This document shows positions 1 through 64,000 of a stretch of DNA of 64,000 nucleotides, one piece after another (the first letter of the stretch is position 1; each line of letters opens with the position of its first letter). The stretch spans positions 65,999 to 129,998 of the forward strand of contig CAVYBU010000019.1 in the NCBI GenBank assembly GCA_963766735.1, in the 5' to 3' direction. Position numbers and translations under genes: made by a program. This DNA comes from an uncultured Chloroflexia bacterium. Lineage in GTDB: Bacteria > Chloroflexota > Limnocylindria > Limnocylindrales > CSP1-4. The notes beneath the pieces were generated by a model. That model was not told where the DNA came from. It worked only from the letters and a program-made list of their open reading frames with translations, and made no database searches.

Positions 1-33
1 GGGGTCGAGGACCTCGGCACCGAGAAGGCCTGA
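1..33 (+). CDS. 3' end of an upstream gene (partial), probably the ProV-type ATPase of the betaine ABC importer
   Basis: Frame-1 codons GVEDLGTEKA then TGA at 31-33, 1 nt before the permease GTG. Identity is inferred from operon context only. Confidence 0.4.
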   Translation, partial: GVEDLGTEKA

Positions 34-34
34 G

Positions 35-1999
35 GTGGCCGTCACGAGCGCAGCAGCGACAACCCGGCTCCGGACCGTACCCCGGTTCGCCTGGGCCCTG
101 GTGCTGGCGGCCGTCGTCGGGGTGCTCTACCTCCTCTTTGCGAACCAGTTCCTGCTCCCGCACGACAACGACGCCCCGCTGTTCGGGAGCATCCGCGACA
201 TCCGCGAGTGGATCGACACCAACCGGAACTCGAACGTCATCCTGTCCGTGCTGGTGACCGGCGTCCGGGTGGGGGTCAGGGGCCTGTTCGACTTCTTCGA
301 CTTCGTCCTCAAGGCGATCAGCTGGCCTGCCCTGACCGTGATCGGCGCCGCCGTGGGGTTCGTCGTCGGCGGCTGGCGCCTCGCCCTTCTCATGGCCGCC
401 GGGTTCCTCGCGTTCGGGATCCTCGGATTCTGGGAGCGGAGCGTCGAGACGCTCGCCCTGACCCTGGCCGCGGTGTCGCTCTCGCTCCTGATCGGGATCC
501 CGCTCGGGATCGTCGCCGGCCGCAACGACCGGTTCATGGACGCCATCCGGCCGGTGCTCGACGTCATGCAGATCATGCCCACGTTCTCCTACCTGGCGCC
601 GATCGCACTGTTCTTCCTCATCGGGCCGGCGACGGCCGTGATCGCGACGCTGATCTACTCCATCCCGCCGGCCATCCGGATCACCGCCCTCGGCATCCGT
701 GGCGTCGCCCCGGCTTCCATGGAAGCGGCGACCTCGCTGGGGGCGACGAGACGCCAGCTCCTGACCAAGGTCCAGCTGCCGATGGCCAGGCGGACGATCA
801 TCCTGGGCGTCAACCAGGTGATCATGATGGCCCTCTCGATGGTCGTGATCACAGCCCTCGTCAACGCACCCGGGCTGGGCAAGGACATCATCCACGCCCT
901 GCAGCAGGCCGACGTCGGGCTGGCCCTCGAGGCCGGGCTTGCGGTCGTCGTGATGGCGATCATGCTCGACCGCCTGACGACCCAGGCGAGCGAGCGCCTC
1001 GATCCGGCCCGGGGCCGGGTGCGCACGCTGCTGGGGTCTGGGAAGCCGTGGATCCGCTGGGCGTTCGTGGCCGGCACGGTCGCGGCCATCGTCCTGGCCA
1101 CGGCCCTCGTCGGCAACGCGGACTTCCCGTCCGGGCTCCGCATCTCGTTCCGGGGTCCGGTCAACGACGCGGTCACATGGTTCGCATCCAGCTTCTACTT
1201 CGCGACCGACTGGATCAGGGACGCGGTGACATACACCCTGATCAACCCGATCGAGGGGTTCCTGGCCAGCTCGCCGTGGTGGCTCGTGGCGATCGTGGTC
1301 ATCGGCCTGGCGTTCATCCTCGCCGGGCGACGGCAGGCCGTGACGGCCGGGCTCTGCCTGGTTCTCATCCTGGCCCTCCAGGTGTGGGAGCACAGCATGA
1401 TCACCCTGGCCCAGGTCCTCCTCGCCACCGCGATCACGCTCAGCGCCGGGTTCGTGCTCGGGATCCTCTCGGCGCGAAGCGACCGGTTCTCGATGGCGCT
1501 GCGGCCGATCCTCGACGCGGCGCAGACAATGCCGGCCTTCGTCTACCTGATCCCGTCGCTCGCGCTCTTCGGGCCAACCCGCTTCACGGCCATCATCGCC
1601 GCCGTCGTCTACGCCGTGCCGCCCGTCATCCGCCTCGCGGAGGTCGGGATCCGCACGGTCCCGGCGACGATCCGGGAGGCTGCGGTGTCGGCCGGCGCAA
1701 CCCCCCGCCAGGTGCTGTGGAAGGTCGACCTGCCGCTGGCCCGTCCGGCGCTCATGGTTGCCATCAACCAGGGGATCATCATGGTCCTGGCGATGGTCGT
1801 CGTCGGCGGGCTGGTGGGCAGCGGCGGACTCGGCTTCGACGTGGTCAAGGGCTTCGTTCGCCAGGACTGGTTCGGCCAGGGGCTGGCGGCCGGGCTGGCG
1901 ATCGTGCTCCTGGGCATCCTGCTCGACCGCGTGACCCAGGGTGCCGGCATGCGGAGCGCCAACCGGATCGAAGGAGCGCTGCCAAAAGCCGCTGCATGA
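35..1999 (+). CDS. proW: Glycine betaine/proline ABC transporter permease with two fused ProW-type domains
   Basis: Hydrophobic 654 aa with two ProW repeats (RPVLDVMQIMPTFSYL and RPILDAAQTMPAFVYL) and two EAA loops (EAATSLGAT, EAAVSAGAT). Confidence 0.9.
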   Translation: MAVTSAAATTRLRTVPRFAWALVLAAVVGVLYLLFANQFLLPHDNDAPLFGSIRDIREWIDTNRNSNVILSVLVTGVRVGVRGLFDFFDFVLKAISWPALTVIGAAVGFVVGGWRLALLMAAGFLAFGILGFWERSVETLALTLAAVSLSLLIGIPLGIVAGRNDRFMDAIRPVLDVMQIMPTFSYLAPIALFFLIGPATAVIATLIYSIPPAIRITALGIRGVAPASMEAATSLGATRRQLLTKVQLPMARRTIILGVNQVIMMALSMVVITALVNAPGLGKDIIHALQQADVGLALEAGLAVVVMAIMLDRLTTQASERLDPARGRVRTLLGSGKPWIRWAFVAGTVAAIVLATALVGNADFPSGLRISFRGPVNDAVTWFASSFYFATDWIRDAVTYTLINPIEGFLASSPWWLVAIVVIGLAFILAGRRQAVTAGLCLVLILALQVWEHSMITLAQVLLATAITLSAGFVLGILSARSDRFSMALRPILDAAQTMPAFVYLIPSLALFGPTRFTAIIAAVVYAVPPVIRLAEVGIRTVPATIREAAVSAGATPRQVLWKVDLPLARPALMVAINQGIIMVLAMVVVGGLVGSGGLGFDVVKGFVRQDWFGQGLAAGLAIVLLGILLDRVTQGAGMRSANRIEGALPKAAA

Positions 2000-2093
2000 G
2001 TTGGCCGTGGGGTGCATCCTTCCCGGATTGCCCGACGATTCAGGCATAGGCGCAGACGCGGGTCCGCGCCGATCCATTGGAGGAGGAGAGCCA

Positions 2094-3041
2094 GTGAAGT
2101 TCGCAACAGCACGATCCCGCCTGGTGGTCGCCATGGTCGCGCTCGGCGTGATCGCGGCGGCATGCGGAGGGTCTTCCGACGGAGGATCCGGGGAGAGCAA
2201 GGGGACGGTGAACATCGCCGTCAACCCGTGGGTCGGCTATCGCGCCGATGCCGCTGTGGTGGCCTACCTGCTCGAGAACGAGATGGGCTACACGGTCAAG
2301 CTGTCCGATCTCGCGGAGGACGTCTCCTGGGCGGGCTTCGAGAACGGGGCGGTGGACGTCATCCTCGAGAACTGGGGCCACCCCGACTTCGAGGCGAAGT
2401 ACATCGACGAGCTGCAGGTTGCCATGGACGCTGGCTCGACCGGCAACGAGGGCGTCATCTTCTGGGGCGTGCCGAAGTGGATGGTCGACCAGTACCCCGA
2501 CATCACGGAGTACAGCAACCTGAACAAGTACGCGGAGCTGTTCAAGACCTCCGAGTCCGGTGACCTCGGCCAGTTCCTGGGGACTGACCCGTCGTACCTC
2601 CAGTACGACGAGGCGCTCGTCAAGAACCTGGGCCTGGACTTCAAGGTCATCTTCTCCGGCAGCGAGACGGCGACGGTGCAGGCGATCAAGACCGCCGACG
2701 AGCAGAAGAAGCCGCTCCTGATGTACTGGTGGGACCCCCACTGGCTGAACTCCCAGGTCGACATCGTCAAGGTCAACCTGCCGCCCTACACCGAGGGCTG
2801 CGACGCGGACACCGAGAAGGTCGCCTGCGACTACCCGGTCACCGACCTCAACAAGATCATCGGGACCAAGTTCAACAACGAGGGCGGCGACGCGGCGACG
2901 TTCATCAAGAACTTCAAGTGGACCAACGCGGACCAGAACTCGGTCGCCAACGACATCACGAACAACGGCATGACCGACGCAGAGGCTGCCAAGAAGTGGG
3001 TTGACGCCAACCCCGACACCTGGAAGGCCTGGATTCCCTGA
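2094..3041 (+). CDS. proX: Glycine betaine/choline ABC substrate-binding lipoprotein (ProX/OpuAC family)
   Basis: GTG 2094 follows SD GGAGGAG. Lipobox IAAAC, plus NPWVG, ILENW and YWWDPHW motifs. The ORF-track start at 1941 is too far upstream. Confidence 0.88.
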   Translation: MKFATARSRLVVAMVALGVIAAACGGSSDGGSGESKGTVNIAVNPWVGYRADAAVVAYLLENEMGYTVKLSDLAEDVSWAGFENGAVDVILENWGHPDFEAKYIDELQVAMDAGSTGNEGVIFWGVPKWMVDQYPDITEYSNLNKYAELFKTSESGDLGQFLGTDPSYLQYDEALVKNLGLDFKVIFSGSETATVQAIKTADEQKKPLLMYWWDPHWLNSQVDIVKVNLPPYTEGCDADTEKVACDYPVTDLNKIIGTKFNNEGGDAATFIKNFKWTNADQNSVANDITNNGMTDAEAAKKWVDANPDTWKAWIP

Positions 3042-3057
3042 CCCCACGCCAACCGAT

Positions 3058-3097
3058 GGCCCGGGCCCGCTTCGGCGGCCCGGGCCGTTTCTCGTTT
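3058..3097 (+). terminator. Intrinsic terminator after the betaine ABC operon
   Basis: GC stem GGCCCGGGCCCGC-TTCG-GCGGCCCGGGCC (one bulge) followed by GTTTCTCGTTT. Confidence 0.75.
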
Positions 3098-3174
3098 CGG
3101 GCGGGATTTCGCGGCGAACACGGCGGGGGCGAAGGACACGGCCGCATGGAGGCCCGCGGCGCGACCACGTGCGC

Positions 3175-3189
3175 TGCTAGCATCGTTCC
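3175..3189 (+). promoter_or_regulatory. Extended -10 promoter, probable leaderless betA transcript
   Basis: TGc-TAGCAT (TAGCAT at 3178-3183) lies 6 nt before ATG 3190, with no SD in between. Confidence 0.5.
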
Positions 3190-4848
3190 ATGAGCAGTAC
3201 GAAGCACGACTTCATCATCATCGGCGGCGGCTCCGCCGGCAGCGTGCTGGCCAACAGGCTGAGCGCGGCACCAGCCAACCGCGTCCTGGTCCTCGAGGCG
3301 GGTCGCCCCGACTACCGGTGGGACGCCTTCGTGCAGATGCCGGCGGCGCTCACCTTCCCGATCGGCAGCAAGTACTACGACTGGAAATACGAGTCGGAGC
3401 CCGAGCCGTTCATGAACGGCCGCCGGATCTACCACGCCCGCGGCAAGATCCTGGGCGGCTCATCCAGCATCAACGGCATGATCTTCCAGCGCGGCAACCC
3501 GATGGACTACGAGCGCTGGGCCGGCGACCCGGGCATGGAGACCTGGGACCACGCCCACTGCCTGCCGTACTTCCGCCGCATGGAGAGCTGCATGGCGGCG
3601 GATCTCGACGATCCGTTCCGGGGTCACGCGGGGCCTCTGGTCCTTGAGCGTGGCCCGGCCACCAACCCGCTGTTCGGCGCCTTCTTCGAGGCGGTCAAGC
3701 AGGCCGGCTACCAGCTGACGGACGACGTCAACGGCTACCGCCAGGAGGGCTTCGCGCCGTTCGACCGGAACATCCAGAACGGCCGTCGCCTGAGCGCCTC
3801 GCGGGCCTACCTGCACCCGGTGATGGGCCGCCCGAACCTGGAGGTCCGCACCCGCGCGTTCGTCACCCGGATCCTGTTCGAGGGCAAGCGAGCGACGGGC
3901 GTCGAGTACACGACCGCCAAGGGCAAGGTCCACCGGGTCCACGGCGGGACCATCGTGCTGGCCGGCGGGGCGATCAACTCGCCGCAGCTCCTCCAGCTGT
4001 CCGGGGTCGGCAACGCGGATGAGCTCAAGGCGCTCGGCATCAACCCCGTCCACGACCTTCCCGGCGTCGGCGAGCACCTCCAGGACCACCTCGAGGTCTA
4101 CGTCCAGTACGGCTCCAAGCTTCCGGTGTCGATGCAGCCCTCCCTGCAGAAGTGGCGCCGGCCCTTCATCGGCGCCCAGTGGCTGTTCCTGCGCTCGGGT
4201 CCCGGCGCCACCAACCACTTCGAGGGCGGCGGCTTCGCACGCAGCAACGACGAGGTCGCCTACCCCAACCTCATGTTCCACTTCCTGCCGCTCGCCATCC
4301 GCTACGACGGATCGGCGCCGGCCGGCGACCACGGCTACCAGGTCCACATCGGCCCGATGTACTCGGACGCCCGCGGCTCGGTGAAGATCACGAGCACGGA
4401 CCCCACCGTGCACCCGGCGCTGCGGTTCAACTACCTGTCCACCGAGCAGGATCGCCGCGAATGGGTGGAGGCCATCCACGTCGCCCGCAACATCCTGGGC
4501 CAGAAGGCGTTCGAGCCGTTCAACGCCGGCGAGGTCTCGCCGGGGCCGTCGGTCACCACGGATGCGGAGATCCTGGACTGGGTGGCTCGCGACGGCGAGA
4601 CCGCTCTCCACCCGTCCTGCAGCTGCCGGATGGGCACCGACGGAGAGTCGGTCGTGGACCCGCTCACGATGGGTGTGCACGGGGTCGAGGGTCTCAAGGT
4701 GGTGGACGCGTCGGCGATGCCGTACGTCACCAACGGCAACATCTACGCGCCGGTGATGATGCTGGCCGAGAAGGCCGCGGACCTGGTCCTGGGCGACACG
4801 CCGCTGGCGCCCGAGCCGGTCGAGTTCTACCGGCACCAGCCCGCCTGA
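3190..4848 (+). CDS. betA: Choline dehydrogenase (GMC oxidoreductase)
   Basis: GGGSAG FAD motif, [37 protein letters not shown] and [18 protein letters not shown], next to a betaine importer. Confidence 0.92.
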
Positions 4849-4860
4849 CCGGAGGCAGGC

Positions 4861-5334
4861 TTGTCCGTGACGGCTGACGTGGACCAGGCTCGACGGAGGC
4901 TGCTCGCGCGCCTGGCTGCCGGCCCGTCCCGGGTGGCCTCAGCGACCCAGCGGGTGGCAGCGGCCGAGGCGGGTGCGGGTGCGCCTCCCGGAGAGTGGAC
5001 GGCCCGCGAGGTCGTGGCGCACCTGGCGGCCGTGGAGGCCGACGTGTTCCAGGCGCGTCTGGACCAGCTGGCGTCTGAAGCGGCTCCCGTGTGGGCGTGG
5101 ACCGAGCCGGGTCCGCTCGACACCGCGGAAACCGCGACGCTGGACGGCGCCCTCGAGACATTCGCCGCGCGGCGGTCCGGGACCCTGGCCCGCGTCACCG
5201 GCCTGGATGAGGCCGGCTGGTCACGGACCGGCACGCACGCGACCTATGGCCGGCTCGACGTCGCTGGCCTGCTGGGCGTCATCGTGGATCACGATGACGA
5301 GCACCTCTCCGCCCTCAAGGCACGCGCCGGCTGA
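4861..5334 (+). CDS. DinB family (DinB_2) protein
   Basis: EWTAREVVAHL ... HATYG ... DHDDEHL His-triad pattern; SD GGAGG at 4851. Confidence 0.75.
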   Translation: MSVTADVDQARRRLLARLAAGPSRVASATQRVAAAEAGAGAPPGEWTAREVVAHLAAVEADVFQARLDQLASEAAPVWAWTEPGPLDTAETATLDGALETFAARRSGTLARVTGLDEAGWSRTGTHATYGRLDVAGLLGVIVDHDDEHLSALKARAG

Positions 5335-5448
5335 GCAGCGGGCCGGGACGCGGGGGCGCATGCGCCCCGCGCATACTCGGCGCAGGACAGCGTCCGGGGC
5401 GCCGGGCCCCGGGGCACTGCGGGTGGTCACGAACTCGGGAGGTGGGTC

Positions 5449-6606
5449 ATGGCAACCGAACAGGAAGTGATCAGGCGCCAGACGATCCTCCGCCCCGACC
5501 GCTTCGACCTGGACGGCCACACGGCGACGATGAAGGCGGTCGTGACCGTGGGCAACGGCGGCGTGGACAAGCTCGTCTACCGCGATGTCCCCCGGCCGGT
5601 GCCGGGTCCCGGCGAGGTCCTGTTGCAGGTGCTGGCCGCAGGCGTCAACAACACCGAGATCAACACGCGCCTGGGCTGGTACTCATCGACGGTCACGGCC
5701 GACACGCGGGCAGCCGCGGAATCCGAGGAGCGGGAGGCACGCGCCAAGGACGACGGCGGCTGGAGCGCGCCGACGCCGTTCCCCTTCATCCAGGGCACGG
5801 ACTGCTGCGGACGGGTCGTCGAGGTTGGAGCCGGGGGTGACGAGTCGATCATCGGCCGTCGCGTGCTCGTCCGTCCCTGCATGCGGCCGGCCGGGTTCGT
5901 CTCCCTGGAGAACATCTGGATGGCCTCGGACTTCGACGGCGCGTTCGCCCAGTTCGTGAAGGTGCCTGCGTCCGAGGTGTTCACCGTCGACTGCGACTGG
6001 AGCGACGTGGAGCTGGGCTCGATCCCGTGCGCCTGGGGGACCGCCGAGAACATGCTCCACCGGGCGGGCGTGCGCGATGGACACCACGTGGTCGTGACGG
6101 GCGCCTCGGGTGGCGTGGGCTCGGCCGCCGTGCAGCTCGCGAAGCGGCGCGGTGCGACGGTGACGGCAATTGCGGCGAGTGCGAAGGCGGACCGGGTGCT
6201 GGGCATCGGTGCCGACCGCGTGGTCGCCCGCGACGACGACATCGCAGGCGTCCTGGGGACGGAGTCCGTGGACGTCGTGATCGACAACGTGTCCGGGCCG
6301 GGCTTCGGGAACCTGCTCGACGTCCTGCGGACAGGTGGCAGGTACGCGTCGTCGGGGGCCATCGCGGGACCGCTGGTCGCGTTCGACAAGCGAACCTTCT
6401 ATCTCCGGGACCTGACGCTCATCGGCTGCACGGCATGGGACGAGCCAGTGTTCCCGGCTCTCGTCTCCTACATCGAGCGCAGCGAGATCAGGCCGCTGGT
6501 CGCGAAGACCTTCCCGCTCGAGCGCATCGCGGACGCCCAGCGGGAGTTCCTCGAGAAGCGGCACGTCGGCAACTTCGTCCTGGTCCCGCCACCCGTCGCG
6601 GGCTGA
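5449..6606 (+). CDS. MDR-family alcohol dehydrogenase / quinone oxidoreductase-like protein
   Basis: GroES-like N-terminus (PGPGEVLLQVLAAGVN) and Rossmann motif TGASGGVG; SD GGAGG. Confidence 0.85.
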   Translation: MATEQEVIRRQTILRPDRFDLDGHTATMKAVVTVGNGGVDKLVYRDVPRPVPGPGEVLLQVLAAGVNNTEINTRLGWYSSTVTADTRAAAESEEREARAKDDGGWSAPTPFPFIQGTDCCGRVVEVGAGGDESIIGRRVLVRPCMRPAGFVSLENIWMASDFDGAFAQFVKVPASEVFTVDCDWSDVELGSIPCAWGTAENMLHRAGVRDGHHVVVTGASGGVGSAAVQLAKRRGATVTAIAASAKADRVLGIGADRVVARDDDIAGVLGTESVDVVIDNVSGPGFGNLLDVLRTGGRYASSGAIAGPLVAFDKRTFYLRDLTLIGCTAWDEPVFPALVSYIERSEIRPLVAKTFPLERIADAQREFLEKRHVGNFVLVPPPVAG

Positions 6607-6609
6607 AAC

Positions 6610-9124
6610 TCAGGCCCGCATCCGCTCGTTGTCCGGGTCGAAGAGCGGCGTCGACCCGACCACGGCGACCGTCACCGGGTAGCGCTCGCCCAGGTACTGC
6701 ACCGCGAGCCCGGTTCCCTCGACCGCCAGCTCCACGGGCAGGTACGCCATCAGGAGGTACCTGCCCAACGACGGAGCGTGACCCGCGCTGGTCACGTACG
6801 AACGTCGGCCACGGGCGTCCTCGACGGGGCGCCCATCTCGCGTGAGGATGGGCTCCCGGCCCAGCATGTAGCGCGCGACCCCTGAGGCCGACGTGTGGTC
6901 GTCCACCGTGAGCGTGCACAGGAGCGCGGTCGGCGGCTCCGAGCGCTGGCGGAGGTACGCCGCCTTGCCGATGAAGTCCGCCTCCTTGACCTTCGGGCGC
7001 GTGAGGCCGGCCTCGACGAGCGAGTGGTCGAGGTCCAGCTCCGCCCCGTAGGCGCGGTAGCCCTTCTCCAGGCGGCCGCTCGAGAAGAGCACGCCCATCC
7101 CGACCGGGATGGCGCCGAACGGCCGTCCCGCAGCCAGAAGCACGTCCCACAGGTGCGCGCCGAGCTCGATCGGCGCGTAGAGCTCCCAGCCCAGCTCGCC
7201 CACGTAGGAGAGGCGGTTGGCGAGCACCGTGATGCCGCCGATGTCGAGGCTCCGGCAGGCGCCGAACGGGAACGCAGCGTTCGAGACGTCCGCGCTCGTG
7301 ACGGAGGCGAGGATGTCTCGCGCTCGAGGGCCCCACACGCCGACGGCCGTCCAGGCCGAGGTGACGTCCGTGAGCTGCGCGGTGCCGTCCTCCGGCAGCC
7401 GGTCCGTGAACCACTTCTTGTCGCGCATGCCCATCCCGCCGCCGGTGACGACGCGGTACAGGTCCCTTCCGACGTGCATCACAGTCAGGTCGGCGACGAT
7501 CCCGCCGTTCTCGTCGAGCAGCGGCGTGTAGACGGTGCGCCCGATCGGCGCCTCCACCCGATTGACGCACAGCCGCTCGAGGAAGGCGAGGCTGCCGGGG
7601 CCGCTCGACGTCGAAGATGGCGAACGTGGTCAGGTCAACGATCCCGGCGCGCTCGCGCAGGGCGAGGTGCTCCGCCAGGGTCACCGGCGACCACCAGCGC
7701 GCCTCCCACTCGGCGGGACGCACGGCGATCCTGTCCCCGTATGCCCCCACGAGCGGTGCGTTCGACTCGTACCACATCGGGCATTCCCAGCCCGCGATCT
7801 CGAAGAACACCGCGTCCAGATCCTGCTCCGCGCGGTACATCGGCGGCAGGCGGACACCGCGGTCGGATGCCCACTGCTCGGCCGGGTGGACGATGCCGTA
7901 GAACTTGTTGAAGGCCTCGCCCACGCGCGCGATCGAGTGGGACCACGTCCGCTGGTGCGGGTAGAAGCGGGCGATATCGGCGGCGTGGAGGTCGATCTCC
8001 AGGGGCAGCCCGCTCATCCAGCGCGCGACGTTCTCGCAGATCGCCGGTGCCTCCTTGATCCAGACCGCCGCCACCGACCACAGGCCGCCAACCTCGGGCG
8101 ACTCGCCCAGGACCGGGCTCCAGTCGGGCGTCACCGAGAGCAGGCCGTTGATCGCGTACTGCTGACCGACCCGCTCGTCGCCGAGGATCTCCGGGATCAG
8201 CTCCAGTGCGTCCTCGTACTGCGGGTCGAAGTCCTCCTTGGTGAACGGCAGCTCCGTGGGCGACAGGACAGACGCCTCGATCGAAGGGATCTCGTCGGGG
8301 TGGAGGAGGATCGGCCGGTGGGCGTAGGACCCGATCTCCAGCTGGCTCCCGTTCGGCCGCTCGTACATCAGGCTGTCCATGTCGCGCAGGATCGGGTAGG
8401 CCTGCTCGCCGGGAACGTCGGCGAAGCGCGGCACCGGACCGACGCTGATGAACTGGTGAACGGTCGGGACGAGCGGGATGTGCGCGCCGGCCATCGCGGC
8501 GATCCGCGGGCTCCAGACGCCGCACGCCACCACCACGGTGTCCGTCTCGATGGTGTCCTCCATCGTGTGGACCGCCGCCACGCGCCCGTCTGCCACGTCG
8601 ATGCCCGTGACCTCGGTCCGTGCCCTGATCGACAGGGCGCCCATCTCCACGGCGGCCTCGCGCATGAGCGTGCCCGCCCGGAGCGAGTCCACGACGCCGG
8701 CACTGGGCGTGTACCAGCCGCCGAGGATCACCGTCTCGTCGAGATAGGGAACGATCTCCTTGACGCGGGCGGGCGCCAGCAGCTCCGACTCGATCCCCCA
8801 TGACGTCGCCAGGCCCTGCCGTCGGGCCAGCTCGGCCATCCGCTCGGGCGTCCGGGCCACCTCCATCCCGCCACACCTGGTGAACACGCCGAGCTCGATG
8901 AACTGGCGGATCGAATTGACGGTGAGCGTCGATTCCTCCTTCGTTCCGTCAACCGGGAAGCAGAAGTTGGAGGCGTGGCCGGTGGAGCCGCCCGGGTTGG
9001 GCAGCGGGCCCTTGTCCACCAGCACAAGGTCCCGCCAGCCGAGCTTCGCGAGGTGCCAGGCCATGGCGTTGCCGACGATCCCGGCGCCGATGATGACGGC
9101 TCGTGCGCGTGTGACTGAGCCCAT
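6610..9124 (-). CDS. FAD-dependent oxidoreductase with GcvT domain (dimethylglycine oxidase-like), copy 1; one frameshift near 7607
   Basis: ATG 9124, IIGAGIVG, GGSTGHASNF. The C-terminal part (ADLTV, LSYVGELGWELY, LFDPDNERMRA) is in another frame. Removing one base in GACGTCGAGCGGCCC restores DVSGPGSLAFLERL. Confidence 0.85.
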
Positions 9125-9287
9125 GCCTTGCCCCTCCGTACGTCCGGCGCGTCGCCCGGCAACGGCCGGCACGACCGCCTCGCTGCCCTTCGCCGAGGCT
9201 ACAGTATGGGCACCCTGCCGCCCGGGTCATCGTCCCATCCGACCCGCTCGCCCGGGGACCATCGTCACCGGTGTGAAGGGTTGCCCC

Positions 9288-10526
9288 ATGAAGGTCGTCG
9301 TCGTCGGAGCAGGGATCATCGGTCTGGCGACCGCGTACAACCTCGCGCGGCGTGGCTGCGAGGTGGTGATCGTCGCGGACCGGGCGCCCGGCAGCGGCGC
9401 CTCGTCCAACAACGCGGGCTGGGTCGTCCCGGCCGAGAGCGGACCCGTTCCCGGGCCGGGGATCATCCTCCAGACGATCCGCTCGATGACGAAGCCGGAC
9501 AGCCCCGTCTACGTCCGGCCGGCGGCGAGCCCGGGCTTCATCCGCTTCATGGCCGGCATGCTCCGCGCCTGCAACGCATCTGCGTACCAGCGGGCGTTCG
9601 AGGCGACCGCCCGGCTCGCGCAGGGGACCATGGAGGAGCTCGACGGGTGGGCCGCGGACGGCCTGTCGTTCGAGATGCACGCCGACGGCGAGGTGCGGGC
9701 CTATCTCGATCCCGAGGTGCACCGCCACGAAGCGGCCGATCTGCCCGCCTACGAGCGCGCCGGGTTCGAGGCCGCCTCCCTCACCGGCGACGAGGCTCGC
9801 ACGCTGGAACCGGAGCTGTCCGATGCCGTCGTGGGCGCGATCCGGTTCCCGAACGAGCGCCACGTCCGCCCGGCGACGGTCGTTGACGCGCTCGTGGCCC
9901 GGCTCGATGCCCTGGGTGCCTCGTGGATGAACGGGACCGTGACCGCGGCATGGGCGCTGCCCTCGGGCGGCGTGGAGCTGCGCGGCGGCTTTGGCACGAT
10001 GCGAGCGGACGCTGTCGTCGTCGCCGCTGGCGCCTGGAGCGCGCGTGTCGCCCGCCTGTTCGGAGCGTCGCTCCCGGTCCGCCCGGGCAAGGGCTACAGC
10101 GTCGACTACGTCCCGGGCCAGCTCGCGACGCGGTCCATCGTGATGCTTTCGGAGGCTCACTGCGCCGTCACCCCGCTGAACGGCGCGACGCGCGTCGCCG
10201 GCACCATGGAGTTCGGCGGGCTGGACGAGCGGATCTCGGCGGTCCGTCTCCGCGCGATCCGTCGGGCGCCGGGCGACTACTTCCGCGGCTGGGATCCGGA
10301 CGCGCCGACGCAGGCTCCCAGCGCCGGCCTGCGCCCGATGACACCCGACGGGATACCGGTCATCGGGCGCCTGCGGCCGTTCGATCACGTCTACGTGGCG
10401 AGCGGACACGCCATGCTCGGACTGACGCTTGCCCCGCGGACCGGCGCCCTGCTGGCCGGAATGATCCTGGACGGCGGCACCCCGGACGTGCTGCTCCCGT
10501 TCAGCCCTCGCCGGTTCGGAGCCTGA
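9288..10526 (+). CDS. D-amino acid dehydrogenase (DadA-like FAD oxidoreductase)
   Basis: MKVVVVGAGIIG, GASSNNAG, PGKGYS, GLRPMTPDG and SGHAMLGLTL. ATG 9288 is the likely start. Confidence 0.85.
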   Translation: MKVVVVGAGIIGLATAYNLARRGCEVVIVADRAPGSGASSNNAGWVVPAESGPVPGPGIILQTIRSMTKPDSPVYVRPAASPGFIRFMAGMLRACNASAYQRAFEATARLAQGTMEELDGWAADGLSFEMHADGEVRAYLDPEVHRHEAADLPAYERAGFEAASLTGDEARTLEPELSDAVVGAIRFPNERHVRPATVVDALVARLDALGASWMNGTVTAAWALPSGGVELRGGFGTMRADAVVVAAGAWSARVARLFGASLPVRPGKGYSVDYVPGQLATRSIVMLSEAHCAVTPLNGATRVAGTMEFGGLDERISAVRLRAIRRAPGDYFRGWDPDAPTQAPSAGLRPMTPDGIPVIGRLRPFDHVYVASGHAMLGLTLAPRTGALLAGMILDGGTPDVLLPFSPRRFGA

Positions 10527-11598
10527 CCCCCGGGCGAATCCGGCGCCTCGCCACCAGGTCGATCAGGCGGCCTTGGCGGCCTCGGTGGCCTTGGCCTCCC
10601 ACCTCGACTGGAGCCTGCGCCCCGATCTTCCGGACCCCGCCCGCGAACCCGCCCGGCGCGAAGATCATCACGATGATCAGGAGCAGGCCGTACAGCACGA
10701 GGTGGAGTCCTGGCAGGTTCGAGAACTGCGTGCGCAGGAGCTCGACCGCGATCGTCAGCGGGAAGGCGATGATCGCCGGCCCCCACAGGCTGCCGCGCCC
10801 GCCGATGTAGGCGACGGCAAGCACCTCGACCGTGTGCGAGGTGAGCATGATGTCCGGCGTGAGGATGCCGTAGTAGTGGGCGTAGAAGCCGCCCAGCCAG
10901 CCGGCGAACGCACACGAGAGCGTGAAGTTGATGACCAGGAAGCGAGTGGGGTTGATGCCCGAGGCGCGCGCGGACTGGAGGTTCTGCCCGATCGCCCTGA
11001 AGGCCAGCCCGAGGTCGGAACGGATGGCGACGGTGAGCACCGCGATCGTCACGAGCAGCATGCCCAGGATCACGTAGTAGTAGGGCAGGTTGTCCGACGT
11101 GTCGAGGAGCAGGGGCACGTTGAGTCCCAGCGATCCGCGGGTGATCTCGGTCAGGTTCCGGGCGAGGCCCATCAGCGCCAGGCCCACGAACCAGGTCATG
11201 ACCGCCGCGTAGATGCCCCGCAGCCGGAGCGTGAGCATGCCCGTGAGCAGGCCGACGAACCCGGCGATCGCGGCACCGGCGAAGAAGCCGATCCAGGGCG
11301 AGATCCCCAGATTTGCCGCGAGCAGGCCCGAGATATAGGCGCCGACGCCGACGAAGGCAGCGAAGCCGAAGTTCACGATGTTGATGTAGCCGGCCGTGAA
11401 GTCGAAGGCGACGGCCATGGCCGCCATGAACGCAGCCCCGATGAGCCATCGCTGGTACGCCTGGTCGTTGAACGGCGGGATCAGCGGCAGCGCGACGGCG
11501 ACGGCGACCACCGCGAGCGACGCGAGGCGGGACGTCCTGCGTGCACGCGCGCGGACCTGGTTGGAGACGGCCGCCGTGGTGGCGGCTTCAGTGGCCAC
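10501..11598 (-). CDS. livM: Liv-type ABC transporter permease (LivM); the true stop is probably 10563 after a homopolymer frameshift
   Basis: GYINIVNFGFAAF, LRLRGIY and GGRGSLWGP. Removing one C from the run at 10620-10623 gives the tail IGRRLQSRWEAKATEAAKAA* and removes the overlap with the convergent gene. Confidence 0.85.
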   Translation of the reverse strand: MATEAATTAAVSNQVRARARRTSRLASLAVVAVAVALPLIPPFNDQAYQRWLIGAAFMAAMAVAFDFTAGYINIVNFGFAAFVGVGAYISGLLAANLGISPWIGFFAGAAIAGFVGLLTGMLTLRLRGIYAAVMTWFVGLALMGLARNLTEITRGSLGLNVPLLLDTSDNLPYYYVILGMLLVTIAVLTVAIRSDLGLAFRAIGQNLQSARASGINPTRFLVINFTLSCAFAGWLGGFYAHYYGILTPDIMLTSHTVEVLAVAYIGGRGSLWGPAIIAFPLTIAVELLRTQFSNLPGLHLVLYGLLLIIVMIFAPGGFAGGVRKIGAQAPVEVGGQGHRGRQGRLIDLVARRRIRPGVRLRTGEG

Positions 11599-12635
11599 TA
11601 CTGCTCCCAGACTCCTTTCACCTCGCTGCCGAACAGCCCCGACGGCTTGAACAGCAGGATGAGGATGATGAACGCGGTCGGCAGGACGTCCACCCAGCCG
11701 ATGCCGACGTAGTACACGGTGAGAGTCTGGAGGAGCGCCACGATGAACGCTCCGATGATCGCGCCCTGGACATTGCCGAGGCCGGCCAGGATCACGACGT
11801 ACCAGGCGAGATACAGCGGCTGGACGCCGACGTCGGGGAACGACGGGTACATGAACAGCAGCACCGCGCCGGCGAGGGCCGCGAGAGCGCAGGAGACACC
11901 CATCGTGAGCACGAAGATGCTGTTGAGGTCGATGCCGGCCATCTGGGCGCCGGTCTCATCCTGGGCCACGGCCCGCATGGCCCGCCCGGTCCGCGTCCGC
12001 TGGAGGAACACTGCGAACATGGCGATCGTGACCATGGCGATCACGAACACCATCCCCCGGTCGACGGAGACCCCCACGCCGAGGATCTCCATCGGCGGCA
12101 CGTCCCAGTAGGCCCTGATCCCGCGGAAATCGTTGCCGAACAGCAGCCGGTTGCCGTTGACCAGGATGACCGAGATGCCGGCCGTGAGCAGGAACACGTT
12201 CATCACCCACTGCTCGCTCGCTCGCCGGCGTAGGGCCCGGAACAGGACGACCTCGAGGAACACGCCGATGAGGAAGCCGATCACGACCGCGGCGAGGATG
12301 CCCGGGAACGGACCAAACACCTTGAGGACCGTGTTGTCCGGGTTGTCGCGGATCGCCGTCTGAATCGGGCCGAAGACCGTGACCGCCACCAGCGACCCGA
12401 TCATGAAGAACTCGCCGTGGGCGAAGTTGGGGAGGTTCATCACCCCGAACACCAGCGCCAGGCCGCCGGCCATCAGGGCCCACATCCCGCCGGTGATCAG
12501 CGTGTCGACGAGGATCGAAGGCTTGAAGATCGCGGACCAGACCAGCACCAGCGCGACGATGCCGATCACGAGCCACGTGAATGACAGGAACCGCCTGGCG
12601 AACGGGACGGCACGGAGGTTGGTAGCGGTCGTCAT
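11598..12635 (-). CDS. livH: Liv-type ABC transporter permease (LivH)
   Basis: GLALVFGVMNLPNFAHGEF, GRAMRAVAQD and LLFKPSGLFG. Confidence 0.9.
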   Translation of the reverse strand: MTTATNLRAVPFARRFLSFTWLVIGIVALVLVWSAIFKPSILVDTLITGGMWALMAGGLALVFGVMNLPNFAHGEFFMIGSLVAVTVFGPIQTAIRDNPDNTVLKVFGPFPGILAAVVIGFLIGVFLEVVLFRALRRRASEQWVMNVFLLTAGISVILVNGNRLLFGNDFRGIRAYWDVPPMEILGVGVSVDRGMVFVIAMVTIAMFAVFLQRTRTGRAMRAVAQDETGAQMAGIDLNSIFVLTMGVSCALAALAGAVLLFMYPSFPDVGVQPLYLAWYVVILAGLGNVQGAIIGAFIVALLQTLTVYYVGIGWVDVLPTAFIILILLFKPSGLFGSEVKGVWEQ

Positions 12636-12642
12636 GGCTCGC

Positions 12643-13347
12643 TCAGATCCCCAGGTAGGCTTCCTGGACGTGGCTGTCGCCGAGCAGCTGCTCGCCCGTC
12701 CCCTCGAGGACGATCTTGCCCTGCTCGAGGACGTAGGCCCGGTCCACCAGGCGGAGCGTCGTGTTCACGTTCTGCTCGACGAGCAGGATCGTCACGCCGC
12801 GTGCGTGCAGCGCCTTGAGCGCTTCGAACGTGGTGAGCGTGGCCATCGGGGCCAGGCCCAGCGACGGCTCGTCCACGAGGAGCAGCGAGGGCGACGGCAT
12901 CAGGCCCCGCCCGATGGCGAGCATCTTCCGCTCGCCGCCCGACAGGGTCCCGGCCAGCTGGTCGCGCCGCTCCAGGAGCCTCGGGAACAGCTCGAACACG
13001 AGGTCCATCGTGGACGCGATCTGCGCCTTGTCCTTGACCGCATACCCGCCCACGAGCAGGTTCTCGTACACGGACATCGCCGGGAACAGGTTGAGGTTCT
13101 CCGACACGTAGCCGACCCCGATGGTGCTCACCCGGTGGGGGAGGACGCCGTCGAGCCGCTCGCCGCGGAACGTGACCGAGCCCCGGATCGGCCGCAGGAA
13201 GCCTGCGATCGTTCGCAGCGTGGTCGTCTTGCCCGCCCCGTTCGGCCCGAGCAGAGCGACGAACTCGCCCTCCTCGACGTGGAGGTCAACCCCCCACAGC
13301 ACCTGCAGGAGATCGTAGCCAGCTTCGACGCCGGTGAGTTGGAGCAC
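12643..13347 (-). CDS. livF: Liv-type ABC transporter ATPase (LivF)
   Basis: Walker A GPNGAGKT, LSGGE, DEPSLGLAP and LLVEQN. Confidence 0.92.
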   Translation of the reverse strand: MLQLTGVEAGYDLLQVLWGVDLHVEEGEFVALLGPNGAGKTTTLRTIAGFLRPIRGSVTFRGERLDGVLPHRVSTIGVGYVSENLNLFPAMSVYENLLVGGYAVKDKAQIASTMDLVFELFPRLLERRDQLAGTLSGGERKMLAIGRGLMPSPSLLLVDEPSLGLAPMATLTTFEALKALHARGVTILLVEQNVNTTLRLVDRAYVLEQGKIVLEGTGEQLLGDSHVQEAYLGI

Positions 13348-13362
13348 CCTTCCCTCCGGGAC

Positions 13363-14091
13363 TCAGAGAATGTAGTCAGTGCCGAGATAGGCCTCGCGGA
13401 CCCGCTCGTCCTGGGCGACGGTCTTCGCATCCCCGTGGGCGATCAGCTTCCCGTACTGGAGCACGGAGAGGCGACCGCACAGGTCGAGGATGAGCCGCAT
13501 CACGTGCTCGACCATCACGATCGTGGTGCCGTCGGCACGGATCCGGCGCAGCAGCACCGCGATGTCCGTGAGCTCACTGGGCGTCTGGCCCGCCGCGAAC
13601 TCGTCGAGCAGCAGGAGCTTCGGCTTGCTGGCCAGCGCCCGCGCGAGGTCCAGCCGCTTGAGCTGGGACGCGTTGAGGTGCGAGGCAAGTGTTCCCACCG
13701 GCCTCGGGAACTCGACGTACTCGAGCATCCCCAGCGCCCGGGTCGCCACCTCGGCGTGGCGAATGTGCGGGTCGCCGAAGGTGGCCGCCACGACGACGTT
13801 CTCGAAGACGCTCATCCCGGGGAACGGCCGCGGGATCTGGAACGTCCGTCCGACACCCAGGCGGCACATGCGCTCGGCGGACGAGCCGGTCGTGTCGCGG
13901 CCGTCGAGCCGGATCGTGCCCCCGTTGGGGCTCGAGGCCCCCGCGAGACAGTTGAGCAGCGTGGACTTCCCGGCCCCGTTGGGGCCGATCAGCCCGAAGA
14001 TCTCGCCCTCCTCGACGGAGAAGGTGACTTCATCGACCGCGGTCAGGCCGCCGAATTGCTTGGTAACGCCGGAGAGTTCGAGCAGCGCCAT
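13363..14091 (-). CDS. livG: Liv-type ABC transporter ATPase (LivG)
   Basis: FGGLTAV, GPNGAGKS, RTFQ, LLLDEFAAG, VEH and VREAYLG. Confidence 0.92.
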   Translation of the reverse strand: MALLELSGVTKQFGGLTAVDEVTFSVEEGEIFGLIGPNGAGKSTLLNCLAGASSPNGGTIRLDGRDTTGSSAERMCRLGVGRTFQIPRPFPGMSVFENVVVAATFGDPHIRHAEVATRALGMLEYVEFPRPVGTLASHLNASQLKRLDLARALASKPKLLLLDEFAAGQTPSELTDIAVLLRRIRADGTTIVMVEHVMRLILDLCGRLSVLQYGKLIAHGDAKTVAQDERVREAYLGTDYIL

Positions 14092-14109
14092 CTGACTCTC
14101 AAACGCGGG

Positions 14110-14134
14110 AGGGGGCCGGCGGAGCCGGCCCCCA
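14110..14134. other. Intergenic stem-loop between the binding-protein gene and the ATPase gene
   Basis: GGGGGCCGGC-GGA-GCCGGCCCCC, at the usual position for an mRNA-stabilising hairpin or partial terminator in ABC operons. Confidence 0.5.
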
Positions 14135-14145
14135 CTCGCTTGCTG

Positions 14146-15492
14146 CTAGGGCTTGCTCTGGAGGGTGCCGCTCGCGACCTCCTCGGGCCAGACCACCGTC
14201 GAGTCGCCGCCCATGTACTGGAGGACCGGGAAGGTGAAGTGACCCTTGCCGACGATCGGGTCGGGGATCGTCTCCTGGGAGTAGTCGTAGTTCGACATGA
14301 TGATCCCGTCGGTGTACGTCAGCTGGCCGGTCCAGACCTTCTCCTGGGCGACCTTGTACAGCGACGCGCTCGAGATCTCGCACGAGTCGGCGAGCGCCGT
14401 CTCAGCGATCTTCATGAAGTAGTTGGCGTAGTCGTAGGACAGGCCGGCCGATGACGGGCTCGGCTTGCTCCCGTACTTGGCCTCGTAGTCCGCCGCGTAC
14501 TGCTTGGCCGCTTCCGAGGCGAACTGCGGGATCTGGTCCACGACGTAGTCCGAGGCCGACCCGCTCAGGTCGTACCAGTTGCCGATCCAGCCGAGGCCGT
14601 CGGCCACGACCAGGGACTTGACGCCGCTGTCGGAGATCGCCTTGAGGAATGCCGAGAGCGAGTTGGCGAAGGTCGTCGTGCCCGCGATCAGGGGCACGTT
14701 GTCGGACTTGTAGCGCGAGACCAGGGCCGAGAAGTCCGTCTGGTCCTTGGCGAAGTAATCCTCGTAGAGGACGGTCCAGCCGGTGGCTTCGAGCTGGGTC
14801 TTGAGGCCCAGGGCCAGCGAGCGGCCCCAGTCGGTGTCCTCGCCGAACAGGGCGACCTTCTGCTCGGCCGGGCTGTAGCTGCCGGCCGCGATCGCGTCCT
14901 GGATCGCCTGGACGTAGCCGACGGTGAGCTTCTCGGGGGTCGGCCAGCCCTTGGAGGTCCAGTACCCGTACTTCGCCGGGTCACCCTGGAACTTCTCGTC
15001 GATGGTGTTCGCCGCACCCAGCGCGAAGAAGTGCGGGATCTGGTACTTCGCGGTGACCTCCATCTGGGCGACCGCGACCGAGCTGTGCCAGCCGAGGAGG
15101 CCGGCCACGATCTTGTCGGATGACGCAGCCTGCTCATAGGCGGCCGCGCCCTTGGCGGGATCGGACTGGTCGTCGATGTAGACGGGCTCGACCGTGTACG
15201 GGCCGATCTTCCAGCCGACGGCTTCGAACGCCATTCCGATGCCGTTCTTGATCTCCTCGCCGGTCAAGGCGTTCGCGCCCGTGAACGGACCGGAGATGCC
15301 GAGCTTGATCGTCGCGGGGGCGGGCTCCGTGCAGCCGGTCGAGCCCGAAGCGTCGGGGGCAGTAGACGCTGCCGCGGTGGCCGCAGGTGCGGGCGTTGCG
15401 GGTGCGCTGGTTGCGGCGCTGCCGCCGCAGGCTGCGACCGCGAATACGACCGCAGCGGCGAACCCGAGGCGTCGTCGGATATCACTGGTCAT
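14146..15492 (-). CDS. Liv-type ABC substrate-binding lipoprotein (LivK/Peripla_BP_6 family)
   Basis: Lipobox VAAC, Ala/Pro linker, IKLGISGPFTG, DDQSDP, EDTDWG and TDFS; SD AGGAGGAG. Confidence 0.88.
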   Translation of the reverse strand: MTSDIRRRLGFAAAVVFAVAACGGSAATSAPATPAPAATAAASTAPDASGSTGCTEPAPATIKLGISGPFTGANALTGEEIKNGIGMAFEAVGWKIGPYTVEPVYIDDQSDPAKGAAAYEQAASSDKIVAGLLGWHSSVAVAQMEVTAKYQIPHFFALGAANTIDEKFQGDPAKYGYWTSKGWPTPEKLTVGYVQAIQDAIAAGSYSPAEQKVALFGEDTDWGRSLALGLKTQLEATGWTVLYEDYFAKDQTDFSALVSRYKSDNVPLIAGTTTFANSLSAFLKAISDSGVKSLVVADGLGWIGNWYDLSGSASDYVVDQIPQFASEAAKQYAADYEAKYGSKPSPSSAGLSYDYANYFMKIAETALADSCEISSASLYKVAQEKVWTGQLTYTDGIIMSNYDYSQETIPDPIVGKGHFTFPVLQYMGGDSTVVWPEEVASGTLQSKP

Positions 15493-15635
15493 GAACGTGC
15501 TCCTCCTCCTGGACCATGCCGTGCCTCATTGCCGGCATGGTCCCCTTGTCTCCGCGCCTGCCGCTGCTTCCGCACCGGCCGTCATGTGTGGGGACGCACT
15601 GCTTCATCCACCACCCGCTCCCTCGGGGGCCACAA

Positions 15636-15653
15636 GTCATAATGATGTATTAC
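15636..15653. promoter_or_regulatory. Candidate TetR operator 1 (GTCATA-N6-TATTAC)
   Basis: 18-bp inverted repeat in the AT-rich divergent liv/tetR intergenic region; matches the site at 16539-16556. Confidence 0.55.
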
Positions 15654-15818
15654 GAACGGAATGCTAGGATGAAGGCAGGATAGTAGGCTCGTCAAGCCAC
15701 CGTTTGCCCGGCCGGCACGTCGCGCTGCTGCAGTCCGGGGGTGGGTGGCATCGCTGCCGCGATCGGATCGGCGGACGGGCAGAGCGTGCCAGAAGGTCGG
15801 GAAGGGGACTGCAGAGCA

Positions 15819-16469
15819 GTGGGCGGCCGAGGGGCGAACAACGAAGCGCTGCGGACGGCGCAGAGGGAGCGGATCCTCGCCGCAGCCGAGCGGCTGCTGG
15901 TCACGCACGGCGTGGAGAAGAGTCGCCTTCGCGACGTCAGCGAGGCGGCCGGTGTCTCGGTTGGGACGGTCCAGCACTACTTCGACACCCGGGACCGCCT
16001 CATCGCCGAGCTGTTCGACTGGTCGTCTGAGCGCCGTCTCAGGACGTGGCTGGATGCGACGCCGAAGGTTGGCGACCCGTGGTCGCGCCTCACGTCGCTG
16101 CTGGCTGCCTCACTCCCCGAGCCGCTCCTGTGGCGCAGCCGAATCTGGATCGAGTTCTGCGCCATGGCGCGCGACGATGAGCTCCGGGCGAAGCTGGACC
16201 ACCACTACGAGGCGTGGCGCCCGCCGTTCCGGCAGGTGATCGAGGACGGGATCGAGGCCGGCGTGTTCCGTCCGATCTGGCCCGTCGCCGACATCGTGGA
16301 CCTGTTCATCATCTTCGTCGACGGGGCGTCGGTCGGGGTCTCGCTGGCAGCACCGGGGGTGACACCTGAACAGCTCCACCGGCTGCTCCTGGAGACGGCC
16401 CGGGTGACGCTCGGCGTCGACGTGGCCGTGGCCGGCGGCACTCCGCAGGCCGAACTGCAACACGCATGA
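15819..16469 (+). CDS. TetR family regulator (BetI-like C-terminal domain)
   Basis: RERILAAA ... LRDVSEAAGVSVGTVQHYF HTH and RIWIEF. Start uncertain (GTG 15819 chosen; the ORF extends to 15741). Confidence 0.88.
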   Translation: MGGRGANNEALRTAQRERILAAAERLLVTHGVEKSRLRDVSEAAGVSVGTVQHYFDTRDRLIAELFDWSSERRLRTWLDATPKVGDPWSRLTSLLAASLPEPLLWRSRIWIEFCAMARDDELRAKLDHHYEAWRPPFRQVIEDGIEAGVFRPIWPVADIVDLFIIFVDGASVGVSLAAPGVTPEQLHRLLLETARVTLGVDVAVAGGTPQAELQHA

Positions 16470-16531
16470 CACGTCCGAGCGACCACTAGGCGACCCTGCA
16501 CCGGTGGATCACGGCCGGTTCCGGGGGGGTA

Positions 16532-16559
16532 TTGCATCGTAATAATATGGTGTTACCAT
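16532..16559 (+). promoter_or_regulatory. Sigma70-type promoter overlapped by candidate TetR operator 2 (GTAATA-N6-TGTTAC, 16539-16556)
   Basis: TTGCAT-N16-TACCAT with an extended TG; the palindrome lies between the -35 and -10 hexamers. Confidence 0.6.
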
Positions 16560-16617
16560 CCCGCCACTCGGGGCCGAGCCCCCTTGGTGTCGATGACAGG
16601 AGGAGGAGTCGATCGCC

Positions 16618-19107
16618 ATGCTGAACGCTTCGTCCGACCGTGCCGGGGACGCTACGCCCGGGCGTGAGTTCCCGACCCAGGCCCGCGTGGTCGTCATCGG
16701 TGGCGGCATCGTCGGCGCGAGCGTCGCCTACCACCTCACCGAGCGCGGCTGGAACGACGTCGTCCTCCTGGAGCGCAAGCGGCTCACATCAGGAACCACG
16801 TGGCACGCCGCGGGGCTGGTGGGGCAGATCCGGGCCACGTACAACATGACCACGCTGGCGAAGTACGCGCTCGAGCTCATCGCCGAGATCGAGCGGCGGA
16901 CCGGCATGGGAACGGGCTTCCGGCGCACCGGATCGGTCCTTCTCGCCACCACCGAGGGACGCCTCGAGGAGATCAAGCGCAACGTCTCGATGGGGCGCCT
17001 GAGCGGCGTCGAGGCCGAGATGATCGACCCTGCCCGGGCCGCCGAGCTGTTCCCGCCGCTGGACCCGGCCGAGGTGCTGGGTGCCGCCTGGATCCCCGGC
17101 GACAGCGTCGCCAACCCGACGGACCTGACACAGGCCATCGCCAAGGCCGCCCGCATGGGCGGGGCGAAGATCTTCGAGCACACGAAGGTCACCGCCATCC
17201 ACGAGCGCGACGGCCACGTGACCGGCGTCTCGACGGATAAGGGCGAGATCGCCTGCGAGTACGTCGTCAACTGCACGGGCATGTGGGCGCGCGACCTGGC
17301 CGGCCAGAACGGCGTCGTGATCCCCAACCACGCCGCCGAGCACTTCTACCTGATCACCGAGGAGATCCCGGGCCTGGACCCGGATCTGCCGGTTCTCCGC
17401 TCGCCGGACGACACCGCGTACATCCGCGTGGACACGGGCAAGCTCATGGTCGGGTTCTTCGAGCCCGGCGCCAAGCCCTGGGCGACGCACGGCATCCCCG
17501 AGGACGCCGAGTTCGTGACCCTGCCCGAGGACTGGGACCACATCACGCCGTTCCTGGAGCGCGCCGCCCGGCGCGTGCCGGTCCTGGGCGAGGTCGGCTA
17601 CCAGCTCCACTTCAACGGGCCCGAGAGCTTCACGCCGGACGACCGCTACGTCCTGGGCGAGGCGCCCGGTCACCGCGGCTACTTCGTCGCCGCCGGGTTC
17701 AACTCGGTCGGCTTCGCGGGCGGCGGCGGCGCCGGCCGGGCGGTCGCGGACTGGCTGGTTGACGACCGGCCGCCGATGGACCTCTGGGAGGTGGACATCC
17801 GGCGGTTCATGCCGTTCCAGCGCAACCGACGGTATCTCTACGGCCGCACCACCGAGACGCTCGGCCTGCTGTACGACATGCACTGGCCGTTCCGCCAGTA
17901 CGAGACGTCGCGCGGCATCCGCCGCTCGCCGCTCCATGACCGGCTCGTCGCCCGCAACGCGTGCTTCGGGGAGGTCGGTGGCTGGGAGCGGGCGAACTGG
18001 TACGCGCCCGCTGGCGTCGAGCCGCGGTACGAGTACAGCTACGGGCGCCAGAACTGGTTCCCCTACTCCGCGGAGGAGCACCAGGCCGTCCGCGAGAACG
18101 TGGCGCTGTTCGACCAGACGTCGTTCGGCAAGATCCTCGTCCAGGGCCGCGACGCGGAGCGCGAGCTCGGCCGGATCTGCACGGCGGACATCGCCGTGGC
18201 ACCCGGGCGCATGGTCTACACGCAGTGGCTCAACGACCGCGGCGGCGTGGAGGCGGATGTCACCGTCTCCCGCCTGGCCGAGGACCGGTTCCTGGTCGTG
18301 ACCACCGGCAGCCAGACGATCCGCGACCTCGACCATCTGCGGCGCGCGATCGCGCCCGACGCACACGTCACCCTCGACGACGTCACCTCGGGCGAGGTGG
18401 TGATCGCGATCATGGGCCCGCGCTCGCGGGAGCTGCTGGCGTCGATGTCGGATGCCGACCTCTCGAACGAGGCGTTCCCGTTCGGGACCGTGCGCGAGAT
18501 CGACCTCGGCCTCGCCTTCGCCCGGGCCGCCCGGACCACCTACGTGGGCGAGCTGGGCTGGGAGCTGTACGTCCCCACCGAGTTCGCGACCCACCTCTAC
18601 GACGCCATCGTGGAGGCGGGCGAGGCGTTCGGGCTGCGTCACGCCGGCTACCACGCGCTCAACTCGCTGCGGATGGAGAAGGCGTACCGCCACTGGGGCC
18701 ACGACATGAGCGACGAGGACACGCTCATCGAGGCCGGGCTCGGGTTCACGGCCGCCTGGGACAAGCCCGGCGGCTTCATCGGCCGGGAGGCACTCCTGGG
18801 CCAGCGCGAGACGGGTGTCGAACGGCGCCTCGCGGTGCTGACGCTGGACGATCCCGAGCCGCTCATGTACCACAACGAGCCGATCCTGCGCGACGGCGAG
18901 CTGGTCGGCCGGATCACCTCGGCGATGTTCGGGCACACCATCGGGCGCTCGATCGGGCTGGGCTATGTCCGGCGCCCCGATGGGATCGCGACCCCCGACT
19001 GGCTCGCGGCGGGGAGCTACGAGGTGGAGGTCGCCACCGATCTGATCCCGGCGACGGCGTCCTTCCGGGCGCCGTACGACCCCACGAATGCACGCATCAG
19101 GGCGTGA
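16618..19107 (+). CDS. FAD-dependent GcvT-domain oxidoreductase (sarcosine/dimethylglycine dehydrogenase-like), copy 2
   Basis: VIGGGIVG, SGTTWHAAG (flavinylation His), NGPESFTPD, ADVTV, TYVGELGWELY and YDPTNARIRA. Confidence 0.92.
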   Translation: MLNASSDRAGDATPGREFPTQARVVVIGGGIVGASVAYHLTERGWNDVVLLERKRLTSGTTWHAAGLVGQIRATYNMTTLAKYALELIAEIERRTGMGTGFRRTGSVLLATTEGRLEEIKRNVSMGRLSGVEAEMIDPARAAELFPPLDPAEVLGAAWIPGDSVANPTDLTQAIAKAARMGGAKIFEHTKVTAIHERDGHVTGVSTDKGEIACEYVVNCTGMWARDLAGQNGVVIPNHAAEHFYLITEEIPGLDPDLPVLRSPDDTAYIRVDTGKLMVGFFEPGAKPWATHGIPEDAEFVTLPEDWDHITPFLERAARRVPVLGEVGYQLHFNGPESFTPDDRYVLGEAPGHRGYFVAAGFNSVGFAGGGGAGRAVADWLVDDRPPMDLWEVDIRRFMPFQRNRRYLYGRTTETLGLLYDMHWPFRQYETSRGIRRSPLHDRLVARNACFGEVGGWERANWYAPAGVEPRYEYSYGRQNWFPYSAEEHQAVRENVALFDQTSFGKILVQGRDAERELGRICTADIAVAPGRMVYTQWLNDRGGVEADVTVSRLAEDRFLVVTTGSQTIRDLDHLRRAIAPDAHVTLDDVTSGEVVIAIMGPRSRELLASMSDADLSNEAFPFGTVREIDLGLAFARAARTTYVGELGWELYVPTEFATHLYDAIVEAGEAFGLRHAGYHALNSLRMEKAYRHWGHDMSDEDTLIEAGLGFTAAWDKPGGFIGREALLGQRETGVERRLAVLTLDDPEPLMYHNEPILRDGELVGRITSAMFGHTIGRSIGLGYVRRPDGIATPDWLAAGSYEVEVATDLIPATASFRAPYDPTNARIRA

Positions 19108-19152
19108 GGCCACGAGCCCACGATCCCCTGTCTCGGAGGAGGAGCCCCAGCG

Positions 19153-19935
19153 GTGAAGATCGTCATCCTCGCGAAACCCGTCCCGGACGCGACCGGGCAG
19201 GAGCGGCTCGGGCCCGACCTGCGACTCGACCGGGCGGCAATCCCGCCGGTCATCAACGGCAACGACGAATACGTCCTTGAGGCCGCCCTGCGGCTGCGCG
19301 ACGCGGGCGCCGACATCACGGTGACCCTCCTGGCCATGGCCGGGGCGGTTGGGCCCGACGCGCTGCGGAAGGGCCTTGCGATGGGCGCGGACGACGCGTT
19401 CCTGGTCACCGATCCCGCGCTCGCGGGCGCGTGTGCCTTCAACACGACGCGGGTCCTGGCAGCCGCCCTGCGGCGCCTGGAGTTCGACCTCGTGCTGGCG
19501 GGCATCGACAGCTCTGACGGTGGTGGGGGCATCGTGCCGGCCGGTGTTGCGGCGCTCCTGGGCCTGCCGTACCTCTCGTACGCGTCGGCGATCGTGCCGG
19601 AGGGCGACCGGGTCCGCGTGCAGCGGATCACGCCGACCGGGTACGACGCGCTGGAGGCCCCCCTGCCGGCGATGGTCGTCGGCACCCAGGCACTCGGCGA
19701 GCCGCGCTACCCGACTCTGCGCGGGATCATGGGCGCCCGGTCGAAGACCATCACGACCTGGTCGCTCGCGGACCTGGGCCTGGACGGGGCAGCCGTCGGC
19801 GGCGAGGCCGCGACCACCCTTGTGCGCTCGGTCCGGTCCCCCGAGTCCCGCGGCTCTGTCCGCGTGATCCGTGAACCGGCGGCCGTGGCCGCCGCCCAGA
19901 TCGTCGACTTCCTGGTCGAGCGGAGGGCCATCTGA
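19153..19935 (+). CDS. etfB: Electron transfer flavoprotein beta subunit
   Basis: AKPVPD, LAMGAD, GIDSSDG and EPRYPTLRGIM. Confidence 0.9.
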   Translation: MKIVILAKPVPDATGQERLGPDLRLDRAAIPPVINGNDEYVLEAALRLRDAGADITVTLLAMAGAVGPDALRKGLAMGADDAFLVTDPALAGACAFNTTRVLAAALRRLEFDLVLAGIDSSDGGGGIVPAGVAALLGLPYLSYASAIVPEGDRVRVQRITPTGYDALEAPLPAMVVGTQALGEPRYPTLRGIMGARSKTITTWSLADLGLDGAAVGGEAATTLVRSVRSPESRGSVRVIREPAAVAAAQIVDFLVERRAI

Positions 19936-20948
19936 TGCCCGGGACACTGTGGGTCATCGCGGAGACGGCGCCGGACGGAACCCTGGCCCGGATCTCCGCC
20001 GAGGTCGCCACGCTGGCACGCGGGCTCGCCGCGTCGGCCGGCCTGGACATCACCGGCATCGTGGTGGCGCCGCCGGCCTCCGCAGCCGCGGTTGCAGGCG
20101 AGCTGGCCACCTACGTCCCCCGCGTGGTCGCCGTCGAGGCGCCGGCCGCCGAAACCTCGCCCGCCGCGGTGGTGGTCGCCGGTGCGGCAGCGCGCCTCAT
20201 GTCCGGCACCCAGGATGGCTGCGTGCTCATCGGCGCGTCGGCCGACGGCCGCGACACGGCCGGCTTCCTGTCGGTGATGCTGGACGTGGGCGTCCTCACC
20301 AATGCTGCGGCCATCGATTGGGACGGCGGTCCCGTCGTCGAGAAGGGCGTCTTCGGCGGCCGGCTGATCACAACCAGCGCGTTCAGCGGCGGGCTCGGGA
20401 TCGTGACCGTCGCGCTCGGTTCCGTCACGGCCGAGGCGGCTCCGTCGGCGGGCACCGTCGAGAACGCCGTGGCCGGGAGTGGCACCGCGCCCGCGGGCGC
20501 CGGCGGAGTGCTGCCCGAGGCTCCTCCGGTGACCGTTCTCGAGCGCGTCGTCGAGGCGGCGGGTGCCGTCCAGATCGAGGAGGCCAAGGTCATCGTGGCC
20601 GGTGGCCGCGGCCTCGGCAGCCCCGAGGGGTTCCGCGTGGCCGAGGAGCTCGCGGACGAGCTCGGCGGTGCCGTCGCCGCCAGCCGGGCCGCCGTCGATG
20701 CCGGCTGGATCCCCTATTCGCGCCAGGTTGGCCAGACGGGCAAGATCGTCAAGCCCGACGTCTACTTCGCGCTCGGGATCTCGGGTGCCGTGCAGCACAA
20801 GGTCGGCATGCAGGGCGCCAGCACGATCGTCGCCATCAACACCGATTCCGACGCACCGATCGCCGAGTTCGCCGACCTGTTCGTGATCGGCGACCTGTTC
20901 GAGGTGGTCCCCGCCCTTGTCGCCACGCTCCGGGCACGCCGGACCTAG
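19935..20948 (+). CDS. etfA: Electron transfer flavoprotein alpha subunit
   Basis: AGGRG, SRAAVDAGW, QVGQTGK, GISGAVQH and AINTD. Confidence 0.92.
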   Translation: MPGTLWVIAETAPDGTLARISAEVATLARGLAASAGLDITGIVVAPPASAAAVAGELATYVPRVVAVEAPAAETSPAAVVVAGAAARLMSGTQDGCVLIGASADGRDTAGFLSVMLDVGVLTNAAAIDWDGGPVVEKGVFGGRLITTSAFSGGLGIVTVALGSVTAEAAPSAGTVENAVAGSGTAPAGAGGVLPEAPPVTVLERVVEAAGAVQIEEAKVIVAGGRGLGSPEGFRVAEELADELGGAVAASRAAVDAGWIPYSRQVGQTGKIVKPDVYFALGISGAVQHKVGMQGASTIVAINTDSDAPIAEFADLFVIGDLFEVVPALVATLRARRT

Positions 20949-20960
20949 GAGGAGCAGGAC

Positions 20961-22463
20961 ATGGCCACGCGCAGCTCGCCGCCGGTGTGGCCCGGCCTCG
21001 TCGGGGGCCGGTACCAGCCGTTGACGCGATCGGAGATGGACCGGATCCACAGCACCGTGCTCGACGTGATGGAGCAGATCGGCTTCGCCGATGCCATCCC
21101 GTCCATGATCGAGCTGGTGACCGCCGCCGGTGGATGGGTGGATGACGATGGGCGGTTGCACTACCCCCGGTCGCTTGTCGAGGACGTCATCGCCCGTGCT
21201 CCGCGCAGCTTCGTCCTGCCTGGGCAGGACGAAGCCCACGACATGGAGGTCGGCGGCGGGCGTGTCCACACCGGCACGGCCGGCGCCGCACCGCTGATCC
21301 TGGACTTCGAGACCGGGCGCCACCGGCCCACGACGACAGTCGATCTGTACGACATCGCCCGTCTCGTGGACACACTCGAGCACATCCACTTCTACTGGCG
21401 GTCCATCGTCGCCCGCGACATGCCGACATGGGATGACGTCGACCTGAACACCGTGTATGCCTGCATGCAGGGCACCACGAAGCACATCACCAGCAGCTTC
21501 AACAACGGCGCAAGCGTTCGCAACGCCGTCGCCATGATGGACATGCGCCTCGGGGGAGATGGCGAGTTCCGGAAGCGGCCGTTCTGCTCCATGGCGTGCA
21601 CCCACGTGGTGCCGCCGCTGCGGTTCGCCAAGGGTTCGTGCGAGGCCATGGAGGCGGCCGTGCGGGCCGGCATGGCGGTGGGCATCGTGTCCTCCCCGCA
21701 GGTGGGGGCGACCAGCCCGGTCACGCTGGCCGGCACCATCGTGCAGACCATGGCGGAGTGTCTTGCCGGTCTCATCTTCTGCTTCCTGATCGACCCGGAC
21801 TGCCGCGCCCACCTCGGCACCTGGCCATTCCTGTCCGACCTGCGGACCGGCGCCATGTCCGGTGGCAGCGCCGAGAACGGGCTGATCGTGGCCGGCTGCG
21901 CCCAGATGGCGGGGTTCTACGACCTGCCCGGCAGCGTCGCCGCCGGCATGACCGACTCCAAGGTGCCCGACGCGCAATCGGGATCCGAGAAGGCCTACAC
22001 CCTGACCCTTGCCGCGCAGGCCGGCTCCACCCTGATCACCGAGGCGGCCGGGATGCAGGCCAGCCTGATGAGCACGGCCTTCGAGGCGTACGTCATCGAC
22101 GACGACATGCTGGCCGCGGTCCAGCGCGCGGTCCGCGGCATCGAGGTGACGGACGAGACCCTCGCCTTCGACATGATTCGGGACACCGTTCATGGCGATG
22201 GCCAGTTCCTGAGCCATCCGCAGACCCGAGCCCGGATGCGCAGCGACTTCGTGTACCCGGCGGTCGGGGACCGCAATTCGACCAGCTCTTGGGAGGACGG
22301 TGGAGCCAGGGACGTCCGAGAACGGGCACGAGATCGCGTGCGGCAGACGCTGGGCACGCACTACCCCGAACACATCAGTCGCGACCTCGACGACCGGATC
22401 CGCGGTTCGTTCGAAATCCTGCTACCCCGCGAGGCCATGCGTCCCGGCAACGGTCGCTGGTAG
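20961..22463 (+). CDS. Trimethylamine methyltransferase (MttB) family protein without pyrrolysine, copy 1
   Basis: GATSPVTLAG, DLRTGAMSGG and AAGMTDSKVPDAQSGSEK, with Met at the Pyl-equivalent position; no in-frame TAG. Confidence 0.9.
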   Translation: MATRSSPPVWPGLVGGRYQPLTRSEMDRIHSTVLDVMEQIGFADAIPSMIELVTAAGGWVDDDGRLHYPRSLVEDVIARAPRSFVLPGQDEAHDMEVGGGRVHTGTAGAAPLILDFETGRHRPTTTVDLYDIARLVDTLEHIHFYWRSIVARDMPTWDDVDLNTVYACMQGTTKHITSSFNNGASVRNAVAMMDMRLGGDGEFRKRPFCSMACTHVVPPLRFAKGSCEAMEAAVRAGMAVGIVSSPQVGATSPVTLAGTIVQTMAECLAGLIFCFLIDPDCRAHLGTWPFLSDLRTGAMSGGSAENGLIVAGCAQMAGFYDLPGSVAAGMTDSKVPDAQSGSEKAYTLTLAAQAGSTLITEAAGMQASLMSTAFEAYVIDDDMLAAVQRAVRGIEVTDETLAFDMIRDTVHGDGQFLSHPQTRARMRSDFVYPAVGDRNSTSSWEDGGARDVRERARDRVRQTLGTHYPEHISRDLDDRIRGSFEILLPREAMRPGNGRW

Positions 22464-22487
22464 CTGAAGGACTGGGAGGAGACACCG

Positions 22488-24908
22488 ATGCAGTCAACAG
22501 CACGGGTCGTCATCATCGGCGGCGGCGTCATGGGGATCGGGCTGCTCCACAGCCTGGCCCTCGAGGGGTGGACCGACACCATCCTGATCGAGAAGGGTGA
22601 GCTGACGTCGGGCTCGACCTGGCACGCCGCGGGCCAGTGCCCCAGCTTCATCGCCGACTACAACCTGGCCAAGGTCCATGCGTACAGCAACGACCTGTAC
22701 GCGCGGCTGGAGGCGGAGACCGGCGTGGCCACGGGCTGGCACGCGACCGGGGGCATCCGGTTCGCGACCAACCAGCTCGAGCTCGACCACTTCAAGCGGG
22801 TCGAGGGCGTGGCCGCCAACATCGGGTTCCGGATGCAGGTCATCAGCCCCGAGGAGATCCGCCGGATCAACCCGTTCGTGACGACCGAGGGCGTCCTGGC
22901 CGGAGCCTGGACGCTGGACGACGGCTACGTGGACCCGTCCAGCTCGTGCAACGCGATGGCAACCGCCGCCAAGCGGCTGGGCGGCACGATCGTGCGCCAC
23001 AACCGGGTGCTCGGGATCGAGCAGCTGCCGAGCGGCGACTTCCGGGTCTCCACCGAGCAGGGCGACATCACCTGCGAGCACGTGGTCAACGCCGCGGGCT
23101 GCTACGCGGACCGGGTGAGCGCGTGGCTCGGCGTCCAGACCCGGTTCGCCAACATGAAGCACCAGTACGTCGTCACGGGGCCCGTCAAGGAGTTCGAGGA
23201 GAGCGACGTCGAGATGCCCGTGATGCGGGATCCGTATTGCTCCTCGTACTACCGTCAGGAACAGACGTCGGGCCTGATCGGCATCTACGAGAACAGCGAC
23301 ACCGAGGAGGCCTGGAAGGAGCAGGGCGGCCCCGCGTGGGATTCCGAGAACGAGCTGTTCCCGGCCCAGCTCGACCGCCTGATGCCATTCCTCGAGCGGG
23401 TCATGGATCGGATGCCGATCTTCGCGGAGGCGGGCATCAAGAAGGTGGTGAACGGCGCCATCTCGCACACGCCGGACAGCAACCCGCTCGTGGGACCCGC
23501 CCCCGGCGTCCGCAACTTCTGGCTGGCGACCGGCACCGGCATCGGGATCGCCCAGGGCCCCGGCTGCGGCAAGTACCTCGCGCAGATGATGGTTCACGGT
23601 GATGCCGAGATCAACATGCTGGGCATGGATCCGCGCCGCTACGGCGCCTTCGCCGACCAGGCGTACGTGTCCGCCAAGGCCCACCGCGAGTACCGGGACA
23701 TGTACCGGCTGATCCCGCCCGGCGAGGAGCGCCCCGAGGGCCGGCCTGCCAAGGCCACGCCGCTGTACGACACGCTCCTCGCCAAGGGCTGCGTGTTCAC
23801 CGAGGCCTTCGGCTGGGAGCGGCCCAAGTGGTTCTCCGCCGACGGGGCCGAGGAGGACGGGACGTTCCGCCGCACCAACGCCCATCCGGTGGTGGCCGCC
23901 GAGTGCCATGCCGTGCGTGAGCGTGTCGGAATCATGGAGCTCCCCGGCTTCACGAGGCTCGAGGTCTCCGGAGCGGACGCCGAGGCGTTCCTGAACCGCG
24001 TCTGCGCCAACCGGATGCCGAAGCGGGACGGCGGGATCGTCCTCGCCCATGCCCTCTCCGATCAGGGCCGGTTCATCACCGAGCTCACGATCACGCGTCT
24101 GGCCGCGGACCGCTTCATGCTCCTCTCGGGCGCGGCGGCCTATCACCGCGACGAGGATCTGCTCCGCAGGGCGATCCGCGAGGGCGAGGCCGTCTCGATC
24201 GACAACGTCACGGCCGACTGGACGACGCTGATCGTGGCCGGGCCGCGAACCCGCGACGTGCTGGCCGGGCTCACACCGGCGGACCTGTCGTCCGCGGCCT
24301 TCCCGTGGCTGACCGCGCAGGAGATCACGGTCGCCGGGAGGGGGGTGCGTGCGCTGCGCGTCAACTACGTCGGCGAGCTGGGCTGGGAGCTCCACTGCCG
24401 CATGGCGGACGTGGTTGCCGTCTACGAGGCCGTCTGGAAGGCCGGCGAGCCGTTCGGGATCGCCGACTTCGGCCTGTATGCGATGAACAGCCTGCGGCTG
24501 GAGAAGTCCTACGCGGGTCTGGGTTCCGAGCTCACCAACGAGATCACGCCGGTCGAGGCCAACATGCTGCGCTTCGTCAAGCTGGACCACGAGTTCCGCG
24601 GAAAGGCAGCCGTCGAGAAGGTGCTCGCCAAGGGCGCCACCACCCACCTCGTGACCGTCAAGGTGGACGCGGTGGACTTCGACATCGCGGGCGGCGAGCC
24701 GGTGTTCGCCGGCGATCGCGTGGTGGGCGTGACGACGTCGGGCGGCCACGGCCACGCGACGGGGCTCTCGCTGGGCTTCGCGTACGTGGACAGCGGGTTC
24801 GACGCTGCGGGCACCAAGCTCGAGATCATGCTCCTGGGCGACCGCCGCGCCGCCGAGGTGATCCCGTCGTCTGTGTACGACCCGTCCAACGCGCGGTTGC
24901 GAGCCTGA
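22488..24908 (+). CDS. FAD-dependent GcvT-domain oxidoreductase (dimethylglycine dehydrogenase-like), copy 3
   Basis: IIGGGVMG, SGSTWHAAG, GWERP, TELTI and NYVGELGWELH. Confidence 0.92.
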   Translation: MQSTARVVIIGGGVMGIGLLHSLALEGWTDTILIEKGELTSGSTWHAAGQCPSFIADYNLAKVHAYSNDLYARLEAETGVATGWHATGGIRFATNQLELDHFKRVEGVAANIGFRMQVISPEEIRRINPFVTTEGVLAGAWTLDDGYVDPSSSCNAMATAAKRLGGTIVRHNRVLGIEQLPSGDFRVSTEQGDITCEHVVNAAGCYADRVSAWLGVQTRFANMKHQYVVTGPVKEFEESDVEMPVMRDPYCSSYYRQEQTSGLIGIYENSDTEEAWKEQGGPAWDSENELFPAQLDRLMPFLERVMDRMPIFAEAGIKKVVNGAISHTPDSNPLVGPAPGVRNFWLATGTGIGIAQGPGCGKYLAQMMVHGDAEINMLGMDPRRYGAFADQAYVSAKAHREYRDMYRLIPPGEERPEGRPAKATPLYDTLLAKGCVFTEAFGWERPKWFSADGAEEDGTFRRTNAHPVVAAECHAVRERVGIMELPGFTRLEVSGADAEAFLNRVCANRMPKRDGGIVLAHALSDQGRFITELTITRLAADRFMLLSGAAAYHRDEDLLRRAIREGEAVSIDNVTADWTTLIVAGPRTRDVLAGLTPADLSSAAFPWLTAQEITVAGRGVRALRVNYVGELGWELHCRMADVVAVYEAVWKAGEPFGIADFGLYAMNSLRLEKSYAGLGSELTNEITPVEANMLRFVKLDHEFRGKAAVEKVLAKGATTHLVTVKVDAVDFDIAGGEPVFAGDRVVGVTTSGGHGHATGLSLGFAYVDSGFDAAGTKLEIMLLGDRRAAEVIPSSVYDPSNARLRA

Positions 24909-24972
24909 CAACCGCCGCAGTCTCGACGACGGCGCTCGCTCCAGGGGGCGCCGTTCGCTCGGCGAGCCGCCG

Positions 24973-25707
24973 CTACTCGCCGAAGGGTCGCCGCTCCACG
25001 GCCGCCATCGCGAAACTGATCAGGGTCGTGATGTCGAACACTGGCAGGCCAGTCGCCTGCTGGACCGCGTGGGCGTACGGCGGGAGGTCCGTGCACTCGA
25101 ACAGGATCGCCCCGATGTCGCCCTCCGTCCGGACGATGTCCATCGCCGCGGCAACAACCTCAGCCTCGATGGCGTCGAAGTCCAGCGTGCCGACCTGGTC
25201 GTGGATCGCCGCCTTGAAGGCGGGGCCGTGCTCGAGGCCGCGGACCGCGATGTCAACCGGGATGCCACGGGTGGCGATCTCCAGGTGGCGCGGCGTCAGC
25301 GACTGCCCCGAGGCCGTGAGCACCCCTATCCGCTGCCCCGGCCGGAGCGCGGCCGCGATCCACGGAAGCTGTAGCAGGCTCGACATGAAGACCGGTACCG
25401 GCAGCTCGGCCGCCAACTGGTCCTGGAAGAAGATCATGAAGCCGCAGTTGCCCGTCACCGCCCGCACGCCCTGCCGGACGAGCTGGCGCCCGGCCTCGAG
25501 GAACCGCGCCGCCAGCTCGGGCTTCGGGTTGTAGATGAGGTTCTCCATGTCGGCGCCGCGGACCACCGAGTACAGCACCGGGTGGTCGAACGTCCGGGCA
25601 TTGCCGGGGGTGCCGGGCGGGTACGGGATGTAGTCGTCCATGACGATCACGCCGAGCGGGAACCCGCTGACGTCCTGCCCCCGCCCGACGGTGTAGATCC
25701 TGCTCAT
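24973..25707 (-). CDS. Aspartate/glutamate racemase superfamily protein
   Basis: Two-cysteine pattern GNCGF and ECTDLPPY, plus PGTPGNARTF and PVFD. Confidence 0.8.
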   Translation of the reverse strand: MSRIYTVGRGQDVSGFPLGVIVMDDYIPYPPGTPGNARTFDHPVLYSVVRGADMENLIYNPKPELAARFLEAGRQLVRQGVRAVTGNCGFMIFFQDQLAAELPVPVFMSSLLQLPWIAAALRPGQRIGVLTASGQSLTPRHLEIATRGIPVDIAVRGLEHGPAFKAAIHDQVGTLDFDAIEAEVVAAAMDIVRTEGDIGAILFECTDLPPYAHAVQQATGLPVFDITTLISFAMAAVERRPFGE

Positions 25708-25716
25708 GGCGCGACC

Positions 25717-27174
25717 TCAGGGGTTCGTGAGCCGGCGGATGCCGACGTTCTTGGACTGGGTGTAGCTCTCGAGCGACTCCAGGCCCTTCTCCCGACCGAG
25801 GCCGGACCGCTTGAAGCCGCCGAACGGCGTCTCGACGCCGCCCACGCCCCACTCGTTGACGTGGACCTGGCCCGCGTCGAGGCGCTCGGCGCACCACAGG
25901 GCCCGGTCGAGGTCCGCCGTGAACACGCCAGCCGCTAGGCCGTAGTCCGTGCCGTTGGCGATCTCCACCGCCTCGGCGGCCGTGGAGAACCGCAGGATCG
26001 TGAGCACCGGGCCGAAGACCTCGGACTGGTTGAGCTCCATCTCGGGCGACACGTCGGCGGCGACGGTCGGCGCCATGTAGTTGCCAGGCAGCTCGGCGCA
26101 GCGTGCGCCACCGGTGGTGATCCGTGCGCCGTACGCCTTCGCACGGAGGGCGAAACCCTCGACCGTGTCCAGGTGCTCGGCCGAGATGAGCGGCGTGATC
26201 TGGGCGTCGTCGATGCCGGGGCCAACCGTGAACTCCGCCACGAGGGTCGTGGCGCGCTCCACGACCTCGTCATAGGCCGCGTCCTCCACGATCAGGCGCG
26301 TCATCGAGTCGCAGACCTGGCCGGAGTTCTCGAACAGACCGCCGACGATGCTGGCCTCCAGGTTCTCCATGTCCGCGTCCGCGAAGACGATGCCTGCCGA
26401 CTTGCCGCCCAGCTCCAGGATCACGGGCACGGCCCGCTCCGCTGCGGCGTGCATGATCGAGCGGCCGACCTCCGTCGAGCCCGTGAACACGATGTGGTCG
26501 ATGTCCCGGTGGGAGACCAGGGCGGCGCCCGCCTCGGAGCCGGCGCCGGACACGATGTTGAGGACGCCCTCGGGTAGGCCTGCCTCCAGCGCGGCGGCCG
26601 CGAAGATGAACGCCGACAGCGGGTCCAGCGACGGCGTCTTGACCACCGCGGCGTTGCCGGCGGCAAGCGCCGGCGAGAGCGATCGCGCCACCATGCCCGC
26701 CGGGTAGTTCCACGGGATGACGTGAGCGGTCACACCGTGAGGCACGGGCACCACGAAGTCCATGTACCCGTCTCCGAGCGGGATGTACCTGCCTTCCAGC
26801 GCCGCAGCCAGGCCGCCGTAGTACTCGAGGTACCGGGCCGAGCCTTCGATCTCGGCCAGGCCCTCAGAGATCCGCTTGCCACAGTCGAGGGTGAGCTGGC
26901 GGGCGTAGTGCTCCTTGCGCGATCGCAGGATGCGGCTCATCTCGTTCAGGACGCGTCCTCGCGCGAGCGGCCGCATGCCGGACCACGTTCGAGCCCGGAC
27001 AGCGGCACGAGCCGCGGCGACGGCGCGGTCAACATCGGCGGCCGACGCGCGCGCCACCTCCGCGATGGGCGTCCTGGTGGCCGGGTCGCTGGTCACCATG
27101 CGCCGGCCATCGGCGGCATCCACCCAGGCGCCGCCGATGAAGTTCCTGGTGTACGGAAGGTCGGTCGTGGTCAT
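25717..27174 (-). CDS. NAD(P)-dependent aldehyde dehydrogenase
   Basis: IPWNYP, FTGS, LELGGKS (catalytic Glu), NSGQVC (catalytic Cys), EVFGP and PFGGFKRSG. Confidence 0.92.
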   Translation of the reverse strand: MTTTDLPYTRNFIGGAWVDAADGRRMVTSDPATRTPIAEVARASAADVDRAVAAARAAVRARTWSGMRPLARGRVLNEMSRILRSRKEHYARQLTLDCGKRISEGLAEIEGSARYLEYYGGLAAALEGRYIPLGDGYMDFVVPVPHGVTAHVIPWNYPAGMVARSLSPALAAGNAAVVKTPSLDPLSAFIFAAAALEAGLPEGVLNIVSGAGSEAGAALVSHRDIDHIVFTGSTEVGRSIMHAAAERAVPVILELGGKSAGIVFADADMENLEASIVGGLFENSGQVCDSMTRLIVEDAAYDEVVERATTLVAEFTVGPGIDDAQITPLISAEHLDTVEGFALRAKAYGARITTGGARCAELPGNYMAPTVAADVSPEMELNQSEVFGPVLTILRFSTAAEAVEIANGTDYGLAAGVFTADLDRALWCAERLDAGQVHVNEWGVGGVETPFGGFKRSGLGREKGLESLESYTQSKNVGIRRLTNP

Positions 27175-27196
27175 GGCGGGTCCTCCGGTCGTCAGG

Positions 27197-29632
27197 TTAT
27201 TGATTGGACGGGGTGGCGTAGGGGTTCGGCAGCCAGCGCTCGACGACGGCGGGCAAGCGGTCGCCGAGGGCGGTGAGGGTCACGGCGTCGCCGGGCTCGA
27301 TGTCGAGGTCGAGGTAGCCCAGCACGACACCGAACCCGGATGAGGTGTCCGTGCCTGCCGAGGTGGCGACGCCGATGATACGGCCGGCAGCATCCCGGAT
27401 CGGCTGGTTGGCGGCGAGAGGGAACGGCGGGGCGGCATCCAGGAGGACCGACGCGAGCCGGCGGCGGGTCGGGCTGGCCGGGTCGCCTGCCTTGCGGAGG
27501 CCTGCCGGCCACGGCTCGTCACCCCGGCGCTCGCAGCCGTCGGCGACGAGCAGGGTGTCGCTGTCGAGCTCCCGTCCCCACGCTGGCGTTCGGAGCTCGA
27601 GGCGCATCGCCTCAAGGGATCGCGCGCCGATCAGCGTCAGGCCGTCAGCGGCGGCAGCCACCTCGAGGTACACGTGGCGCAGGAACTCCGACGCGGTGTG
27701 CAGCTCCCACGCCGGCTGCCCGAAGGCGTCGGTGCGGACGGCAAGCACCGGCGCGTAGTTCACGAGGACGTGGTGCGCCGCGCCGACCGGGAACCGCCGC
27801 TCATCGAACTCGACCGGTTCCAGGTCGCGGATGTCGGACCGCGACAGGCCCCGCAGGATCGCCGGCGCCGAGGGCCCGGACAGGAGCAGGCAGCCCTCGT
27901 GTCCCGTGAGGTCCTCCAGGCGCACGTCGGAGCGACCGCCCGTGGCGCGCTCGATCAGGTCGCGACAGAGGCGCTCCGAGCCGGCCGCGGAGCTGACGAT
28001 GAACCGGTCGTCCGCATCGGCCTGGATGCCGACCACGAGGCCGACGGTCTCGCGCCCGGTCGGGACCCACGCGCTTGCGGCGTGGCCGGCCTCGGGGACG
28101 GCCGGCCGCACCAGAAGCTCAAGGACTGGCCGCGCGCCGGGGCCTGTCACCTCGATACGGGCGCCGTGGGACAGGTCCGCCGCGGCAAGGCTGCCGCGGA
28201 TTGCGGCGCACTCCCGGGCTACCTGATCGCCCCACGACTGCTCTCGGAAGCCGTACCGCTCTGCCGCCTCGGCGCCCGCAGGGGCGAACCAGTTGGGGCG
28301 CTCCCAGCCGTGCACCTCGCCGAACACGGCGCCGCGCGCCGCCAGGAGGTCGTGGATCGGCGTCGTCTTGAGCGGGCGACCGGCGGCCAGCTCCTCGTCG
28401 GGAAGGGGCACCTGGTAGGTCCGCTCGTTGGCCTCCTCGGTCTTGCGGGCGCTCCACGTGCGGGTGGCGTGGGATCCGAACCTGCGCGGGTCGAGCGCGC
28501 CCATATCGATCGAGGGCTCGCCCTCCGTGATCCAGGTGGCCAGCTGCCAGCCGATGCCTCCTGCCAGCGTGATGCCGTTGGGAGTCCCCTCGGCCTGCCA
28601 GAAGTTGCGACGGCCTGGCACGGGCCCGACCATCGGGAGGTCGTCGGGCGAGTACGGCATGGGTCCGTTGACGATGCTCCGGATCTCGAGATTCTCGAGC
28701 GAGGGCACGCGCTCGGCGGCCGCGACCGCGTATGGCAGGAGGGCGTCCACGTCTGGCCCGAGCAGCGCCCGGACGAAATTGCGTGGCACGCCGTTCATGA
28801 ACACGGACTCGCCGCGCCCGCCAAAGAACCCGAGCACCACCCCGTCCACCTCGGGGCGGACGTAGAACAGCTGCTCGGGGTCGCGCATTACGGGCATCTC
28901 GGGCAGTCCGAGACGGCGGCGCTCGGCGAAGGCGGGGATGGGGCCGCTGACGAGGAACTGGTGCCGGAGCGAGACCACCTGCGACGGCAGGCCGACCATG
29001 CCGAGGACCTCCGCGCTCTGGTTGCCGCTGCACGAGACGACATGCTCGCAGTCGATGTCGCCGGCGCTCGTGTGGACGCGCCAGCCGCCGGGGTGCTCCG
29101 TGAAACCCGTCACCTCCGTGTGCTGGAGGATCGTGGCGCCCAGCTGGCGCGCGCCGGCCGCGAGCGCCATTGTGAGTTCCGTCGGGTCGGCGTGGCCGTC
29201 CTCTGGCGTGAGCAGACCGCCCAGGAGCCCGGTCGTGTCAACGAGGGGCCATACGTCCTTGACGCCGTCGGCGTCGAGGAGCTCGGCACGGATGCCCAGC
29301 GTCTCGGCCAGCCCGATGAACCGGCGGTACTCGTCGAGCCGGCCGGGGGCAGTGGCCAGGCGCAGGTTCCCCACCTGGTGGAAACCCGACGGCTGCCCCG
29401 TTCGCCGTTCGAGATCGGCCCAGAGGCGGCAGCTGTACTCGTTCAGCCGACAGTTGGCGGGGTTGAGCCCGTACGCGATGACGTGTCCCGCCGCGTGCCA
29501 CGTGGACCCGGAGGTCAGCTGGTCCTTCTCGCACAGAACCGTGTCCGTCCAGCCCCGCTCGGCCAGGTGGTACAGGACGCTCGTGCCGACGACGCCGCCG
29601 CCGACCACCACGACCCGTGCGCTCGTGACCAT
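27197..29632 (-). CDS. FAD-dependent GcvT-domain oxidoreductase, copy 4, with a strongly divergent C-terminal folate domain
   Basis: ATG 29632 after SD GGAGG. VVGGGVVG, SGSTWHAAG and GWERPNWF are present, but the C-terminal GcvT motifs are degenerate (TDAFGQPAWELH). Confidence 0.85.
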   Translation of the reverse strand: MVTSARVVVVGGGVVGTSVLYHLAERGWTDTVLCEKDQLTSGSTWHAAGHVIAYGLNPANCRLNEYSCRLWADLERRTGQPSGFHQVGNLRLATAPGRLDEYRRFIGLAETLGIRAELLDADGVKDVWPLVDTTGLLGGLLTPEDGHADPTELTMALAAGARQLGATILQHTEVTGFTEHPGGWRVHTSAGDIDCEHVVSCSGNQSAEVLGMVGLPSQVVSLRHQFLVSGPIPAFAERRRLGLPEMPVMRDPEQLFYVRPEVDGVVLGFFGGRGESVFMNGVPRNFVRALLGPDVDALLPYAVAAAERVPSLENLEIRSIVNGPMPYSPDDLPMVGPVPGRRNFWQAEGTPNGITLAGGIGWQLATWITEGEPSIDMGALDPRRFGSHATRTWSARKTEEANERTYQVPLPDEELAAGRPLKTTPIHDLLAARGAVFGEVHGWERPNWFAPAGAEAAERYGFREQSWGDQVARECAAIRGSLAAADLSHGARIEVTGPGARPVLELLVRPAVPEAGHAASAWVPTGRETVGLVVGIQADADDRFIVSSAAGSERLCRDLIERATGGRSDVRLEDLTGHEGCLLLSGPSAPAILRGLSRSDIRDLEPVEFDERRFPVGAAHHVLVNYAPVLAVRTDAFGQPAWELHTASEFLRHVYLEVAAAADGLTLIGARSLEAMRLELRTPAWGRELDSDTLLVADGCERRGDEPWPAGLRKAGDPASPTRRRLASVLLDAAPPFPLAANQPIRDAAGRIIGVATSAGTDTSSGFGVVLGYLDLDIEPGDAVTLTALGDRLPAVVERWLPNPYATPSNQ

Positions 29633-29633
29633 G

Positions 29634-31076
29634 TCATTTGCCTCCTGTGGCCGCGGGCAGGCGGCTCGCGATCTCGTGGGGGCCTCGGGCAGCTGGTGCG
29701 TCCGGCGCCATGAGGGGCAGGCGTCGCGTGATGTCCGCCACCCGGCCCTCGCGAACGGAGCGGAGAGTTGCGAGCAGCCCTGCGCCCATCGGTGGGTCGC
29801 CGCCGGCATCGACAAGGCGCGAGAACTTGTCGTCCACCTGGCGGCTGTCGAGCGGATCGTGCATCGACCCGAGCTGGCCGTGGATCTCGCGCTCGATCTC
29901 GCGGCCGTCGGACAGGCCCATCCGGACGCGGCCGCCCATCTTCCACGCGTAGGTAGCGTCGAACTCCGGCGCCGGCGTGACCGAGCGCACGCGCGCCTGC
30001 ATCGCGGCGAGGCGCGGGTCGGCAATCCGCTCCGGAGCGTAGGTCGCCGGATCGCGTGGGTCGGCCAGCAGCGCAGCCGCGATGTTGAACTGCGCGGAGT
30101 ACTGCGCCGCCATCACCGAGGTCGTCCCGTCCAGGTTGTTCTGGACAGCGGCCTTGGTGGGCCCCTCGGCCTCGATCCAGACGACCTGCTCCGGGTCCAG
30201 TCGATGGATCTCGCGGAGCTCCATCGCCGCCTGGATCATGGGATGGATGTCGCTGCAGGCGGCATAGGGCTTGGTTGTGATCTCGTCGATCATCCAGCGC
30301 GAGCCAAGACCGGCGGTGAGCAGGTCCACCTGCGGCTGATCGGTGAACACGCGGCAGAACCCGTACCTGCCCGCGAGACCGTCCTCCGCACCCTCGATAC
30401 CACGCGCTGCGAGCAGGGCGGCCAGCAGCCCGCCCTCGGCCGCCCGACCGGCATGCAGGCGCTTCGCCATCCCGCCCGATGCGGCGAACTCCATGGTGCC
30501 GGAGGCCATGGATGCCGCGAGGCCGAAGGCGTGGTTCAGCCGGGCGCCATCGAACCCTAGGAGGCGCCCGGCAGCCGCGGCGGCGCCGAACACCCCTGAC
30601 ATCGAGGTGGGATGGAAGCCGCGCAGCATGTGGGACGCCGGGCCCACCGCGATGCCGGCCCGCCCCATGGCCTCGTAGCCGATCACCACGGCCTCGAGCA
30701 GGTCGCGCCCCGGGGCGCCGGTCTCCTCGGCGAGCGCGAGCGCCACCGGCACGACCACGGCGCCCGGGTGGCTGATGGCCTCCTCGTGCACGTCGTCGAG
30801 CTCGAACGCGTGCGCGGCCGCCCCGTTGGCGAGGGCGGCCATGGGCGCCGAGCGAGAGGCTCCGACGCCCACGAGCGTGGACGCACCGTCGGCTCCGGTT
30901 GCCAGGGCATGGGCCGCGACCGCCCGCGACCACGGCTGCCGCGCCCCATGGATGATCACACCGACGGTGTCCACGAGGCGATCCACCGCCAGTCCAACGA
31001 GGCGCTCGTCAACACGGCCCGAGAGCCCGGCCAGGAAGTCCGCGAGCGCCCGCGAGGCGGGCGGCGAGCCGGTCAC
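29634..31076 (-). CDS. MmgE/PrpD family protein
   Basis: HAFELDDVH, SHPG, GFHPTS, KRLHAG and KPYAACSDIH. Confidence 0.88.
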   Translation of the reverse strand: MTGSPPASRALADFLAGLSGRVDERLVGLAVDRLVDTVGVIIHGARQPWSRAVAAHALATGADGASTLVGVGASRSAPMAALANGAAAHAFELDDVHEEAISHPGAVVVPVALALAEETGAPGRDLLEAVVIGYEAMGRAGIAVGPASHMLRGFHPTSMSGVFGAAAAAGRLLGFDGARLNHAFGLAASMASGTMEFAASGGMAKRLHAGRAAEGGLLAALLAARGIEGAEDGLAGRYGFCRVFTDQPQVDLLTAGLGSRWMIDEITTKPYAACSDIHPMIQAAMELREIHRLDPEQVVWIEAEGPTKAAVQNNLDGTTSVMAAQYSAQFNIAAALLADPRDPATYAPERIADPRLAAMQARVRSVTPAPEFDATYAWKMGGRVRMGLSDGREIEREIHGQLGSMHDPLDSRQVDDKFSRLVDAGGDPPMGAGLLATLRSVREGRVADITRRLPLMAPDAPAARGPHEIASRLPAATGGK

Positions 31077-32185
31077 GGGAGGTCGGCGAGCGCGGCGACC
31101 AGGCGGTCCATGTGCACCGGGAGATTCACGTCGGATCGGAGGTAGCGGTCCGCGAGCCCGCGGAAGCTGACCGAACCGTCCTTGACGATCACCCCCCGCT
31201 CGAGCAGGCCGTTGAACACCTTCGTGGAGTCCGTGCCCGGATCCAGGATCCGGACCAGGAAGAAGTTCGAGCGGCTGCCCGGGATCATCTCGAACCGGTC
31301 GAGGGTCCGGAAGCGCTCGGCCACGTAGGCACGGCCCGCCACGATCGCCTGCACGGTCCGCTCCACGTGGGCGTCATCGTCGAGCGCGGCAACGCCACCC
31401 GCGATCTGGAGCTGGCCCAGGTTCCACGTCGGCTTCACCGCCAGCAAGGCGCGGATGACCGGGACAGGTGCGACGCCGAAGCCGATCCGCAGGCCGGCCA
31501 GGCCGAAAGCCTTGGAGAACGTGCGCAGGACGATGAGGTTCTCGTACTCGCCCGCGAGGTGGATGTAGCCGGGTGTCTCGCTGTAGTGGACGTACGCCTC
31601 GTCCAGGACAACAAGGGCGTTGGGCGCGGCCTCCACCACTCGCCGCACATCGGCCTCCTCCAGCCACGTACCCGACGGACTGTGCGGGTTGGTGAGGAAC
31701 ACGATCTGGGTCGTGGGCTTGATCGCAGCGATGTACGCGTCAAGGTCGATGGCCATCGTCGCCGGGTTGGTCGCACGGTGTGACAGGACCACGTTGCGGC
31801 CTTCGGCCTCGGCGAACAGGTGGTAGATCGGGAAGCACGGCGCGGGCATCAGCACCTCGCCGCCCGACTGCGAGAACGCCCGGATGAGGAGCGAGATCAC
31901 CTCGGTCTCGCCCGACCCGCACACGACGTGGTCCGGCGAGTAGCCGTACAAGGCGGCGATCTTCTCGCGCAGAGGCTGGGCGGTCCATGACGGGTAGAGG
32001 TGGAGCCTGCCCATGGCGCCGTTCACGGCCTCGACCGCCCTGGGGGACGCGCCGAACGGGTTCTCGGCCGACCCCAGCTTGGAGATCTGGGAGGGGTCGA
32101 TCCCGTAGCGCGCCGCGACGTAGTCGGCCGGCAGGCCGGCGACGTAGTACTCGGGATCGGCGAGTCCGGGGTGGGCGTACTGCAT
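31073..32185 (-). CDS. HisC-like PLP-dependent aminotransferase (class I/II)
   Basis: ATG 32185 after SD AAGGAG. AENPFG, DEAY and RTFSKAFGLAGLR (PLP Lys); NPHSPSG replaces the canonical NPNNPTG. Confidence 0.88.
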   Translation of the reverse strand: MQYAHPGLADPEYYVAGLPADYVAARYGIDPSQISKLGSAENPFGASPRAVEAVNGAMGRLHLYPSWTAQPLREKIAALYGYSPDHVVCGSGETEVISLLIRAFSQSGGEVLMPAPCFPIYHLFAEAEGRNVVLSHRATNPATMAIDLDAYIAAIKPTTQIVFLTNPHSPSGTWLEEADVRRVVEAAPNALVVLDEAYVHYSETPGYIHLAGEYENLIVLRTFSKAFGLAGLRIGFGVAPVPVIRALLAVKPTWNLGQLQIAGGVAALDDDAHVERTVQAIVAGRAYVAERFRTLDRFEMIPGSRSNFFLVRILDPGTDSTKVFNGLLERGVIVKDGSVSFRGLADRYLRSDVNLPVHMDRLVAALADLP

Positions 32186-32217
32186 CGGGGTCTCCTTCGG
32201 GCCGCGCCGGGTGCCGG

Positions 32218-33126
32218 TCAGCCGGGGTTGCCGGTGTAGATGCCGGCTGCGCGCCGGGTGGCGTGGAACCGGTCGATCGCGCCCGCGACATCCCCCTCGG
32301 ACCGGGCGAACATGAAGGCGAGGAGCGTCTCGAGGAGCGCGGTGGTGGCGACGTTCGACGACCACGGCAGCGGCGAATCGGTGGGGACCACGAACGCGTG
32401 GGCAGCGAGCGGGATGAGCGGCGACGCGTGGGTGTTGGTGACTGCGATGATCGGGACGCCCCGCGCTGCGGCCAGCCGGACGGCCTCAACGATCTCCACC
32501 CGGAAGGGACTGAAGGTGATGGCGACCAGCGCGTCCTGCTCGGTCATCCGTCCCACATCGTCGATCGCGAGGCCGATCGTCGGGATTGCCATGACGTTGT
32601 CGAGCGCCATCCCGGCGACATAGGCGAAGTTCTCGGCAAGCGGCTTGGAAGTCCCCACGCCTAGGACATACGCGTGGAGGGCCCGGTTGACCAGGTCCGC
32701 GGCAGCGCACAGCGACGCCGTGGATACCCCCGAGAACATCGTCTCGAGGTTCGCGAGCGCCGCGCCGGCCATCCCGGCAAGCACCGCGCCGTGGCTGGTC
32801 CCCTGTCCAAGTCCCTGGAGGAACCGCGCGCGGTCGGGAAACGAGACGGCCCCCTCCGCGGCGTGGGCGCGGAACGGCGTTCGGAACTCCTCGTACCCTG
32901 GGAACCCGACGGCCCGGGCCATCCGCACCAGTGTGTTCGGCTTCACGCCCGCCGTGTCGGCCACGGTACGCATCGACGAGACGGCGATCTTGCGGGGGTT
33001 CTCGAGGACGTACGTGGCCGCCTGGCGGACCTGGGGCGGAAGCTCGCCCAGAGTCGCGGACAGCAGCCGAAGGATCGCCTCCGGATTGGAGGGCAGCGCG
33101 GTCGGGGTGCCCATGTCCTGCCCCAT
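32218..33126 (-). CDS. RpiR/MurR family transcriptional regulator (HTH plus SIS domain)
   Basis: YVLENP, AGVKPNTLVRMARAVGFPGY HTH and a SIS domain (ITFSPF, AVTN); SD GGAGG. Confidence 0.9.
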   Translation of the reverse strand: MGQDMGTPTALPSNPEAILRLLSATLGELPPQVRQAATYVLENPRKIAVSSMRTVADTAGVKPNTLVRMARAVGFPGYEEFRTPFRAHAAEGAVSFPDRARFLQGLGQGTSHGAVLAGMAGAALANLETMFSGVSTASLCAAADLVNRALHAYVLGVGTSKPLAENFAYVAGMALDNVMAIPTIGLAIDDVGRMTEQDALVAITFSPFRVEIVEAVRLAAARGVPIIAVTNTHASPLIPLAAHAFVVPTDSPLPWSSNVATTALLETLLAFMFARSEGDVAGAIDRFHATRRAAGIYTGNPG

Positions 33127-33179
33127 CCGCGTTCACCTCCGTCCTCCGCGGGCCGAGCGGCACCGTCGTGCGGAATACA

Positions 33180-33228
33180 GTTCAAATGTACCATGCTGTT
33201 GTCAAGAGCGGTACATATGTCCTACGCT
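33180..33228. promoter_or_regulatory. Divergent promoter region with two candidate RpiR boxes
   Basis: GTTCAAATGTAC (33180-33191) and GTACATATGTCC (33211-33222); plus-strand TTGTCA-N18-TACGCT. Confidence 0.5.
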
Positions 33229-33285
33229 AGTCGCACCGCAGCAGCTCGGGCTGCCCGGCCGCCGCTGAACCGAGGAGTCGCATCG

Positions 33286-35769
33286 ATGACGGACGAGTCG
33301 CCCACCCGGGCAGGCAGCGGCGACGGCCGCCCGTCCGCCGCGCGGGTCGTCGTCATCGGCGGCGGTATCGTCGGCGCCAGCGTCGCCTTCCACCTGACCG
33401 AGCGCGGCTGGAACGACGTCGTCCTCGTCGAGCGGCGAAAGCTCACCAGCGGCACAACCTGGCATGCGGCCGGTCTCGTGGGCCAGCTGCGCGCGTCGCA
33501 CAGCATGACGGCGTTCGCGAGCTACTCGAAGGAGCTGTTCCGCGAGCTCGAGCGACGGACCGGCGACAGCACCGGGTTCGTGCAGCACGGCTCGGTCCTG
33601 GTCGCGCACACGGAGGGGCGCTGGGACGAGATCCGCCGCAACGTGTCCATGGCGACCACCGCGGGGATCGAAATGGAGCTCATCACGGCCGGGCGCCTGG
33701 GCGAGATGTGGCCGCTCATGAGCACCGACGGCGTGCTCGGCGCCGCGTTCATCCCCAAGGACGGGATGGCCAATCCCGTGGACGTCACCCTCGCCCTGGC
33801 CCGGGCGGCGAGGCTGGGCGGCGCCCGCGTGCTCGAGAACACGACCGTGACGCGGATCCTGCGCCGCGAGGGCCGGGTCTCGGGCGTGGAGACCGACCAG
33901 GGGACGATCGCCTGCGAGTACGTCGTCAACTGCACCGGCATGTGGGCGCGCGAACTGGGCGCCCGGGACGACGTGGCGATCCCTCTCCACGCGGCCGAGC
34001 ACTTCTACCTCGTCACGGAGCCGATCGAAGCACTTGCGCCGGACCTGCCGGTACTGCGGATGCCCGACGACGGCACCTACGCGCGCAACGAGGCCGGCAA
34101 GCTGATGGTGGGCTTCTTCGAGCCGGGCGCGAAGCCCTGGGCGACCGAGGGGATCCCGGCCGACGCGGAGTTCCTGACGCTGCCGGCGGACTGGGACCAC
34201 CTCGAGCCGTACATCCTCAAGGCCGTCAACCGGATTCCCGTGTTCGGCGAGAAGGGCATCCAGCTGTTCTTCAACGGCCCCGAGGCCTTCACGCCGGACG
34301 GCCGCTACATCCTGGGCGAAGCCCCGCAGCTTGGCGGCTACTTCGTCGCCGCCGGGTTCAACTCCAGCGGCTTCGCGACCGGCGGCGGCGCCGGCCGCGC
34401 GGTCGCGGACTGGCTGGTTGACGACCGCCCGCCGATCGACCTCTGGGAGGTGGACATCCGGCGGTTCATGCCGTTCCAGCGCAACCGCCGGTACCTCTAT
34501 GAGAGGACGACCGAGACGGTGGGGATCGTCTACGCGACCCACTGGCCGTTCAAGCAGATGACGACCGCCCGCGGCATCCGCCGCTCACCGCTCCATGACC
34601 GGCTCGTCGCCCGCAACGCGTGCTTCGGGGAAGTCGGTGGCTGGGAGCGGGCGAACTGGTATGCGCCGGCCGGGGTCGCTCCCGAATACGAGTACAGCTA
34701 CGGGCGCCAGAACTGGTTCCCCTACTCCGCGGAGGAGCACCAGGCCGTCCGCGAGAACGTGGCGCTGTTCGATCAGACCAGCTTCGGCAAGCTCCAGGTG
34801 GCCGGACGCGACGCCGCCCGCGCTCTGAACCGGATCTGCACGGCCGACATCGACTTCGAACCGGGCCGCATCGCCTACACGCAGTGGCTCAACGAGTACG
34901 GCGGCGTCGAGGCGGATGTCACCGTCTCCCGCCTGGCCGAGGACCGGTTCCTGGTCATCACCACCGGCACCCAGACCCAGCGAGACCTCGACTGGCTGCG
35001 CAAGCACATCGACACCGACGCCCACGTGCTGCTGACCGACGTGACGTCGGCCGAGACCGTGATCTCGATCATGGGTCCGCGCTCGCGTGACCTCCTGCGG
35101 TCGATGTCCGACGCCGACCTGTCCAACGCCGCGTTCCCGTTCGGGACCGTGCGCGAGATCGACCTCGGCTACGCGTTCGCCCGCGCTGCCCGCACCACCT
35201 ACGTGGGCGAGCTTGGCTGGGAGCTGTACCTCCCGACCGAGTTCGCGACCCACGTCTATGACGCCATCGTGGAGGCGGGTGAGTCATTCGGTCTCCGCCA
35301 CGCGGGCTATCACGCGCTCAACAGCCTGCGGATCGAGAAGGCGTACCGCCACTGGGGCCATGACATGGCGGACCGCGACACGCTCATCGAGGCCGGCCTC
35401 GCGTTCACGGCCGCCTGGGACAAGCCAGGCGGCTTCATCGGCCGCGACGCGCTCCTGCGCCAGCGGACGGCGGGCGTCCCCGGCCGGCGCCTGGCCGTGT
35501 TCGTCCTCGACGACCCGGGGCCGCTGATGTACCACAACGAGCCCATCCTGCGGGACGGCGAGCTGGTCGGCTGGATCACCTCGGCGATGTTCGGCCACAC
35601 GATCGGCCGATCCATCGGCCTGGGCTATGTCAAGCGCGGCGACGGGCCGGTCACGCCCGACTGGCTGGCCGCCGGCCGCTACGAACTCGAGATCGCCTGC
35701 GAGCGGTACGGCGCTTCAGCCTCGCTCAAGGCTCCCTACGACCCGTCACACGCCCGCATCCGCGCCTGA
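33286..35769 (+). CDS. FAD-dependent GcvT-domain oxidoreductase, copy 5 (close paralog of copy 2)
   Basis: ATG 33286 after SD AGGAG. SGTTWHAAG, NGPEAFTPD, ADVTV and TYVGELGWELY. Confidence 0.92.
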   Translation: MTDESPTRAGSGDGRPSAARVVVIGGGIVGASVAFHLTERGWNDVVLVERRKLTSGTTWHAAGLVGQLRASHSMTAFASYSKELFRELERRTGDSTGFVQHGSVLVAHTEGRWDEIRRNVSMATTAGIEMELITAGRLGEMWPLMSTDGVLGAAFIPKDGMANPVDVTLALARAARLGGARVLENTTVTRILRREGRVSGVETDQGTIACEYVVNCTGMWARELGARDDVAIPLHAAEHFYLVTEPIEALAPDLPVLRMPDDGTYARNEAGKLMVGFFEPGAKPWATEGIPADAEFLTLPADWDHLEPYILKAVNRIPVFGEKGIQLFFNGPEAFTPDGRYILGEAPQLGGYFVAAGFNSSGFATGGGAGRAVADWLVDDRPPIDLWEVDIRRFMPFQRNRRYLYERTTETVGIVYATHWPFKQMTTARGIRRSPLHDRLVARNACFGEVGGWERANWYAPAGVAPEYEYSYGRQNWFPYSAEEHQAVRENVALFDQTSFGKLQVAGRDAARALNRICTADIDFEPGRIAYTQWLNEYGGVEADVTVSRLAEDRFLVITTGTQTQRDLDWLRKHIDTDAHVLLTDVTSAETVISIMGPRSRDLLRSMSDADLSNAAFPFGTVREIDLGYAFARAARTTYVGELGWELYLPTEFATHVYDAIVEAGESFGLRHAGYHALNSLRIEKAYRHWGHDMADRDTLIEAGLAFTAAWDKPGGFIGRDALLRQRTAGVPGRRLAVFVLDDPGPLMYHNEPILRDGELVGWITSAMFGHTIGRSIGLGYVKRGDGPVTPDWLAAGRYELEIACERYGASASLKAPYDPSHARIRA

Positions 35770-35811
35770 CCCACCCGCAACCGCCCAGTCCGTCGGAGCA
35801 AGGAGAGTCAC

Positions 35812-37344
35812 ATGGGAACTGCACACCCGGTCCACCAGCCGCCGGTCCCGGACGCCGCGTCGCCCGTCTGGCCGGGCCTTCCCAGCGGACGCTTCATGCC
35901 CATGACGCCGGACGAGCTGGCCCGCATGCACCAGGGCGTTCTCGACATCATGGAGCAGGTCGGCTTCGGGGATCCGACGCCCCGCCTGATCGAGGTCGTG
36001 GGCTCCAGGGGCGGCTGGGTGGACGAGCACGGAAGGCTGCGCTTTCCCCGCACCCTCGTCGAGGACGTGATCGCCAACGCCCCGCACACGCTGGTCCTGC
36101 CGGGGCGGGACCCGCGCCATGACTTCGAGGTTGGTGAGGGGCGACTCCACACCGGTACCGGCGGGGCATCGCCCAACATCGTGGACTTCGCCACGGGCGG
36201 CTACCGCCCGGCCTCGGTCGCCGACCTCTACGACGTCGCCCGGCTTGTCGACCGGATGGAGAACATCCACTTCTTCTGGCGACCGATCGCCGCCGCGGAC
36301 ATCGCCGAGGCTTCCGTCCTTGACATCAACACCGCGTACGCCTGCCTGCAGGGCACGACGAAGCACTTCACGGCCAGCTTCGTCAACGGCGACTCGGTAC
36401 GCGCAGCCGTCAGGATGTTCGACATGGTCCTGGGCGGCGAGGGCCGGTTCCGCGAGCGCCCGTTCTGCTCGGCTTCCTGCTGCCACGTCGTTCCGCCGCT
36501 GCGGTTCGCCGCCAATTCGTGCGAGGCTCTCGAGGCGGCGGTCATGGCGGGCATGCCAGTCGGCGTGGTATCGGCGGGCCAGACCGGCAGCACCAGCCCC
36601 GTGACGCTCGCCGCGATGATCGCCCAGACGGCGGCGGAGTGTCTCGCGGGACTCGTCTTCGCCTACCTGCTCGACCCCAACTGCCGCGTCCACCTCTCGG
36701 CCTTTCCGTTCGTCTCGGATCTGCGGACCGGTGCCAGCTCCGCCGGCGCGGCCGAACAGGGGCTCCTGGCATCGGGCTTCGCCCAGCTGACGCACTTCTG
36801 GCGACTTCCGGCGAGCATCGCGGCGGGCATGACCGACTCGAAGGAGCCCGATGTGCAGGCCGGCGCCGAGAAGGCCCTCTCGCTCGCGCTGACGGCCAAC
36901 GCCGGTGCGTCGATGATCCTCGAATCGGCCGGCATGCAGGCGAGCCTGATGGGTGTCTCGCTCGAGGCGTTTGTGCTCGACAATGAGATGCTCGCCGCCG
37001 TGCAGCGCACGGTCCGGGGCATCGAGGTCAACGAGGACACGCTGTCGGTCGAGGAGATCCGCAGCGCTGTCCTCGAGGACGGCCACTATCTCGGCCGGAC
37101 CGAGACCAGGGCGCGCATGCGTCGCGATTTCGTGTACCCGACCGTGGGCAATCGGGACGCGCCATCAGTCTGGGAGGAGGGGGGCCGAGTCCAGGTGCGC
37201 GAGCAAGCTCGCGCTCGGGTGCGGGCAATCCTGGCCGAGCACTACCCGGGGAACGTCGATCCGGTGGTGGACGAGCAGATCCGGGCACTGTGGGACATCC
37301 GCCTGCCGCGCGAGTTCATGACCCCCGCGTCCGGCCGCTGGTAG
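35812..37344 (+). CDS. MttB family methyltransferase without pyrrolysine, copy 2
   Basis: GSTSPVTLA, DLRTG and AAGMTDSKEPDVQAGAEK; paralog of 20961-22463. Confidence 0.9.
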   Translation: MGTAHPVHQPPVPDAASPVWPGLPSGRFMPMTPDELARMHQGVLDIMEQVGFGDPTPRLIEVVGSRGGWVDEHGRLRFPRTLVEDVIANAPHTLVLPGRDPRHDFEVGEGRLHTGTGGASPNIVDFATGGYRPASVADLYDVARLVDRMENIHFFWRPIAAADIAEASVLDINTAYACLQGTTKHFTASFVNGDSVRAAVRMFDMVLGGEGRFRERPFCSASCCHVVPPLRFAANSCEALEAAVMAGMPVGVVSAGQTGSTSPVTLAAMIAQTAAECLAGLVFAYLLDPNCRVHLSAFPFVSDLRTGASSAGAAEQGLLASGFAQLTHFWRLPASIAAGMTDSKEPDVQAGAEKALSLALTANAGASMILESAGMQASLMGVSLEAFVLDNEMLAAVQRTVRGIEVNEDTLSVEEIRSAVLEDGHYLGRTETRARMRRDFVYPTVGNRDAPSVWEEGGRVQVREQARARVRAILAEHYPGNVDPVVDEQIRALWDIRLPREFMTPASGRW

Positions 37345-37459
37345 CGCTCGACGGCTGACGGGCAGAACCGAGCCCGTGCCCTGGCTCATCGCTGAGTCCG
37401 GGCACGGCGACTTCGAGCCTTCGCCTGGGCTCCATGCCTGATGGCGGCATGGCGGTCCG

Positions 37460-38422
37460 TCAGGCGCCGCGCCTCCTGCGGATCTCCGCGCTGATCGCGG
37501 GGAGCACCTCGTGCAGGTCCCCGATGACGGCGTAGTCGGCGTCCGACATGATCGGGGCCTCGGCGTCCTTGTTGATGGCAAGGACCAGCTTGGCGCCCTT
37601 GCAGCCGGCCATGTGCTGGGTCGCGCCGCTGACACCGGCCGCGATGTACAGGTCGGGTGCGATCTTCGTCCCCGTCTGGCCAACCTGCTCGGTGTGCGGG
37701 CGCCAGCCCGAGATCGTGACGGCCCGGGAACAGCCGACGGCCGCGCCCAGGAGGTCGGCGAGCTCCACAACGGGCGTGAAGCCGTCCGCCGAGCCGACGC
37801 CGCGTCCGCCGGTCACGACGACCCGGGCATCGGCGAGCGAAACGCCGCCGGTGGCCGCGGGGAGGCGGTCCACCACGCGGACCGCCAGGTCCGCGTCATC
37901 GAGCTGTGGCGTGAACACCTCCACGGTGGCGGTGCCACCGGTGGGCGTGGCCGTGATGGCATGCGGTGCGACGGTCAGGATCGCCCTGCCGGCATGGATG
38001 ACGGCCTCCTCGAGGAGGCTGCCGCCCCAGCGGATCCTCGTGACGGTCATCGGGCTGCCGGGAGCCGCCTCGATGCAGTTCGCGGCGAACGGGAGCCCGG
38101 ACCGGGCCGCCGCGCGGGCCATCACGGTGTTGCCCGCCTCCGTCCCGGCGCCGACGACCACGTCGGCGCCGAGGCTCGAGGCCAGGTCGTCCACGATCGC
38201 GGCAATCGCGTCGGGCGCGAACGCGGCGAGCGCCGGGTGGTCGGCAACGTGGACGTGCGTGGCGCCCCACTCACCGAGATCCGCGGCAAGGGCCTGGTCG
38301 CCGATGAGCAGCGCGTGGACCGGCCCCCCGGCGGCGAGCGCCGAGCCGAGGGTCAGCGCCTGGAGAGAGACCTTGTCGACGGCGCCGTCGGCGGTCGCGA
38401 CGAGGACGAGCACGAGTCCCAT
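37460..38422 (-). CDS. etfA: Electron transfer flavoprotein alpha subunit, copy 2
   Basis: TGGRG, CSRAV, QVGQTG, GVSGATQH and AINKD. Confidence 0.92.
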   Translation of the reverse strand: MGLVLVLVATADGAVDKVSLQALTLGSALAAGGPVHALLIGDQALAADLGEWGATHVHVADHPALAAFAPDAIAAIVDDLASSLGADVVVGAGTEAGNTVMARAAARSGLPFAANCIEAAPGSPMTVTRIRWGGSLLEEAVIHAGRAILTVAPHAITATPTGGTATVEVFTPQLDDADLAVRVVDRLPAATGGVSLADARVVVTGGRGVGSADGFTPVVELADLLGAAVGCSRAVTISGWRPHTEQVGQTGTKIAPDLYIAAGVSGATQHMAGCKGAKLVLAINKDAEAPIMSDADYAVIGDLHEVLPAISAEIRRRRGA

Positions 38423-39187
38423 CTAGAGCACCCCAACGCTGTCGAGCATGTCAACCGCGGCGACGGCTGCCGAGGCGCCGCTGCCGAGGATCGTCGCCTG
38501 TTTCGCCTCGCCCCTGGGCACGGCCAGGCGGATCATCTCGAGCCGCTGGTCCGGTCTGGCCGGGCTCGACGCCGCCACGGGCTTGCTCCTCGCCCGGATG
38601 CGGCCCGGGACCGAGGGGTACCGGGGCAGGTTGATGCCCTCGAGGACACCGACGACCGCCGGCAGGCTGACCTCGTAGACGTCGCGCCCGCCGGCAGCCT
38701 CCTGCTCGGCGCGCGCCACGCCGTCCGCGACGGCCAGGCCCTTGATGCCGGTCAGGACCGGCCGGCCCAGTGCGCGTCCGACGCGGACCGCGACCTGGTA
38801 GCCACCGGTGTCGCCGGCCTCGTTGCCCATGAGGAGCATGTCGAACGGGCCGCTGCCGGCCTCGTCCTCCCGGATGGCCTCGACGATCGCGGCGGCCGTG
38901 GACTCCGGGTCCCACTCCTCCCCGTCGGTGACGAGATGGATCGCCCGCGAGACGCCGATGGACATGGCATCGCGGAGCTGCTCGAGCGCCTCTGCGGGGC
39001 CGAGGGTGAGGACCACGGACTCGCCGCCGTGCTCCTCGACGAGGCGCACGGCCTGCTCGACCGCGCACTCCTCGTGCGGCCCGATGGCGAAGCCGAGGTA
39101 CTTGATGTCGATCGCGCGGTCATCCTCGGTGAGGGTGATCCGGCCGGCGACCGCCGGGACGCGCTTGATGCAGACCAGGATCTTCAT
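38423..39187 (-). CDS. etfB: Electron transfer flavoprotein beta subunit, copy 2
   Basis: MKILVCIKRVP starts at ATG 39187, 2 nt after the upstream stop; GNEAGD and LPRYPS. Confidence 0.88.
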   Translation of the reverse strand: MKILVCIKRVPAVAGRITLTEDDRAIDIKYLGFAIGPHEECAVEQAVRLVEEHGGESVVLTLGPAEALEQLRDAMSIGVSRAIHLVTDGEEWDPESTAAAIVEAIREDEAGSGPFDMLLMGNEAGDTGGYQVAVRVGRALGRPVLTGIKGLAVADGVARAEQEAAGGRDVYEVSLPAVVGVLEGINLPRYPSVPGRIRARSKPVAASSPARPDQRLEMIRLAVPRGEAKQATILGSGASAAVAAVDMLDSVGVL

Positions 39188-39189
39188 CT

Positions 39190-41695
39190 TCAGGCCCGGA
39201 TGAGAAGGTTCTCGGGGTCGAACAGCGGCCGGGCGCCGACGACCGCGACGGTCACCGGGTACTGCTCGTCGAAGTACTGGACGAAGAGCTTGTTGCCCTC
39301 GACCGCGTGCTCCGGCGGCAGGTAGGCCATCAGCACGTGCTTGCCGGTTGACGGGCTGGCGCCCGCGGAGGTCGCGTAGGAGCGGCGGCCCTTGGCGTCC
39401 ACGATCTCGGAGCCGTCGGCGAGGGTGATCGGCTGGCGGCCCAGCATGTAGCGGCGTTCGCCGCTCGGCGGAGGTGTGGTCGTCGACGGTGAGCGAGCAG
39501 CAGATCGCTGCCGGCTGCTTGCCGAGGACGGCCAGGACGGCCTCCTTGCCGATGAAGTCCTGGTCCTTGACCCTGGCGCCCGCCATGTCGGCCTCGACGA
39601 CGTCATAGTCGTTGTCGAGCTCGGCGCCGTAGGCGCGATAGCTCTTCTCGAGGCGGCCGGTGGTGCCGTACACGCCCATGCCACAGGCAGTGATGCCGTG
39701 GGCCTGGCCGGCTTCCCAGAGCTCGCTCCAGAGCCGCTGGCCCTGCTCCATCGGGACGTAGATCTCCCAGCCCAGGTCGCCGACGTAGCTGATGCGCGAC
39801 GCCAGCGTCATCTGCGAGCCGATCTCGACGGTCTTGCAGGTGCCGAACTTGAAGGCGTCGGCCGACATGTCCTCACGGGTGATCGACTGGACGATCTTGC
39901 GGGCGTTGGGACCCCAGAGACCGATCGTCGTGTAGGCGGTCGTCAGGTCGACGATCGCCGCGTCCTCCTCGAGGTGGTCCTTGAACCACTTGAGGTCGGC
40001 CATGCCGTGGGCGCCGCCGGTGACCACGCGGAAGACGTTCTTCTCGAGCCGCATGATCGTGAGGTCGGACTTGAAGCCGCCCGTCTCCGAGAGGACCGGC
40101 GTGTACACCACGCGGCCGACCTTGACGTCCATCTGGCGCATCGCGACCTTCTGGACGGACGCCAGGGCGCCCGGGCCGACGATGTCGAAGATGGCGAACG
40201 CGGAGAGGTCGAAGATGCCGGCCGACTCGCGCATGGCGAGGTGCTCGGCGTTGATGATGGGGCTCCACCAGCGGGCATCCCACTCGTTCGGACGGGTCTT
40301 GACGCCGTACTTCTCAACGAGCGGGGCGTTGCTGTTGTACCACTGCGCCCGCTCCCAGCCGGCGACCTCGAAGAACTCGGCGTCGTGCACGCGCTGCCAC
40401 TCGTTCATCGGCGTCATGCGCAGGTCGCGATCGGACAGGTACTGCTCGGCCGGGTGGACGATGCCGTAGGTCTTGGGGAACGCCTCGAAGGCGCGGGCCT
40501 TCGTGTGCTGGCGGGTCTTCTGGTGACCGTGCAGGCGGCTGATGTCGGACTGGTTGCAGTCGATCTCGGGCTCGCCGTGGACCATCCACTCGGCGATGGA
40601 CTTGCCGACCGCCGGCCCTTCCTTGACCCAGACCGCGGCGGCGGACCAGAGGCCCTTGACCTCGGGCGTCTCGCCCAGGAGCGGCATGCCGTCCGGCGTG
40701 AGGGCGATGAGGCCGTTGATGGCGTACTTCTGGCCGACCTTCTCGTCGCCGAGGATGGCGGGGAAGAGCTCGAGGGCGTCTTCGAGCTGCGGGTCGAAGT
40801 CACCCTGGGTGAAGGGGAACTCCGTCGGCGAGAGGGCGGCCTCCTCGTTGGACGGGATCGTCTCCGGATCGTGCAGGATGGAGCGGTGGGCGTACGAGCC
40901 CACCTCAAAGCCGATGCCGTCCTGGCGCTCGTACATGAGGACGTCCATGTCGCGGACGATCGGGTATTCGATCGCCTTGGACGACTTCTCGAAGATCTCG
41001 ACGGGGCCGTAGTCGGCCATCTGGTGGACGACCGGGGTGAGCGGGATCCGCGCGCCGGCCATCTCGGCCAGGAGCGGGGCCCAGACACCGCACGCGATGA
41101 TGACGTACTCGGCCTCGATGGTGCCGCGGCTGGTCGTGACGCTCCTGATGCGGCCGTCCTCGACGCCCATCGCGGTGACCTCGGTGTTCGCGAACGAGGT
41201 CAGAGCGCCCATCGCCTCGGCCTTCTCGCGGCACAGGGTCCCGAACTGCAGGGAGTCGCAGACGCCGACGCCCGGCGTGTAGAAGCCACCGACGAGGATC
41301 GACTCGTCGATGAACGGGACGAGCTCCTTGATCTCGGCCGGACTGACCAGGCGGGAATCGATGCCCCAGTTCCTGGACGAGTCCATCTTGCGGCGGAGCT
41401 CGTTCAGCCGGGACTCGGACCGCGCGACCTCGAGGCCGCCGCACTCCGTGTAGACGTCCCAGTCCTTGTACTGGCGGGCGCTCTCGAGCGTCAGCTCCGC
41501 CATCTCCTTGTTGTGATCGACCAGGTACAGGAAGTTGGACGCGTGGCCCGTGGAGCCACCGGGGTTCGGCAGGGGGCCCTTGTCGATGAGGACGAGGTCC
41601 TTCCACCCGAGGTTCGCAAGGTGGTAGGCGATGCTGTTGCCGACGATGCCGGCGCCGATGATGACGACCTTGGCGCTGGTCGGGAAACTGCTCAT
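39190..41695 (-). CDS. FAD-dependent GcvT-domain oxidoreductase (dimethylglycine oxidase-like), copy 6; one frameshift near 39468
   Basis: ATG 41695 after SD AGGAG. GGSTGHASNF, SDLTI and ISYVGDLGWEIY. The C-terminus SGERRYMLG...LFDPENLLIRA* is in the adjacent frame. Confidence 0.87.
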
Positions 41696-41876
41696 CGATG
41701 CTGCTCCTGTTTGGTGGCTGATATCGCCGGCCATCGTGCGCCGGCCGGTCCCTCCTCGGGGCCGTCCCGGCGGGTCACGACTCGACGCGCGGACGAGCCG
41801 TTGAACCCCGGGGTGCGGGTGCCGCCGGTGCGCGACAAGCAGGGGACCGGCCGTCGCGCACGACCTGATTGGCGGG

Positions 41877-41915
41877 ATGCTAACTGTTGACAATAGCCCT
41901 GTCAACGGCCATTCT
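41877..41915. promoter_or_regulatory. Overlapping divergent promoters built on the palindrome GTTGACA-N7-TGTCAAC (candidate GntR operator)
   Basis: Plus strand: TTGACA(41887)-N17-CATTCT(41910). Minus strand: TTGACA(41905)-N17-TAGCAT(41882-41877). Confidence 0.65.
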
Positions 41916-41970
41916 TGTGGTCCGAACGATGCTTCCGGGTGCCCCATCGGCCCCGGTTGACGGAGGGCCG

Positions 41971-42660
41971 ATGACGGCGTTGACGCACAAGCAGCTCTGG
42001 GAGTCGGTCGCCGACCAGCTCCGCGAGGAGATCCTCGATGGACGCCTCCCGGCCGGCACGCGGCTGGTGGAGACGGAGCTGGCCGACCGGTTCGGCGTGT
42101 CGCGCGGTCCGATCCGCGATGCGCTCGCCGAGCTTGCCCGTGACGGGCTCGCGGTTGACCTCCCGCGCCGCGGCACGTTCGTGAGCAGCCTCACCGAGGC
42201 GGACCTGGCGGAGGTCTACGTGCTCCGCAGGGCCATCGAGGAGGCCGCGATCCCCCTCGCTGTCGCCAGGGCAACCGAGGCCGACATCGCGGACCTGTTC
42301 GACATCCTGGCGGATGTCGAGGCGGCGTACGGGCGCGAGGACCTCGCGGCGGCCTGGGAGACCGACATGGCCTTCCACCGGGCCTACTGCCGGCTCTCGG
42401 GCAACGGCCGCCTGCTCGCTCTGTTCGATCACCTGGCATCGCAGACCGTCCTGCTGATGCGGACCGCGCTGGCCGCGCGTGAGTCGCTGGGCTGGACGCC
42501 ACCCGTCGAGTACCACCGGCACATCGCCACCGGCATCGCGGAGGGCGACATCCGCGGGGCGATCGAGGCGGTCGGCATCCACTACCAGTACACGCAGGAC
42601 CGCCTGGTCGCGTCGGATCCGTCCCGGGCGGCGTCCAGAGGCGGGCGACCCGCGGCGTAG
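41971..42660 (+). CDS. GntR family regulator (FCD domain)
   Basis: ATG 41971 after GGAGG. LVETELADRFGVSRGPIRDAL HTH and DMAFH...SGN FCD motif. Confidence 0.92.
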   Translation: MTALTHKQLWESVADQLREEILDGRLPAGTRLVETELADRFGVSRGPIRDALAELARDGLAVDLPRRGTFVSSLTEADLAEVYVLRRAIEEAAIPLAVARATEADIADLFDILADVEAAYGREDLAAAWETDMAFHRAYCRLSGNGRLLALFDHLASQTVLLMRTALAARESLGWTPPVEYHRHIATGIAEGDIRGAIEAVGIHYQYTQDRLVASDPSRAASRGGRPAA

Positions 42661-42753
42661 GGCGAAACCGGCCCGCTCCGGCCCCCGATCGTCGCCGCTT
42701 CGGCGATCCGGCACCCGCGCCCGCGCCCCGTGCGTCGACGCGTCCAGGCGACC

Positions 42754-44133
42754 TCAGCCGGGGGTGAGCGCCCGCGCCCGCACCCGGAGCGCCGACGCGG
42801 CCAGGCCGACGCTCGCCACCACGGCACCGGCGGCCAGGAGCGCCCCGGCGCCCGCCAGCGCTCCGATCCCGAGCGGCCACCCCACGGCCAGCAGCGCCGT
42901 CCCGGCGTTCAGCGCCACCAGGCGGGGCGTGGCGGCCCGACCCAGCACCTCGCGCTGGACGCCGTGTTCCCTCGGCCCACCAGGCCCGATCGCCGGCAGC
43001 AGGTGGGTCCACGATCCGATCAGCACCTGGACGACCCAGCCGACCACGAGCGGCGCGGCGACGAGCGGCGACCGCCACGCCTCCCCGGCCGGCACAAGGC
43101 CCAGCGCGGCCGCGAGGACGAGAACCGATGCGAGCGTCGTCCCCACCGCGAACCACCCCACCCCGGCAAGCAGCCCGATGCCCGACATCCGGTGCCAGCC
43201 CGGGTCCGTCGTCCAGGTTCCCCGGGCGCGGTACACGCGAGAGGCCTCCAGGACCATCGCGCCCGCGCCAACCATCGCCAGGAACGCGCCCCCACCGGCC
43301 ACAGCCCCAACCCCGGTCAGCTGCCCCGTCACCACGAGTGGTGCCGCCAGCGCCGTGCCCATCACCGCCAGCGCCGCACTCCCCCGCGGCACGATCCGCG
43401 TCCCGAGGACCGTCGGCAGGAAGTGCAGCAGCGTTGAGACGATGATCAGCGACACGAACCCCAGGACGTTCGTCCATGCGTGCGCCGGCCGCAGCTCCGC
43501 CCACCGGTCCAGCACGGGCGGCCAGCCGGCCGCGGCCAGCGTCCCGAGCGACGCCCCGATCGCCACGTTCAGCAGCGCCAGCATGTAGCCGGCGGTCACC
43601 ACCGGTCGGCGGATCATCAGCCCGGCGCGTCCCGATGCCCGCACGGCCAGCGCCACGGCCCCGATCCCCGCGAGGTAGACGCACCCGCCGATGACCGGGA
43701 CGAGATCGGCTGAGGGCGCGAACCCGCGCACGCTCACGAGCGCCGCCCCGATCGCGACCAGCGCGACCGAGGTCACGCGCAGGCGCACGGGAGCCGGGTG
43801 GCCCGCCGCCAGCGCGGCCACGAAGAAGGGCATCACCCCCGAGATGGCGGTGGACGCACCGCCGGCGAGGGCAAGGTGGAGCGGCAGCCACGGCGGCAGT
43901 GCGTCGGCGCCGGTCGCCCTGGCGAGCGCGGCGGCGGCGGCGACGAGGAGGAACCCGGCCGCGACCACCACGGACGCCACGACCACGCGCCGGTCATCGC
44001 CGCGGCGGGGGCCCGGTCGGAGGGCGGCTGCGCCAGGCGGGCTGGTGTCGATCCTGGTCGGAGCGGAACCGGCCGGAGCTTTGGGGGCCGCCTGGCCCCC
44101 GTCAAAAGGGCTGCTTGTCATCTTCTCAAACAT
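42754..44133 (-). CDS. Polytopic membrane protein divergent from nirK
   Basis: About 12 hydrophobic segments with repeated His motifs (WLPLHL, PAHAWTNVLG, LLHFLP, WTHLLP). Start uncertain (44133 or 44121). Confidence 0.7.
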   Translation of the reverse strand: MFEKMTSSPFDGGQAAPKAPAGSAPTRIDTSPPGAAALRPGPRRGDDRRVVVASVVVAAGFLLVAAAAALARATGADALPPWLPLHLALAGGASTAISGVMPFFVAALAAGHPAPVRLRVTSVALVAIGAALVSVRGFAPSADLVPVIGGCVYLAGIGAVALAVRASGRAGLMIRRPVVTAGYMLALLNVAIGASLGTLAAAGWPPVLDRWAELRPAHAWTNVLGFVSLIIVSTLLHFLPTVLGTRIVPRGSAALAVMGTALAAPLVVTGQLTGVGAVAGGGAFLAMVGAGAMVLEASRVYRARGTWTTDPGWHRMSGIGLLAGVGWFAVGTTLASVLVLAAALGLVPAGEAWRSPLVAAPLVVGWVVQVLIGSWTHLLPAIGPGGPREHGVQREVLGRAATPRLVALNAGTALLAVGWPLGIGALAGAGALLAAGAVVASVGLAASALRVRARALTPG

Positions 44134-44257
44134 CTACTAAGTTACTGATAGTTACAGCACCCACCGCGGGGCCACACGGACCATGGGAGTCCGCGTGCAG
44201 GCGGGGCAGGACCCGGGACGGGGAACGGCCCGGGGCCATACGGGAAAGGATGCGTCC

Positions 44258-45667
44258 ATGAACCGCACTCAACGCCTGATCGCGGCGACCGCGCTGCTCG
44301 CCATGGCGACGGCCGGCTGCGCCAAGGCGGACACACCTGCCTGGTCGTTCGACACCAGCGCCGGCGCCCCCGGCGGCGGGAACACGGTCGCCAGCGTTTC
44401 CACTCCGGCGCCCGCTGCCACCGCGGCACCGGCCTCGTCTCCGGCCGGCGACGTCCTCGGCACGCTCGAGGTCACCGCAGTGGATCTCGGGTTCGAGCCG
44501 AAGGCGATCGAGGTGGACGCCCCCGGCCGCTACGAGGTCACGCTCACGAACACGGGCAGCATCATCCACGACCTGGCGTTTGCCGACGGCACGGTGATCT
44601 CCGCGGACGCCGGCCAGAGCGCGACCGGAATCGTGGACGTCCCGGCCGAGGGCATCGGCTTCATCTGCTCCATCCCCGGCCATTCGGACGCGGGGATGAC
44701 GGGCGCCATCAGCGTCAAGGGCAGCACCGCCGGCGGCGAGAGCCACGGCGGCCCCGCCCCGGCCACGGACGTCCAGGCAGACCCGAACGCCCCGGCCTAC
44801 ACCATGAACGACCCGAGGGCCCCTGCCCTCCTCGAGGGGAAGGTCCACGACATCGACCTCGTCATCGAAGAGAAGCTCATGACCGTCGCCACCGGGTTCG
44901 TCCAGAGCGTGTGGACCTTCGGCGGCACCGTTCCGGGCCCGGTCATCCGGGTCCAGGTCGGCGACACCATCCGCATCCATCTCAAGAACCCCGCGACCAG
45001 CAAGCTCCCCCATTCGGTCGACTTCCACTCGTCGATGGTCGCCTGGAACGACGAGATGACCTCGATCAACCCGGGCGAGGAGAAGCTCTACGAGTACGAG
45101 GCGAAGTTCGCCGGCGTCTGGATGTACCACTGCGGGACTGCCCCGGCCCTCCATCACATCGCCAACGGCATGTACGGGATGATGATCGTCGAGCCCAAGG
45201 GCGGGCTGGACAAGGTGGACCAGGAGTTCGCCTTCGTCCAGAGCGAGTGGTACCTCGGCCCGCAGGGTGAGCCTGCCTCGCTGGCCAAGGCCGGCACGGG
45301 CAACCCGGCTCCCGACTTCGTGGTCTTCAACGGCATCGCCAACCAGTACCTGGACAACCCGATCCAGATCGAGACCGGCAAGCGGGTCCGGGTCTTCGTC
45401 CTTGATGCGGGTCCCAGCATCGACAGCTCGTTCCACATCGTCGGCACGATCTTCGACCGGGTCATCAAGGAGGGCATCGAGCTCACGGTCGGCAACACCG
45501 GCAACTGGGGCAGCCAGGCCGTCGATCTGTCGCCCGCCCAGGGCACCATGGTCGAGTTCGCGATGGCCGAGGACGGCCTGTACCCGATCGTGACGCACGC
45601 GTTCAACTTCGTCGGACGAGGCGCACTCGGCCTGTTCCAGGCCGGCGACGGCGACCCGCTGAACTAG
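44258..45667 (+). CDS. nirK: Copper-containing nitrite reductase, lipoprotein with an extra N-terminal cupredoxin domain
   Basis: Lipobox TAGC. Extra T1Cu site (HD...CSIPGHSDAGM). Core motifs PHSVDFH, YHCGTAPALHHIANGM, SSFHIVG and VTHAF. Confidence 0.85.
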   Translation: MNRTQRLIAATALLAMATAGCAKADTPAWSFDTSAGAPGGGNTVASVSTPAPAATAAPASSPAGDVLGTLEVTAVDLGFEPKAIEVDAPGRYEVTLTNTGSIIHDLAFADGTVISADAGQSATGIVDVPAEGIGFICSIPGHSDAGMTGAISVKGSTAGGESHGGPAPATDVQADPNAPAYTMNDPRAPALLEGKVHDIDLVIEEKLMTVATGFVQSVWTFGGTVPGPVIRVQVGDTIRIHLKNPATSKLPHSVDFHSSMVAWNDEMTSINPGEEKLYEYEAKFAGVWMYHCGTAPALHHIANGMYGMMIVEPKGGLDKVDQEFAFVQSEWYLGPQGEPASLAKAGTGNPAPDFVVFNGIANQYLDNPIQIETGKRVRVFVLDAGPSIDSSFHIVGTIFDRVIKEGIELTVGNTGNWGSQAVDLSPAQGTMVEFAMAEDGLYPIVTHAFNFVGRGALGLFQAGDGDPLN

Positions 45668-45771
45668 CCTCCCCCGTCCCTCGCCGGCGGTCGCCTTCCC
45701 CGGGCGGCCGCCGGCTTCTCCGCGTCCGGCACCGGACGGCTGGCACCGGCTACGCGGCGCCCGTGGGGCGG

Positions 45772-47010
45772 TCACGTGATCCCGGCGGCTGCCAGCGCCT
45801 CGATCTCCTGCGCGCCGTAGCCCAGCTCCGCCAGGATCTCGCCCGTGTGCTCGCCCAGGAGCGGGGGCGCGGTGCGGATCGTCGCCGGGGTGGCCGAGAG
45901 CTGGAACGGGATCCCCACCTGGCGCACGGCGCCCAGGACCGGGTGCTCCACGTCCACGGTCATGCCGCGGGCCTGTGCCTGCGGAGCGGCGAAGGCGGCC
46001 GGGATGTCGTTGATGGCGCCGGCGGGGATCTCGGCCCCGTCCAGGGCCGCCAGCCACTCCCCGCTGGATCGGACGAGGAACCGGTCCGCCAGGAGGGGCC
46101 GGAGGACGGCGCGCTGGTCCACACGACCTCCGTTCGTGGCGAAGCGCGGGTCCAGGGCCAGCTCCGGCAGCCCCAGGGCCTCGCACAGGCGCGGCCACTG
46201 GCGCTCGCTGCCAACGCCCACGGCGATCTCACCGTCGGCGGTGCGGAAGGTCTCGTACGGAACGAGGTTCGGGTGGGCGTTGCCGAGGCGGCCCGGTGCC
46301 TCCCCCGAGACGAACGCGTTCTGGGCCTGGTTCACCAGGATGGCGAGGGTCGATTCGAGCAGCGAGACGTCGATGCGCTGACCGAGAGCAGCTCCGTCGC
46401 CGGCGCGACCCCGGCCCACGAGGCCAGCCAGGACCGACACCGCGCCGAACAGCCCCGTCACGACGTCGCTGATCGCGACCCCCACCTTCGTCGGCCGCCC
46501 ACCCTCCGTGTCCGTCGCCCCCGTGATCGACATCAGCCCGCCAACGGCCTGCACGATGAAGTCGTAGCCGGGCTTCCCCGCGTCCGGGCCGTCCGTGCCG
46601 AAGCCGGAGATGGCGAGATGGACGAGGTCCGGATTGAGGGCCGTCAGCGTCTCGTCACCGAACCCCAGCCGCGCCAGGCCGCCGACGCGGAAGTTCTCCA
46701 CGAGGACGTCCGAGCCGCGGAGGAGGCGGCGCAGGACCTCTCGGCCGGGCTCCTGCTTGAGGTCCAGGCGGATGGACCGCTTGTTGCGGTTGACGGCCAG
46801 AAAGTAGGCCGCGGTCCGGGTCCCGGCCGCCTCGTCGCCCACCCACGGCGGTCCCCAGCCGCGCGTCGCGTCGCCCTCGGGCGGCTCCACCTTGATCACG
46901 TCCGCACCCAGGTCCGCGAGGAGCATCGTGCAGTACGGCCCGGCAAGGACCGTGGAGCAGTCGGCGACGCGGATGCCGGCGAGGGGTCCGGGTGCGGGGG
47001 TCTGCGTCAT
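45772..47010 (-). CDS. Family III CoA transferase (CaiB/BaiF)
   Basis: LAGP...LADLGADVIKVE, NRNKRS, ENFR, GYD, ISDVVTG and PLLGEHT. Confidence 0.92.
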   Translation of the reverse strand: MTQTPAPGPLAGIRVADCSTVLAGPYCTMLLADLGADVIKVEPPEGDATRGWGPPWVGDEAAGTRTAAYFLAVNRNKRSIRLDLKQEPGREVLRRLLRGSDVLVENFRVGGLARLGFGDETLTALNPDLVHLAISGFGTDGPDAGKPGYDFIVQAVGGLMSITGATDTEGGRPTKVGVAISDVVTGLFGAVSVLAGLVGRGRAGDGAALGQRIDVSLLESTLAILVNQAQNAFVSGEAPGRLGNAHPNLVPYETFRTADGEIAVGVGSERQWPRLCEALGLPELALDPRFATNGGRVDQRAVLRPLLADRFLVRSSGEWLAALDGAEIPAGAINDIPAAFAAPQAQARGMTVDVEHPVLGAVRQVGIPFQLSATPATIRTAPPLLGEHTGEILAELGYGAQEIEALAAAGIT

Positions 47011-47089
47011 GGAGCCGATGGTAGCGGCCCGAACCTGGTCCGACGACCGTCTCAGCCCTCGGGCGCCGGTTCTGGGCGCGGGCGCGGGC

Positions 47090-47665
47090 TCAGCCTTCGG
47101 CCGCCGGCTCCGGGATCGTGATGTCCACCACCTGGGCGCCCGTCGCCGCCACCAGGTCCGCGGGTGCGAGGTGCACGTTCACGCCCCTCGCGCCACCGCC
47201 GATCGCCACGACCTCGAGGCCCTCGATCGACGCGTCCGCGATGACCGGCCACGCGCGCCGCGCACCGAACGGGGTGATCGCCCCGCGCACGTAGCCGGTC
47301 TCGGCCTTCGCCTCCTCCTCGGTCGGGAGCGTGAGGCGCTTCGTTCCAAGGTGAGCGCGAAGGACGGGCCAGTTGAACCGGCGACCCCCGGGGACGAGGA
47401 CGAACACGAAGTCGTCGGCGGCGAGGCGGACGAGGATCGAGCGCAGCAGGGACCCGATCGGGATGTCCTGGAACCGGGCGCTCTCCTCGGCACTGCGCGC
47501 GATCTCGGTGCGGACGACGCGGAACGGGATGCCGGCGGCCTCGAGGGCGGCGATGGCCGGGGTGCTGGGGATCACGGGATCTGCAGCGGGATCCGCGGCG
47601 GGCGGCGGCGGATCCGCGGCGGGATCCGCGGCGGCGTCTGGGTGGTCGGCAGGGTCGTGCGTCAC
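47090..47665 (-). CDS. YbaK/EbsC family aminoacyl-tRNA deacylase-like protein
   Basis: TGYVRGAITPFG and IGGGARG. GTG 47665 is preceded by a -10-like TACCCT; start uncertain. Confidence 0.8.
   Translation of the reverse strand: MTHDPADHPDAAADPAADPPPPAADPAADPVIPSTPAIAALEAAGIPFRVVRTEIARSAEESARFQDIPIGSLLRSILVRLAADDFVFVLVPGGRRFNWPVLRAHLGTKRLTLPTEEEAKAETGYVRGAITPFGARRAWPVIADASIEGLEVVAIGGGARGVNVHLAPADLVAATGAQVVDITIPEPAAEG
47577..47633. repeat. 12-bp coding repeats GGATCCGCGGCG (three exact, one degenerate)
   Basis: Exact copies at 47589, 47610 and 47622; degenerate copy at 47577. They encode AADP units in the YbaK N-terminus. Confidence 0.75.
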
Positions 47666-47711
47666 CGGCGAAGGGTAGCCGGATCTGCACTGTCGGGCCT
47701 GTGCCGCGTTC

Positions 47712-48386
47712 TCACAGGCCCAGCGTGAACAGGATCCCATCCCAGTTCTCGCGCAGGTCGTAGGTCGCCACGGCGATCAGGATGATGCCGGACACGATCT
47801 CGATCATCCGGTGCCGGTCCAGGACGAACCGGACGACCGTCCGCTGCCGGGCGCCCGCGAGGAAGGACAGGATCACCAGGGGCAGCCCGAACCCAAGGCC
47901 GAACACGACGAACGTGCCCATCCGGATGACCGCGTCGCCGGCCCCCACGGACACGGCCAGTAGCGCGGCCAGGAAGGGTCCGGCGCAGGGGAGAGCGATC
48001 GGACCCAGCATGATCCCGTAGACGTATGCCTGGCCGTACGGATTGCGGACCAGCGGCACGCGCATGCCCGGGAGGCGGTTGAACGGGTTCCGGCCGAGGA
48101 GGAGCAGCACGCCGATCACGATCAGCAGCCCGTCCACGATGGGAACGAGGTAGCTGGCCACGCGCCCGATCGGGATGGAGACCATGAACAGCAGCCCGCC
48201 GATCAGGACCATCGTCGTGAGCAGGCCGCCGAGCACCAGGAGGCCCAGGAGGCCCGTGGCTCGGCGGCCGGCCATTTCACCCGCGTTGGCAGCGAGGTAG
48301 GCGAGGAACCCCGGGTAGAGCGGCAGCAGGCACGGGCTTGCAGCGCTCGCCAGCCCCGCCAGGAACACCGCGGCGAGCTCCCCCAT
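47712..48386 (-). CDS. ccdA: CcdA/DsbD-type membrane disulfide reductase
   Basis: ASPCLLPLYP and ALPCAGP motifs with about 6 TM helices. Confidence 0.88.
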   Translation of the reverse strand: MGELAAVFLAGLASAASPCLLPLYPGFLAYLAANAGEMAGRRATGLLGLLVLGGLLTTMVLIGGLLFMVSIPIGRVASYLVPIVDGLLIVIGVLLLLGRNPFNRLPGMRVPLVRNPYGQAYVYGIMLGPIALPCAGPFLAALLAVSVGAGDAVIRMGTFVVFGLGFGLPLVILSFLAGARQRTVVRFVLDRHRMIEIVSGIILIAVATYDLRENWDGILFTLGL

Positions 48387-49079
48387 CAGACGCCGGCTGC
48401 CTCGACGATCTGGTCGACGCTCTCGGCACCCGTCCCAAAGGAGACCTCGCCGTCAGCCGAGACGAAGACCACCGGCACCGACGGCGGGTTGATGGCATTC
48501 GGGCCGAACTCGGCGTCCAGGGCCCTGGCAACGTCCTTGCCGGCCACGGCGTAGCGGCCCGTGAACCCGCGGTCCGCCTTGTAGCGGGCGAGGTCCTTGG
48601 CGGTCTCGGACGGATCGACCGTCAGGACGACGTACTCGGCGGTCCCGGGTGCGATCTTCGAGAAGGCCTCGGTGAAGCGGGCCTGCTGCGCCCGGCAGTT
48701 GCCGCACCAGATCGCCATGGTCTCGATGAAGATTGGCTTGCCGGCGAGGTCGGCGATCGTGAAGGTCTCACCGGTGGCCACGTCGGTGAGGGTTGCGGTG
48801 GCCCAGGGATGCATCTGGAGAGCCGCTGGCGGCGGCGTTCGGCGTGGGCCCGGCAGACGCGGCTGGGTCCCCGGACGCGGCGGGCTCGGCGGTCTGCACC
48901 GCTTCGCCGGTCATCCCGGGCTCAGTGGTCATCGCGTCGCTGGCAGCGGCCGGCGGGGTCGTGGCCGATGCTGCCGGGGTCGGAGCGGCCGTGGCCGGGT
49001 CCCCGCCGCCCGCGCCGCATGCAGCAACGAGCAGGGCGATCGGGAGCAGGAGTGCAACGGCGCGTCGGTTGGTCGTCAT
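48386..49079 (-). CDS. Thioredoxin-like (TlpA/redoxin) lipoprotein; one frameshift near 48828
   Basis: N-part MTTNRR...LVAAC (lipobox, Ala/Pro/Thr linker) and C-part with WCGNC are in adjacent frames. One base removed joins them as NAAAAALQMHPWATA. Confidence 0.78.
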
Positions 49080-49209
49080 GGGCGTCATCCCCTTGTTCAC
49101 AGCTTCAATTGGCGTCATGTGCGGTGGTGGATCCAGTCTTCCGGAGTTACGTGACGGCTCGGTGACCGCCCCGCAGGGGTTGACAGGCGACGCGCAGTAG
49201 CATGGGCCC

Positions 49210-50199
49210 ATGAGCCTTGACGTGTCCCCCACCGCCCATGTCCCCACCCTCATGACGGTCCACGCCCACCCCGACGACGAGGTCATCGGCACGGGCGGGA
49301 CCATGGCCCAGTGGGTCGATGCCGGACGGCGAGTGGTGCTGATCACCTGCACCCGCGGCGAGATGGGCGACATCGTCGTGCCGGAGCTGGACACGCCCGA
49401 GGTCCACCGCCGGCTGGGCGAGATCCGTGCCGCAGAGCTGGAGGCCGCGATGGCAGCCCTCGGCGTGACCGAGTGGGAGAACCTGGGCTACCACGACTCG
49501 GACATGATGGGTCGCGCCGGAAACCGCGACCCGCGGTGCTTCTGGCAGGCGAACCTGGACGAGGCGATCGGGCGCCTGGTCTGGATGGTGCGGCGATACC
49601 AGCCGGACGTCATGACCACCTACAACGACTTCGGCGGGTACGGGCACCCGGACCACATCCGGACGCACCTCGTGGCGGTGGGCGCGTTCGCGCGGGCCGG
49701 CGACCCGGCCTGGTACCCGGAGCAGCTGGCGCCCGAGCATGGCGGATCGGGCGCACCCGAGGCGGAGGGCGGCCTGGCTCCGTGGTCCCCCGCCAAGCTC
49801 TATGAGCAGGCGATCCCGGCCTCGGTCCGCATCGCGCTCCAGGAGCGGATGGACGCGATCGGCGAGCGTTCGTTCTGGTCTCCGCCCGAGGACGCGACGC
49901 CGGAGCAGCTCGCCGAGTTCGAGGCCTACGCCGCCCGGATGCTCGTGCCGGACGAGATGATCACCGCCTGGGTGGACGTCACGCCGGTGCTGGATCGCCG
50001 CTGGGCCGCGATGCGTGCCCACGTGACGCAGATCTCGGACGAGAACCCGTTCGTGCGGTTTGGCGCGGATGCGTGGCGCGAGTTCTGGTTCCGCGAGGCC
50101 TTTGTGCGTCGCGAGTCCCGGGTACCGGCACCGGAGCACGAGACGGACCTGATGGCCGGGCTGGACGGGCAGGCGCCCGGCCCTCACGGCTGGGGCTGA
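49210..50199 (+). CDS. PIG-L family deacetylase (MshB/Mca-like)
   Basis: HAHPDDE, TRGEMG, LGYHDSDM, GGYGHPDH and AHVTQ. TAGCAT 6 nt upstream suggests a leaderless start. Confidence 0.88.
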   Translation: MSLDVSPTAHVPTLMTVHAHPDDEVIGTGGTMAQWVDAGRRVVLITCTRGEMGDIVVPELDTPEVHRRLGEIRAAELEAAMAALGVTEWENLGYHDSDMMGRAGNRDPRCFWQANLDEAIGRLVWMVRRYQPDVMTTYNDFGGYGHPDHIRTHLVAVGAFARAGDPAWYPEQLAPEHGGSGAPEAEGGLAPWSPAKLYEQAIPASVRIALQERMDAIGERSFWSPPEDATPEQLAEFEAYAARMLVPDEMITAWVDVTPVLDRRWAAMRAHVTQISDENPFVRFGADAWREFWFREAFVRRESRVPAPEHETDLMAGLDGQAPGPHGWG

Positions 50200-50240
50200 T
50201 CCCGGGAGTCGATCGCCATCACGGGTCCGCAGACCCCGCG

Positions 50241-52007
50241 CTACCAGCCGAGCAGCCCCTTGGATGCGCCCCACAGCTGGTTCATGACCACCTTGCCAGA
50301 GCCCATCGGGTCCATGAAGTTCGGCTGCGCCTTGCCCATGATCAGGTGCGGTCGCATGCGGACCTGGACCAGCGACGTGCCGCGGAACGTGAGATCCAGC
50401 GTGATCCCCTCCATCGTCGGCTCCGACCAGGTCTGGTCGAACACGAAGTTGCCCAGCGCGTACCAGATCGGCTTGCCCTTGTAGAGCTCCATGCCACCGA
50501 CCCAGTGCGGGTGGTTGCCGATCACCAGGTCCGCGCCGGCGTCGATCGCCATGTGGGCAAGGTTCCGCTGGCCCGTCGTCGGCTTCGCCCGGTACTCCAC
50601 GCCCCAGTGCGGGAACACGATCACGATGTCCGCGCCGGCCTTGCGGGCGGCGGCGATGTCCTTCTGCAGGTAGGCCTTGGTCATCTTGGCGCTACCCGGG
50701 GTGCTGGCCCCGGAGTGGTAGTACGCGGCGATCGTGTCGTAGCCCAGGATGCCCACCGTGACGCCGCCCGCCTTGAGCAGCGAGGCCTTGTGGGCGTCCG
50801 CGGTGTTCTTGCCGGCGCCGGCGTGCTTGATGCCGTAGTCGTCGAGGTTGCCCTGCGTCGAGACGATCCCGGCGCGACCCGCATCGCCGATGTGGTTGTT
50901 CGCCAGCGATACCCAGTCGATCCCGGCGTCCACGAGGCCCGCGATGTGCTTGGGGTTGGCCGAGAAGACCATGCCCTTGCCGTGCCAGCGCCACTTGTCG
51001 GGGGCAGGGTTCTCGAAGTTGGCGATGGCGATGTCGGCACCCCTGGTGAGGTCGCGCACGACACCCACGTTGCCGGTCTTCTTCGTGTACGGGAGATCCC
51101 AGCCAAAGGGCGAGCAGTCCTTGCAGTGGCCGGTGATCTTCACGGTGCCCCCGTCGAACGGGAACTCTGCGCCTGTCTTGGCGCCCTGGATCGCGAGCGA
51201 CACGCCGCGGTCCAGCATGATGTCGCCGCCTGCGACGATGGTCCAGGCCGCTGCCGGATCGTAGGCCTCCGTGCTGCCAGCCGGGACCTCGAGCTGCACG
51301 GTCAGCGGCCAGCCATCGAGCGTCCCGACCCGGCCGACGCCGAACAACGCGCGGGAGCCCCACGCGAGCGCGCGGACCGAAGCGTCGACCTCGTCCGCGC
51401 GCAGGAACCCAAGGCGGGTTCGATGCGCGGCGAGGTCCGCGGCCAGCTTCCTGGCAGTGGGGAAGGTGACGAGACGCTTGCCGAGGGTCGAGCGCTTCAC
51501 GCCCAGCTCCGCGAGGATCGCGTCCGCGTCCTGCTCCACCAGCACGAGCGCATCGTACGGGGAGCTCCCTTCGGCGATGCCCTTGACATCGGCGATGACA
51601 GCCTTGGCCCGGCCGGTGCGGAACTGGGTCACCGGGACGATGGCGACGTCCCTGGTGACGGTCTCGGCAACGACGGCGACAGCGGCGGCCGAGGGCGCGG
51701 CGCCCGGGTCGTCCGCGGGCGACGCGGAGGCTTCCGGGCCGGGCTGGGCGGATGCAGCCCCGGTTGCGTCCGCGCCCGGCGTGTCCATCGCGGCTGCCAC
51801 GATTGCCGGGGCGGCGGGCGTCGCCGCGGGGGCCCCGCCGAGCACTCCGCCCCCGAACCCGATCCCGATCCCGACCACGAGGACCAGGGCGATCGCGGCA
51901 AGCGCGGGCAGGAGCCAGGTCGGACGCGCGGTTGCCGCCGCAGCCGGACGCGCGCCGCTGCGCGGGTGCTGACGACGGGGATCGAAACCGGGCTCCCGAA
52001 CGCTCAC
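50241..52007 (-). CDS. CapA family metallophosphatase with an N-terminal membrane anchor
   Basis: GDIML, ANFE, ANNHIGD, HWGVE, GNHPH and YALGNFVFDQ. GTG 52007 lies 7 nt after TAATGT; the longer ORF-track start runs through the tRNA. Confidence 0.85.
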   Translation of the reverse strand: MSVREPGFDPRRQHPRSGARPAAAATARPTWLLPALAAIALVLVVGIGIGFGGGVLGGAPAATPAAPAIVAAAMDTPGADATGAASAQPGPEASASPADDPGAAPSAAAVAVVAETVTRDVAIVPVTQFRTGRAKAVIADVKGIAEGSSPYDALVLVEQDADAILAELGVKRSTLGKRLVTFPTARKLAADLAAHRTRLGFLRADEVDASVRALAWGSRALFGVGRVGTLDGWPLTVQLEVPAGSTEAYDPAAAWTIVAGGDIMLDRGVSLAIQGAKTGAEFPFDGGTVKITGHCKDCSPFGWDLPYTKKTGNVGVVRDLTRGADIAIANFENPAPDKWRWHGKGMVFSANPKHIAGLVDAGIDWVSLANNHIGDAGRAGIVSTQGNLDDYGIKHAGAGKNTADAHKASLLKAGGVTVGILGYDTIAAYYHSGASTPGSAKMTKAYLQKDIAAARKAGADIVIVFPHWGVEYRAKPTTGQRNLAHMAIDAGADLVIGNHPHWVGGMELYKGKPIWYALGNFVFDQTWSEPTMEGITLDLTFRGTSLVQVRMRPHLIMGKAQPNFMDPMGSGKVVMNQLWGASKGLLGW

Positions 52008-52024
52008 GGTGGGAACATTACCCG

Positions 52025-52064
52025 AAGAAGAGGAACGCCCCGTCCGGGCGGGCGGACGGGGCGT
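52025..52064 (-). terminator. Intrinsic terminator downstream of tRNA-Asp
   Basis: 12-bp stem ACGCCCCGTCCG/CGGACGGGGCGT followed by TCCTCTTCTT on the minus strand. Confidence 0.7.
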
Positions 52065-52082
52065 GCGGAGAATCGAGAAAGA

Positions 52083-52159
52083 TGGCGGACCCGACCGGAT
52101 TCGAACCGGCGATCTCCAGCGTGACAGGCTGGCATGTTGGGCCGCTACACCACGGGTCC
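52083..52159 (-). tRNA. tRNA-Asp (GTC)
   Basis: Minus strand GGACCCG...CCAGC-CTGTCAC-GCTGG...GGTTCGAATCC...CGGGTCC-G-CCA; extended -10 TGcTATCAT upstream. Confidence 0.97.
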
Positions 52160-52325
52160 GCGACCGGTGGCGGATGATAGCAGGAGCCCTGCCAGGCCGC
52201 CACCGCGGCGGCGGGCACTCCACCGGGAGACGGGCGAAGTCGAGACCGCTCGGGATGGCTCGTATACTGCCCGCTGCCTGCCGGTCCGTCACAGGGACGC
52301 CAGCCGGGACAATGGAGGCCAAACG

Positions 52326-53678
52326 ATGACTCTCAGCGCGTACCCGGCGGCGAGGACCCGCGCCCGCGAGCGCTGGCACGTGCTCGGAGACCGCCTCCGG
52401 ACGGTGCGCCCGGAGGCCGTCGCCAAGGGCGCCATCGGCCTGACCCTCATCGCCGTCTCGCTCTCGCTGGCCGTGGCCTCGTGGCCCGCCCTCATGCCGT
52501 TCGTCGTCGGCGCTGTCCTCGCCTATGCCGTCCTGCCTATCGCGAATCGCCTCGATGCCGTGATGCCACGCGTCTTCGCCGCTCTCCTGGCCGAGCTCGT
52601 CGCCGTCGGCGTGCTGGTGGGCGTGGCATCCGTCGTGGTGCCCCCCCTGCTGAACGGCCTCGTCATCGTCGCAGGCAAGCTGCCGACACCCGATGAGATC
52701 CAGGCGGGCGTTCTGACCCTGCAGACCCAGGTGGGGAGCATCCCCGAGCCCATGCGGTCGATCGCGCTCTCGGTCCTGACGCAGACCACGGCCAACCTGC
52801 AGGGAGTGCTCCAGCAGCTGTCGAGCCAGGCGGCAGAGGCGCTCACGGGCCAGATCCTGGGGATCTTCAACACGGCCTCCAACGTGCTCGGGCTGCTCGT
52901 GATCCCGGCCTGGATCCTGACCATGGTCGCGGACGAGCGCGCCATCAAGCAGCGGGCCGGTCGCCTGTTCCCCGAGGCGATCCGGGAGGACGTCTTCGCG
53001 CTCTTCAGGATCGTGGACCGGACGCTCGGAACCTTCCTCCGCGTCCGCGTGCTGCTCGGGGTCGTGACGGGGTTCCTGGTCTGGGCGGGCCTGTCGATCG
53101 CGAGCGAGATGGGCGTCGGGCCATTCAACTACGCCGTCGCCGCGGCCGTCCTGCTGGGCACGCTGCAGCTGATCCCCGAGCTCGGCTACTTCCTGGGCTT
53201 CTTCCCCGTGCTGCTCGTCGCCGCCATCGGAGGACCGGTGCCCGGCGTCGCTGCGGCCCTGGTCTACATCGGGGCCGTCAAGACCTCGTCGTCCCTGGTC
53301 GAGACCCGGGTGTCACGTGGCGTCCTCGATGTGCACCCAGGCCTGCTCATCCCGGCCATCGTCGTGCTGAGCCAGTTCGGCCTCATCTGGCTGCTGGCTG
53401 CGGCGCCGGCCGTCGCGATCGTCCGCGACCTCGTTCGCTACGCCAACAGCCGACTCGGCGATCCCCCCGGACCCGCCGGCGTGCTACCGGGCGAGAGAGC
53501 GAAGCGCTCAGGGTCTGGCCGTGCCGGCATGCCGGTCCCGTCCGCCTACCTGGCCCCCGCTCCGTCGACCCCGGCAGCGGCCTCACCACGAAGACCCGTC
53601 CCCGCCGTCTACGCCAACCTCCAGCCCAGAACCGGGGGCCGCCAGCCCTCCGCCACCCTGAGGAGCACCCAGCCGTGA
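52326..53678 (+). CDS. AI-2E family transporter (PerM/UPF0118)
   Basis: ATG 52326 after GGAGG. PFVVGAVLAYAVLP, QLIPELG and DVHP motifs; Pro-rich tail. Confidence 0.85.
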   Translation: MTLSAYPAARTRARERWHVLGDRLRTVRPEAVAKGAIGLTLIAVSLSLAVASWPALMPFVVGAVLAYAVLPIANRLDAVMPRVFAALLAELVAVGVLVGVASVVVPPLLNGLVIVAGKLPTPDEIQAGVLTLQTQVGSIPEPMRSIALSVLTQTTANLQGVLQQLSSQAAEALTGQILGIFNTASNVLGLLVIPAWILTMVADERAIKQRAGRLFPEAIREDVFALFRIVDRTLGTFLRVRVLLGVVTGFLVWAGLSIASEMGVGPFNYAVAAAVLLGTLQLIPELGYFLGFFPVLLVAAIGGPVPGVAAALVYIGAVKTSSSLVETRVSRGVLDVHPGLLIPAIVVLSQFGLIWLLAAAPAVAIVRDLVRYANSRLGDPPGPAGVLPGERAKRSGSGRAGMPVPSAYLAPAPSTPAAASPRRPVPAVYANLQPRTGGRQPSATLRSTQP

Positions 53679-54871
53679 GCGACGATCCCGGCCGCCAGAC
53701 CGACACGATGGCCGAGGAGGCCTCCGCGCTGGCCCAGGCGTACATCCAGCTGACGGAGGCTGAGGCCTCCCCGCTCGACGCCACCGAGGCCATCGAGCGC
53801 CGCGATTCATACGGCCGTGTCCCGGTCCTCGTCCGGATCCGGCGCCAGCCGGCCATCAACCCGGTCTGGCTGCTGGTCGCGATCGGTCTCGCCGCCTCCG
53901 GGCTGTTCCTGCCCCTCGTGGATGCCCTCAGGGCCATGATCGTCGTGGGCGCCGTCGTGGCCCTCGTTGTCGGGATCCTGTCACGGCTGCTGATCCGTGT
54001 GCCGTCCGGATCCGTCGGCCTGGTCGTCAGGGCCGGCCGGCACGACCGCGTGTTCACCGCGGGCAACCACTGGGTCCTCCCGTTCTTCGCCTTGTCGCAC
54101 CTGGTCACGACACGCGAGGTCGCGTTCGACGTCCCCGTGAACCAGGTGCGATCCGCCGACGGCGTCAGCGTCACGGTCGACACGCTCCTGACGCTGCGGA
54201 TCGCCGACCCGGTGAAGTTCGCCTACTCCATCACGGCCGGTGACGCGGACCAGTTCGTCCAGGCGAGCTGTCAGGATGCCGTCCGGATGCTGGTCCGCGG
54301 CATCGAGGCGTTGACCGCGCTCGATCTGGGCTCGGAGCAGGCAGACACGCTGCGGAAGGTGATCGACCCCAAGCTCGAATCCTTCGGCATCGACGTGAGT
54401 GGCGTCGCGTTCACCCGGATCACCCTGCCCGCCGCGCTCACGGGGTCCCTCGAGGCCCGCCGCCTCGCGTCCCTCCAGCTCGCCGAGCAGGCGGAGAGCT
54501 ACGCCCTCGACCGGCGCCGGATCGCCGACCAGGCCGCCCTGATCGCACAGGAGGCCGAGGCCCGGATCGCCGCGGTGGGGCACGAGGCCGTCGCCGAGGC
54601 CCTGCGCCTGGCAAAGATGGAGGAGCGGATAGGAGCCAGCCCGAACGCCGCCCGCTACGACTTCGAGTCGGCGCAGTTGCGCGTCGCGGAGCAGTTGGCC
54701 GGCAACAGTCGAGCCGTCGTCTCGCTTGGCGGGGGCGACATGTTCGCCAAGCTCCTGGTCGCCCATGAGCCAGATCCGGGCGCGCCGGCCGGTGGCGCCG
54801 CGCGGGCCGAGAACGGGGAAGCCGCGCCGGCGGAGAACCCGGCCGAGAACGGAGGAGCCCCGAAGGCCTGA
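53675..54871 (+). CDS. SPFH (band 7/stomatin-like) domain membrane protein
   Basis: Two N-terminal TM segments, SPFH core (SADGVSVTVD, IADP, FGIDV) and an Ala/Glu coiled coil; GTGA overlap with the upstream gene. Confidence 0.82.
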   Translation: MSDDPGRQTDTMAEEASALAQAYIQLTEAEASPLDATEAIERRDSYGRVPVLVRIRRQPAINPVWLLVAIGLAASGLFLPLVDALRAMIVVGAVVALVVGILSRLLIRVPSGSVGLVVRAGRHDRVFTAGNHWVLPFFALSHLVTTREVAFDVPVNQVRSADGVSVTVDTLLTLRIADPVKFAYSITAGDADQFVQASCQDAVRMLVRGIEALTALDLGSEQADTLRKVIDPKLESFGIDVSGVAFTRITLPAALTGSLEARRLASLQLAEQAESYALDRRRIADQAALIAQEAEARIAAVGHEAVAEALRLAKMEERIGASPNAARYDFESAQLRVAEQLAGNSRAVVSLGGGDMFAKLLVAHEPDPGAPAGGAARAENGEAAPAENPAENGGAPKA

Positions 54872-54921
54872 CCTCCGGGGCTCCCGCTGGGCTTTGGGGC
54901 AACCTGCCCCGGGCTGTGGCT

Positions 54922-55560
54922 CTAGCTGTACCTGTACGAATCCTTGTCCAGCTCGTAGGTGCTCGGACCGATCGGCGGAACGACCAGCTGGGCGATGATG
55001 CCCGCGGCGGCGATCACACCCCAGACGATGAGCCAGAACCAGCTGTCACGGATCAGCGCCCCAACCTCGATCCAGCGGATGTTGTCCGTCGCGATCTGCC
55101 CGGTCAGGATGAACCAGCCGGCAAGGACGGCGGCAGCCCCGCCGAGACCGGTCATGACGATGACCAGGAGCCGCGGCACGTTGAGGACGATGACCCCGAT
55201 GGCCAGGACGGCGCCGACGGCGAGGCCGATCACGAGCGCGATCAGGCCATCCTCATTGCCGATGATCCCCCATGCGCTGGCGCCGATCGCATAGCCCACC
55301 GCGCCGGCCATCAGCGCGATCGCCGCGTAGTAGTAGAGATACGAGAACAGCGCGAAGGCCACGGCGAACACCAGGCCGACGACCCAGCTGGTCAGCGTCG
55401 CGAACGTGCCGTCCCCGAACAGCGCCGAGATCGCCTCGGTCCCGACGTTGAAGCCGACCAGGAACCCCCAGAAGGGCAACAGCAGCAGGAAGAAGCGCCA
55501 CCCTCCGAAGGCGAACGCCAAGCCGATCACGGCGGCCACGATTGCGATGACGAACTGCAT
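54922..55560 (-). CDS. DUF4203 / TMEM198-like membrane protein
   Basis: FAFGGWRFFLLLLPFWGFLVGF and GIIAQ with 7 hydrophobic helices; ATG 55560 after AAGGAGG. Confidence 0.72.
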   Translation of the reverse strand: MQFVIAIVAAVIGLAFAFGGWRFFLLLLPFWGFLVGFNVGTEAISALFGDGTFATLTSWVVGLVFAVAFALFSYLYYYAAIALMAGAVGYAIGASAWGIIGNEDGLIALVIGLAVGAVLAIGVIVLNVPRLLVIVMTGLGGAAAVLAGWFILTGQIATDNIRWIEVGALIRDSWFWLIVWGVIAAAGIIAQLVVPPIGPSTYELDKDSYRYS

Positions 55561-55678
55561 TCCTATCCTCCTTGTGCACACCCGCAGGGCTTGGGGGGTT
55601 CACGTCTGCACGATCATACTCACCAGCACGGGCGCGTTTGCGCCTCGCGTGCGTGACCCGCGCTATGCTCGCCGGGCC

Positions 55679-56800
55679 ATGGCCCGCATCGACCTGCGCT
55701 CCGATACCGTCACCCATCCCACCGACACCATGCGTCGCGCGATGGCTGCCGCGGAGGTCGGCGACGACGTCTTCGGCGACGATCCCACGGTCAACGCCCT
55801 GGAGGCCCGGGCGGCCGCGCTGCTCGGCAAGGAGGCCGGCCTCTTCGTCGCCAGCGGCACCATGGGCAACCTCGTCTCGCTGCTCGCGCACCTGCCGCGC
55901 GGCCACGAGGCCATCGCCGGCGCCTCGACCCACACCGTGATGGACGAGGCCGGCGGCCATGCCGTCGTGGCGGGCACCACGATCCGCGCCCTCGCGGAGC
56001 GCGCCGACGGGACCATGGACCCGGTCGAGATCGCCGAGGCGTTCCGGGACCCCACGGACTTCCACGAGCCGCCGACGGGCCTGGTCGTGCTGGAGAACAC
56101 CCACGCCCACTCCGGCGGCCGGCCCCTCTCCCTCGAGTACACGCGGACCGTGGCGGCCATCGCGCACGAGCGCGGCGTCCCGCTCCACGTGGACGGCGCC
56201 CGGTTCTTCAACGCGTGCGTGGCCCTGGGCCTGGCCCCCGCGGAGCTGGCAGCGCCCGCCGACACCGTCACCTTCTGCCTCTCGAAGGGCCTATCGGCTC
56301 CGATCGGCTCCGTGGTGGTTGGTCCCGCCCCGTTCATCGACCGCGCCCGCCGCGCCCGGAAGCTCGTCGGCGGCGGGATGCGCCAGGTCGGCGTGCTGGC
56401 CGCGGCCGGCCTCGTTGCCCTCCAGGACGGCGAGGCGGGGATGATCGACCGCCTGGCCGAGGACCACGCCAACGCCCGCCGCCTCGCCCTGGGCCTGGCC
56501 GAGATGACCGGCGTGCGCAGCCCGGGCGGCATGGCCCAGACGGGGGATGGGCCACTTGACCCTGCCCGGTTCCCGACCAACTTCGTGCTGTTCCGCGTGG
56601 ATCGGGATCGGGCCGCATTCCTGGCCGCCATGGAGGCGCGCGGGGTGCTGCTGGAGCCCTACCCGCACGGCCAGATCCGTGCCGTCACCCACTACGGGAT
56701 CACCGCCGCCGACGTGGACCGGGCGGTCGCGACTGCCGCCGAGGTTCTCCGGAACCTTGCCAAGTCCCCGGCCGGCGAGATCTCCGGGGGCGCGGCCTGA
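55679..56800 (+). CDS. ltaE: Low-specificity L-threonine aldolase
   Basis: [33 protein letters not shown] and CLSKGL. Confidence 0.9.
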
Positions 56801-56873
56801 CCACGATCACGACCACGGCCCGCGACGGGCCCACCATGGGCGCCCGCCCCACCACGCGGCCGCCGGAGGAACG

Positions 56874-58553
56874 ATGAGCCACCCCGTCACACGCCTGGAC
56901 CTTCCGCGACCTGCTCCGTCGCCCGATGCGGGCCCCCTGGACGCGCGCCTGTACGACCTGGTCGAGGCCCGCGTCCGGCGCCTGATGGCGGACAAACCGA
57001 TCCTCGCCACGAGCCTGGGGATCCACGAGCACGACCACCTCCTGGGCGATCCCAGCCGGGACGCCGTCGTTTCGGAGATCGCCGCGGAGCGCGCCCACCT
57101 TGCGGCGGTGGAGGCGCTGGACGCGGCCGGGCTGTCCGCCGAGGTCCAGTTCGAGCGGGACCTGGAGGTCCACAACGTCCGCCTGGGCCTGTTCGAAGCA
57201 GACGAGGTCCGCCGCTGGGAGCGCAGCTCCGCCGCCGCCGGCGACCTGGGCGACGCGGTGTTCCTGCTGTTCGCGCGCGGCGCAGCGCCGCTCGAGGAGC
57301 GCCTGGCGCGGATCGCAGACCGCCTGGAGGCGGCCCCGGAGTACCTGCTGGCATCCCGGACGCGGGCGCAGGGTGCGCAGGTGGCGCTCTGGCAGGAGGT
57401 CGATGCCCGGTACGCATCGGACCTGCCGTCGCTGTTCGCGGAGGTGCGCGCGGCCGCCGCACCGGTCCTCGCGGGGCCTGAGCTGGCGCGCCTGGACCGC
57501 GCCATCACGGACGCGAGCGCCGCCCTGGAGGCACACGTGACCTGGATCGCGGAGACCCTCGAACGGGCCACGGATGACTGGCCGCTGGGCACCGAGCACT
57601 ACGACGAGCTGGTCCGCCTGCGTGCGTTCGGTGACCTCGATCCGGACTCGATCCTGGAGATCGGGTACGAGCAGCTGCGGACCAACCTGGAGGCGCGGCG
57701 GGCCGCCGCGCGCGAGCTGGACCCGGACGCAGACCTGGCCACGGTTATCGACCGTCTCAAGCACGACCACCCGGCCACGTTTGAGGAAGCGCTGGACGGC
57801 TACCGGGACGCCATGGCGCGGTCGCGGGCCTACATCATCGAGCACGGGCTGGCCAGCGTCCCCGACGACGAGGTCATCGAGGTCATCGAGACGCCGGGGT
57901 ACCTGCGGAGCGTGATGCCGTTCGCGGCCTACTTCTCGCCCGCTCGCTTCGATGACGACCAGCGCGGCCTGTACATCGTCACGCCCGCGGTGGACGACGA
58001 CCCCAACGCGATGCTGGAGCACTACCGGGCCTCGATCTCCAACACGAGCATCCACGAGGCCTACCCCGGCCACCACCTGCAGCTGGCGGTCGCCGCCAAG
58101 CACCCGTCCCTGACCCGGATGCTCACCGACGCCCCCGAGTTCTGCGAGGGCTGGGGCATGTACTCCGAGCAGATGATGCGCGAGCAGGGCTTCGACGACG
58201 GCCCCGCCTTCCGGACGGCCATGTACACGGACGCCATCTGGCGGGCCTGCAGGATCATCCTGGACGTGCGGATGCACCGCGGCGAGCTGACGCCCGACGA
58301 GGCGACGGACTTCCTCGTGGAGCACACCTCGTTCGAGACGGCGAATGCGCGGGCGGAGGTCCGCCGCTACACCTACACCCCCGGCTACCAGCTCAGCTAC
58401 CTCCTGGGCAAGGTCCTGATCCTGGGCCTGCGCGAGGAGGAGCAGCGCCGGCAAGGCGCGGCGTTCTCGCTCAAGACGTTCCACGACACGCTGCTCCGCA
58501 ACGGGTCGCTGCCGATCACGTTCCATCGCCGCCTCCTCCGGGGTGAGGGCTGA
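56874..58553 (+). CDS. DUF885 family protein (putative metallopeptidase)
   Basis: HEAYPGHHLQ, EGWGMYSE, WRACR and PGYQLSYLLG; ATG 56874 after GGAGG. Confidence 0.88.
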   Translation: MSHPVTRLDLPRPAPSPDAGPLDARLYDLVEARVRRLMADKPILATSLGIHEHDHLLGDPSRDAVVSEIAAERAHLAAVEALDAAGLSAEVQFERDLEVHNVRLGLFEADEVRRWERSSAAAGDLGDAVFLLFARGAAPLEERLARIADRLEAAPEYLLASRTRAQGAQVALWQEVDARYASDLPSLFAEVRAAAAPVLAGPELARLDRAITDASAALEAHVTWIAETLERATDDWPLGTEHYDELVRLRAFGDLDPDSILEIGYEQLRTNLEARRAAARELDPDADLATVIDRLKHDHPATFEEALDGYRDAMARSRAYIIEHGLASVPDDEVIEVIETPGYLRSVMPFAAYFSPARFDDDQRGLYIVTPAVDDDPNAMLEHYRASISNTSIHEAYPGHHLQLAVAAKHPSLTRMLTDAPEFCEGWGMYSEQMMREQGFDDGPAFRTAMYTDAIWRACRIILDVRMHRGELTPDEATDFLVEHTSFETANARAEVRRYTYTPGYQLSYLLGKVLILGLREEEQRRQGAAFSLKTFHDTLLRNGSLPITFHRRLLRGEG

Positions 58554-58558
58554 CCGGC

Positions 58559-59260
58559 GTGGAGGTGATCCCGGCGATCGACGTGACGAAGGGCCGCTCT
58601 CGGATCGTCTACTGGCCCGGCGCGTCAGCCGGGATCGGCACGCCCACGGACCGGCCGGACCGGATCGCGGAGCAGTTCGTCGCCCAGGGTGCGCGGATCA
58701 TTCACCTGGTGGACGTTGACGGTGCCCAGCGCGGGGCATCGGCCAACCTGGAGGCCGTCGGCGCCGTCGCCGCGCGCGTCGCCGTGCCGCTGCAGCTGGC
58801 CGGCGGCCTGGAGGAGGCCGACCACGTCCGCCTCGCCTTCGCGGCGGGGGCGACGCGGGTCGTGCTGTCGGCGGCGATCGCGGATCGCCCCCAGGCCCTG
58901 GCCGAGTGCCTGACCGTCGCCGGTGACTGGCTGGCCGTGGGCCTTGATCCCCGCCCGGACCGCATCGCCGGGTTCCCGTGGCGGCGGCCCGTTCCGCCAA
59001 CTTTCGATACGCTGGTGGAGGAGCTCGTCGCCCGGGGCGTCCGCCGGCTGGTGTTGAGCCACGGCGGTGGCGCGCCGGATCTCGACCTTCTCCGAACCCT
59101 CGTTCGTCGTCACGACGCCGACGTCCTGGTTGCCGGCGGCGCCACCGATCTCGCCGGCGTCGGCCGGCTTCGCGATGCCGGCGTGACCGGTCTCATCCTC
59201 GGGGAGGCGCTCCTCTCCGGCGCCATCGACTTCCCCAACGCCCTGGAGGCTGCCGCATGA
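58559..59260 (+). CDS. HisA/HisF-related TIM-barrel protein (divergent)
   Basis: IPAID, HLVDVDG, AGGL and GLILGEAL; lacks the TDISRDG segment. Confidence 0.75.
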   Translation: MEVIPAIDVTKGRSRIVYWPGASAGIGTPTDRPDRIAEQFVAQGARIIHLVDVDGAQRGASANLEAVGAVAARVAVPLQLAGGLEEADHVRLAFAAGATRVVLSAAIADRPQALAECLTVAGDWLAVGLDPRPDRIAGFPWRRPVPPTFDTLVEELVARGVRRLVLSHGGGAPDLDLLRTLVRRHDADVLVAGGATDLAGVGRLRDAGVTGLILGEALLSGAIDFPNALEAAA

Positions 59261-59985
59261 CCCTTCGCCGCTCCCTTGCCCTGGCCGTCGCCGCCCTCGC
59301 GGTCCCGATCGTGCTGGCCGCGTGCTCCTCGGGATCGAGCGGCGCAGCGACCATCCCGCCGATCCCCTCCGAGGCGCCCGCGACGCCCACCCCCGCGCCG
59401 ACGCACCCCGGCCCGAGCTACCCGCCCGGCTGCCCCACCGAACAGCCCGCGGCGCTGGGCGCAGACGACGTGCGCACGGTCACGATCACCACCGACAAGG
59501 GCGACATCGTCATGGAGATCAAGGGCGCGCTGTCGCCAATCGCCGCCGGCAACTTCGTCGAGCTCGCCTCCTGCGGTTACTACGACATGGTCGTGTTCCA
59601 CCGGCTCGTGCCGGGGTTCGTGATCCAGGGCGGCGACGGCATGTTCGGCCGCTCGCCGGATGTCATCCCGGACCTCGTGGGGTCGGGTGGGCCCAAGTAC
59701 ACGATCCAGGACGAGCCGGTCACCACGACCTACGGCCGCGGCACGGTGGCCATGGCCCGGACCCAGCAACCCAACTCAGTGGGCTCGCAGTTCTTCATCG
59801 TCACCGACGACGCGGCGGCCGCGGCGCTGGGCGATCCCCAGTACAACAACTACCAGATCATCGGGTCCGTGACCGCCGGCATGGACGTCGTGGACACCAT
59901 CGCGGCGATGCCGAACACCGGCCCCCCGAACAACGCCGCCATCGACCCCGTGCCGATGACCAAGGTCACCGTCACCACCCCGTAG
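59257..59985 (+). CDS. Cyclophilin-type peptidylprolyl isomerase, lipoprotein
   Basis: Lipobox LAAC, FHRLVPGFVIQGGD and GSQFFI; ATGA overlap with the upstream gene. Confidence 0.9.
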   Translation: MTLRRSLALAVAALAVPIVLAACSSGSSGAATIPPIPSEAPATPTPAPTHPGPSYPPGCPTEQPAALGADDVRTVTITTDKGDIVMEIKGALSPIAAGNFVELASCGYYDMVVFHRLVPGFVIQGGDGMFGRSPDVIPDLVGSGGPKYTIQDEPVTTTYGRGTVAMARTQQPNSVGSQFFIVTDDAAAAALGDPQYNNYQIIGSVTAGMDVVDTIAAMPNTGPPNNAAIDPVPMTKVTVTTP

Positions 59986-60016
59986 CCATGCCCCCAGCAC
60001 ATCGAGGAGAGCACCC

Positions 60017-60511
60017 ATGACCCGTGTCGTCATCGCCACCGAGGCCGGCGAGATCGAAGCCGACCTGTTCACCGAAGGCGCGCCCAAGGCGTCTGCCAAT
60101 TTCGTGAAGCTCGCCAAGGCCGGCTTCTACGACGACGTCATCTTCCACCGCGTTATCCCCGGCTTCATGATCCAGGGCGGTGACGGCGAGTTCGGCAAGA
60201 AGGCCACGCTCAACACCGGGCGCGTCGGCACCGGAGGCCCCGGCTACAAGTTCGATGACGAGCCCTTCACCGGCGACTACTACCGGGGCACCCTCGCGAT
60301 GGCCAACTCGGGCAAGAACACCAACGGCTCGCAGTTCTTCATCTGCCACGCCGACTACTCGGGCCGGCTGCCGAAGAGCTACACGATCTTCGGGATGGTC
60401 ACCAAGGGCCTCGATGTCGTAGACGCGATCGCGACGGCCCCGCGCAACAGCCGCGACCTGCCGGACGCACCGGTCGCGATGACCTCGATCACGGTCCTCG
60501 ACGAGGCGTAA
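60017..60511 (+). CDS. Cyclophilin-type peptidylprolyl isomerase, cytoplasmic
   Basis: FHRVIPGFMIQGGD and LAMANSGKNTNGSQFFI. Confidence 0.93.
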   Translation: MTRVVIATEAGEIEADLFTEGAPKASANFVKLAKAGFYDDVIFHRVIPGFMIQGGDGEFGKKATLNTGRVGTGGPGYKFDDEPFTGDYYRGTLAMANSGKNTNGSQFFICHADYSGRLPKSYTIFGMVTKGLDVVDAIATAPRNSRDLPDAPVAMTSITVLDEA

Positions 60512-60562
60512 TCCGCCCGTCAGGCAGACGATTCGGGCCAGTCGGGCCGACGGTTAAGGGAT

Positions 60563-60617
60563 TATTACCAAACTCCTCATCAAAACCCTTCCCAAATCCA
60601 CACCAGCCCGCTAGGAT
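60563..60617 (+). promoter_or_regulatory. Promoter with three imperfect 12-bp direct repeats upstream of a -10 hexamer
   Basis: TATTACCAAACT, CCTCATCAAAAC and CCTTCCCAAATC (CAAA at 60569, 60581, 60593); TAGGAT at 60612-60617. Confidence 0.45.
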
Positions 60618-60623
60618 ATGCAC

Positions 60624-60800
60624 GCTGCAAGTCAGCCAGCGCTGCCCCAGCATCAGGATCATGGGTAGGTAGGGTTAGGGTAGTCGGTTCAGCCGACGCG
60701 ATAGATGATCCTGGCGCGATGGCAAAAGGCCCGCCGCAAGGCGGACCGTTCACCGGGACAGCAACGAGGCGGCTCCTTCGGGAGCCGCCTCGTACGTTTC
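60624..60800 (+). ncRNA. Candidate structured non-coding RNA of about 170 nt, family unassigned
   Basis: Has its own -10 and terminator, nested helices, GCAA and TTCG tetraloops, and no credible ORF. Confidence 0.55.
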
Positions 60801-60801
60801 T
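60764..60801 (+). terminator. Intrinsic terminator of the candidate ncRNA
   Basis: Perfect 13-bp stem ACGAGGCGGCTCC-TTCG-GGAGCCGCCTCGT, then ACGTTTCT. Confidence 0.75.
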
Positions 60802-60902
60802 GCGGGGAACCTTGTTGAGGTGGCGCGGCGGTGCCAGGCCCGACGGCGGTCGGAGACGGGCTGCTATCCTTTCAGCCCGCGACGCCAGCCGTCGCGACTC
60901 GC

Positions 60903-60978
60903 GCGCCTGTAGCTCAGCGGATAGAGCGTCGGCCTCCGGAGCCGAAGGTCGCAGGTTCGAATCCTGTCGGGCGCGCCA
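60903..60978 (+). tRNA. tRNA-Arg (CCG)
   Basis: GCGCCTG TAGCTCAG...TCGGC-CTCCGGA-GCCGA...GGTTCGAATCC...CGGGCGC-G-CCA; extended -10 TGcTATCCT at 60862-60870. Confidence 0.97.
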
Positions 60979-61310
60979 TTGCAACCTTTTCGGGCAGCGC
61001 CAGCGCCAATCCGTGCGCGTAGGCCGCCGACGTGAGCCGGATCCCCACGATCTCGGGTCCCGCGACCGTGATCCGCTCGTAGATGGCGTGCATCAGGTCT
61101 GCCCTCTCCTTCGGTACGTCTGCCTGCTGGATTGACTCGGCCGAGCGCGCGGAGCCACTCGATCGCGCGCTGTGCCGGGACGCCGGTCTCCGATCCCTCG
61201 GCGATCGCGTCCCGCGCCTGACGGAGCGCCTTGAGCCGGGCGAGGTACGCGTCGTCGGCGAGGTCGCCTGCGGCGTGCTCGAGGGCGAGCTCGCGGATCC
61301 GCCGGTCCGG
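60979..61310 (-). pseudogene. C-terminal remnant of a probable large serine recombinase, reading into tRNA-Arg
   Basis: DRRIRELALEHAAGDLADDAYLARL, then after a frameshift near 61140 ERADLMHAIYERITV...KVAMARPTGFEP. This resembles the recombinase C-terminal coiled-coil region; no catalytic domain is present. Confidence 0.55.
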
Positions 61311-61510
61311 ACCGTCGTGGAGGCGGCCGGAGCCGCCTCGAGCGGGTGGTGAAGACCACGGTCTTCCTGGCCAGCGCAGATGACTTCGCAACGATGAATG
61401 CGCTGTTCGCGGAGTTCTTCCCGACTGCCCCGCCTGTCCGATCGACGCCGATTGTCGGTCTGCCCCGGGGTCTTCGGATCTCGATCGATGCCGTCGCCTA
61501 CATGGGCTGA
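61305..61510 (+). pseudogene. 5'-truncated RidA/YjgF family fragment (absent from the ORF track)
   Basis: Manual translation: VRTVVEAAGA, a 1-nt slip, then LERVVKTTVFLASADDFATMNALFAEFFPTAPPVRSTPIVGLPRGLRISIDAVAYMG* (TGA 61508-61510). Confidence 0.72.
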
Positions 61511-61726
61511 CGGGGGTTCTCGGCTACGCGGCGGTCCTCGCGATCGCTCGGCAGCAGGCGCGACTCCTCCCCATCGTAGGCGTCTGGCGGTCGGTGCGGA
61601 CCTGATGTGGTTCGCCGGCGCTCATGGCCGCGGTGGTTGCGGTGGCCACAAGCGGTACGATGCAGCGTCCCGAATGGGATGCGGGCAACTGATGTCCGTC
61701 TCTTGCGAGTTGCGCGAGGTGATCGG

Positions 61727-62641
61727 ATGAGCCCGTCGATCGAGAATCGCAGCATCACCTTGTCCGACGGTCGCTCGCTCACGTGGGCGGAGTACGGCCA
61801 GGCCGACGGCAACCCGGTCATCTTCCTCCATGGCGGCAATGACTCACGCCTCGCCGGGCGTCTGCTGGCGGATGCCGCCGAGCGAGCAGGGGTGATGCTC
61901 ATCTGCCCCGACCGGCCCGGGTTCGGAGGTTCGTCCTTCCAGCCCGGGCGGCGACTGGTCGACTGGCCGTCCGATGTCACCGATCTCGCGGATCACCTTG
62001 GGTTGAGGGAGTTCGCGATCCTTGGCCACTCCGGTGGCGGCCCGCATGCGCTCGCCTGCGCCGCTGCTATGGGCGACAGGATCCGCGCGGTGGCCACCGT
62101 CTCGTCCGCCGCGCCACCGCCCGCGTCGAATCGTGGGATGCATCCGATGTTCCGGATCGTGAACGTCCTGATGAAGTCGTCGGCGCTCTACCGACCGATG
62201 GCGCGCAGCCAGCTCAGCCAGATGCGTGGATCGCCCGATCGCTGGTTGCAGGTTTGGGGCCGGATGCAGCCAGCCGACGGAGCCCTGTTCGGGCGCAAGC
62301 CTGAGGCGGCAGGCGAGATCGTCGCCGAGATGACCGAGGGAGCTCGACAGGGATCGACGGCATCGTTCACGAGGCACGGCTGCTACCACCGAGACTGGGG
62401 CTTTCCACTGACCGAGGTCGCGGTCCCCGTCCACGTCTGGCATGGGCGGCAGGATCGCCAGGCGGCCGTGGCCTGGGCGCAGCACCTTGCCGAGACCATC
62501 CCTGGCGCGACCCTCACGATCGTCGACGACGGCGGACACTTCTCCACCTTGATCGACCACGCGGATGAGGTCCTCGAATGGCTCACGGCTCAGGGGTTCG
62601 CGGAGCGAGAGGTGCAGGCTGGCGTCGCGGATGTCCGCTAG
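61727..62641 (+). CDS. Alpha/beta fold hydrolase
   Basis: ATG 61727 after GAGGTG. LHG, DRPGFG, GHSGG nucleophile, HGRQD and GGH. Confidence 0.88.
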   Translation: MSPSIENRSITLSDGRSLTWAEYGQADGNPVIFLHGGNDSRLAGRLLADAAERAGVMLICPDRPGFGGSSFQPGRRLVDWPSDVTDLADHLGLREFAILGHSGGGPHALACAAAMGDRIRAVATVSSAAPPPASNRGMHPMFRIVNVLMKSSALYRPMARSQLSQMRGSPDRWLQVWGRMQPADGALFGRKPEAAGEIVAEMTEGARQGSTASFTRHGCYHRDWGFPLTEVAVPVHVWHGRQDRQAAVAWAQHLAETIPGATLTIVDDGGHFSTLIDHADEVLEWLTAQGFAEREVQAGVADVR

Positions 62642-62969
62642 GGCGTCGCGACAGGCGACCGCGTGGGCGCGGTCGATCCGCTGAGTCGGGGCGACGAGGG
62701 TCAACACTCCTCGAGCGATCCGCTGATCCGTCCGTCTGCGCTCCGCCGTCGGGTTCCGGCAGCCGCGGCGCCAGGATCCACACGAGCTGCGCCGTCGTCG
62801 TCGCCCCCACCTTCGACCGGGCGTTCGCCAGGTGGTGCTTGACGGTCGAGTGGAGCAGGCCGAGGCGGTGGGCGGCCGCCTTCTCCGATCCGGCAGCGAG
62901 GACCGCGGCCACGACGACGACCTCGCGGTCGGTGGCGCGTCCGACGGGGCGGGATGGACGGCGCGTCAT
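62583..62969 (-). CDS. Stand-alone LuxR-type helix-turn-helix protein
   Basis: TDRE...KAAAHRLGLLHSTVKHHLANARSKVG. The 3' end is uncertain (overlaps the convergent hydrolase). Confidence 0.65.
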   Translation of the reverse strand: MTRRPSRPVGRATDREVVVVAAVLAAGSEKAAAHRLGLLHSTVKHHLANARSKVGATTTAQLVWILAPRLPEPDGGAQTDGSADRSRSVDPRRPDSADRPRPRGRLSRRPSGHPRRQPAPLAPRTPEP

Positions 62970-63163
62970 GCGCTCCGGACCAGCTCGAGCGCCTCTGGCG
63001 GCTCGGCGAGCCGCATCGTGATCGGAAGGTCGTTGGTGGCGGGGCTATCCCTCTCGCCCCGACCAGATCGACCAAGTTTCGTGTAGAGATCTCCAGATGA
63101 GTAGGCGGGCAGCGCAAGGCGCGATGCCCGGTCTTGATGTGGTGCTCGCGGGGAATGTGTCGG

Positions 63164-63605
63164 TCACGACGACATCGTCAGGAGGCGTGGGCGGGCAACG
63201 TGGATCAGCAGCCCGGCGGCGAGGAGCGTGCCGCCGATGACCACACCCACCGACAGGGAGGTTGCGGCGGCTCCCTGGCCGAGCCCTGCAGCGAGGACTC
63301 CGGCATAGGACCACGCCATCATCGTCCCGTGCGCTTCGCTGCGGCCGCGGCTGCGACGCCCGGTCAGCGATCGCGTAGGCTCCGACGAGGGTCACGACAC
63401 TCAGGACCGTGAGGACGTGGAACGGGCCGATGGCGCCGCGGGTGTCAACGCTCCAGGCAGCCAGGTTCACGTAGGCCATCGCGCCGAGGTAGAGATAGCC
63501 GAGGCGGCGGTGGCGCATCGTGCCCTTCCGACCGGCGAGGAGGGCTGCGCCGCGCGCCCAGCGCGACCGCGGCCGCCACCACATGGATCAGGCCGGGCGG
63601 ATCAT
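63164..63605 (-). pseudogene. DUF2306-like membrane protein with several frameshifts
   Basis: Segments GLIHVVAAAVAL, RKGTMRHRRLGYLY...GPFH and AHGTMMAWSYAG lie in different frames. Confidence 0.62.
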
Positions 63606-64000
63606 GCCCGGTCCCCGTTCCGTCGCCGGATCCAGAGGATGACGCCGGCCCCCATGCCGATGGCGAGCAGGGCGAAGGTCGACGGTGTCTCCCAGTTCGT
63701 GCCCACCAGGGCGGGGAAGAGCGTCTCGAAGCCCTCATCCCAGTTCTGCGTGGCATGGAACAGGAGGCCCGGGATCAGCGATCCCCCGCTGCCGTTGAAC
63801 ATCAGCATGAACCAGGAAGCTCAACCCGATGGCCAGGACCAGGAACAGGCCGATGGCGACCGGCTCGCGCGCCATAAGCACCGGCAGATGCCAGAGTCCC
63901 CATCCCAGGCCGATGATCTTCCGGCTCGCCCTCAATGGTGACATCCGCCCCTGCAGCCATGGGAGCGCGAAGCCCCGAAGGCCAAGCTCCTCCCCCATGG
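63602..64000 (-). CDS. CPBP (CAAX/Abi) intramembrane metalloprotease, 3' part; frameshift near 63810; runs off the window
   Basis: GEELGLRGFALP, WGLWHLP and FNGSGGSL..LLFHATQN motifs split over two frames. Confidence 0.78.

Follow-up and report, generated by a model that had tools for sequence, protein, structure and literature searches.

The window, a stretch of 64,000 nucleotides from the genome of an uncultured Chloroflexia bacterium, contains a six-gene operon on the minus strand, headed by a gene for an RpiR-family regulator. The genes were assigned with Pfam, and their start and stop codons were checked. This operon, the unit divergent from it and the adjacent ETF genes comprise the following features:

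24973-25707, minus strand: Asp/Glu-racemase-superfamily protein, 244 aa, NF005679 subfamily, with both catalytic-type cysteines
25717-27174, minus strand: NAD(P)-dependent aldehyde dehydrogenase (ALDH), 485 aa, Pfam Aldedh
27197-29632, minus strand: DMGDH-like flavoenzyme "C" (DMGDH_C), 811 aa, DAO, FAO_M and a divergent GCV_T
29634-31076, minus strand: MmgE/PrpD-family enzyme, 480 aa, Pfam MmgE_PrpD_N and MmgE_PrpD_C
31073-32185, minus strand: HisC-related PLP enzyme (AT) with an NPHSPSG signature, 370 aa, Pfam Aminotran_1_2
32218-33126, minus strand: RpiR-family regulator, first gene of the operon, Pfam HTH_6 and SIS
33187-33215, no strand assigned: candidate RpiR operator, inverted repeat TGTACC-N17-GGTACA, in the divergent region between rpiR and DMGDH_D
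33286-35769, plus strand: DMGDH-like flavoenzyme "D" (DMGDH_D), 827 aa, divergent from rpiR, with which it has the operator region in common
35812-37344, plus strand: non-pyrrolysine MttB-superfamily methyltransferase "MttB2", 510 aa, Pfam MTTB
37460-38422, minus strand: ETF alpha, assigned together with ETF beta by Pfam ETF and ETF_alpha
38423-39187, minus strand: ETF beta, with the start MKILVC mapping to 39187

From the racemase-like gene to rpiR, adjacent genes are separated by 9, 22 and 1 bp, overlap by 4 bp and are separated by 32 bp, and a 160-bp region lies between the operon and the divergent DMGDH_D-mttB2 unit. The tightly packed six-gene rpiR operon divergent from an mttB unit, as originally predicted, is thus borne out. 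Two genes had been called GcvT; both are present, but neither encodes a plain T-protein, each being a full DMGDH-type fusion of DAO, FAO_M and GCV_T domains (Pfam). Likewise, the statement that no his genes lie nearby holds within about 25 kb, but a gene of the HisA/HisF family (PF00977) is located at 58547-59257 in the window. Around these genes, OpuA, BetA, TetR/BetI and a second MttB-DMGDH-ETF set make the window a methylated-amine island (Pfam, NCBIfam); it contains neither pyrimidine genes nor a Rieske gene. The genome has 14 MTTB matches and encodes B12-binding proteins, one of them at C19:58631.

The regulator matches HTH_6 and SIS above the Pfam cutoffs, starts with ATG and ends with TGA, and has orthologues (48-95% identity) in 35 of 80 related loci. 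The motif TGTACC-N17-GGTACA occurs once in the window, matched none of 100 shuffles and has a single perfect site in the 3.6-Mb genome, between rpiR and DMGDH_D-mttB2. When related loci were scanned up to 2.2 kb upstream of rpiR, allowing at most 2 mismatches and a spacing of 16-17, TGTACC-N16/17-GGTACA was found in 29 of the 35 loci with RpiR, representing two phyla; in the RpiR-less loci, the motif was present anywhere in 753 kb for 13 of 45. This conserved candidate operator lends in silico support to the predicted control of the operon by RpiR.

AT and the PrpD-like enzyme form a core pair that co-occurs in about a hundred bacterial species, mostly marine. Their genes adjoin in 73 of the 80 related loci, and in five of the seven loci without AT, the PrpD gene lies at a contig edge. 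The gene order of the operon recurs in a second MAG (L001, 96-98% identity) and in another Chloroflexi MAG (L002, 75-86%). This shared order and the 73 paired loci show that the arrangement is more than chance, and they support the proposal of a conserved catabolic gene set. L002 retains rpiR-AT-PrpD-DMGDH_C-ALDH with no MttB or second DMGDH nearby, so an association with the divergent mttB is not required. Of the 80 loci, 57 have a DMGDH-like gene, and the core pair has three alternative partner sets: MttB and DMGDH, the type found in the window; a CntA-like quaternary-ammonium Rieske oxygenase with DMGDH in Acidimicrobiia; and dihydropyrimidinase with N-carbamoyl amidase in marine MAGs.

AT matches Aminotran_1_2 (E 5.5e-52), scores 267 bits against TIGR01141, under the cutoff of 276.55, and falls in the HisC/aromatic aminotransferase subfamily I-beta. 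The NPHSPSG signature singled out in the original prediction occupies residues 166-172 and is found in 70 of 72 sequences. With the residues described in PMC4703992 (in extract) as reference, the alignment shows that AT retains the Schiff-base lysine (FSKAF), DEAY and the C-terminal arginine; the subfamily-invariant Asn is replaced by Ser, and Phe (ENPFG) stands where the lid Tyr of HspAT hydrogen-bonds the imidazole. AT probably acts as an aminotransferase on the demethylated amine. Beta-alanine aminotransferases described so far belong to class III, and we know of no HisC-type enzyme for terminal amines.

The PrpD-like protein matched no NCBIfam model at E 1e-10. Its nearest solved relative is the iminodisuccinate (IDS) epimerase of Agrobacterium (PDB 2HP0/2HP3; 159 bits, E 1.6e-45 for 2hp0 versus ~1e-27 for CAD/IRG1), and the family residues are kept: no variation occurs at D94, D95, H103, H149, H155, K205, H208, K269, C274 and H278 in 80 of 80 sequences, and these positions include equivalents of hCAD Asp93, His103, His159, Lys207, Lys272 and His277 (PMC6789909, in extract). 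In contrast, Tyr145, proposed to be important in the epimerase, is Met in the window protein and in 76 of the 80 sequences overall. Furthermore, the genomic partners of the PrpD-like protein are N-demethylation genes rather than a C-N lyase as with IDS epimerase.

The alignment of DMGDH_C with human DMGDH (E 6e-124) spans the full length of the protein, and the STWHAAG flavinylation motif is intact. Of 36 folate-domain columns that are otherwise invariant, 10 are lost in DMGDH_C, versus 1-4 of 23-26 in paralogues, and Pfam gives no GCV_T_C match; the DAO domain is normal (4 of 44 invariant columns lost). Such a degenerate folate domain fits N-dealkylation as well as N-demethylation. DMGDH_D has DAO, FAO_M, GCV_T and GCV_T_C domains and is 76% identical to DMGDH_A (16597-19107). 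MttB2 (MTTB, E 6.7e-105; TIGR02369, 346 bits, under the 525 cutoff) is 60% identical to MttB1, has Met at the pyrrolysine position and is about as similar to the MttB 7xcl as to MtgB (2qne/9yce). Being close paralogues of MttB1 and DMGDH_A, MttB2 and DMGDH_D may simply be a second glycine-betaine module. ETF alpha/beta is the probable electron acceptor of the DMGDH-like enzymes and may belong to the pathway.

The ALDH matches Aldedh at E 4e-154; its best NCBIfam models, betaine-aldehyde dehydrogenase (434 bits, cutoff 668.6) and aminobutyraldehyde dehydrogenase, all score below cutoff, and its nearest PDB entries are ALDH1/2, BADH and TMABADH. We counted its likeness to ALDH2, BADH and aminoaldehyde dehydrogenases toward methylated-amine catabolism. 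The racemase-like protein (PF01177, 40 bits; NF005679, 273 bits, over the 231 cutoff) shares the cysteines of TGNCGF and ECTDLPPY with alphaproteobacterial homologues and has no sequence match to any solved structure at E 0.01. Among the 80 loci, its gene was found only in the window and L001.

AT and PrpD flank a Rieske gene in 64 of the 80 loci. Along its entire length, the encoded Rieske partner is most similar to the carnitine oxygenase CntA (E 2.4e-55), and it keeps Tyr203, Glu205, His208, His213 and Asp323 in 61 of 61 sequences; the pi-cation Tyr203 marks group Va quaternary-ammonium oxygenases (PMC7948474, in extract). The CntA carboxylate and hydroxyl contacts Tyr225, Asn270, Tyr295, Tyr315 and Phe319 are all substituted. 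In the distal pocket, an invariant Arg replaces Tyr295 and Gln replaces Asn270, consistent with a shorter carboxylate substrate.

Dihydropyrimidinase, an N-carbamoyl-amidase-type CN_hydrolase or both accompany AT-PrpD in six of the nine Rieske-free loci. In L011 and L018, AT-PrpD is followed by an F420-type LLM gene, CN_hydrolase and dihydropyrimidinase; in L008 and L009, these three genes lie within 10 kb, and L006 has PrpD-LLM-CN_hydrolase. The dihydropyrimidinase scores 549 bits against TIGR02033 (cutoff 393), and the CN_hydrolase scores under its curated cutoff. The pyrimidine route ends in beta-alanine or beta-aminoisobutyrate, which suggests a beta-amino acid as the AT substrate. In addition, an M24 protein precedes rpiR, behind the operator, in 23 loci; among the NCBIfam models, that of the DMSP lyase DddP fits it far better than any other, matching over the full length but, at 262 bits, below cutoff.

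Taken across lineages, the partner genes appear to attack methylated ammonium groups, whether quaternary or N-methyl, in keeping with the betaine or N-alkyl amino acid theme of the original prediction. Tentatively, and with somewhat less than even confidence, we favor a reading in which RpiR controls an operon that breaks down a quaternary or N-methylated amino acid built on a small beta-amino or acidic skeleton. The leading candidate substrate is beta-alanine betaine (the nitrogen counterpart of DMSP) or a relative of it substituted at position 2. Such a skeleton is suggested by the pyrimidine catabolic genes, the DddP-like M24 protein and the CntA-like pocket with its invariant Arg. The reading also draws on the conserved AT-PrpD pair, the operator between rpiR and DMGDH_D-mttB2, the surrounding methylated-amine island and the ALDH. 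We infer the substrate, every reaction, the order of steps and the regulation by RpiR. In the proposed course, MttB2 would take off the first methyl group together with a corrinoid protein from elsewhere on the contig; DMGDH_D and DMGDH_C would oxidize the tertiary and secondary amines, passing electrons to ETF; and AT would convert the resulting primary amine by transamination into a semialdehyde or an oxo acid. The PrpD-like enzyme would act on this product by carboxylate-directed alpha-proton chemistry, most likely malonate semialdehyde decarboxylation or, alternatively, epimerization or isomerization; the ALDH would oxidize the resulting aldehyde, and the racemase could handle stereoisomers of substituted analogues.

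Several observations count against this reading. To our knowledge, the MmgE/PrpD enzymes whose function is established use di-, tri- or tetracarboxylates, whereas malonate semialdehyde has a single carboxylate. Because beta-alanine has no stereocenter, the racemase, confined to the window and L001, is unexplained if beta-alanine is the substrate. The MttB-free locus L002, the possible role of MttB2 and DMGDH_D as a second glycine-betaine module, the degenerate folate domain of DMGDH_C and the below-cutoff DddP and CN_hydrolase scores weigh against it as well. A group Va Rieske enzyme would free trimethylamine and an aldehyde, making an aminotransferase unnecessary on the Rieske branch; L016 has MttB-Rieske-PrpD without AT; and a class-III aminotransferase inside the pyrimidine genes of L008 and L009 could serve beta-alanine by itself.

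An unlikely alternative is that the operon works independently of MttB2-DMGDH_D and that its substrate is a secondary amine of the opine, iminodisuccinate or pipecolate type (an N-alkyl or cyclic amino di- or tricarboxylate). DMGDH_C would oxidize a C-N bond other than N-methyl, yielding an aldehyde for the ALDH encoded directly downstream and a primary amine for AT, and the PrpD-like protein would epimerize the N-substituted amino acid as its nearest solved relative does with IDS. The five-gene unit of L002, the eroded folate domain of DMGDH_C beside an intact FAD domain, and the paralogy of MttB2 and DMGDH_D to the neighboring putative glycine-betaine set agree with this, but the only operator in the genome sits in the region shared with DMGDH_D-mttB2, most loci pair with a Rieske oxygenase bearing the pi-cation Tyr, the Tyr145 position is usually Met, and GCV_T and GCV_T_C are normal in DMGDH_L015-type partners. 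Carnitine or a related gamma-amino-beta-hydroxy acid is improbable: demethylation would give 4-amino-3-hydroxybutyrate, AT malic semialdehyde and the ALDH D-malate, which the PrpD-like enzyme would dehydrate or epimerize, the two-cysteine protein acting like maleate isomerase. PrpD-type enzymes dehydrate hydroxy-polycarboxylates, and maleate isomerase also has two cysteines; yet the racemase-like protein matches no solved structure at E 0.01, HisC-type enzymes are, as far as we know, not used for terminal amines, and the pyrimidine context is not accounted for. The CntA-like Rieske partner, the existence of MttB-family carnitine and gamma-butyrobetaine methyltransferases (PMC13080624, in extract) and the dedicated enzyme needed for D-malate in Acinetobacter baumannii carnitine breakdown (PMC11353897, in extract) speak for carnitine, but the replaced CntA contacts speak against it, and CntA-type cleavage needs no aminotransferase, whereas AT is the most constant partner.

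AT would be required on both the demethylating and the Rieske branches if the substrate were of the N-epsilon-trimethyllysine type, an alpha-amino acid whose side chain carries a trimethylammonium group. That side chain would be demethylated here, or Rieske-cleaved in Acidimicrobiia, to an amino-acid semialdehyde for the ALDH, and AT would remove the alpha-amino group. The Rieske pocket, with its invariant Arg and an Asp/Glu, could hold a zwitterionic amino-acid end, and the ALDH resembles aminoaldehyde and TMABA dehydrogenases; however, the PrpD-like enzyme has no clear role, the pocket Arg and Gln suggest a shorter rather than longer substrate, the annotated loci contain no lysine or aminoadipate genes, and the pyrimidine genes again go unexplained, so that we regard this as very improbable. 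Least plausible is hercynine or an aromatic betaine, the candidate floated originally, with demethylation followed by transamination through the HisC-like enzyme. The subfamily I-beta placement of AT agrees with it, but the lid Tyr and invariant Asn are replaced (PMC4703992, in extract), Hut, ergothionase and aryl-catabolic genes are absent from every annotated locus, no feature specific to imidazole or aryl compounds turned up, and the partner genes indicate small aliphatic onium compounds.

The favored reading, catabolism of a small methylated amino acid, has partial parallels in known systems. In the route from glycine betaine through dimethylglycine and sarcosine to glycine (MtgB/MtgC/MtgD, DMGDH/sarcosine dehydrogenase, ETF), with aerobic MtgBCD use described in PMC12478193 (in extract), MttB-superfamily genes likewise accompany DMGDH-type and ETF genes, and cobalamin-binding proteins are encoded in this genome too. 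That route, however, ends in glycine and needs none of the HisC-like, PrpD-like, ALDH and racemase proteins, which here form a regulated operon and, except for the racemase, occur in L002 without MttB. The A. baumannii carnitine pathway (CntAB, malic semialdehyde dehydrogenase and D-malate dehydrogenase) has in common with 64 of the 80 related loci a Rieske protein that is CntA-like along its entire length and carries Tyr203, and it likewise has an ALDH acting on the aldehyde product (PMC11353897 and PMC7948474, in extract), but the known operon has no aminotransferase, PrpD-like enzyme or DMGDH, the window has no Rieske enzyme, and the related loci lack the carnitine contacts. Reductive pyrimidine catabolism (dihydropyrimidinase, beta-ureidopropionase, beta-alanine aminotransferase) resembles the neighbors of AT-PrpD in Rieske-free loci, with no PrpD-like step described. 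The Hpb pathway for proline betaine and hydroxyproline betaine in Paracoccus and Rhodobacter follows similar logic, in that a betaine epimerase and a Rieske demethylase are succeeded by a flavin N-methyl demethylase, oxidation to a semialdehyde and an ALDH; it differs in its enolase-superfamily epimerase and OYE-type demethylase, has no known PrpD-like or HisC-like enzyme, and yields an imino acid, which cannot undergo transamination. The literature search returned no paper linking MmgE/PrpD with MttB, betaine, carnitine, trimethyllysine, Rieske or quaternary amines, in agreement with the original view that the combination is not a described pathway. The operon probably encodes a route, not yet described, for the breakdown of a methylated nitrogen osmolyte.

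The rpiR operon, the genes divergent from it and the neighboring operon were assigned by Pfam as listed below; DMGDH_A to DMGDH_D denote dimethylglycine dehydrogenase (DMGDH)-like paralogues, and MttB1 and MttB2 denote MttB-superfamily proteins.

Features of the rpiR operon and its neighbors (window coordinates)
15687-24908, plus strand, operon of TetR/BetI, DMGDH_A, ETF beta, ETF alpha, MttB1 and DMGDH_B
24973-25707, minus strand, Asp/Glu-racemase family gene (PF01177)
25717-27174, minus strand, aldehyde dehydrogenase, ALDH (Aldedh)
27197-29632, minus strand, DMGDH_C, a DMGDH-type fusion of DAO, FAO_M and GCV_T
29634-31076, minus strand, MmgE/PrpD (both domains), hereafter the PrpD-like protein
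31073-32185, minus strand, class I/II aminotransferase (Aminotran_1_2), hereafter AT
32218-33126, minus strand, RpiR (HTH_6 and SIS)
33286-35769, plus strand, DMGDH_D, a second DMGDH-type gene divergent from the operon
35812-37344, plus strand, MttB2, an MttB-superfamily gene divergent from the operon

The Pfam assignments of the six operon genes, all on the minus strand, match the families named in the original prediction. From the racemase gene to rpiR, these genes are separated by gaps of 9, 22 and 1 bp, a 4-bp overlap and a 32-bp gap (start and stop codons checked). The two genes that had been taken for GcvT, one in the operon and one divergent from it, do contain GCV_T but are not plain GcvT: because Pfam detects DAO, FAO_M and GCV_T in them, they are full dimethylglycine-dehydrogenase-like fusions. 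The claim that no his genes lie nearby holds within about 25 kb but not further out, where a HisA/HisF-family gene is found at 58547-59257.

The whole window, with a G+C content of about 70% throughout, is a methylated-amine island. It includes an OpuA-type betaine transporter, a Liv-type ABC transporter, a choline dehydrogenase BetA (829 bits, exceeding the cutoff) and, downstream of MttB2, a second ETF pair with a fifth DMGDH-like gene. The operon at 15687-24908, which converges on the racemase gene and ends 65 bp from it, is probably a second demethylation operon, for glycine betaine. A family III CoA-transferase gene (CaiB / succinate-glutarate CoA-transferase-like; 407 bits, under the cutoff) at 45775-47178 on the minus strand lies 8 kb outside the island and has similar genes in 8 related loci. 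An ORF of 1174 amino acids at 38423-41947 (minus strand), apparently a fusion of DMGDH and ETF beta, arises from a one-base frame change at about 39462-39472; in the alternative frame the normal GCV_T_C end reaches its stop codon at 39190-39192, and the start of ETF beta is at 39187. This ORF is either a pseudogene or the product of an assembly indel. A sixth DMGDH-like gene at 6613-9112 (minus strand) also carries a frame change, near 7590, with the DAO part upstream and the GCV_T part in a separate ORF of 339 amino acids. That a second member of this gene family is frameshifted points to assembly indels.

The genome (3.6 Mb, 35 contigs) contains 14 MTTB-family matches, with MTTB/B12 genes on contigs C3, C8, C19 (the contig of the window), C25 and C31. 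At least 6 proteins with a B12-binding domain score above the cutoff; the one closest to the window, at C19:58631, lies about 7 kb ahead of it. A strong MttB (761 bits) is encoded at C19:63123-64625, immediately ahead of the window. The organism looks like a methylated-amine specialist. Its genome has only one MmgE/PrpD gene, and orthologues of the PrpD-like protein (E up to 1e-80) occur in just 2 of 401 sampled genomes of the phylum, namely this one and one other of the same genus.

A scan with the PrpD-like protein across one genome per species yielded 104 relatives, the best 80 of which were kept as loci; these are mostly from Acidimicrobiia metagenome-assembled genomes from seawater and sponges. 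The rarity of the gene in its own phylum, together with 70-75% identity to acidimicrobial proteins, suggests possible lateral transfer. In the closest locus, L001 (96% identity), 16 window genes are repeated in the same order, and L002, a Chloroflexi locus (80%), keeps rpiR-AT-PrpD-DMGDH_C-ALDH amid unrelated flanking genes. The gene set is conserved beyond this genome: among the best 80 of the 104 relatives, tblastn places a HisC-like gene beside PrpD in 73 loci, and PrpD lies at a contig edge in 5 of the 7 others. Of the same 80 loci, 64 have a Rieske oxygenase gene between AT and PrpD, 57 a divergent DMGDH-like gene, 35 RpiR, 29 an arylmalonate-decarboxylase-like (AMDase-like) gene and 23 an M24 gene. 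These counts are lower bounds because many loci are incomplete. A plasmid search with the PrpD-like protein returned only 2 records, at 36-38% identity. On plasmid NZ_CP038237.1 of the cultured roseobacter Leisingera sp. NJS201 (L084, 47-58 kb), a run of ALDH, HyuA, HyuB, HisC-like and Asp/Glu racemase genes faces MttB-PrpD, with a LysR gene; HyuA and HyuB are hydantoinase/oxoprolinase A and B. This cluster has the same family composition, but its proteins are 23-38% identical to those of the window, and we regard it as an analogue rather than an orthologue.

In an alignment of AT with solved HisC structures, the FSKAF lysine (Schiff base), the GLRIG arginine (PLP-phosphate), DEAY and the YLRSD arginine (C-terminal anion-binding) are all kept, and all four are invariant throughout the AT alignment. 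NPHSPSG occurs in 70 of 72 AT sequences from the best 80 of the 104 relatives, so that the subfamily I-beta asparagine of NPNNPTG is replaced by serine. The Asn-Pro of this motif (mArAT Asn157) is described as strictly conserved in subfamily I-beta aminotransferases, and in HspAT the equivalent asparagine helps to hold the substrate phosphate, according to PMC4703992. A role in histidine biosynthesis was rejected on the basis of the score with the HisC model TIGR01141 (267.2-267.5 bits, under the curated cutoff of 276.55), the NPHSPSG signature and the presence of a second HisC-family gene, 28% identical to AT, on contig C7. The changed asparagine could reflect a beta-amino acid substrate, which, like histidinol phosphate, has no carboxylate on the amine-bearing carbon. 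Hercynine, raised originally as a speculative substrate, gains no support, given that the lid tyrosine that contacts imidazole aligns with a phenylalanine in AT.

The PrpD-like protein scores 202.8 and 81.3 bits with PF03972 and PF19305, against a gathering cutoff of 32.1. Asp93, His103, His159, Lys207 and Lys272 of hCAD are active-site residues conserved among cis-aconitate decarboxylase (CAD), iminodisuccinate (IDS) epimerase and methylcitrate dehydratase, as stated in PMC6789909. The PrpD-like protein is an intact enzyme, since none of the counterparts of these residues (D94, H103, H155, K205 and K269) varies in any of 80 sequences, the best 80 of 104 relatives. Among solved structures it comes closest to iminodisuccinate epimerase (E 1.6e-45); cis-aconitate decarboxylases follow at about 1e-27. 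The residue aligned with Tyr145, which is proposed to be catalytically important in that epimerase, is Met in 76 of the best 80 of 104 relatives, Leu in 3 and Ile in 1; by this residue the protein does not qualify as an orthologue of the epimerase. No NCBIfam model matched at E 1e-10, and the window contains no citrate-synthase or isocitrate-lyase-type neighbors (prpB/prpC); lacking both a curated match and prpBC, the protein was rejected as a canonical PrpD of the methylcitrate cycle (2-methylcitrate dehydratase). An ESM Atlas search found nothing beyond generic MmgE/PrpD clusters.

Of the DMGDH-like proteins, DMGDH_C stands apart at only 33-34% identity to any paralogue; DMGDH_A shares 76% identity with DMGDH_D, and MttB1 shares 60% with MttB2. 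DMGDH_C aligns with human DMGDH over its whole length (E 6e-124) and keeps the STWHAAG flavinylation motif, with DAO, FAO_M and a weak GCV_T (116 bits) domain, and GCV_T_C undetected by Pfam. By a relative-conservation count, 10 of 36 folate-domain columns that do not vary among six other DMGDH-like proteins are changed in DMGDH_C, versus 1-4 of 23-26 in the others, and its FAD domain is ordinary (4 of 44 invariant columns changed). MttB2 (PF06253, 351 bits) has Met at the pyrrolysine position of 7xcl, that is, no in-frame TAG, and by family criteria is classified as a putative non-pyrrolysine quaternary-amine methyltransferase of the MttB superfamily. The residues of MtgB that bind glycine betaine are Y97, R312, H348 and F356. 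The ALDH scores 434 bits with the betaine-aldehyde dehydrogenase model TIGR01804, under its cutoff of 668.6; judging from its nearest solved relatives (ALDH1/2, BADH and TMABADH), it is a generic ALDH1/2/BADH-like enzyme.

The racemase-like protein matches NF005679 (273 bits, cutoff 231) and shares both catalytic-type cysteines (TGNCGF, ECTDLPPY) with four homologues, which places it in the two-thiol racemase/isomerase type of the Asp/Glu racemase superfamily; a sequence search against solved structures gave no match at E 0.01. Homologues with 42-46% identity occur in 131 alphaproteobacterial plasmid records, beside DAO-type oxidoreductases and amino-acid transporters, and on a Rhizobium plasmid with a DMGDH-like gene, ETF and PurU. 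On a plasmid of Ruegeria sp. SCSIO 43209 (L085), a 42%-identical homologue is accompanied by a TRAP transporter, an FAD oxidoreductase, a TSUP transporter, a D-cysteine-desulfhydrase family gene and RidA. This looks like a cysteate (CuyA/CuyB-type) cluster, its racemase context resembling the CuyB/CuyA system as outlined in PMC11193023.

Both domains of RpiR, the N-terminal HTH_6 and SIS, score above the cutoff. The 160-bp region between rpiR and DMGDH_D harbors an inverted repeat, TGTACC-N17-GGTACA (33187-33215), which is the sole match in the window (0 of 100 shuffles had one) and the only perfect site in the whole genome. When the best 80 of the 104 relatives were scanned with up to 2 mismatches and spacing of 16-17, the candidate operator was found no more than 2.2 kb upstream of rpiR in 29 of the 35 RpiR-bearing loci, either immediately in front of rpiR itself or in front of an M24 gene lying ahead of rpiR; of the 45 loci lacking RpiR (753 kb scanned), 13 have an operator-like site, at scattered positions. 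These findings support, but do not prove, control of the operon by RpiR via the predicted operator and, given the operator positions, inclusion of the DMGDH-type genes in the same putative regulon. Three loci (L012, L015 and L049, ~660-2700) carry a second perfect copy between a DMGDH-like gene and an amidase gene (PRK08137, 685 bits, above the cutoff); these copies may extend the putative regulon.

The AT-PrpD pair occurs in three contexts. In the genome of the window (context A), its partners are the divergent MttB2 and DMGDH_D, plus DMGDH_C, ALDH and the racemase. In Acidimicrobiia (context B), the usual order is M24-rpiR-AT-Rieske-PrpD, facing DMGDH, AMDase-like, sulfotransferase-like and FrhB-like genes. 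The Rieske gene, a partner in related loci with no counterpart in the window, encodes a protein that along its whole sequence comes nearest to the carnitine oxygenase CntA (E 2.4e-55) and is far less similar to the demethylase Stc2. An aromatic residue at CntA position 203, which makes a pi-cation contact to the quaternary ammonium, marks group Va Rieske enzymes, and group Vb demethylases have Asn there, according to PMC7948474. In the best 80 of the 104 relatives, all 61 of 61 Rieske orthologues have Tyr at this position, with invariant cluster and Fe ligands, and CntA Tyr295 is Arg in all 61; other carnitine contacts are also altered (Asn270 to Gln, Tyr225 to Ser/Thr, Tyr315 to Asp/Glu and Phe319 to Thr). 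The Arg and Gln in the Rieske pocket suggest a small carboxylate as the substrate. The M24 protein scores best with the model of the DMSP lyase DddP (262 bits over the full length, under the cutoff of 600), and we count this putatively DMSP-lyase-like partner among the converging contexts. At its two catalytic positions, the AMDase-like partner (L044:4465-5292, minus strand, and 28 other loci) has Cys first and Gly second, the reverse of the order in AMDase itself; it has no BLAST similarity to the racemase-like protein of the window.

Context C comprises nine Rieske-free marine loci, often with a 2OG-Fe(II) oxygenase gene ahead of AT-PrpD. In L011 and L018, AT-PrpD is immediately followed by genes for an F420-type LLM oxidoreductase, for a CN_hydrolase and for a dihydropyrimidinase (549 bits, cutoff 393), which L008 and L009 carry within 10 kb; L006 reads PrpD-LLM-CN_hydrolase up to the contig end, and L020 combines CN_hydrolase-AT-PrpD with a 3-hydroxyisobutyrate-dehydrogenase-type gene. 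The neighboring route in this context ends in beta-alanine or beta-aminoisobutyrate. On an Acidimicrobiales chromosome (L016:4342-11461), MttB (713 bits) and a Rieske oxygenase gene precede a PrpD orthologue (69% identical), with a divergent enolase-superfamily (MR/MLE) gene and no HisC-like gene found nearby.

Contexts A and B indicate quaternary and N-methyl ammonium chemistry, and the simplest common denominator of the three independent contexts would be that AT and the PrpD-like protein process a beta-amino acid. We infer that, in the genome of the window and in Acidimicrobiia, this compound derives from beta-alanine betaine or a 2-substituted relative. MttB2, DMGDH_D and DMGDH_C would strip the three methyl groups, AT would yield malonate semialdehyde, the PrpD-like enzyme would decarboxylate or isomerize it, and ALDH would oxidize the resulting aldehyde in the last step. 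Several observations speak against this scheme. The known MmgE/PrpD substrates are polycarboxylates, the racemase has no role if the substrate is achiral, L002 has no MttB, L008 and L009 carry their own class-III aminotransferase, a group Va oxygenase renders AT unnecessary on the Rieske branch, and L016 combines MttB, Rieske and PrpD without AT.

Other substrates may account for parts of the gene set. DMGDH_C, with its divergent folate domain and ordinary FAD domain, may cleave a secondary-amine or opine-like substrate. The CntA-like Rieske partner would fit a carnitine-type route to D-malate, as sketched in PMC11353897, but its carnitine contacts are replaced. The substrate may also be of the trimethyllysine type. 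Ectoine (Doe/Eut) and creatine readings, prompted by the M24, racemase-like, AT and ALDH genes, were rejected, as they leave the MttB, DMGDH and Rieske partners unexplained. A broader extension of the beta-alanine betaine scheme, which we consider rather unlikely, is that AT and the PrpD-like protein form a previously unrecognized two-enzyme disposal route for beta-amino acids, plugged into three feeder pathways. Beta-alanine or beta-aminoisobutyrate would be transaminated to (methyl)malonate semialdehyde, followed by cofactor-free decarboxylation or isomerization on the PrpD fold. One feeder would be the degradation of pyrimidines, a second the cleavage of beta-alanine betaine by a Rieske- or DddP-like enzyme in Acidimicrobiia from the sea and from sponges, and a third trimethylamine-free cobalamin/flavin demethylation in the Chloroflexota genome analyzed here.

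Full-text searches, with subscription journals and supplements outside their scope, found no paper describing this gene set, in agreement with the original view that the combination is not a described pathway; among the matches listed for papers on trimethyllysine, carnitine, Rieske or quaternary compounds, none mentioned MmgE or PrpD. We class the locus as a variant within a familiar type of pathway, the catabolism of betaines and N-methyl amines. Among the major currencies of carbon, nitrogen and methyl groups in soils, oceans and animal hosts are methylated nitrogen osmolytes, and the route of their breakdown decides whether trimethylamine is released. Here, a conserved and probably regulated gene set, present in about a hundred species, chiefly uncultured marine and sponge-associated Acidimicrobiia, includes a HisC-type PLP enzyme in which an otherwise invariant residue is changed and, as its second core enzyme, an MmgE/PrpD protein distinct from PrpD, CAD and IDS epimerase. 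The locus provides proteins amenable to testing, a predicted operator and a few candidate substrates. If true, the beta-alanine betaine reading would close a gap alongside the DMSP and glycine-betaine pathways, both well studied, and the disposal route, if real, would reveal new activities for two large enzyme families and, for the nitrogen analogue of DMSP, a first catabolic pathway.

What the first reader, a model, noticed from the sequence alone, without database searches (positions are those of the whole stretch)
60624..60800. Candidate novel structured ncRNA with a G-rich, telomere-like loop
Seen: a stand-alone unit between cyclophilin and tRNA-Arg, with its own -10 and a 13-bp terminator. 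Helix TCAGGATCAT (60653-60662) pairs with ATGATCCTGG (60705-60714) and extends through GC/GC and TGCC/GGCA. It encloses GGGTAGGTAGGGTTAGGGTAG (60663-60683) and the hairpin GTCGGTTCAGCCGAC. A CCGCC-GCAA-GGCGG hairpin follows, and 5' GCTG can close with CAGC (60759-60762). It lacks SRP, tmRNA and RNase P signatures, and the next gene has its own promoter, so a riboswitch is unlikely. Inference: a trans-acting RNA. Options are a divergent 6S/Ms1-like polymerase-binding RNA (size fits), a protein-titrating sRNA with repeated (A)GG(G)TA motifs, or a G-quadruplex-forming RNA.
Basis: partly seen in the sequence, partly recalled or inferred. Interest (0 to 1): 0.78.

Follow-up and report, generated by a model that had tools for sequence, protein, structure and literature searches.

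The report
Conserved G-rich small RNA in Limnocylindria
This is a real, previously undescribed small structured RNA gene with an almost unchanging G-rich loop, kept as a single copy in most members of an uncultured group of soil and freshwater bacteria, and its job is still unknown.

Summary

- **Conservation:** it is single-copy and was found in 141 of 151 genomes of its order. It was also found in 47 of 50 genomes of a second family, f4, outside that order. It was found in 0 of 49 genomes of family f3 and 0 of 136 other Chloroflexota. Named records place it in Candidatus Limnocylindria.
- **Structure:** helices covary. On a sequence-only alignment, 98.1% of cells pair and 13 of 34 pairs change on both sides. 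About 26 loop bases never change.
- **Synteny:** cyclophilin, then the sRNA, then (ancestrally) tRNA-Arg(CCG).
- **Known families:** no Rfam family matches. SRP RNA, RNase P RNA and tmRNA lie elsewhere in the genome.
- **Ideas that did not hold:** 6S/Ms1 membership fails. No canonical G-quadruplex is predicted. No long antisense partner exists. Hfq, RRM and Ro were not found in the class, and CsrA is rare.

Best reading: a new, trans-acting RNA family whose invariant loop is a binding platform for a conserved partner, probably a protein. The mechanism is inferred, not shown.

The parts
60017..60511 (+). Cyclophilin-type PPIase gene, the conserved upstream neighbour of the sRNA
   Evidence: PF00160, E 8.5e-43. 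By tblastn it lies directly upstream on the same strand in 154 of 173 distinct loci. The stricter count found a near-full-length hit ending less than 400 nt upstream in 70 f1-type, 28 f2-type and 32 f4-type loci.
60553..60569 (+). A+T-rich conserved block upstream of the -35 box (GTTAAG ... ATTATTACC); UP-element-like, inferred
   Evidence: Conserved within the genus. A similar A+T-rich block (GTAAAGGAATCTTAG) sits at the same place in family f4.
60589..60617 (+). Promoter: -35 TTCCCA (60589-60594), 17-nt spacer, -10 TAGGAT (60612-60617)
   Evidence: Read and conserved in the genus. Family f2 has TTGGAA-17-TATCCT at the equivalent place and f4 has TTGACC-18-TATCCT. It falls below the threshold of the generic scan. 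The transcription start near 60624 is inferred, not mapped.
60624..60636 (+). 5' hairpin GCUG-CAAGU-CAGC (present in f1 and f4, absent in f2)
   Evidence: MFE fold. 3 of its 4 pairs change on both sides in alignment A5, and 94.1% of cells pair.
60641..60648 (+). P1, 5' strand: GCUG plus CCC
   Evidence: Pairs with CAGC 60759-62 and GGG 60755-57. Between families, C-G becomes U-A and U-A becomes U-G. Within f1 the first pair reads GC 47, AU 4, GU 4.
60650..60662 (+). P2, 5' strand (GC, then UCAGGAUCAU)
   Evidence: Pairs with 60705-60716. 6 of 11 pairs change on both sides in A5 and 7 of 11 in A3.
60663..60682 (+). J2/3: G-rich loop, GGGUAGG[U/C]-N(0-2)-GGGU[U/C/A]AGGGUA
   Evidence: Invariant in 35 of 35 BLAST-found relatives apart from the N position. 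Among hits found by the covariance model, only three positions vary.
60683..60697 (+). P3 hairpin (6 bp, with a variable loop: UCA, UUA or GAAA)
   Evidence: 5 of 6 pairs change on both sides across the class and 100% of cells pair.
60698..60704 (+). J3/2: GCGAUAG (consensus G-Y-[G/C/U]-A-[U/A/C]-A-G)
60705..60716 (+). P2, 3' strand
60717..60754 (+). Junction UGGCA(A/G)AAG, variable hairpin P4 (60728-60747, loop GCAA) and junction CGUUCACC
   Evidence: The stem and loop of P4 differ between species while still pairing. f4 has no P4. UGGCAGAAG and CACCGGGACAG are nearly invariant in f1.
60755..60762 (+). P1, 3' strand: GGG plus CAGC
60764..60800 (+). Intrinsic terminator: 13-bp stem, UUCG loop, tail ACGUUUC
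   Evidence: The stem covaries. An equivalent hairpin with a U-rich tail is present in f2 and f4.
60865..60978 (+). tRNA-Arg(CCG) gene (60903-60978) with its own -10 box TATCCT (60865-60870); the ancestral downstream neighbour
   Evidence: ARAGORN and Rfam. tRNA-Arg(CCG) lies within 700 nt downstream in 58 of 124 distinct loci: 23 of 23 f2-type, 16 of 72 f1-type and 19 of 29 f4-type.

Best explanation
This is an independently transcribed, non-coding, structured small RNA gene. It runs about 170 nt from the predicted start near 60624 to the terminator near 60797, on the + strand. It represents a new RNA family confined to part of the class Candidatus Limnocylindria (Chloroflexota).

**Architecture:** the 5' and 3' parts pair (P1), leading into a covarying helix P2. 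P2 encloses a lopsided internal loop: 20-22 G-rich nucleotides on the 5' side, a short scaffold hairpin P3, and 7 nucleotides on the 3' side. Peripheral parts (the 5' hairpin and P4) come and go between families. About 26 loop nucleotides never change.

**Proposed mechanism (inferred):** the RNA acts in trans. Its invariant loop folds into a defined non-Watson-Crick surface that binds one conserved cellular partner, most likely a protein of the core machinery. The helices serve only to present that surface.

**My odds:**
- a real new ncRNA gene: about 0.9;
- acts in trans as a binding platform, rather than by cis-regulation or long antisense pairing: about 0.55;
- the partner is a protein: about 0.4.

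**Shown:** the gene anatomy, conservation, structure and strand. **Inferred:** the binding role and the partner.
For: **Conservation**
- 40 of 41 genomes match by BLAST, G000 included, and a 60-nt core is shared with family f2.
- The own genome holds one copy.
- The covariance model finds it in 141 of 151 genomes of the order and in 25 of 27 genera.
- In the class it is found in f1 42 of 44, f2 6 of 6 and f4 47 of 50 genomes.
- It persists in the f2 genomes of about 1.1 Mb. For Limnocylindraceae the literature gives a median intergenic length of 12 bp (PMC13212565, passage seen).

**Structure**
- RNAalifold predicts 39 pairs, 15 of them with compensatory changes.
- On 100 hits aligned to the model (72 distinct rows), 98.4% of cells pair and 12 of 17 pairs change on both sides. 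The covariation score is 0.506 against 0.192 for shuffles, with 0 of 500 shuffles reaching it, and at most 0.117 when the partners are slid.
- On a MAFFT alignment not fitted to structure, with 55 sequences found by BLAST or the model, 98.1% of cells pair and 13 of 34 pairs change on both sides. The score is 0.177 against 0.102, and at most 0.056 when slid.

**Strand**
- Many G-U pairs, including an invariant U-G in P3 (55 of 55), would be A-C mismatches on the other strand.
- The promoter and the U-rich tail also point to the + strand.

**Not coding**
- The invariant loop carries a 0, 1 or 2-nt insert in the three families, which shifts any reading frame.

**Own transcription unit**
- -35 and -10 boxes sit at the same place in three diverged families, followed by a terminator.

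**RNA libraries**
- 16 metatranscriptome runs hold part of the stretch.
- Contigs from 4 runs of 4 studies cover 60636-60800. One run has sequencing adapter directly before 60637 and after 60755.

**Pattern of conservation**
- Helices covary while the loop is invariant, and the P3 loop is free to vary (UCA, UUA, GAAA).
- The neighbouring cyclophilin is only about 46-57% identical across these families.
Against: - No partner has been identified. RRM was found in 0 of 76 genomes, Hfq in 0 of 46, Ro/TROVE in 0 of 46 and CsrA in 3 of 46.
- The RNA is not strictly universal.
  - Two assemblies of 3 and 10 contigs, G142 and G167, keep the cyclophilin gene but have a different sequence after it, and the model finds no match anywhere in them.
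  - Family f3 has none in 0 of 49 genomes. Four f3 genomes re-searched with laxer filters also gave none.
- The expression evidence is weak. The laid records are assembled contigs from RNA libraries that may contain DNA. Contigs from relatives can only align where the sequence is conserved. No 5' or 3' end has been mapped.
- Invariant purine-rich loops between covarying helices are also typical of ligand-binding aptamers and ribozymes, so a protein partner is only the most likely guess.
Confidence: 0.55

Rival explanations
1. It is a functional analogue of 6S or Ms1 RNA. The RNA would bind and sequester RNA polymerase in a lineage whose canonical 6S RNA cannot be found. The paired ends would mimic upstream DNA and the large loop an open promoter.
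For: - RF00013 has no match over its cut-off in the own genome; the best is 17.2 bits.
- It matches 0 of 91 genomes of the class. It does match 29 of 109 Chloroflexota genomes outside the class.
- The promoter looks like a stable-RNA promoter with an A+T-rich upstream block.
- The ends pair, there is a large internal loop, and the overall size is 150-180 nt.
- The classical sRNA-binding proteins are absent or rare, which leaves core machinery as the candidate partner.
Against: - No model match exists at the locus, even at E<=10.
- The loop is very lopsided, 20-22 nt against 7, and the hairpin beyond it is only 6 bp. 6S RNAs carry a long terminal arm.
- The UGAGCC/GGUUCA signature that flanks the bubble of Chloroflexota 6S RNAs is absent.
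- 6S is defined by structure with a loosely conserved bubble sequence. Here the loop sequence is invariant.
- Without the terminator, the f4 form is about 120 nt. The shortest 6S cited is about 160 nt and Ms1 is about 300 nt (PMC9130861, passages seen).
- Family f3 has neither RNA.
Confidence: 0.15
2. It is a ligand-sensing RNA. The invariant loop would form an aptamer pocket, possibly a non-canonical G-quadruplex-like core, for a small molecule or ion. Binding would either change the RNA's activity in trans or tune read-through of its terminator into tRNA-Arg(CCG).
For: - Covarying helices around invariant junction nucleotides, with variable peripheral hairpins, are the signature of an aptamer.
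- A terminator follows P1 after 1-5 nt.
- Four G tracts are present. The only length-variable position lies between tracts 2 and 3, as a quadruplex loop would allow.
- tRNA-Arg(CCG) follows in 58 of 124 loci.
Against: - ViennaRNA with its G-quadruplex model predicts no quadruplex, either in the isolated loop of all three families or in the whole RNA.
- The second G tract is always GG, so a regular three-layer quadruplex is impossible.
- The tRNA has its own -10 box in all three families.
- In most f1 genomes no tRNA follows (16 of 72 have one) and the downstream sequence varies.
- No conserved alternative pairing with the terminator was seen. The P4/terminator complementarity in the window is not kept in relatives.
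Confidence: 0.15
3. It is a base-pairing regulatory sRNA. The exposed G-rich loop would pair with C/U-rich stretches of one or more mRNAs.
For: - It is a stand-alone sRNA with a terminator and a long loop predicted to be unpaired.
- C-rich-loop sRNAs that pair with G-rich targets are known in other Hfq-less bacteria (recalled, not tested here).
Against: - An ungapped Watson-Crick plus G-U scan of the whole own genome, both strands, with the 23-nt loop found 1 site at 21 of 23 and 46 sites at 20 of 23. Shuffled loops gave 8.4 and 83.8 on average.
- Exact 10-mer complements are few and scattered.
- About 26 invariant nucleotides on both sides of a hairpin is far more than a seed needs.
- Hfq was found in 0 of 46 genomes.
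- Short seeds of 6-9 nt could not be tested without gene annotation.
Confidence: 0.12
4. It is not a gene of its own. It would be a 3'-UTR or processing element of the cyclophilin mRNA, or a DNA-level element such as a recombination site or G-rich DNA structure next to a tRNA gene.
For: - The cyclophilin gene lies directly upstream on the same strand in 154 of 173 loci.
- A few RNA-library contigs bridge the promoter region, for example 60546-60706 and 60569-60798.
- tRNA genes are common integration sites. A truncated RidA fragment lies just beyond the tRNA.
Against: - -35 and -10 boxes are conserved between the cyclophilin stop codon and the RNA, even in f2, where only about 91 nt separate the stop from the G-rich motif.
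- Compensatory changes with many G-U pairs indicate selection on an RNA of the + strand.
- The element is single-copy with no repeat or mobile-element signature.
- The motif has no match in viral contigs.
Confidence: 0.03

Closest known systems
6S RNA (Rfam RF00013)
   Same: - Both are stand-alone RNAs of about 150-200 nt.
- The ends pair and enclose a large internal loop.
- The promoter looks strong.
- The RNA is near-universal within its lineage, and that lineage has no detectable canonical 6S.
   Different: - There is no covariance-model match.
- The loop is 20-22 nt against 7, with only a 6-bp hairpin beyond it.
- The loop sequence is invariant.
- It lacks the UGAGCC/GGUUCA flanks of Chloroflexota 6S RNAs.
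Ms1 RNA of Actinobacteria
   Same: Ms1 is a lineage-restricted RNA that stands in where 6S is not found. It was recognised through conserved gene neighbourhood (PMC9130861, abstract and passages seen).
   Different: - Ms1 is about 300 nt, has a 6S-like bubble plus two end hairpins, and occurs in Actinobacteria with different neighbours.
- Nothing at this locus matched any Rfam family.
CsrB/RsmZ-type protein-titrating RNAs
   Same: Short G-rich motifs repeat in single-stranded RNA; here GGGUA-like units occur three times.
   Different: - CsrA was found in only 3 of 46 genomes of the class.
- The repeats sit in one internal loop rather than in many hairpin loops.
- Their number and order are fixed rather than variable.
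Orphan lineage-specific structured RNAs found by comparative genomics (for example Chloroflexi-1 RF01698, raiA motif RNA)
   Same: All are recognised by conservation plus covariation in intergenic DNA, have no known function, and are restricted to one lineage. Sources: PMC2864571 table rows seen; the raiA paper only as a search listing.
   Different: - None of those Rfam families matches this locus.
- The taxon differs. Chloroflexi-1 is listed for Chloroflexus aggregans only.
- The G-rich invariant loop is a different architecture.
Laboratory-selected G-quadruplex aptamers such as Spinach and Mango (recalled, not from any call)
   Same: A G-rich internal loop sits between two helices.
   Different: - No quadruplex is predicted here.
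- This is a natural RNA and no ligand is known.
- The resemblance is a lead only.

Membership tests
6S RNA (RF00013) | Match to the Rfam covariance model at or above the gathering score (46.4 bits) | tested here: not met
   No 6S match at the locus even at E<=10. The best match anywhere in the genome is 17.2 bits, on another contig.
6S RNA (RF00013) | Rod shape: closing stem, central bubble open on both strands, long terminal arm | tested here: not met
   A closing stem is present (P1 and P2). The bubble is 20-22 nt against 7, and the terminal hairpin is only 6 bp.
6S RNA (RF00013) | Conserved flanks of the bubble as seen in Chloroflexota 6S RNAs (UGAGCC ... GGUUCA) | tested here: not met
   Present in three Chloroflexota 6S RNAs. 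Absent from the window RNA.
6S RNA (RF00013) | Binds sigma-A holoenzyme and templates product RNAs | not testable with these tools
   Needs biochemistry.
Ms1 RNA | About 300 nt, 6S-like bubble plus two end hairpins, actinobacterial synteny | tested here: not met
   Here the RNA is about 170 nt, and about 150 nt in f4. It is in Chloroflexota and flanked by cyclophilin and tRNA-Arg. The Ms1 features come from PMC9130861 passages.
CsrA-sponge RNAs | The partner protein CsrA is present wherever the RNA is | tested here: not met
   PF02599 was found in 3 of 46 genomes of the class, all in f1. The RNA is found in 96 of 151.
Hfq-dependent base-pairing sRNAs | Hfq present | tested here: not met
   PF17209 was found in 0 of 46 genomes.
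Y RNA / Ro RNP | Ro (TROVE) protein present, usually next to the RNA | tested here: not met
   PF05731 was found in 0 of 46 genomes.
Riboswitch (cis-regulatory) | Lies in the 5' leader of a conserved set of regulated protein genes | tested here: not met
   Downstream is a tRNA with its own -10 box, or variable sequence.
Riboswitch (cis-regulatory) | Aptamer-like pattern: covarying helices around invariant junctions | tested here: met
RNA G-quadruplex | Four G tracts able to stack into at least two tetrads, with a fold predicted to be stable | tested here: inconclusive
   The tracts GGG, GG, GGG, GGG are present. ViennaRNA with its G-quadruplex model predicts no quadruplex. Irregular folds cannot be modelled here.
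SRP RNA / RNase P RNA / tmRNA | This locus is the genome's copy of that RNA | tested here: not met
   All three are found elsewhere in the genome at 74.2, 183.6 and 135.4 bits.

The most novel reading that the evidence does not exclude
The invariant G-rich loop and the short strand opposite it fold into an irregular, quadruplex-like core held between two helices. The RNA would then be a natural, stand-alone sensor or clamp for a small ligand or protein. That would make it the first bacterial housekeeping-type sRNA built like the laboratory-made G-quadruplex aptamers, retained even in 1.1-Mb streamlined genomes.
Probability: 0.1. Interest if true: 0.85.

Novelty: new variant of a known kind. 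Interest (0 to 1): 0.6.

Why it matters
Limnocylindria are abundant in soils and lakes, and every genome seen here is a metagenome-assembled genome (record titles). Nothing found in print concerns their RNA biology.

- **Selection:** a single-copy RNA with about 26 unchanging nucleotides survives in genomes whose median intergenic spacer is 12 bp. It must be under strong selection.
- **Context:** the class shows no detectable 6S RNA, Hfq, RRM or Ro proteins, and only rare CsrA. This RNA is therefore one of the few handles on post-transcriptional or transcriptional control in the lineage.
- **Practical use:** the covariance model and the cyclophilin / sRNA / tRNA-Arg synteny give a ready marker for the two lineages that carry it. 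The short, well-defined core (P2, loop, P3, about 65 nt) is an easy target for probing, ligand screens and pull-downs.

Tried and rejected
- **Generic scan:** the promoter and terminator scan found nothing in 59500-61500. Its thresholds are too strict for this promoter and tail.
- **Minus strand:** it folds even better (z -6.5). I rejected it because of the G-U pairs and the direction of the promoter and the tail.
- **Family f3:** the models found nothing. Upstream of tRNA-Arg(CCG) in three f3/f5 genomes lies a gene on the opposite strand, not the sRNA. No tRNA lies in the loci around the distant f3 cyclophilins.
- **Known partners and folds**
  - RRM, CsrA, Hfq and TROVE do not fit as partners.
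  - No canonical G-quadruplex is predicted.
  - No long antisense partner exists.
  - There is no rRNA complementarity or mimicry; blastn-short gave only matches of 13 nt or less, and the 16S 3' end is ordinary.
  - The motif has no match in viral contigs.
- **Mini-ORF AUG-GGU-AGG:** rejected. The AUG lies inside helix P2 and the frame is not kept between families.
- **Methods that failed**
  - Clustering of stop-to-stop ORFs gave high-GC artefact clusters.
  - My tRNA regular expression was too strict, so I replaced it with ARAGORN.
  - One tblastn query for the second cyclophilin was typed one base out of frame. I discard that result; the gene was confirmed.
- **Read laying:** no contig covers 60806-60873 between the terminator and the tRNA, and two runs show no cover upstream of about 60600. 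Contigs from relatives could not align in this unconserved spacer anyway.
- **Earlier notes of this scan:** nothing relevant.
Full report
**1. Observation**

- The 10-pair helix is 60653-60662 with 60705-60714.
- It encloses the G-rich stretch 60663-60683 and the hairpin 60683-60697.
- The CCGCC-GCAA-GGCGG hairpin lies at 60731-60744.
- GCTG (60641-60644) faces CAGC (60759-60762).
- A 13-bp terminator (60764-60793) has the tail ACGTTTC.
- A TAGGAT box sits at 60612-60617.
- The flanking genes are a cyclophilin (PF00160) and tRNA-Arg(CCG).

The + strand folds with z = -4.1, and 0 of 200 shuffles fold as well. The generic promoter and terminator scan reports nothing. I read the promoter as TTCCCA-17-TAGGAT, which scores 8 of 12 and falls below that scan's threshold.

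**2. Conservation and taxon**

- BLAST of 60560-60810 against 41 genomes matched 40. In the genus, 23 of 24 other genomes matched at 82-91% identity over about 220 nt.
- All 16 genomes of a second family (f2, about 1.1 Mb) shared a 60-nt core at 82-85%.
- The own genome has one copy.
- A covariance model of the core (R1) found the RNA in 141 of 151 genomes of the order: f1 100 of 108, f2 40 of 42, and 25 of 27 genera. Almost all hold one copy; two genomes have two matches.
- In the class it found f1 42 of 44, f2 6 of 6, f4 47 of 50, f3 0 of 49 and f5 0 of 1. Two of the 47 f4 matches are in genomes flagged unpublished (G251, G233). Without them the count is 45 of 48.
- A broader model (R2) found it in 13 of 151 genomes drawn from the phylum. 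All 13 belong to f1, f2 or f4, so 0 of 136 genomes from other Chloroflexota families matched.
- Five f3/f5 genomes re-searched with laxer filters gave nothing better than E = 5.8.
The 80 records listed are almost all titled Chloroflexota, Chloroflexia, or Candidatus Limnocylindria, Limnocylindrales, Limnocylindrus or Aquidulcis, and include the MAG 'CSP1-4'.
- The motif is absent from viral contigs.

The element therefore belongs to part of the class Limnocylindria. The window's family is probably the one called CSP1-4, and f2 is probably Limnocylindraceae. That mapping is my inference from the record titles.

**3. Structure and strand**

RNAalifold on 35 BLAST-found sequences from two families predicts these helices:
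- P1: GCUG with CAGC, plus CCC with GGG.
- P3: the inner hairpin.
- The terminator.

Of the 39 predicted pairs, 15 carry compensatory changes.

Two further counts support the fold.
- **Model-fitted alignment (A3).** On 100 hits (72 distinct rows), 98.4% of cells pair and 12 of 17 pairs change on both sides. The covariation score is 0.506 against 0.192 for shuffles, with 0 of 500 shuffles reaching it, and at most 0.117 for slid partners. Two caveats apply. This alignment is fitted to the model, and 56 of its 100 sources had been fetched by the exact motif.
- **Structure-blind alignment (A5).** I repeated the count on a MAFFT alignment of 55 f1 sequences found only by BLAST or the model. There, 98.1% of cells pair and 13 of 34 pairs change on both sides. 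The score is 0.177 against 0.102 (0 of 500), and at most 0.056 when slid.

G-U pairs are frequent, and one U-G pair in P3 is invariant in 55 of 55. On the minus strand these would be A-C mismatches. So the + strand is the RNA, even though the minus strand has the lower free energy.

**4. The invariant core**

- Between P2 and P3 lies CAUGGGUAGG[U/C], then 0-2 free nucleotides, then GGGU[U/C/A]AGGGUAG.
- After P3 comes G-Y-[G/C/U]-A-[U/A/C]-AGAUG.
- The low-scoring hits found by the model show that only those few positions vary.
- The P3 loop is free to vary (UCA, UUA, GAAA).
- P4 exists only in f1 and f2, and the 5' hairpin only in f1 and f4.
- The 0, 1 or 2-nt insert inside the invariant stretch rules out a conserved reading frame.
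- The neighbouring cyclophilin protein is only 57% (f2) and 46% (f4) identical to the window's (medians).

**5. Gene anatomy and neighbourhood**

- All three families have -35 and -10 boxes at the same distance from the RNA: TTCCCA-17-TAGGAT, TTGGAA-17-TATCCT and TTGACC-18-TATCCT. Each has an A+T-rich block upstream and a terminator hairpin with a U-containing tail.
- The cyclophilin gene lies directly upstream on the same strand in 154 of 173 distinct loci. Many of these loci came from the motif scan.
- tRNA-Arg(CCG) follows within 700 nt in 58 of 124 loci: 23 of 23 f2-type, 16 of 72 f1-type and 19 of 29 f4-type. The tRNA has its own -10 box in each family.
- The ancestral order is therefore cyclophilin, sRNA, tRNA-Arg(CCG).
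- For Limnocylindraceae a median intergenic length of 12 bp is reported (PMC13212565, passage seen). Keeping this locus there speaks for function.

**6. Not universal**

Five f1 genomes without a match were re-searched with laxer filters and again gave nothing.
- In three of them the cyclophilin gene was not found either, so the locus is probably unassembled.
- In G142 (3 contigs) and G167 (10 contigs) the cyclophilin gene is present but is followed by other sequence. The RNA has been lost or moved there.

**7. Expression**

- Sixteen metatranscriptome runs hold part of the stretch.
- Contigs from four runs of four studies cover 60636-60800.
- In one small run, adapter sequence directly abuts 60637 and 60755, and a 108-nt contig matches 60672-60755 without a difference.
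- This is a weak hint only. The records are contigs, DNA may be present in such libraries, and no strand or ends can be read from them.

**8. What it is not**

- No Rfam family matches the locus at E<=10.
- SRP RNA, RNase P RNA and tmRNA are found elsewhere in the genome.
- **6S RNA:**
  - The best match in the genome is 17.2 bits, at another place.
  - It matches 0 of 91 genomes of the class, but 29 of 109 Chloroflexota genomes outside it.
  - Those 6S RNAs have a UGAGCC/GGUUCA signature and a long terminal arm, both lacking here.
- **G-quadruplex:** ViennaRNA with its G-quadruplex model predicts none.
- **Antisense partner:** a whole-genome scan for sites complementary to the loop found fewer near-perfect sites than shuffled loops did. 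The rRNA operon is in the assembly and shows no meaningful similarity or complementarity.
- **Known RNA-binding proteins in the class:** RRM in 0 of 76 genomes, CsrA in 3 of 46, Hfq in 0 of 46 and TROVE in 0 of 46.

**9. Mechanism**

The evidence is covarying scaffolding helices, an invariant purine-rich lopsided loop, free peripheral elements, an independent strong-looking promoter and no cis target. This fits a trans-acting RNA whose loop is a folded binding surface.

I put a conserved protein partner first, at about 0.4. Classical sRNA-binding proteins are missing, which leaves core machinery as the candidate. Long invariant loops are also typical of RNP cores.

The rivals are:
- a 6S-like polymerase binder (0.15);
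- a ligand sensor, possibly with an irregular G-rich core (0.15);
- a seed-pairing sRNA (0.12);
- not a gene of its own (0.03).

None of these was tested directly.

**10. Novelty and literature**

- Searches found no paper combining Limnocylindria with small RNA.
- General searches on Limnocylindria, on structured RNAs or 6S in Chloroflexota, and on the GGGUUAGGG string in bacteria turned up no relevant description (listings only).
- The 2026 Limnocylindria genomics paper does not mention ncRNA in its main text (supplements not visible).
- The Chloroflexi-1 motif is listed for Chloroflexus aggregans only. As an Rfam family it did not match.

I therefore file this as a new RNA family of a known general kind, the lineage-specific structured sRNA, with an unusual core.

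Noticed in passing
window 59257-59985 and 60017-60511: Two cyclophilin-type PPIase genes sit in tandem. The first (PF00160, E 5.2e-35) has an N-terminal hydrophobic, lipoprotein-like leader and a Pro/Ala/Thr-rich linker. The second is a plain 164-aa cytoplasmic form. The second is the conserved neighbour of the sRNA.
   Followed up: partly
window 60980-61510: Directly beyond tRNA-Arg lies about 370 nt with no Pfam match. It is followed by a 54-aa ORF that matches only the C-terminal half (profile positions 67-120 of 121) of RidA/L-PSP. This looks like a truncated gene remnant, possibly a scar of an insertion or rearrangement at the tRNA.
   Followed up: no
own genome, contig C6 near 189582 and contig C10 near 4584 (minus strand): A near-identical stretch of about 65 nt occurs at two places. 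It contains an 11-nt complement to the sRNA loop. It is probably part of a repeated element, and the complementarity is at chance level.
   Followed up: no
window 60553-60569; same position in f4 loci such as L105: An A+T-rich block is conserved 20-40 nt upstream of the -35 box of the sRNA promoter, in otherwise G+C-rich DNA. It looks like an UP element or a regulator site.
   Followed up: partly
L122, L124, L186 (titled Steroidobacteraceae); L128, L175, L180 (titled Anaerolineaceae): Public MAG records with these taxonomic labels carry the exact Limnocylindria motif. L122 and L124 score like f4-type copies. The labels are probably wrong or the bins mixed.
   Followed up: no
G142 (L278) and G167 (L279): In two CSP1-4-type genomes the cyclophilin gene is followed by a convergent gene instead of the sRNA. 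In G167 the cyclophilin region itself matches in three frames with a TGA, which suggests a degraded gene or an error-prone assembly.
   Followed up: partly
class-wide: In the genomes sampled, the whole class shows no match to the Rfam 6S model and no Hfq, RRM or TROVE domain. Its RNA-based regulation must run on other parts.
   Followed up: partly
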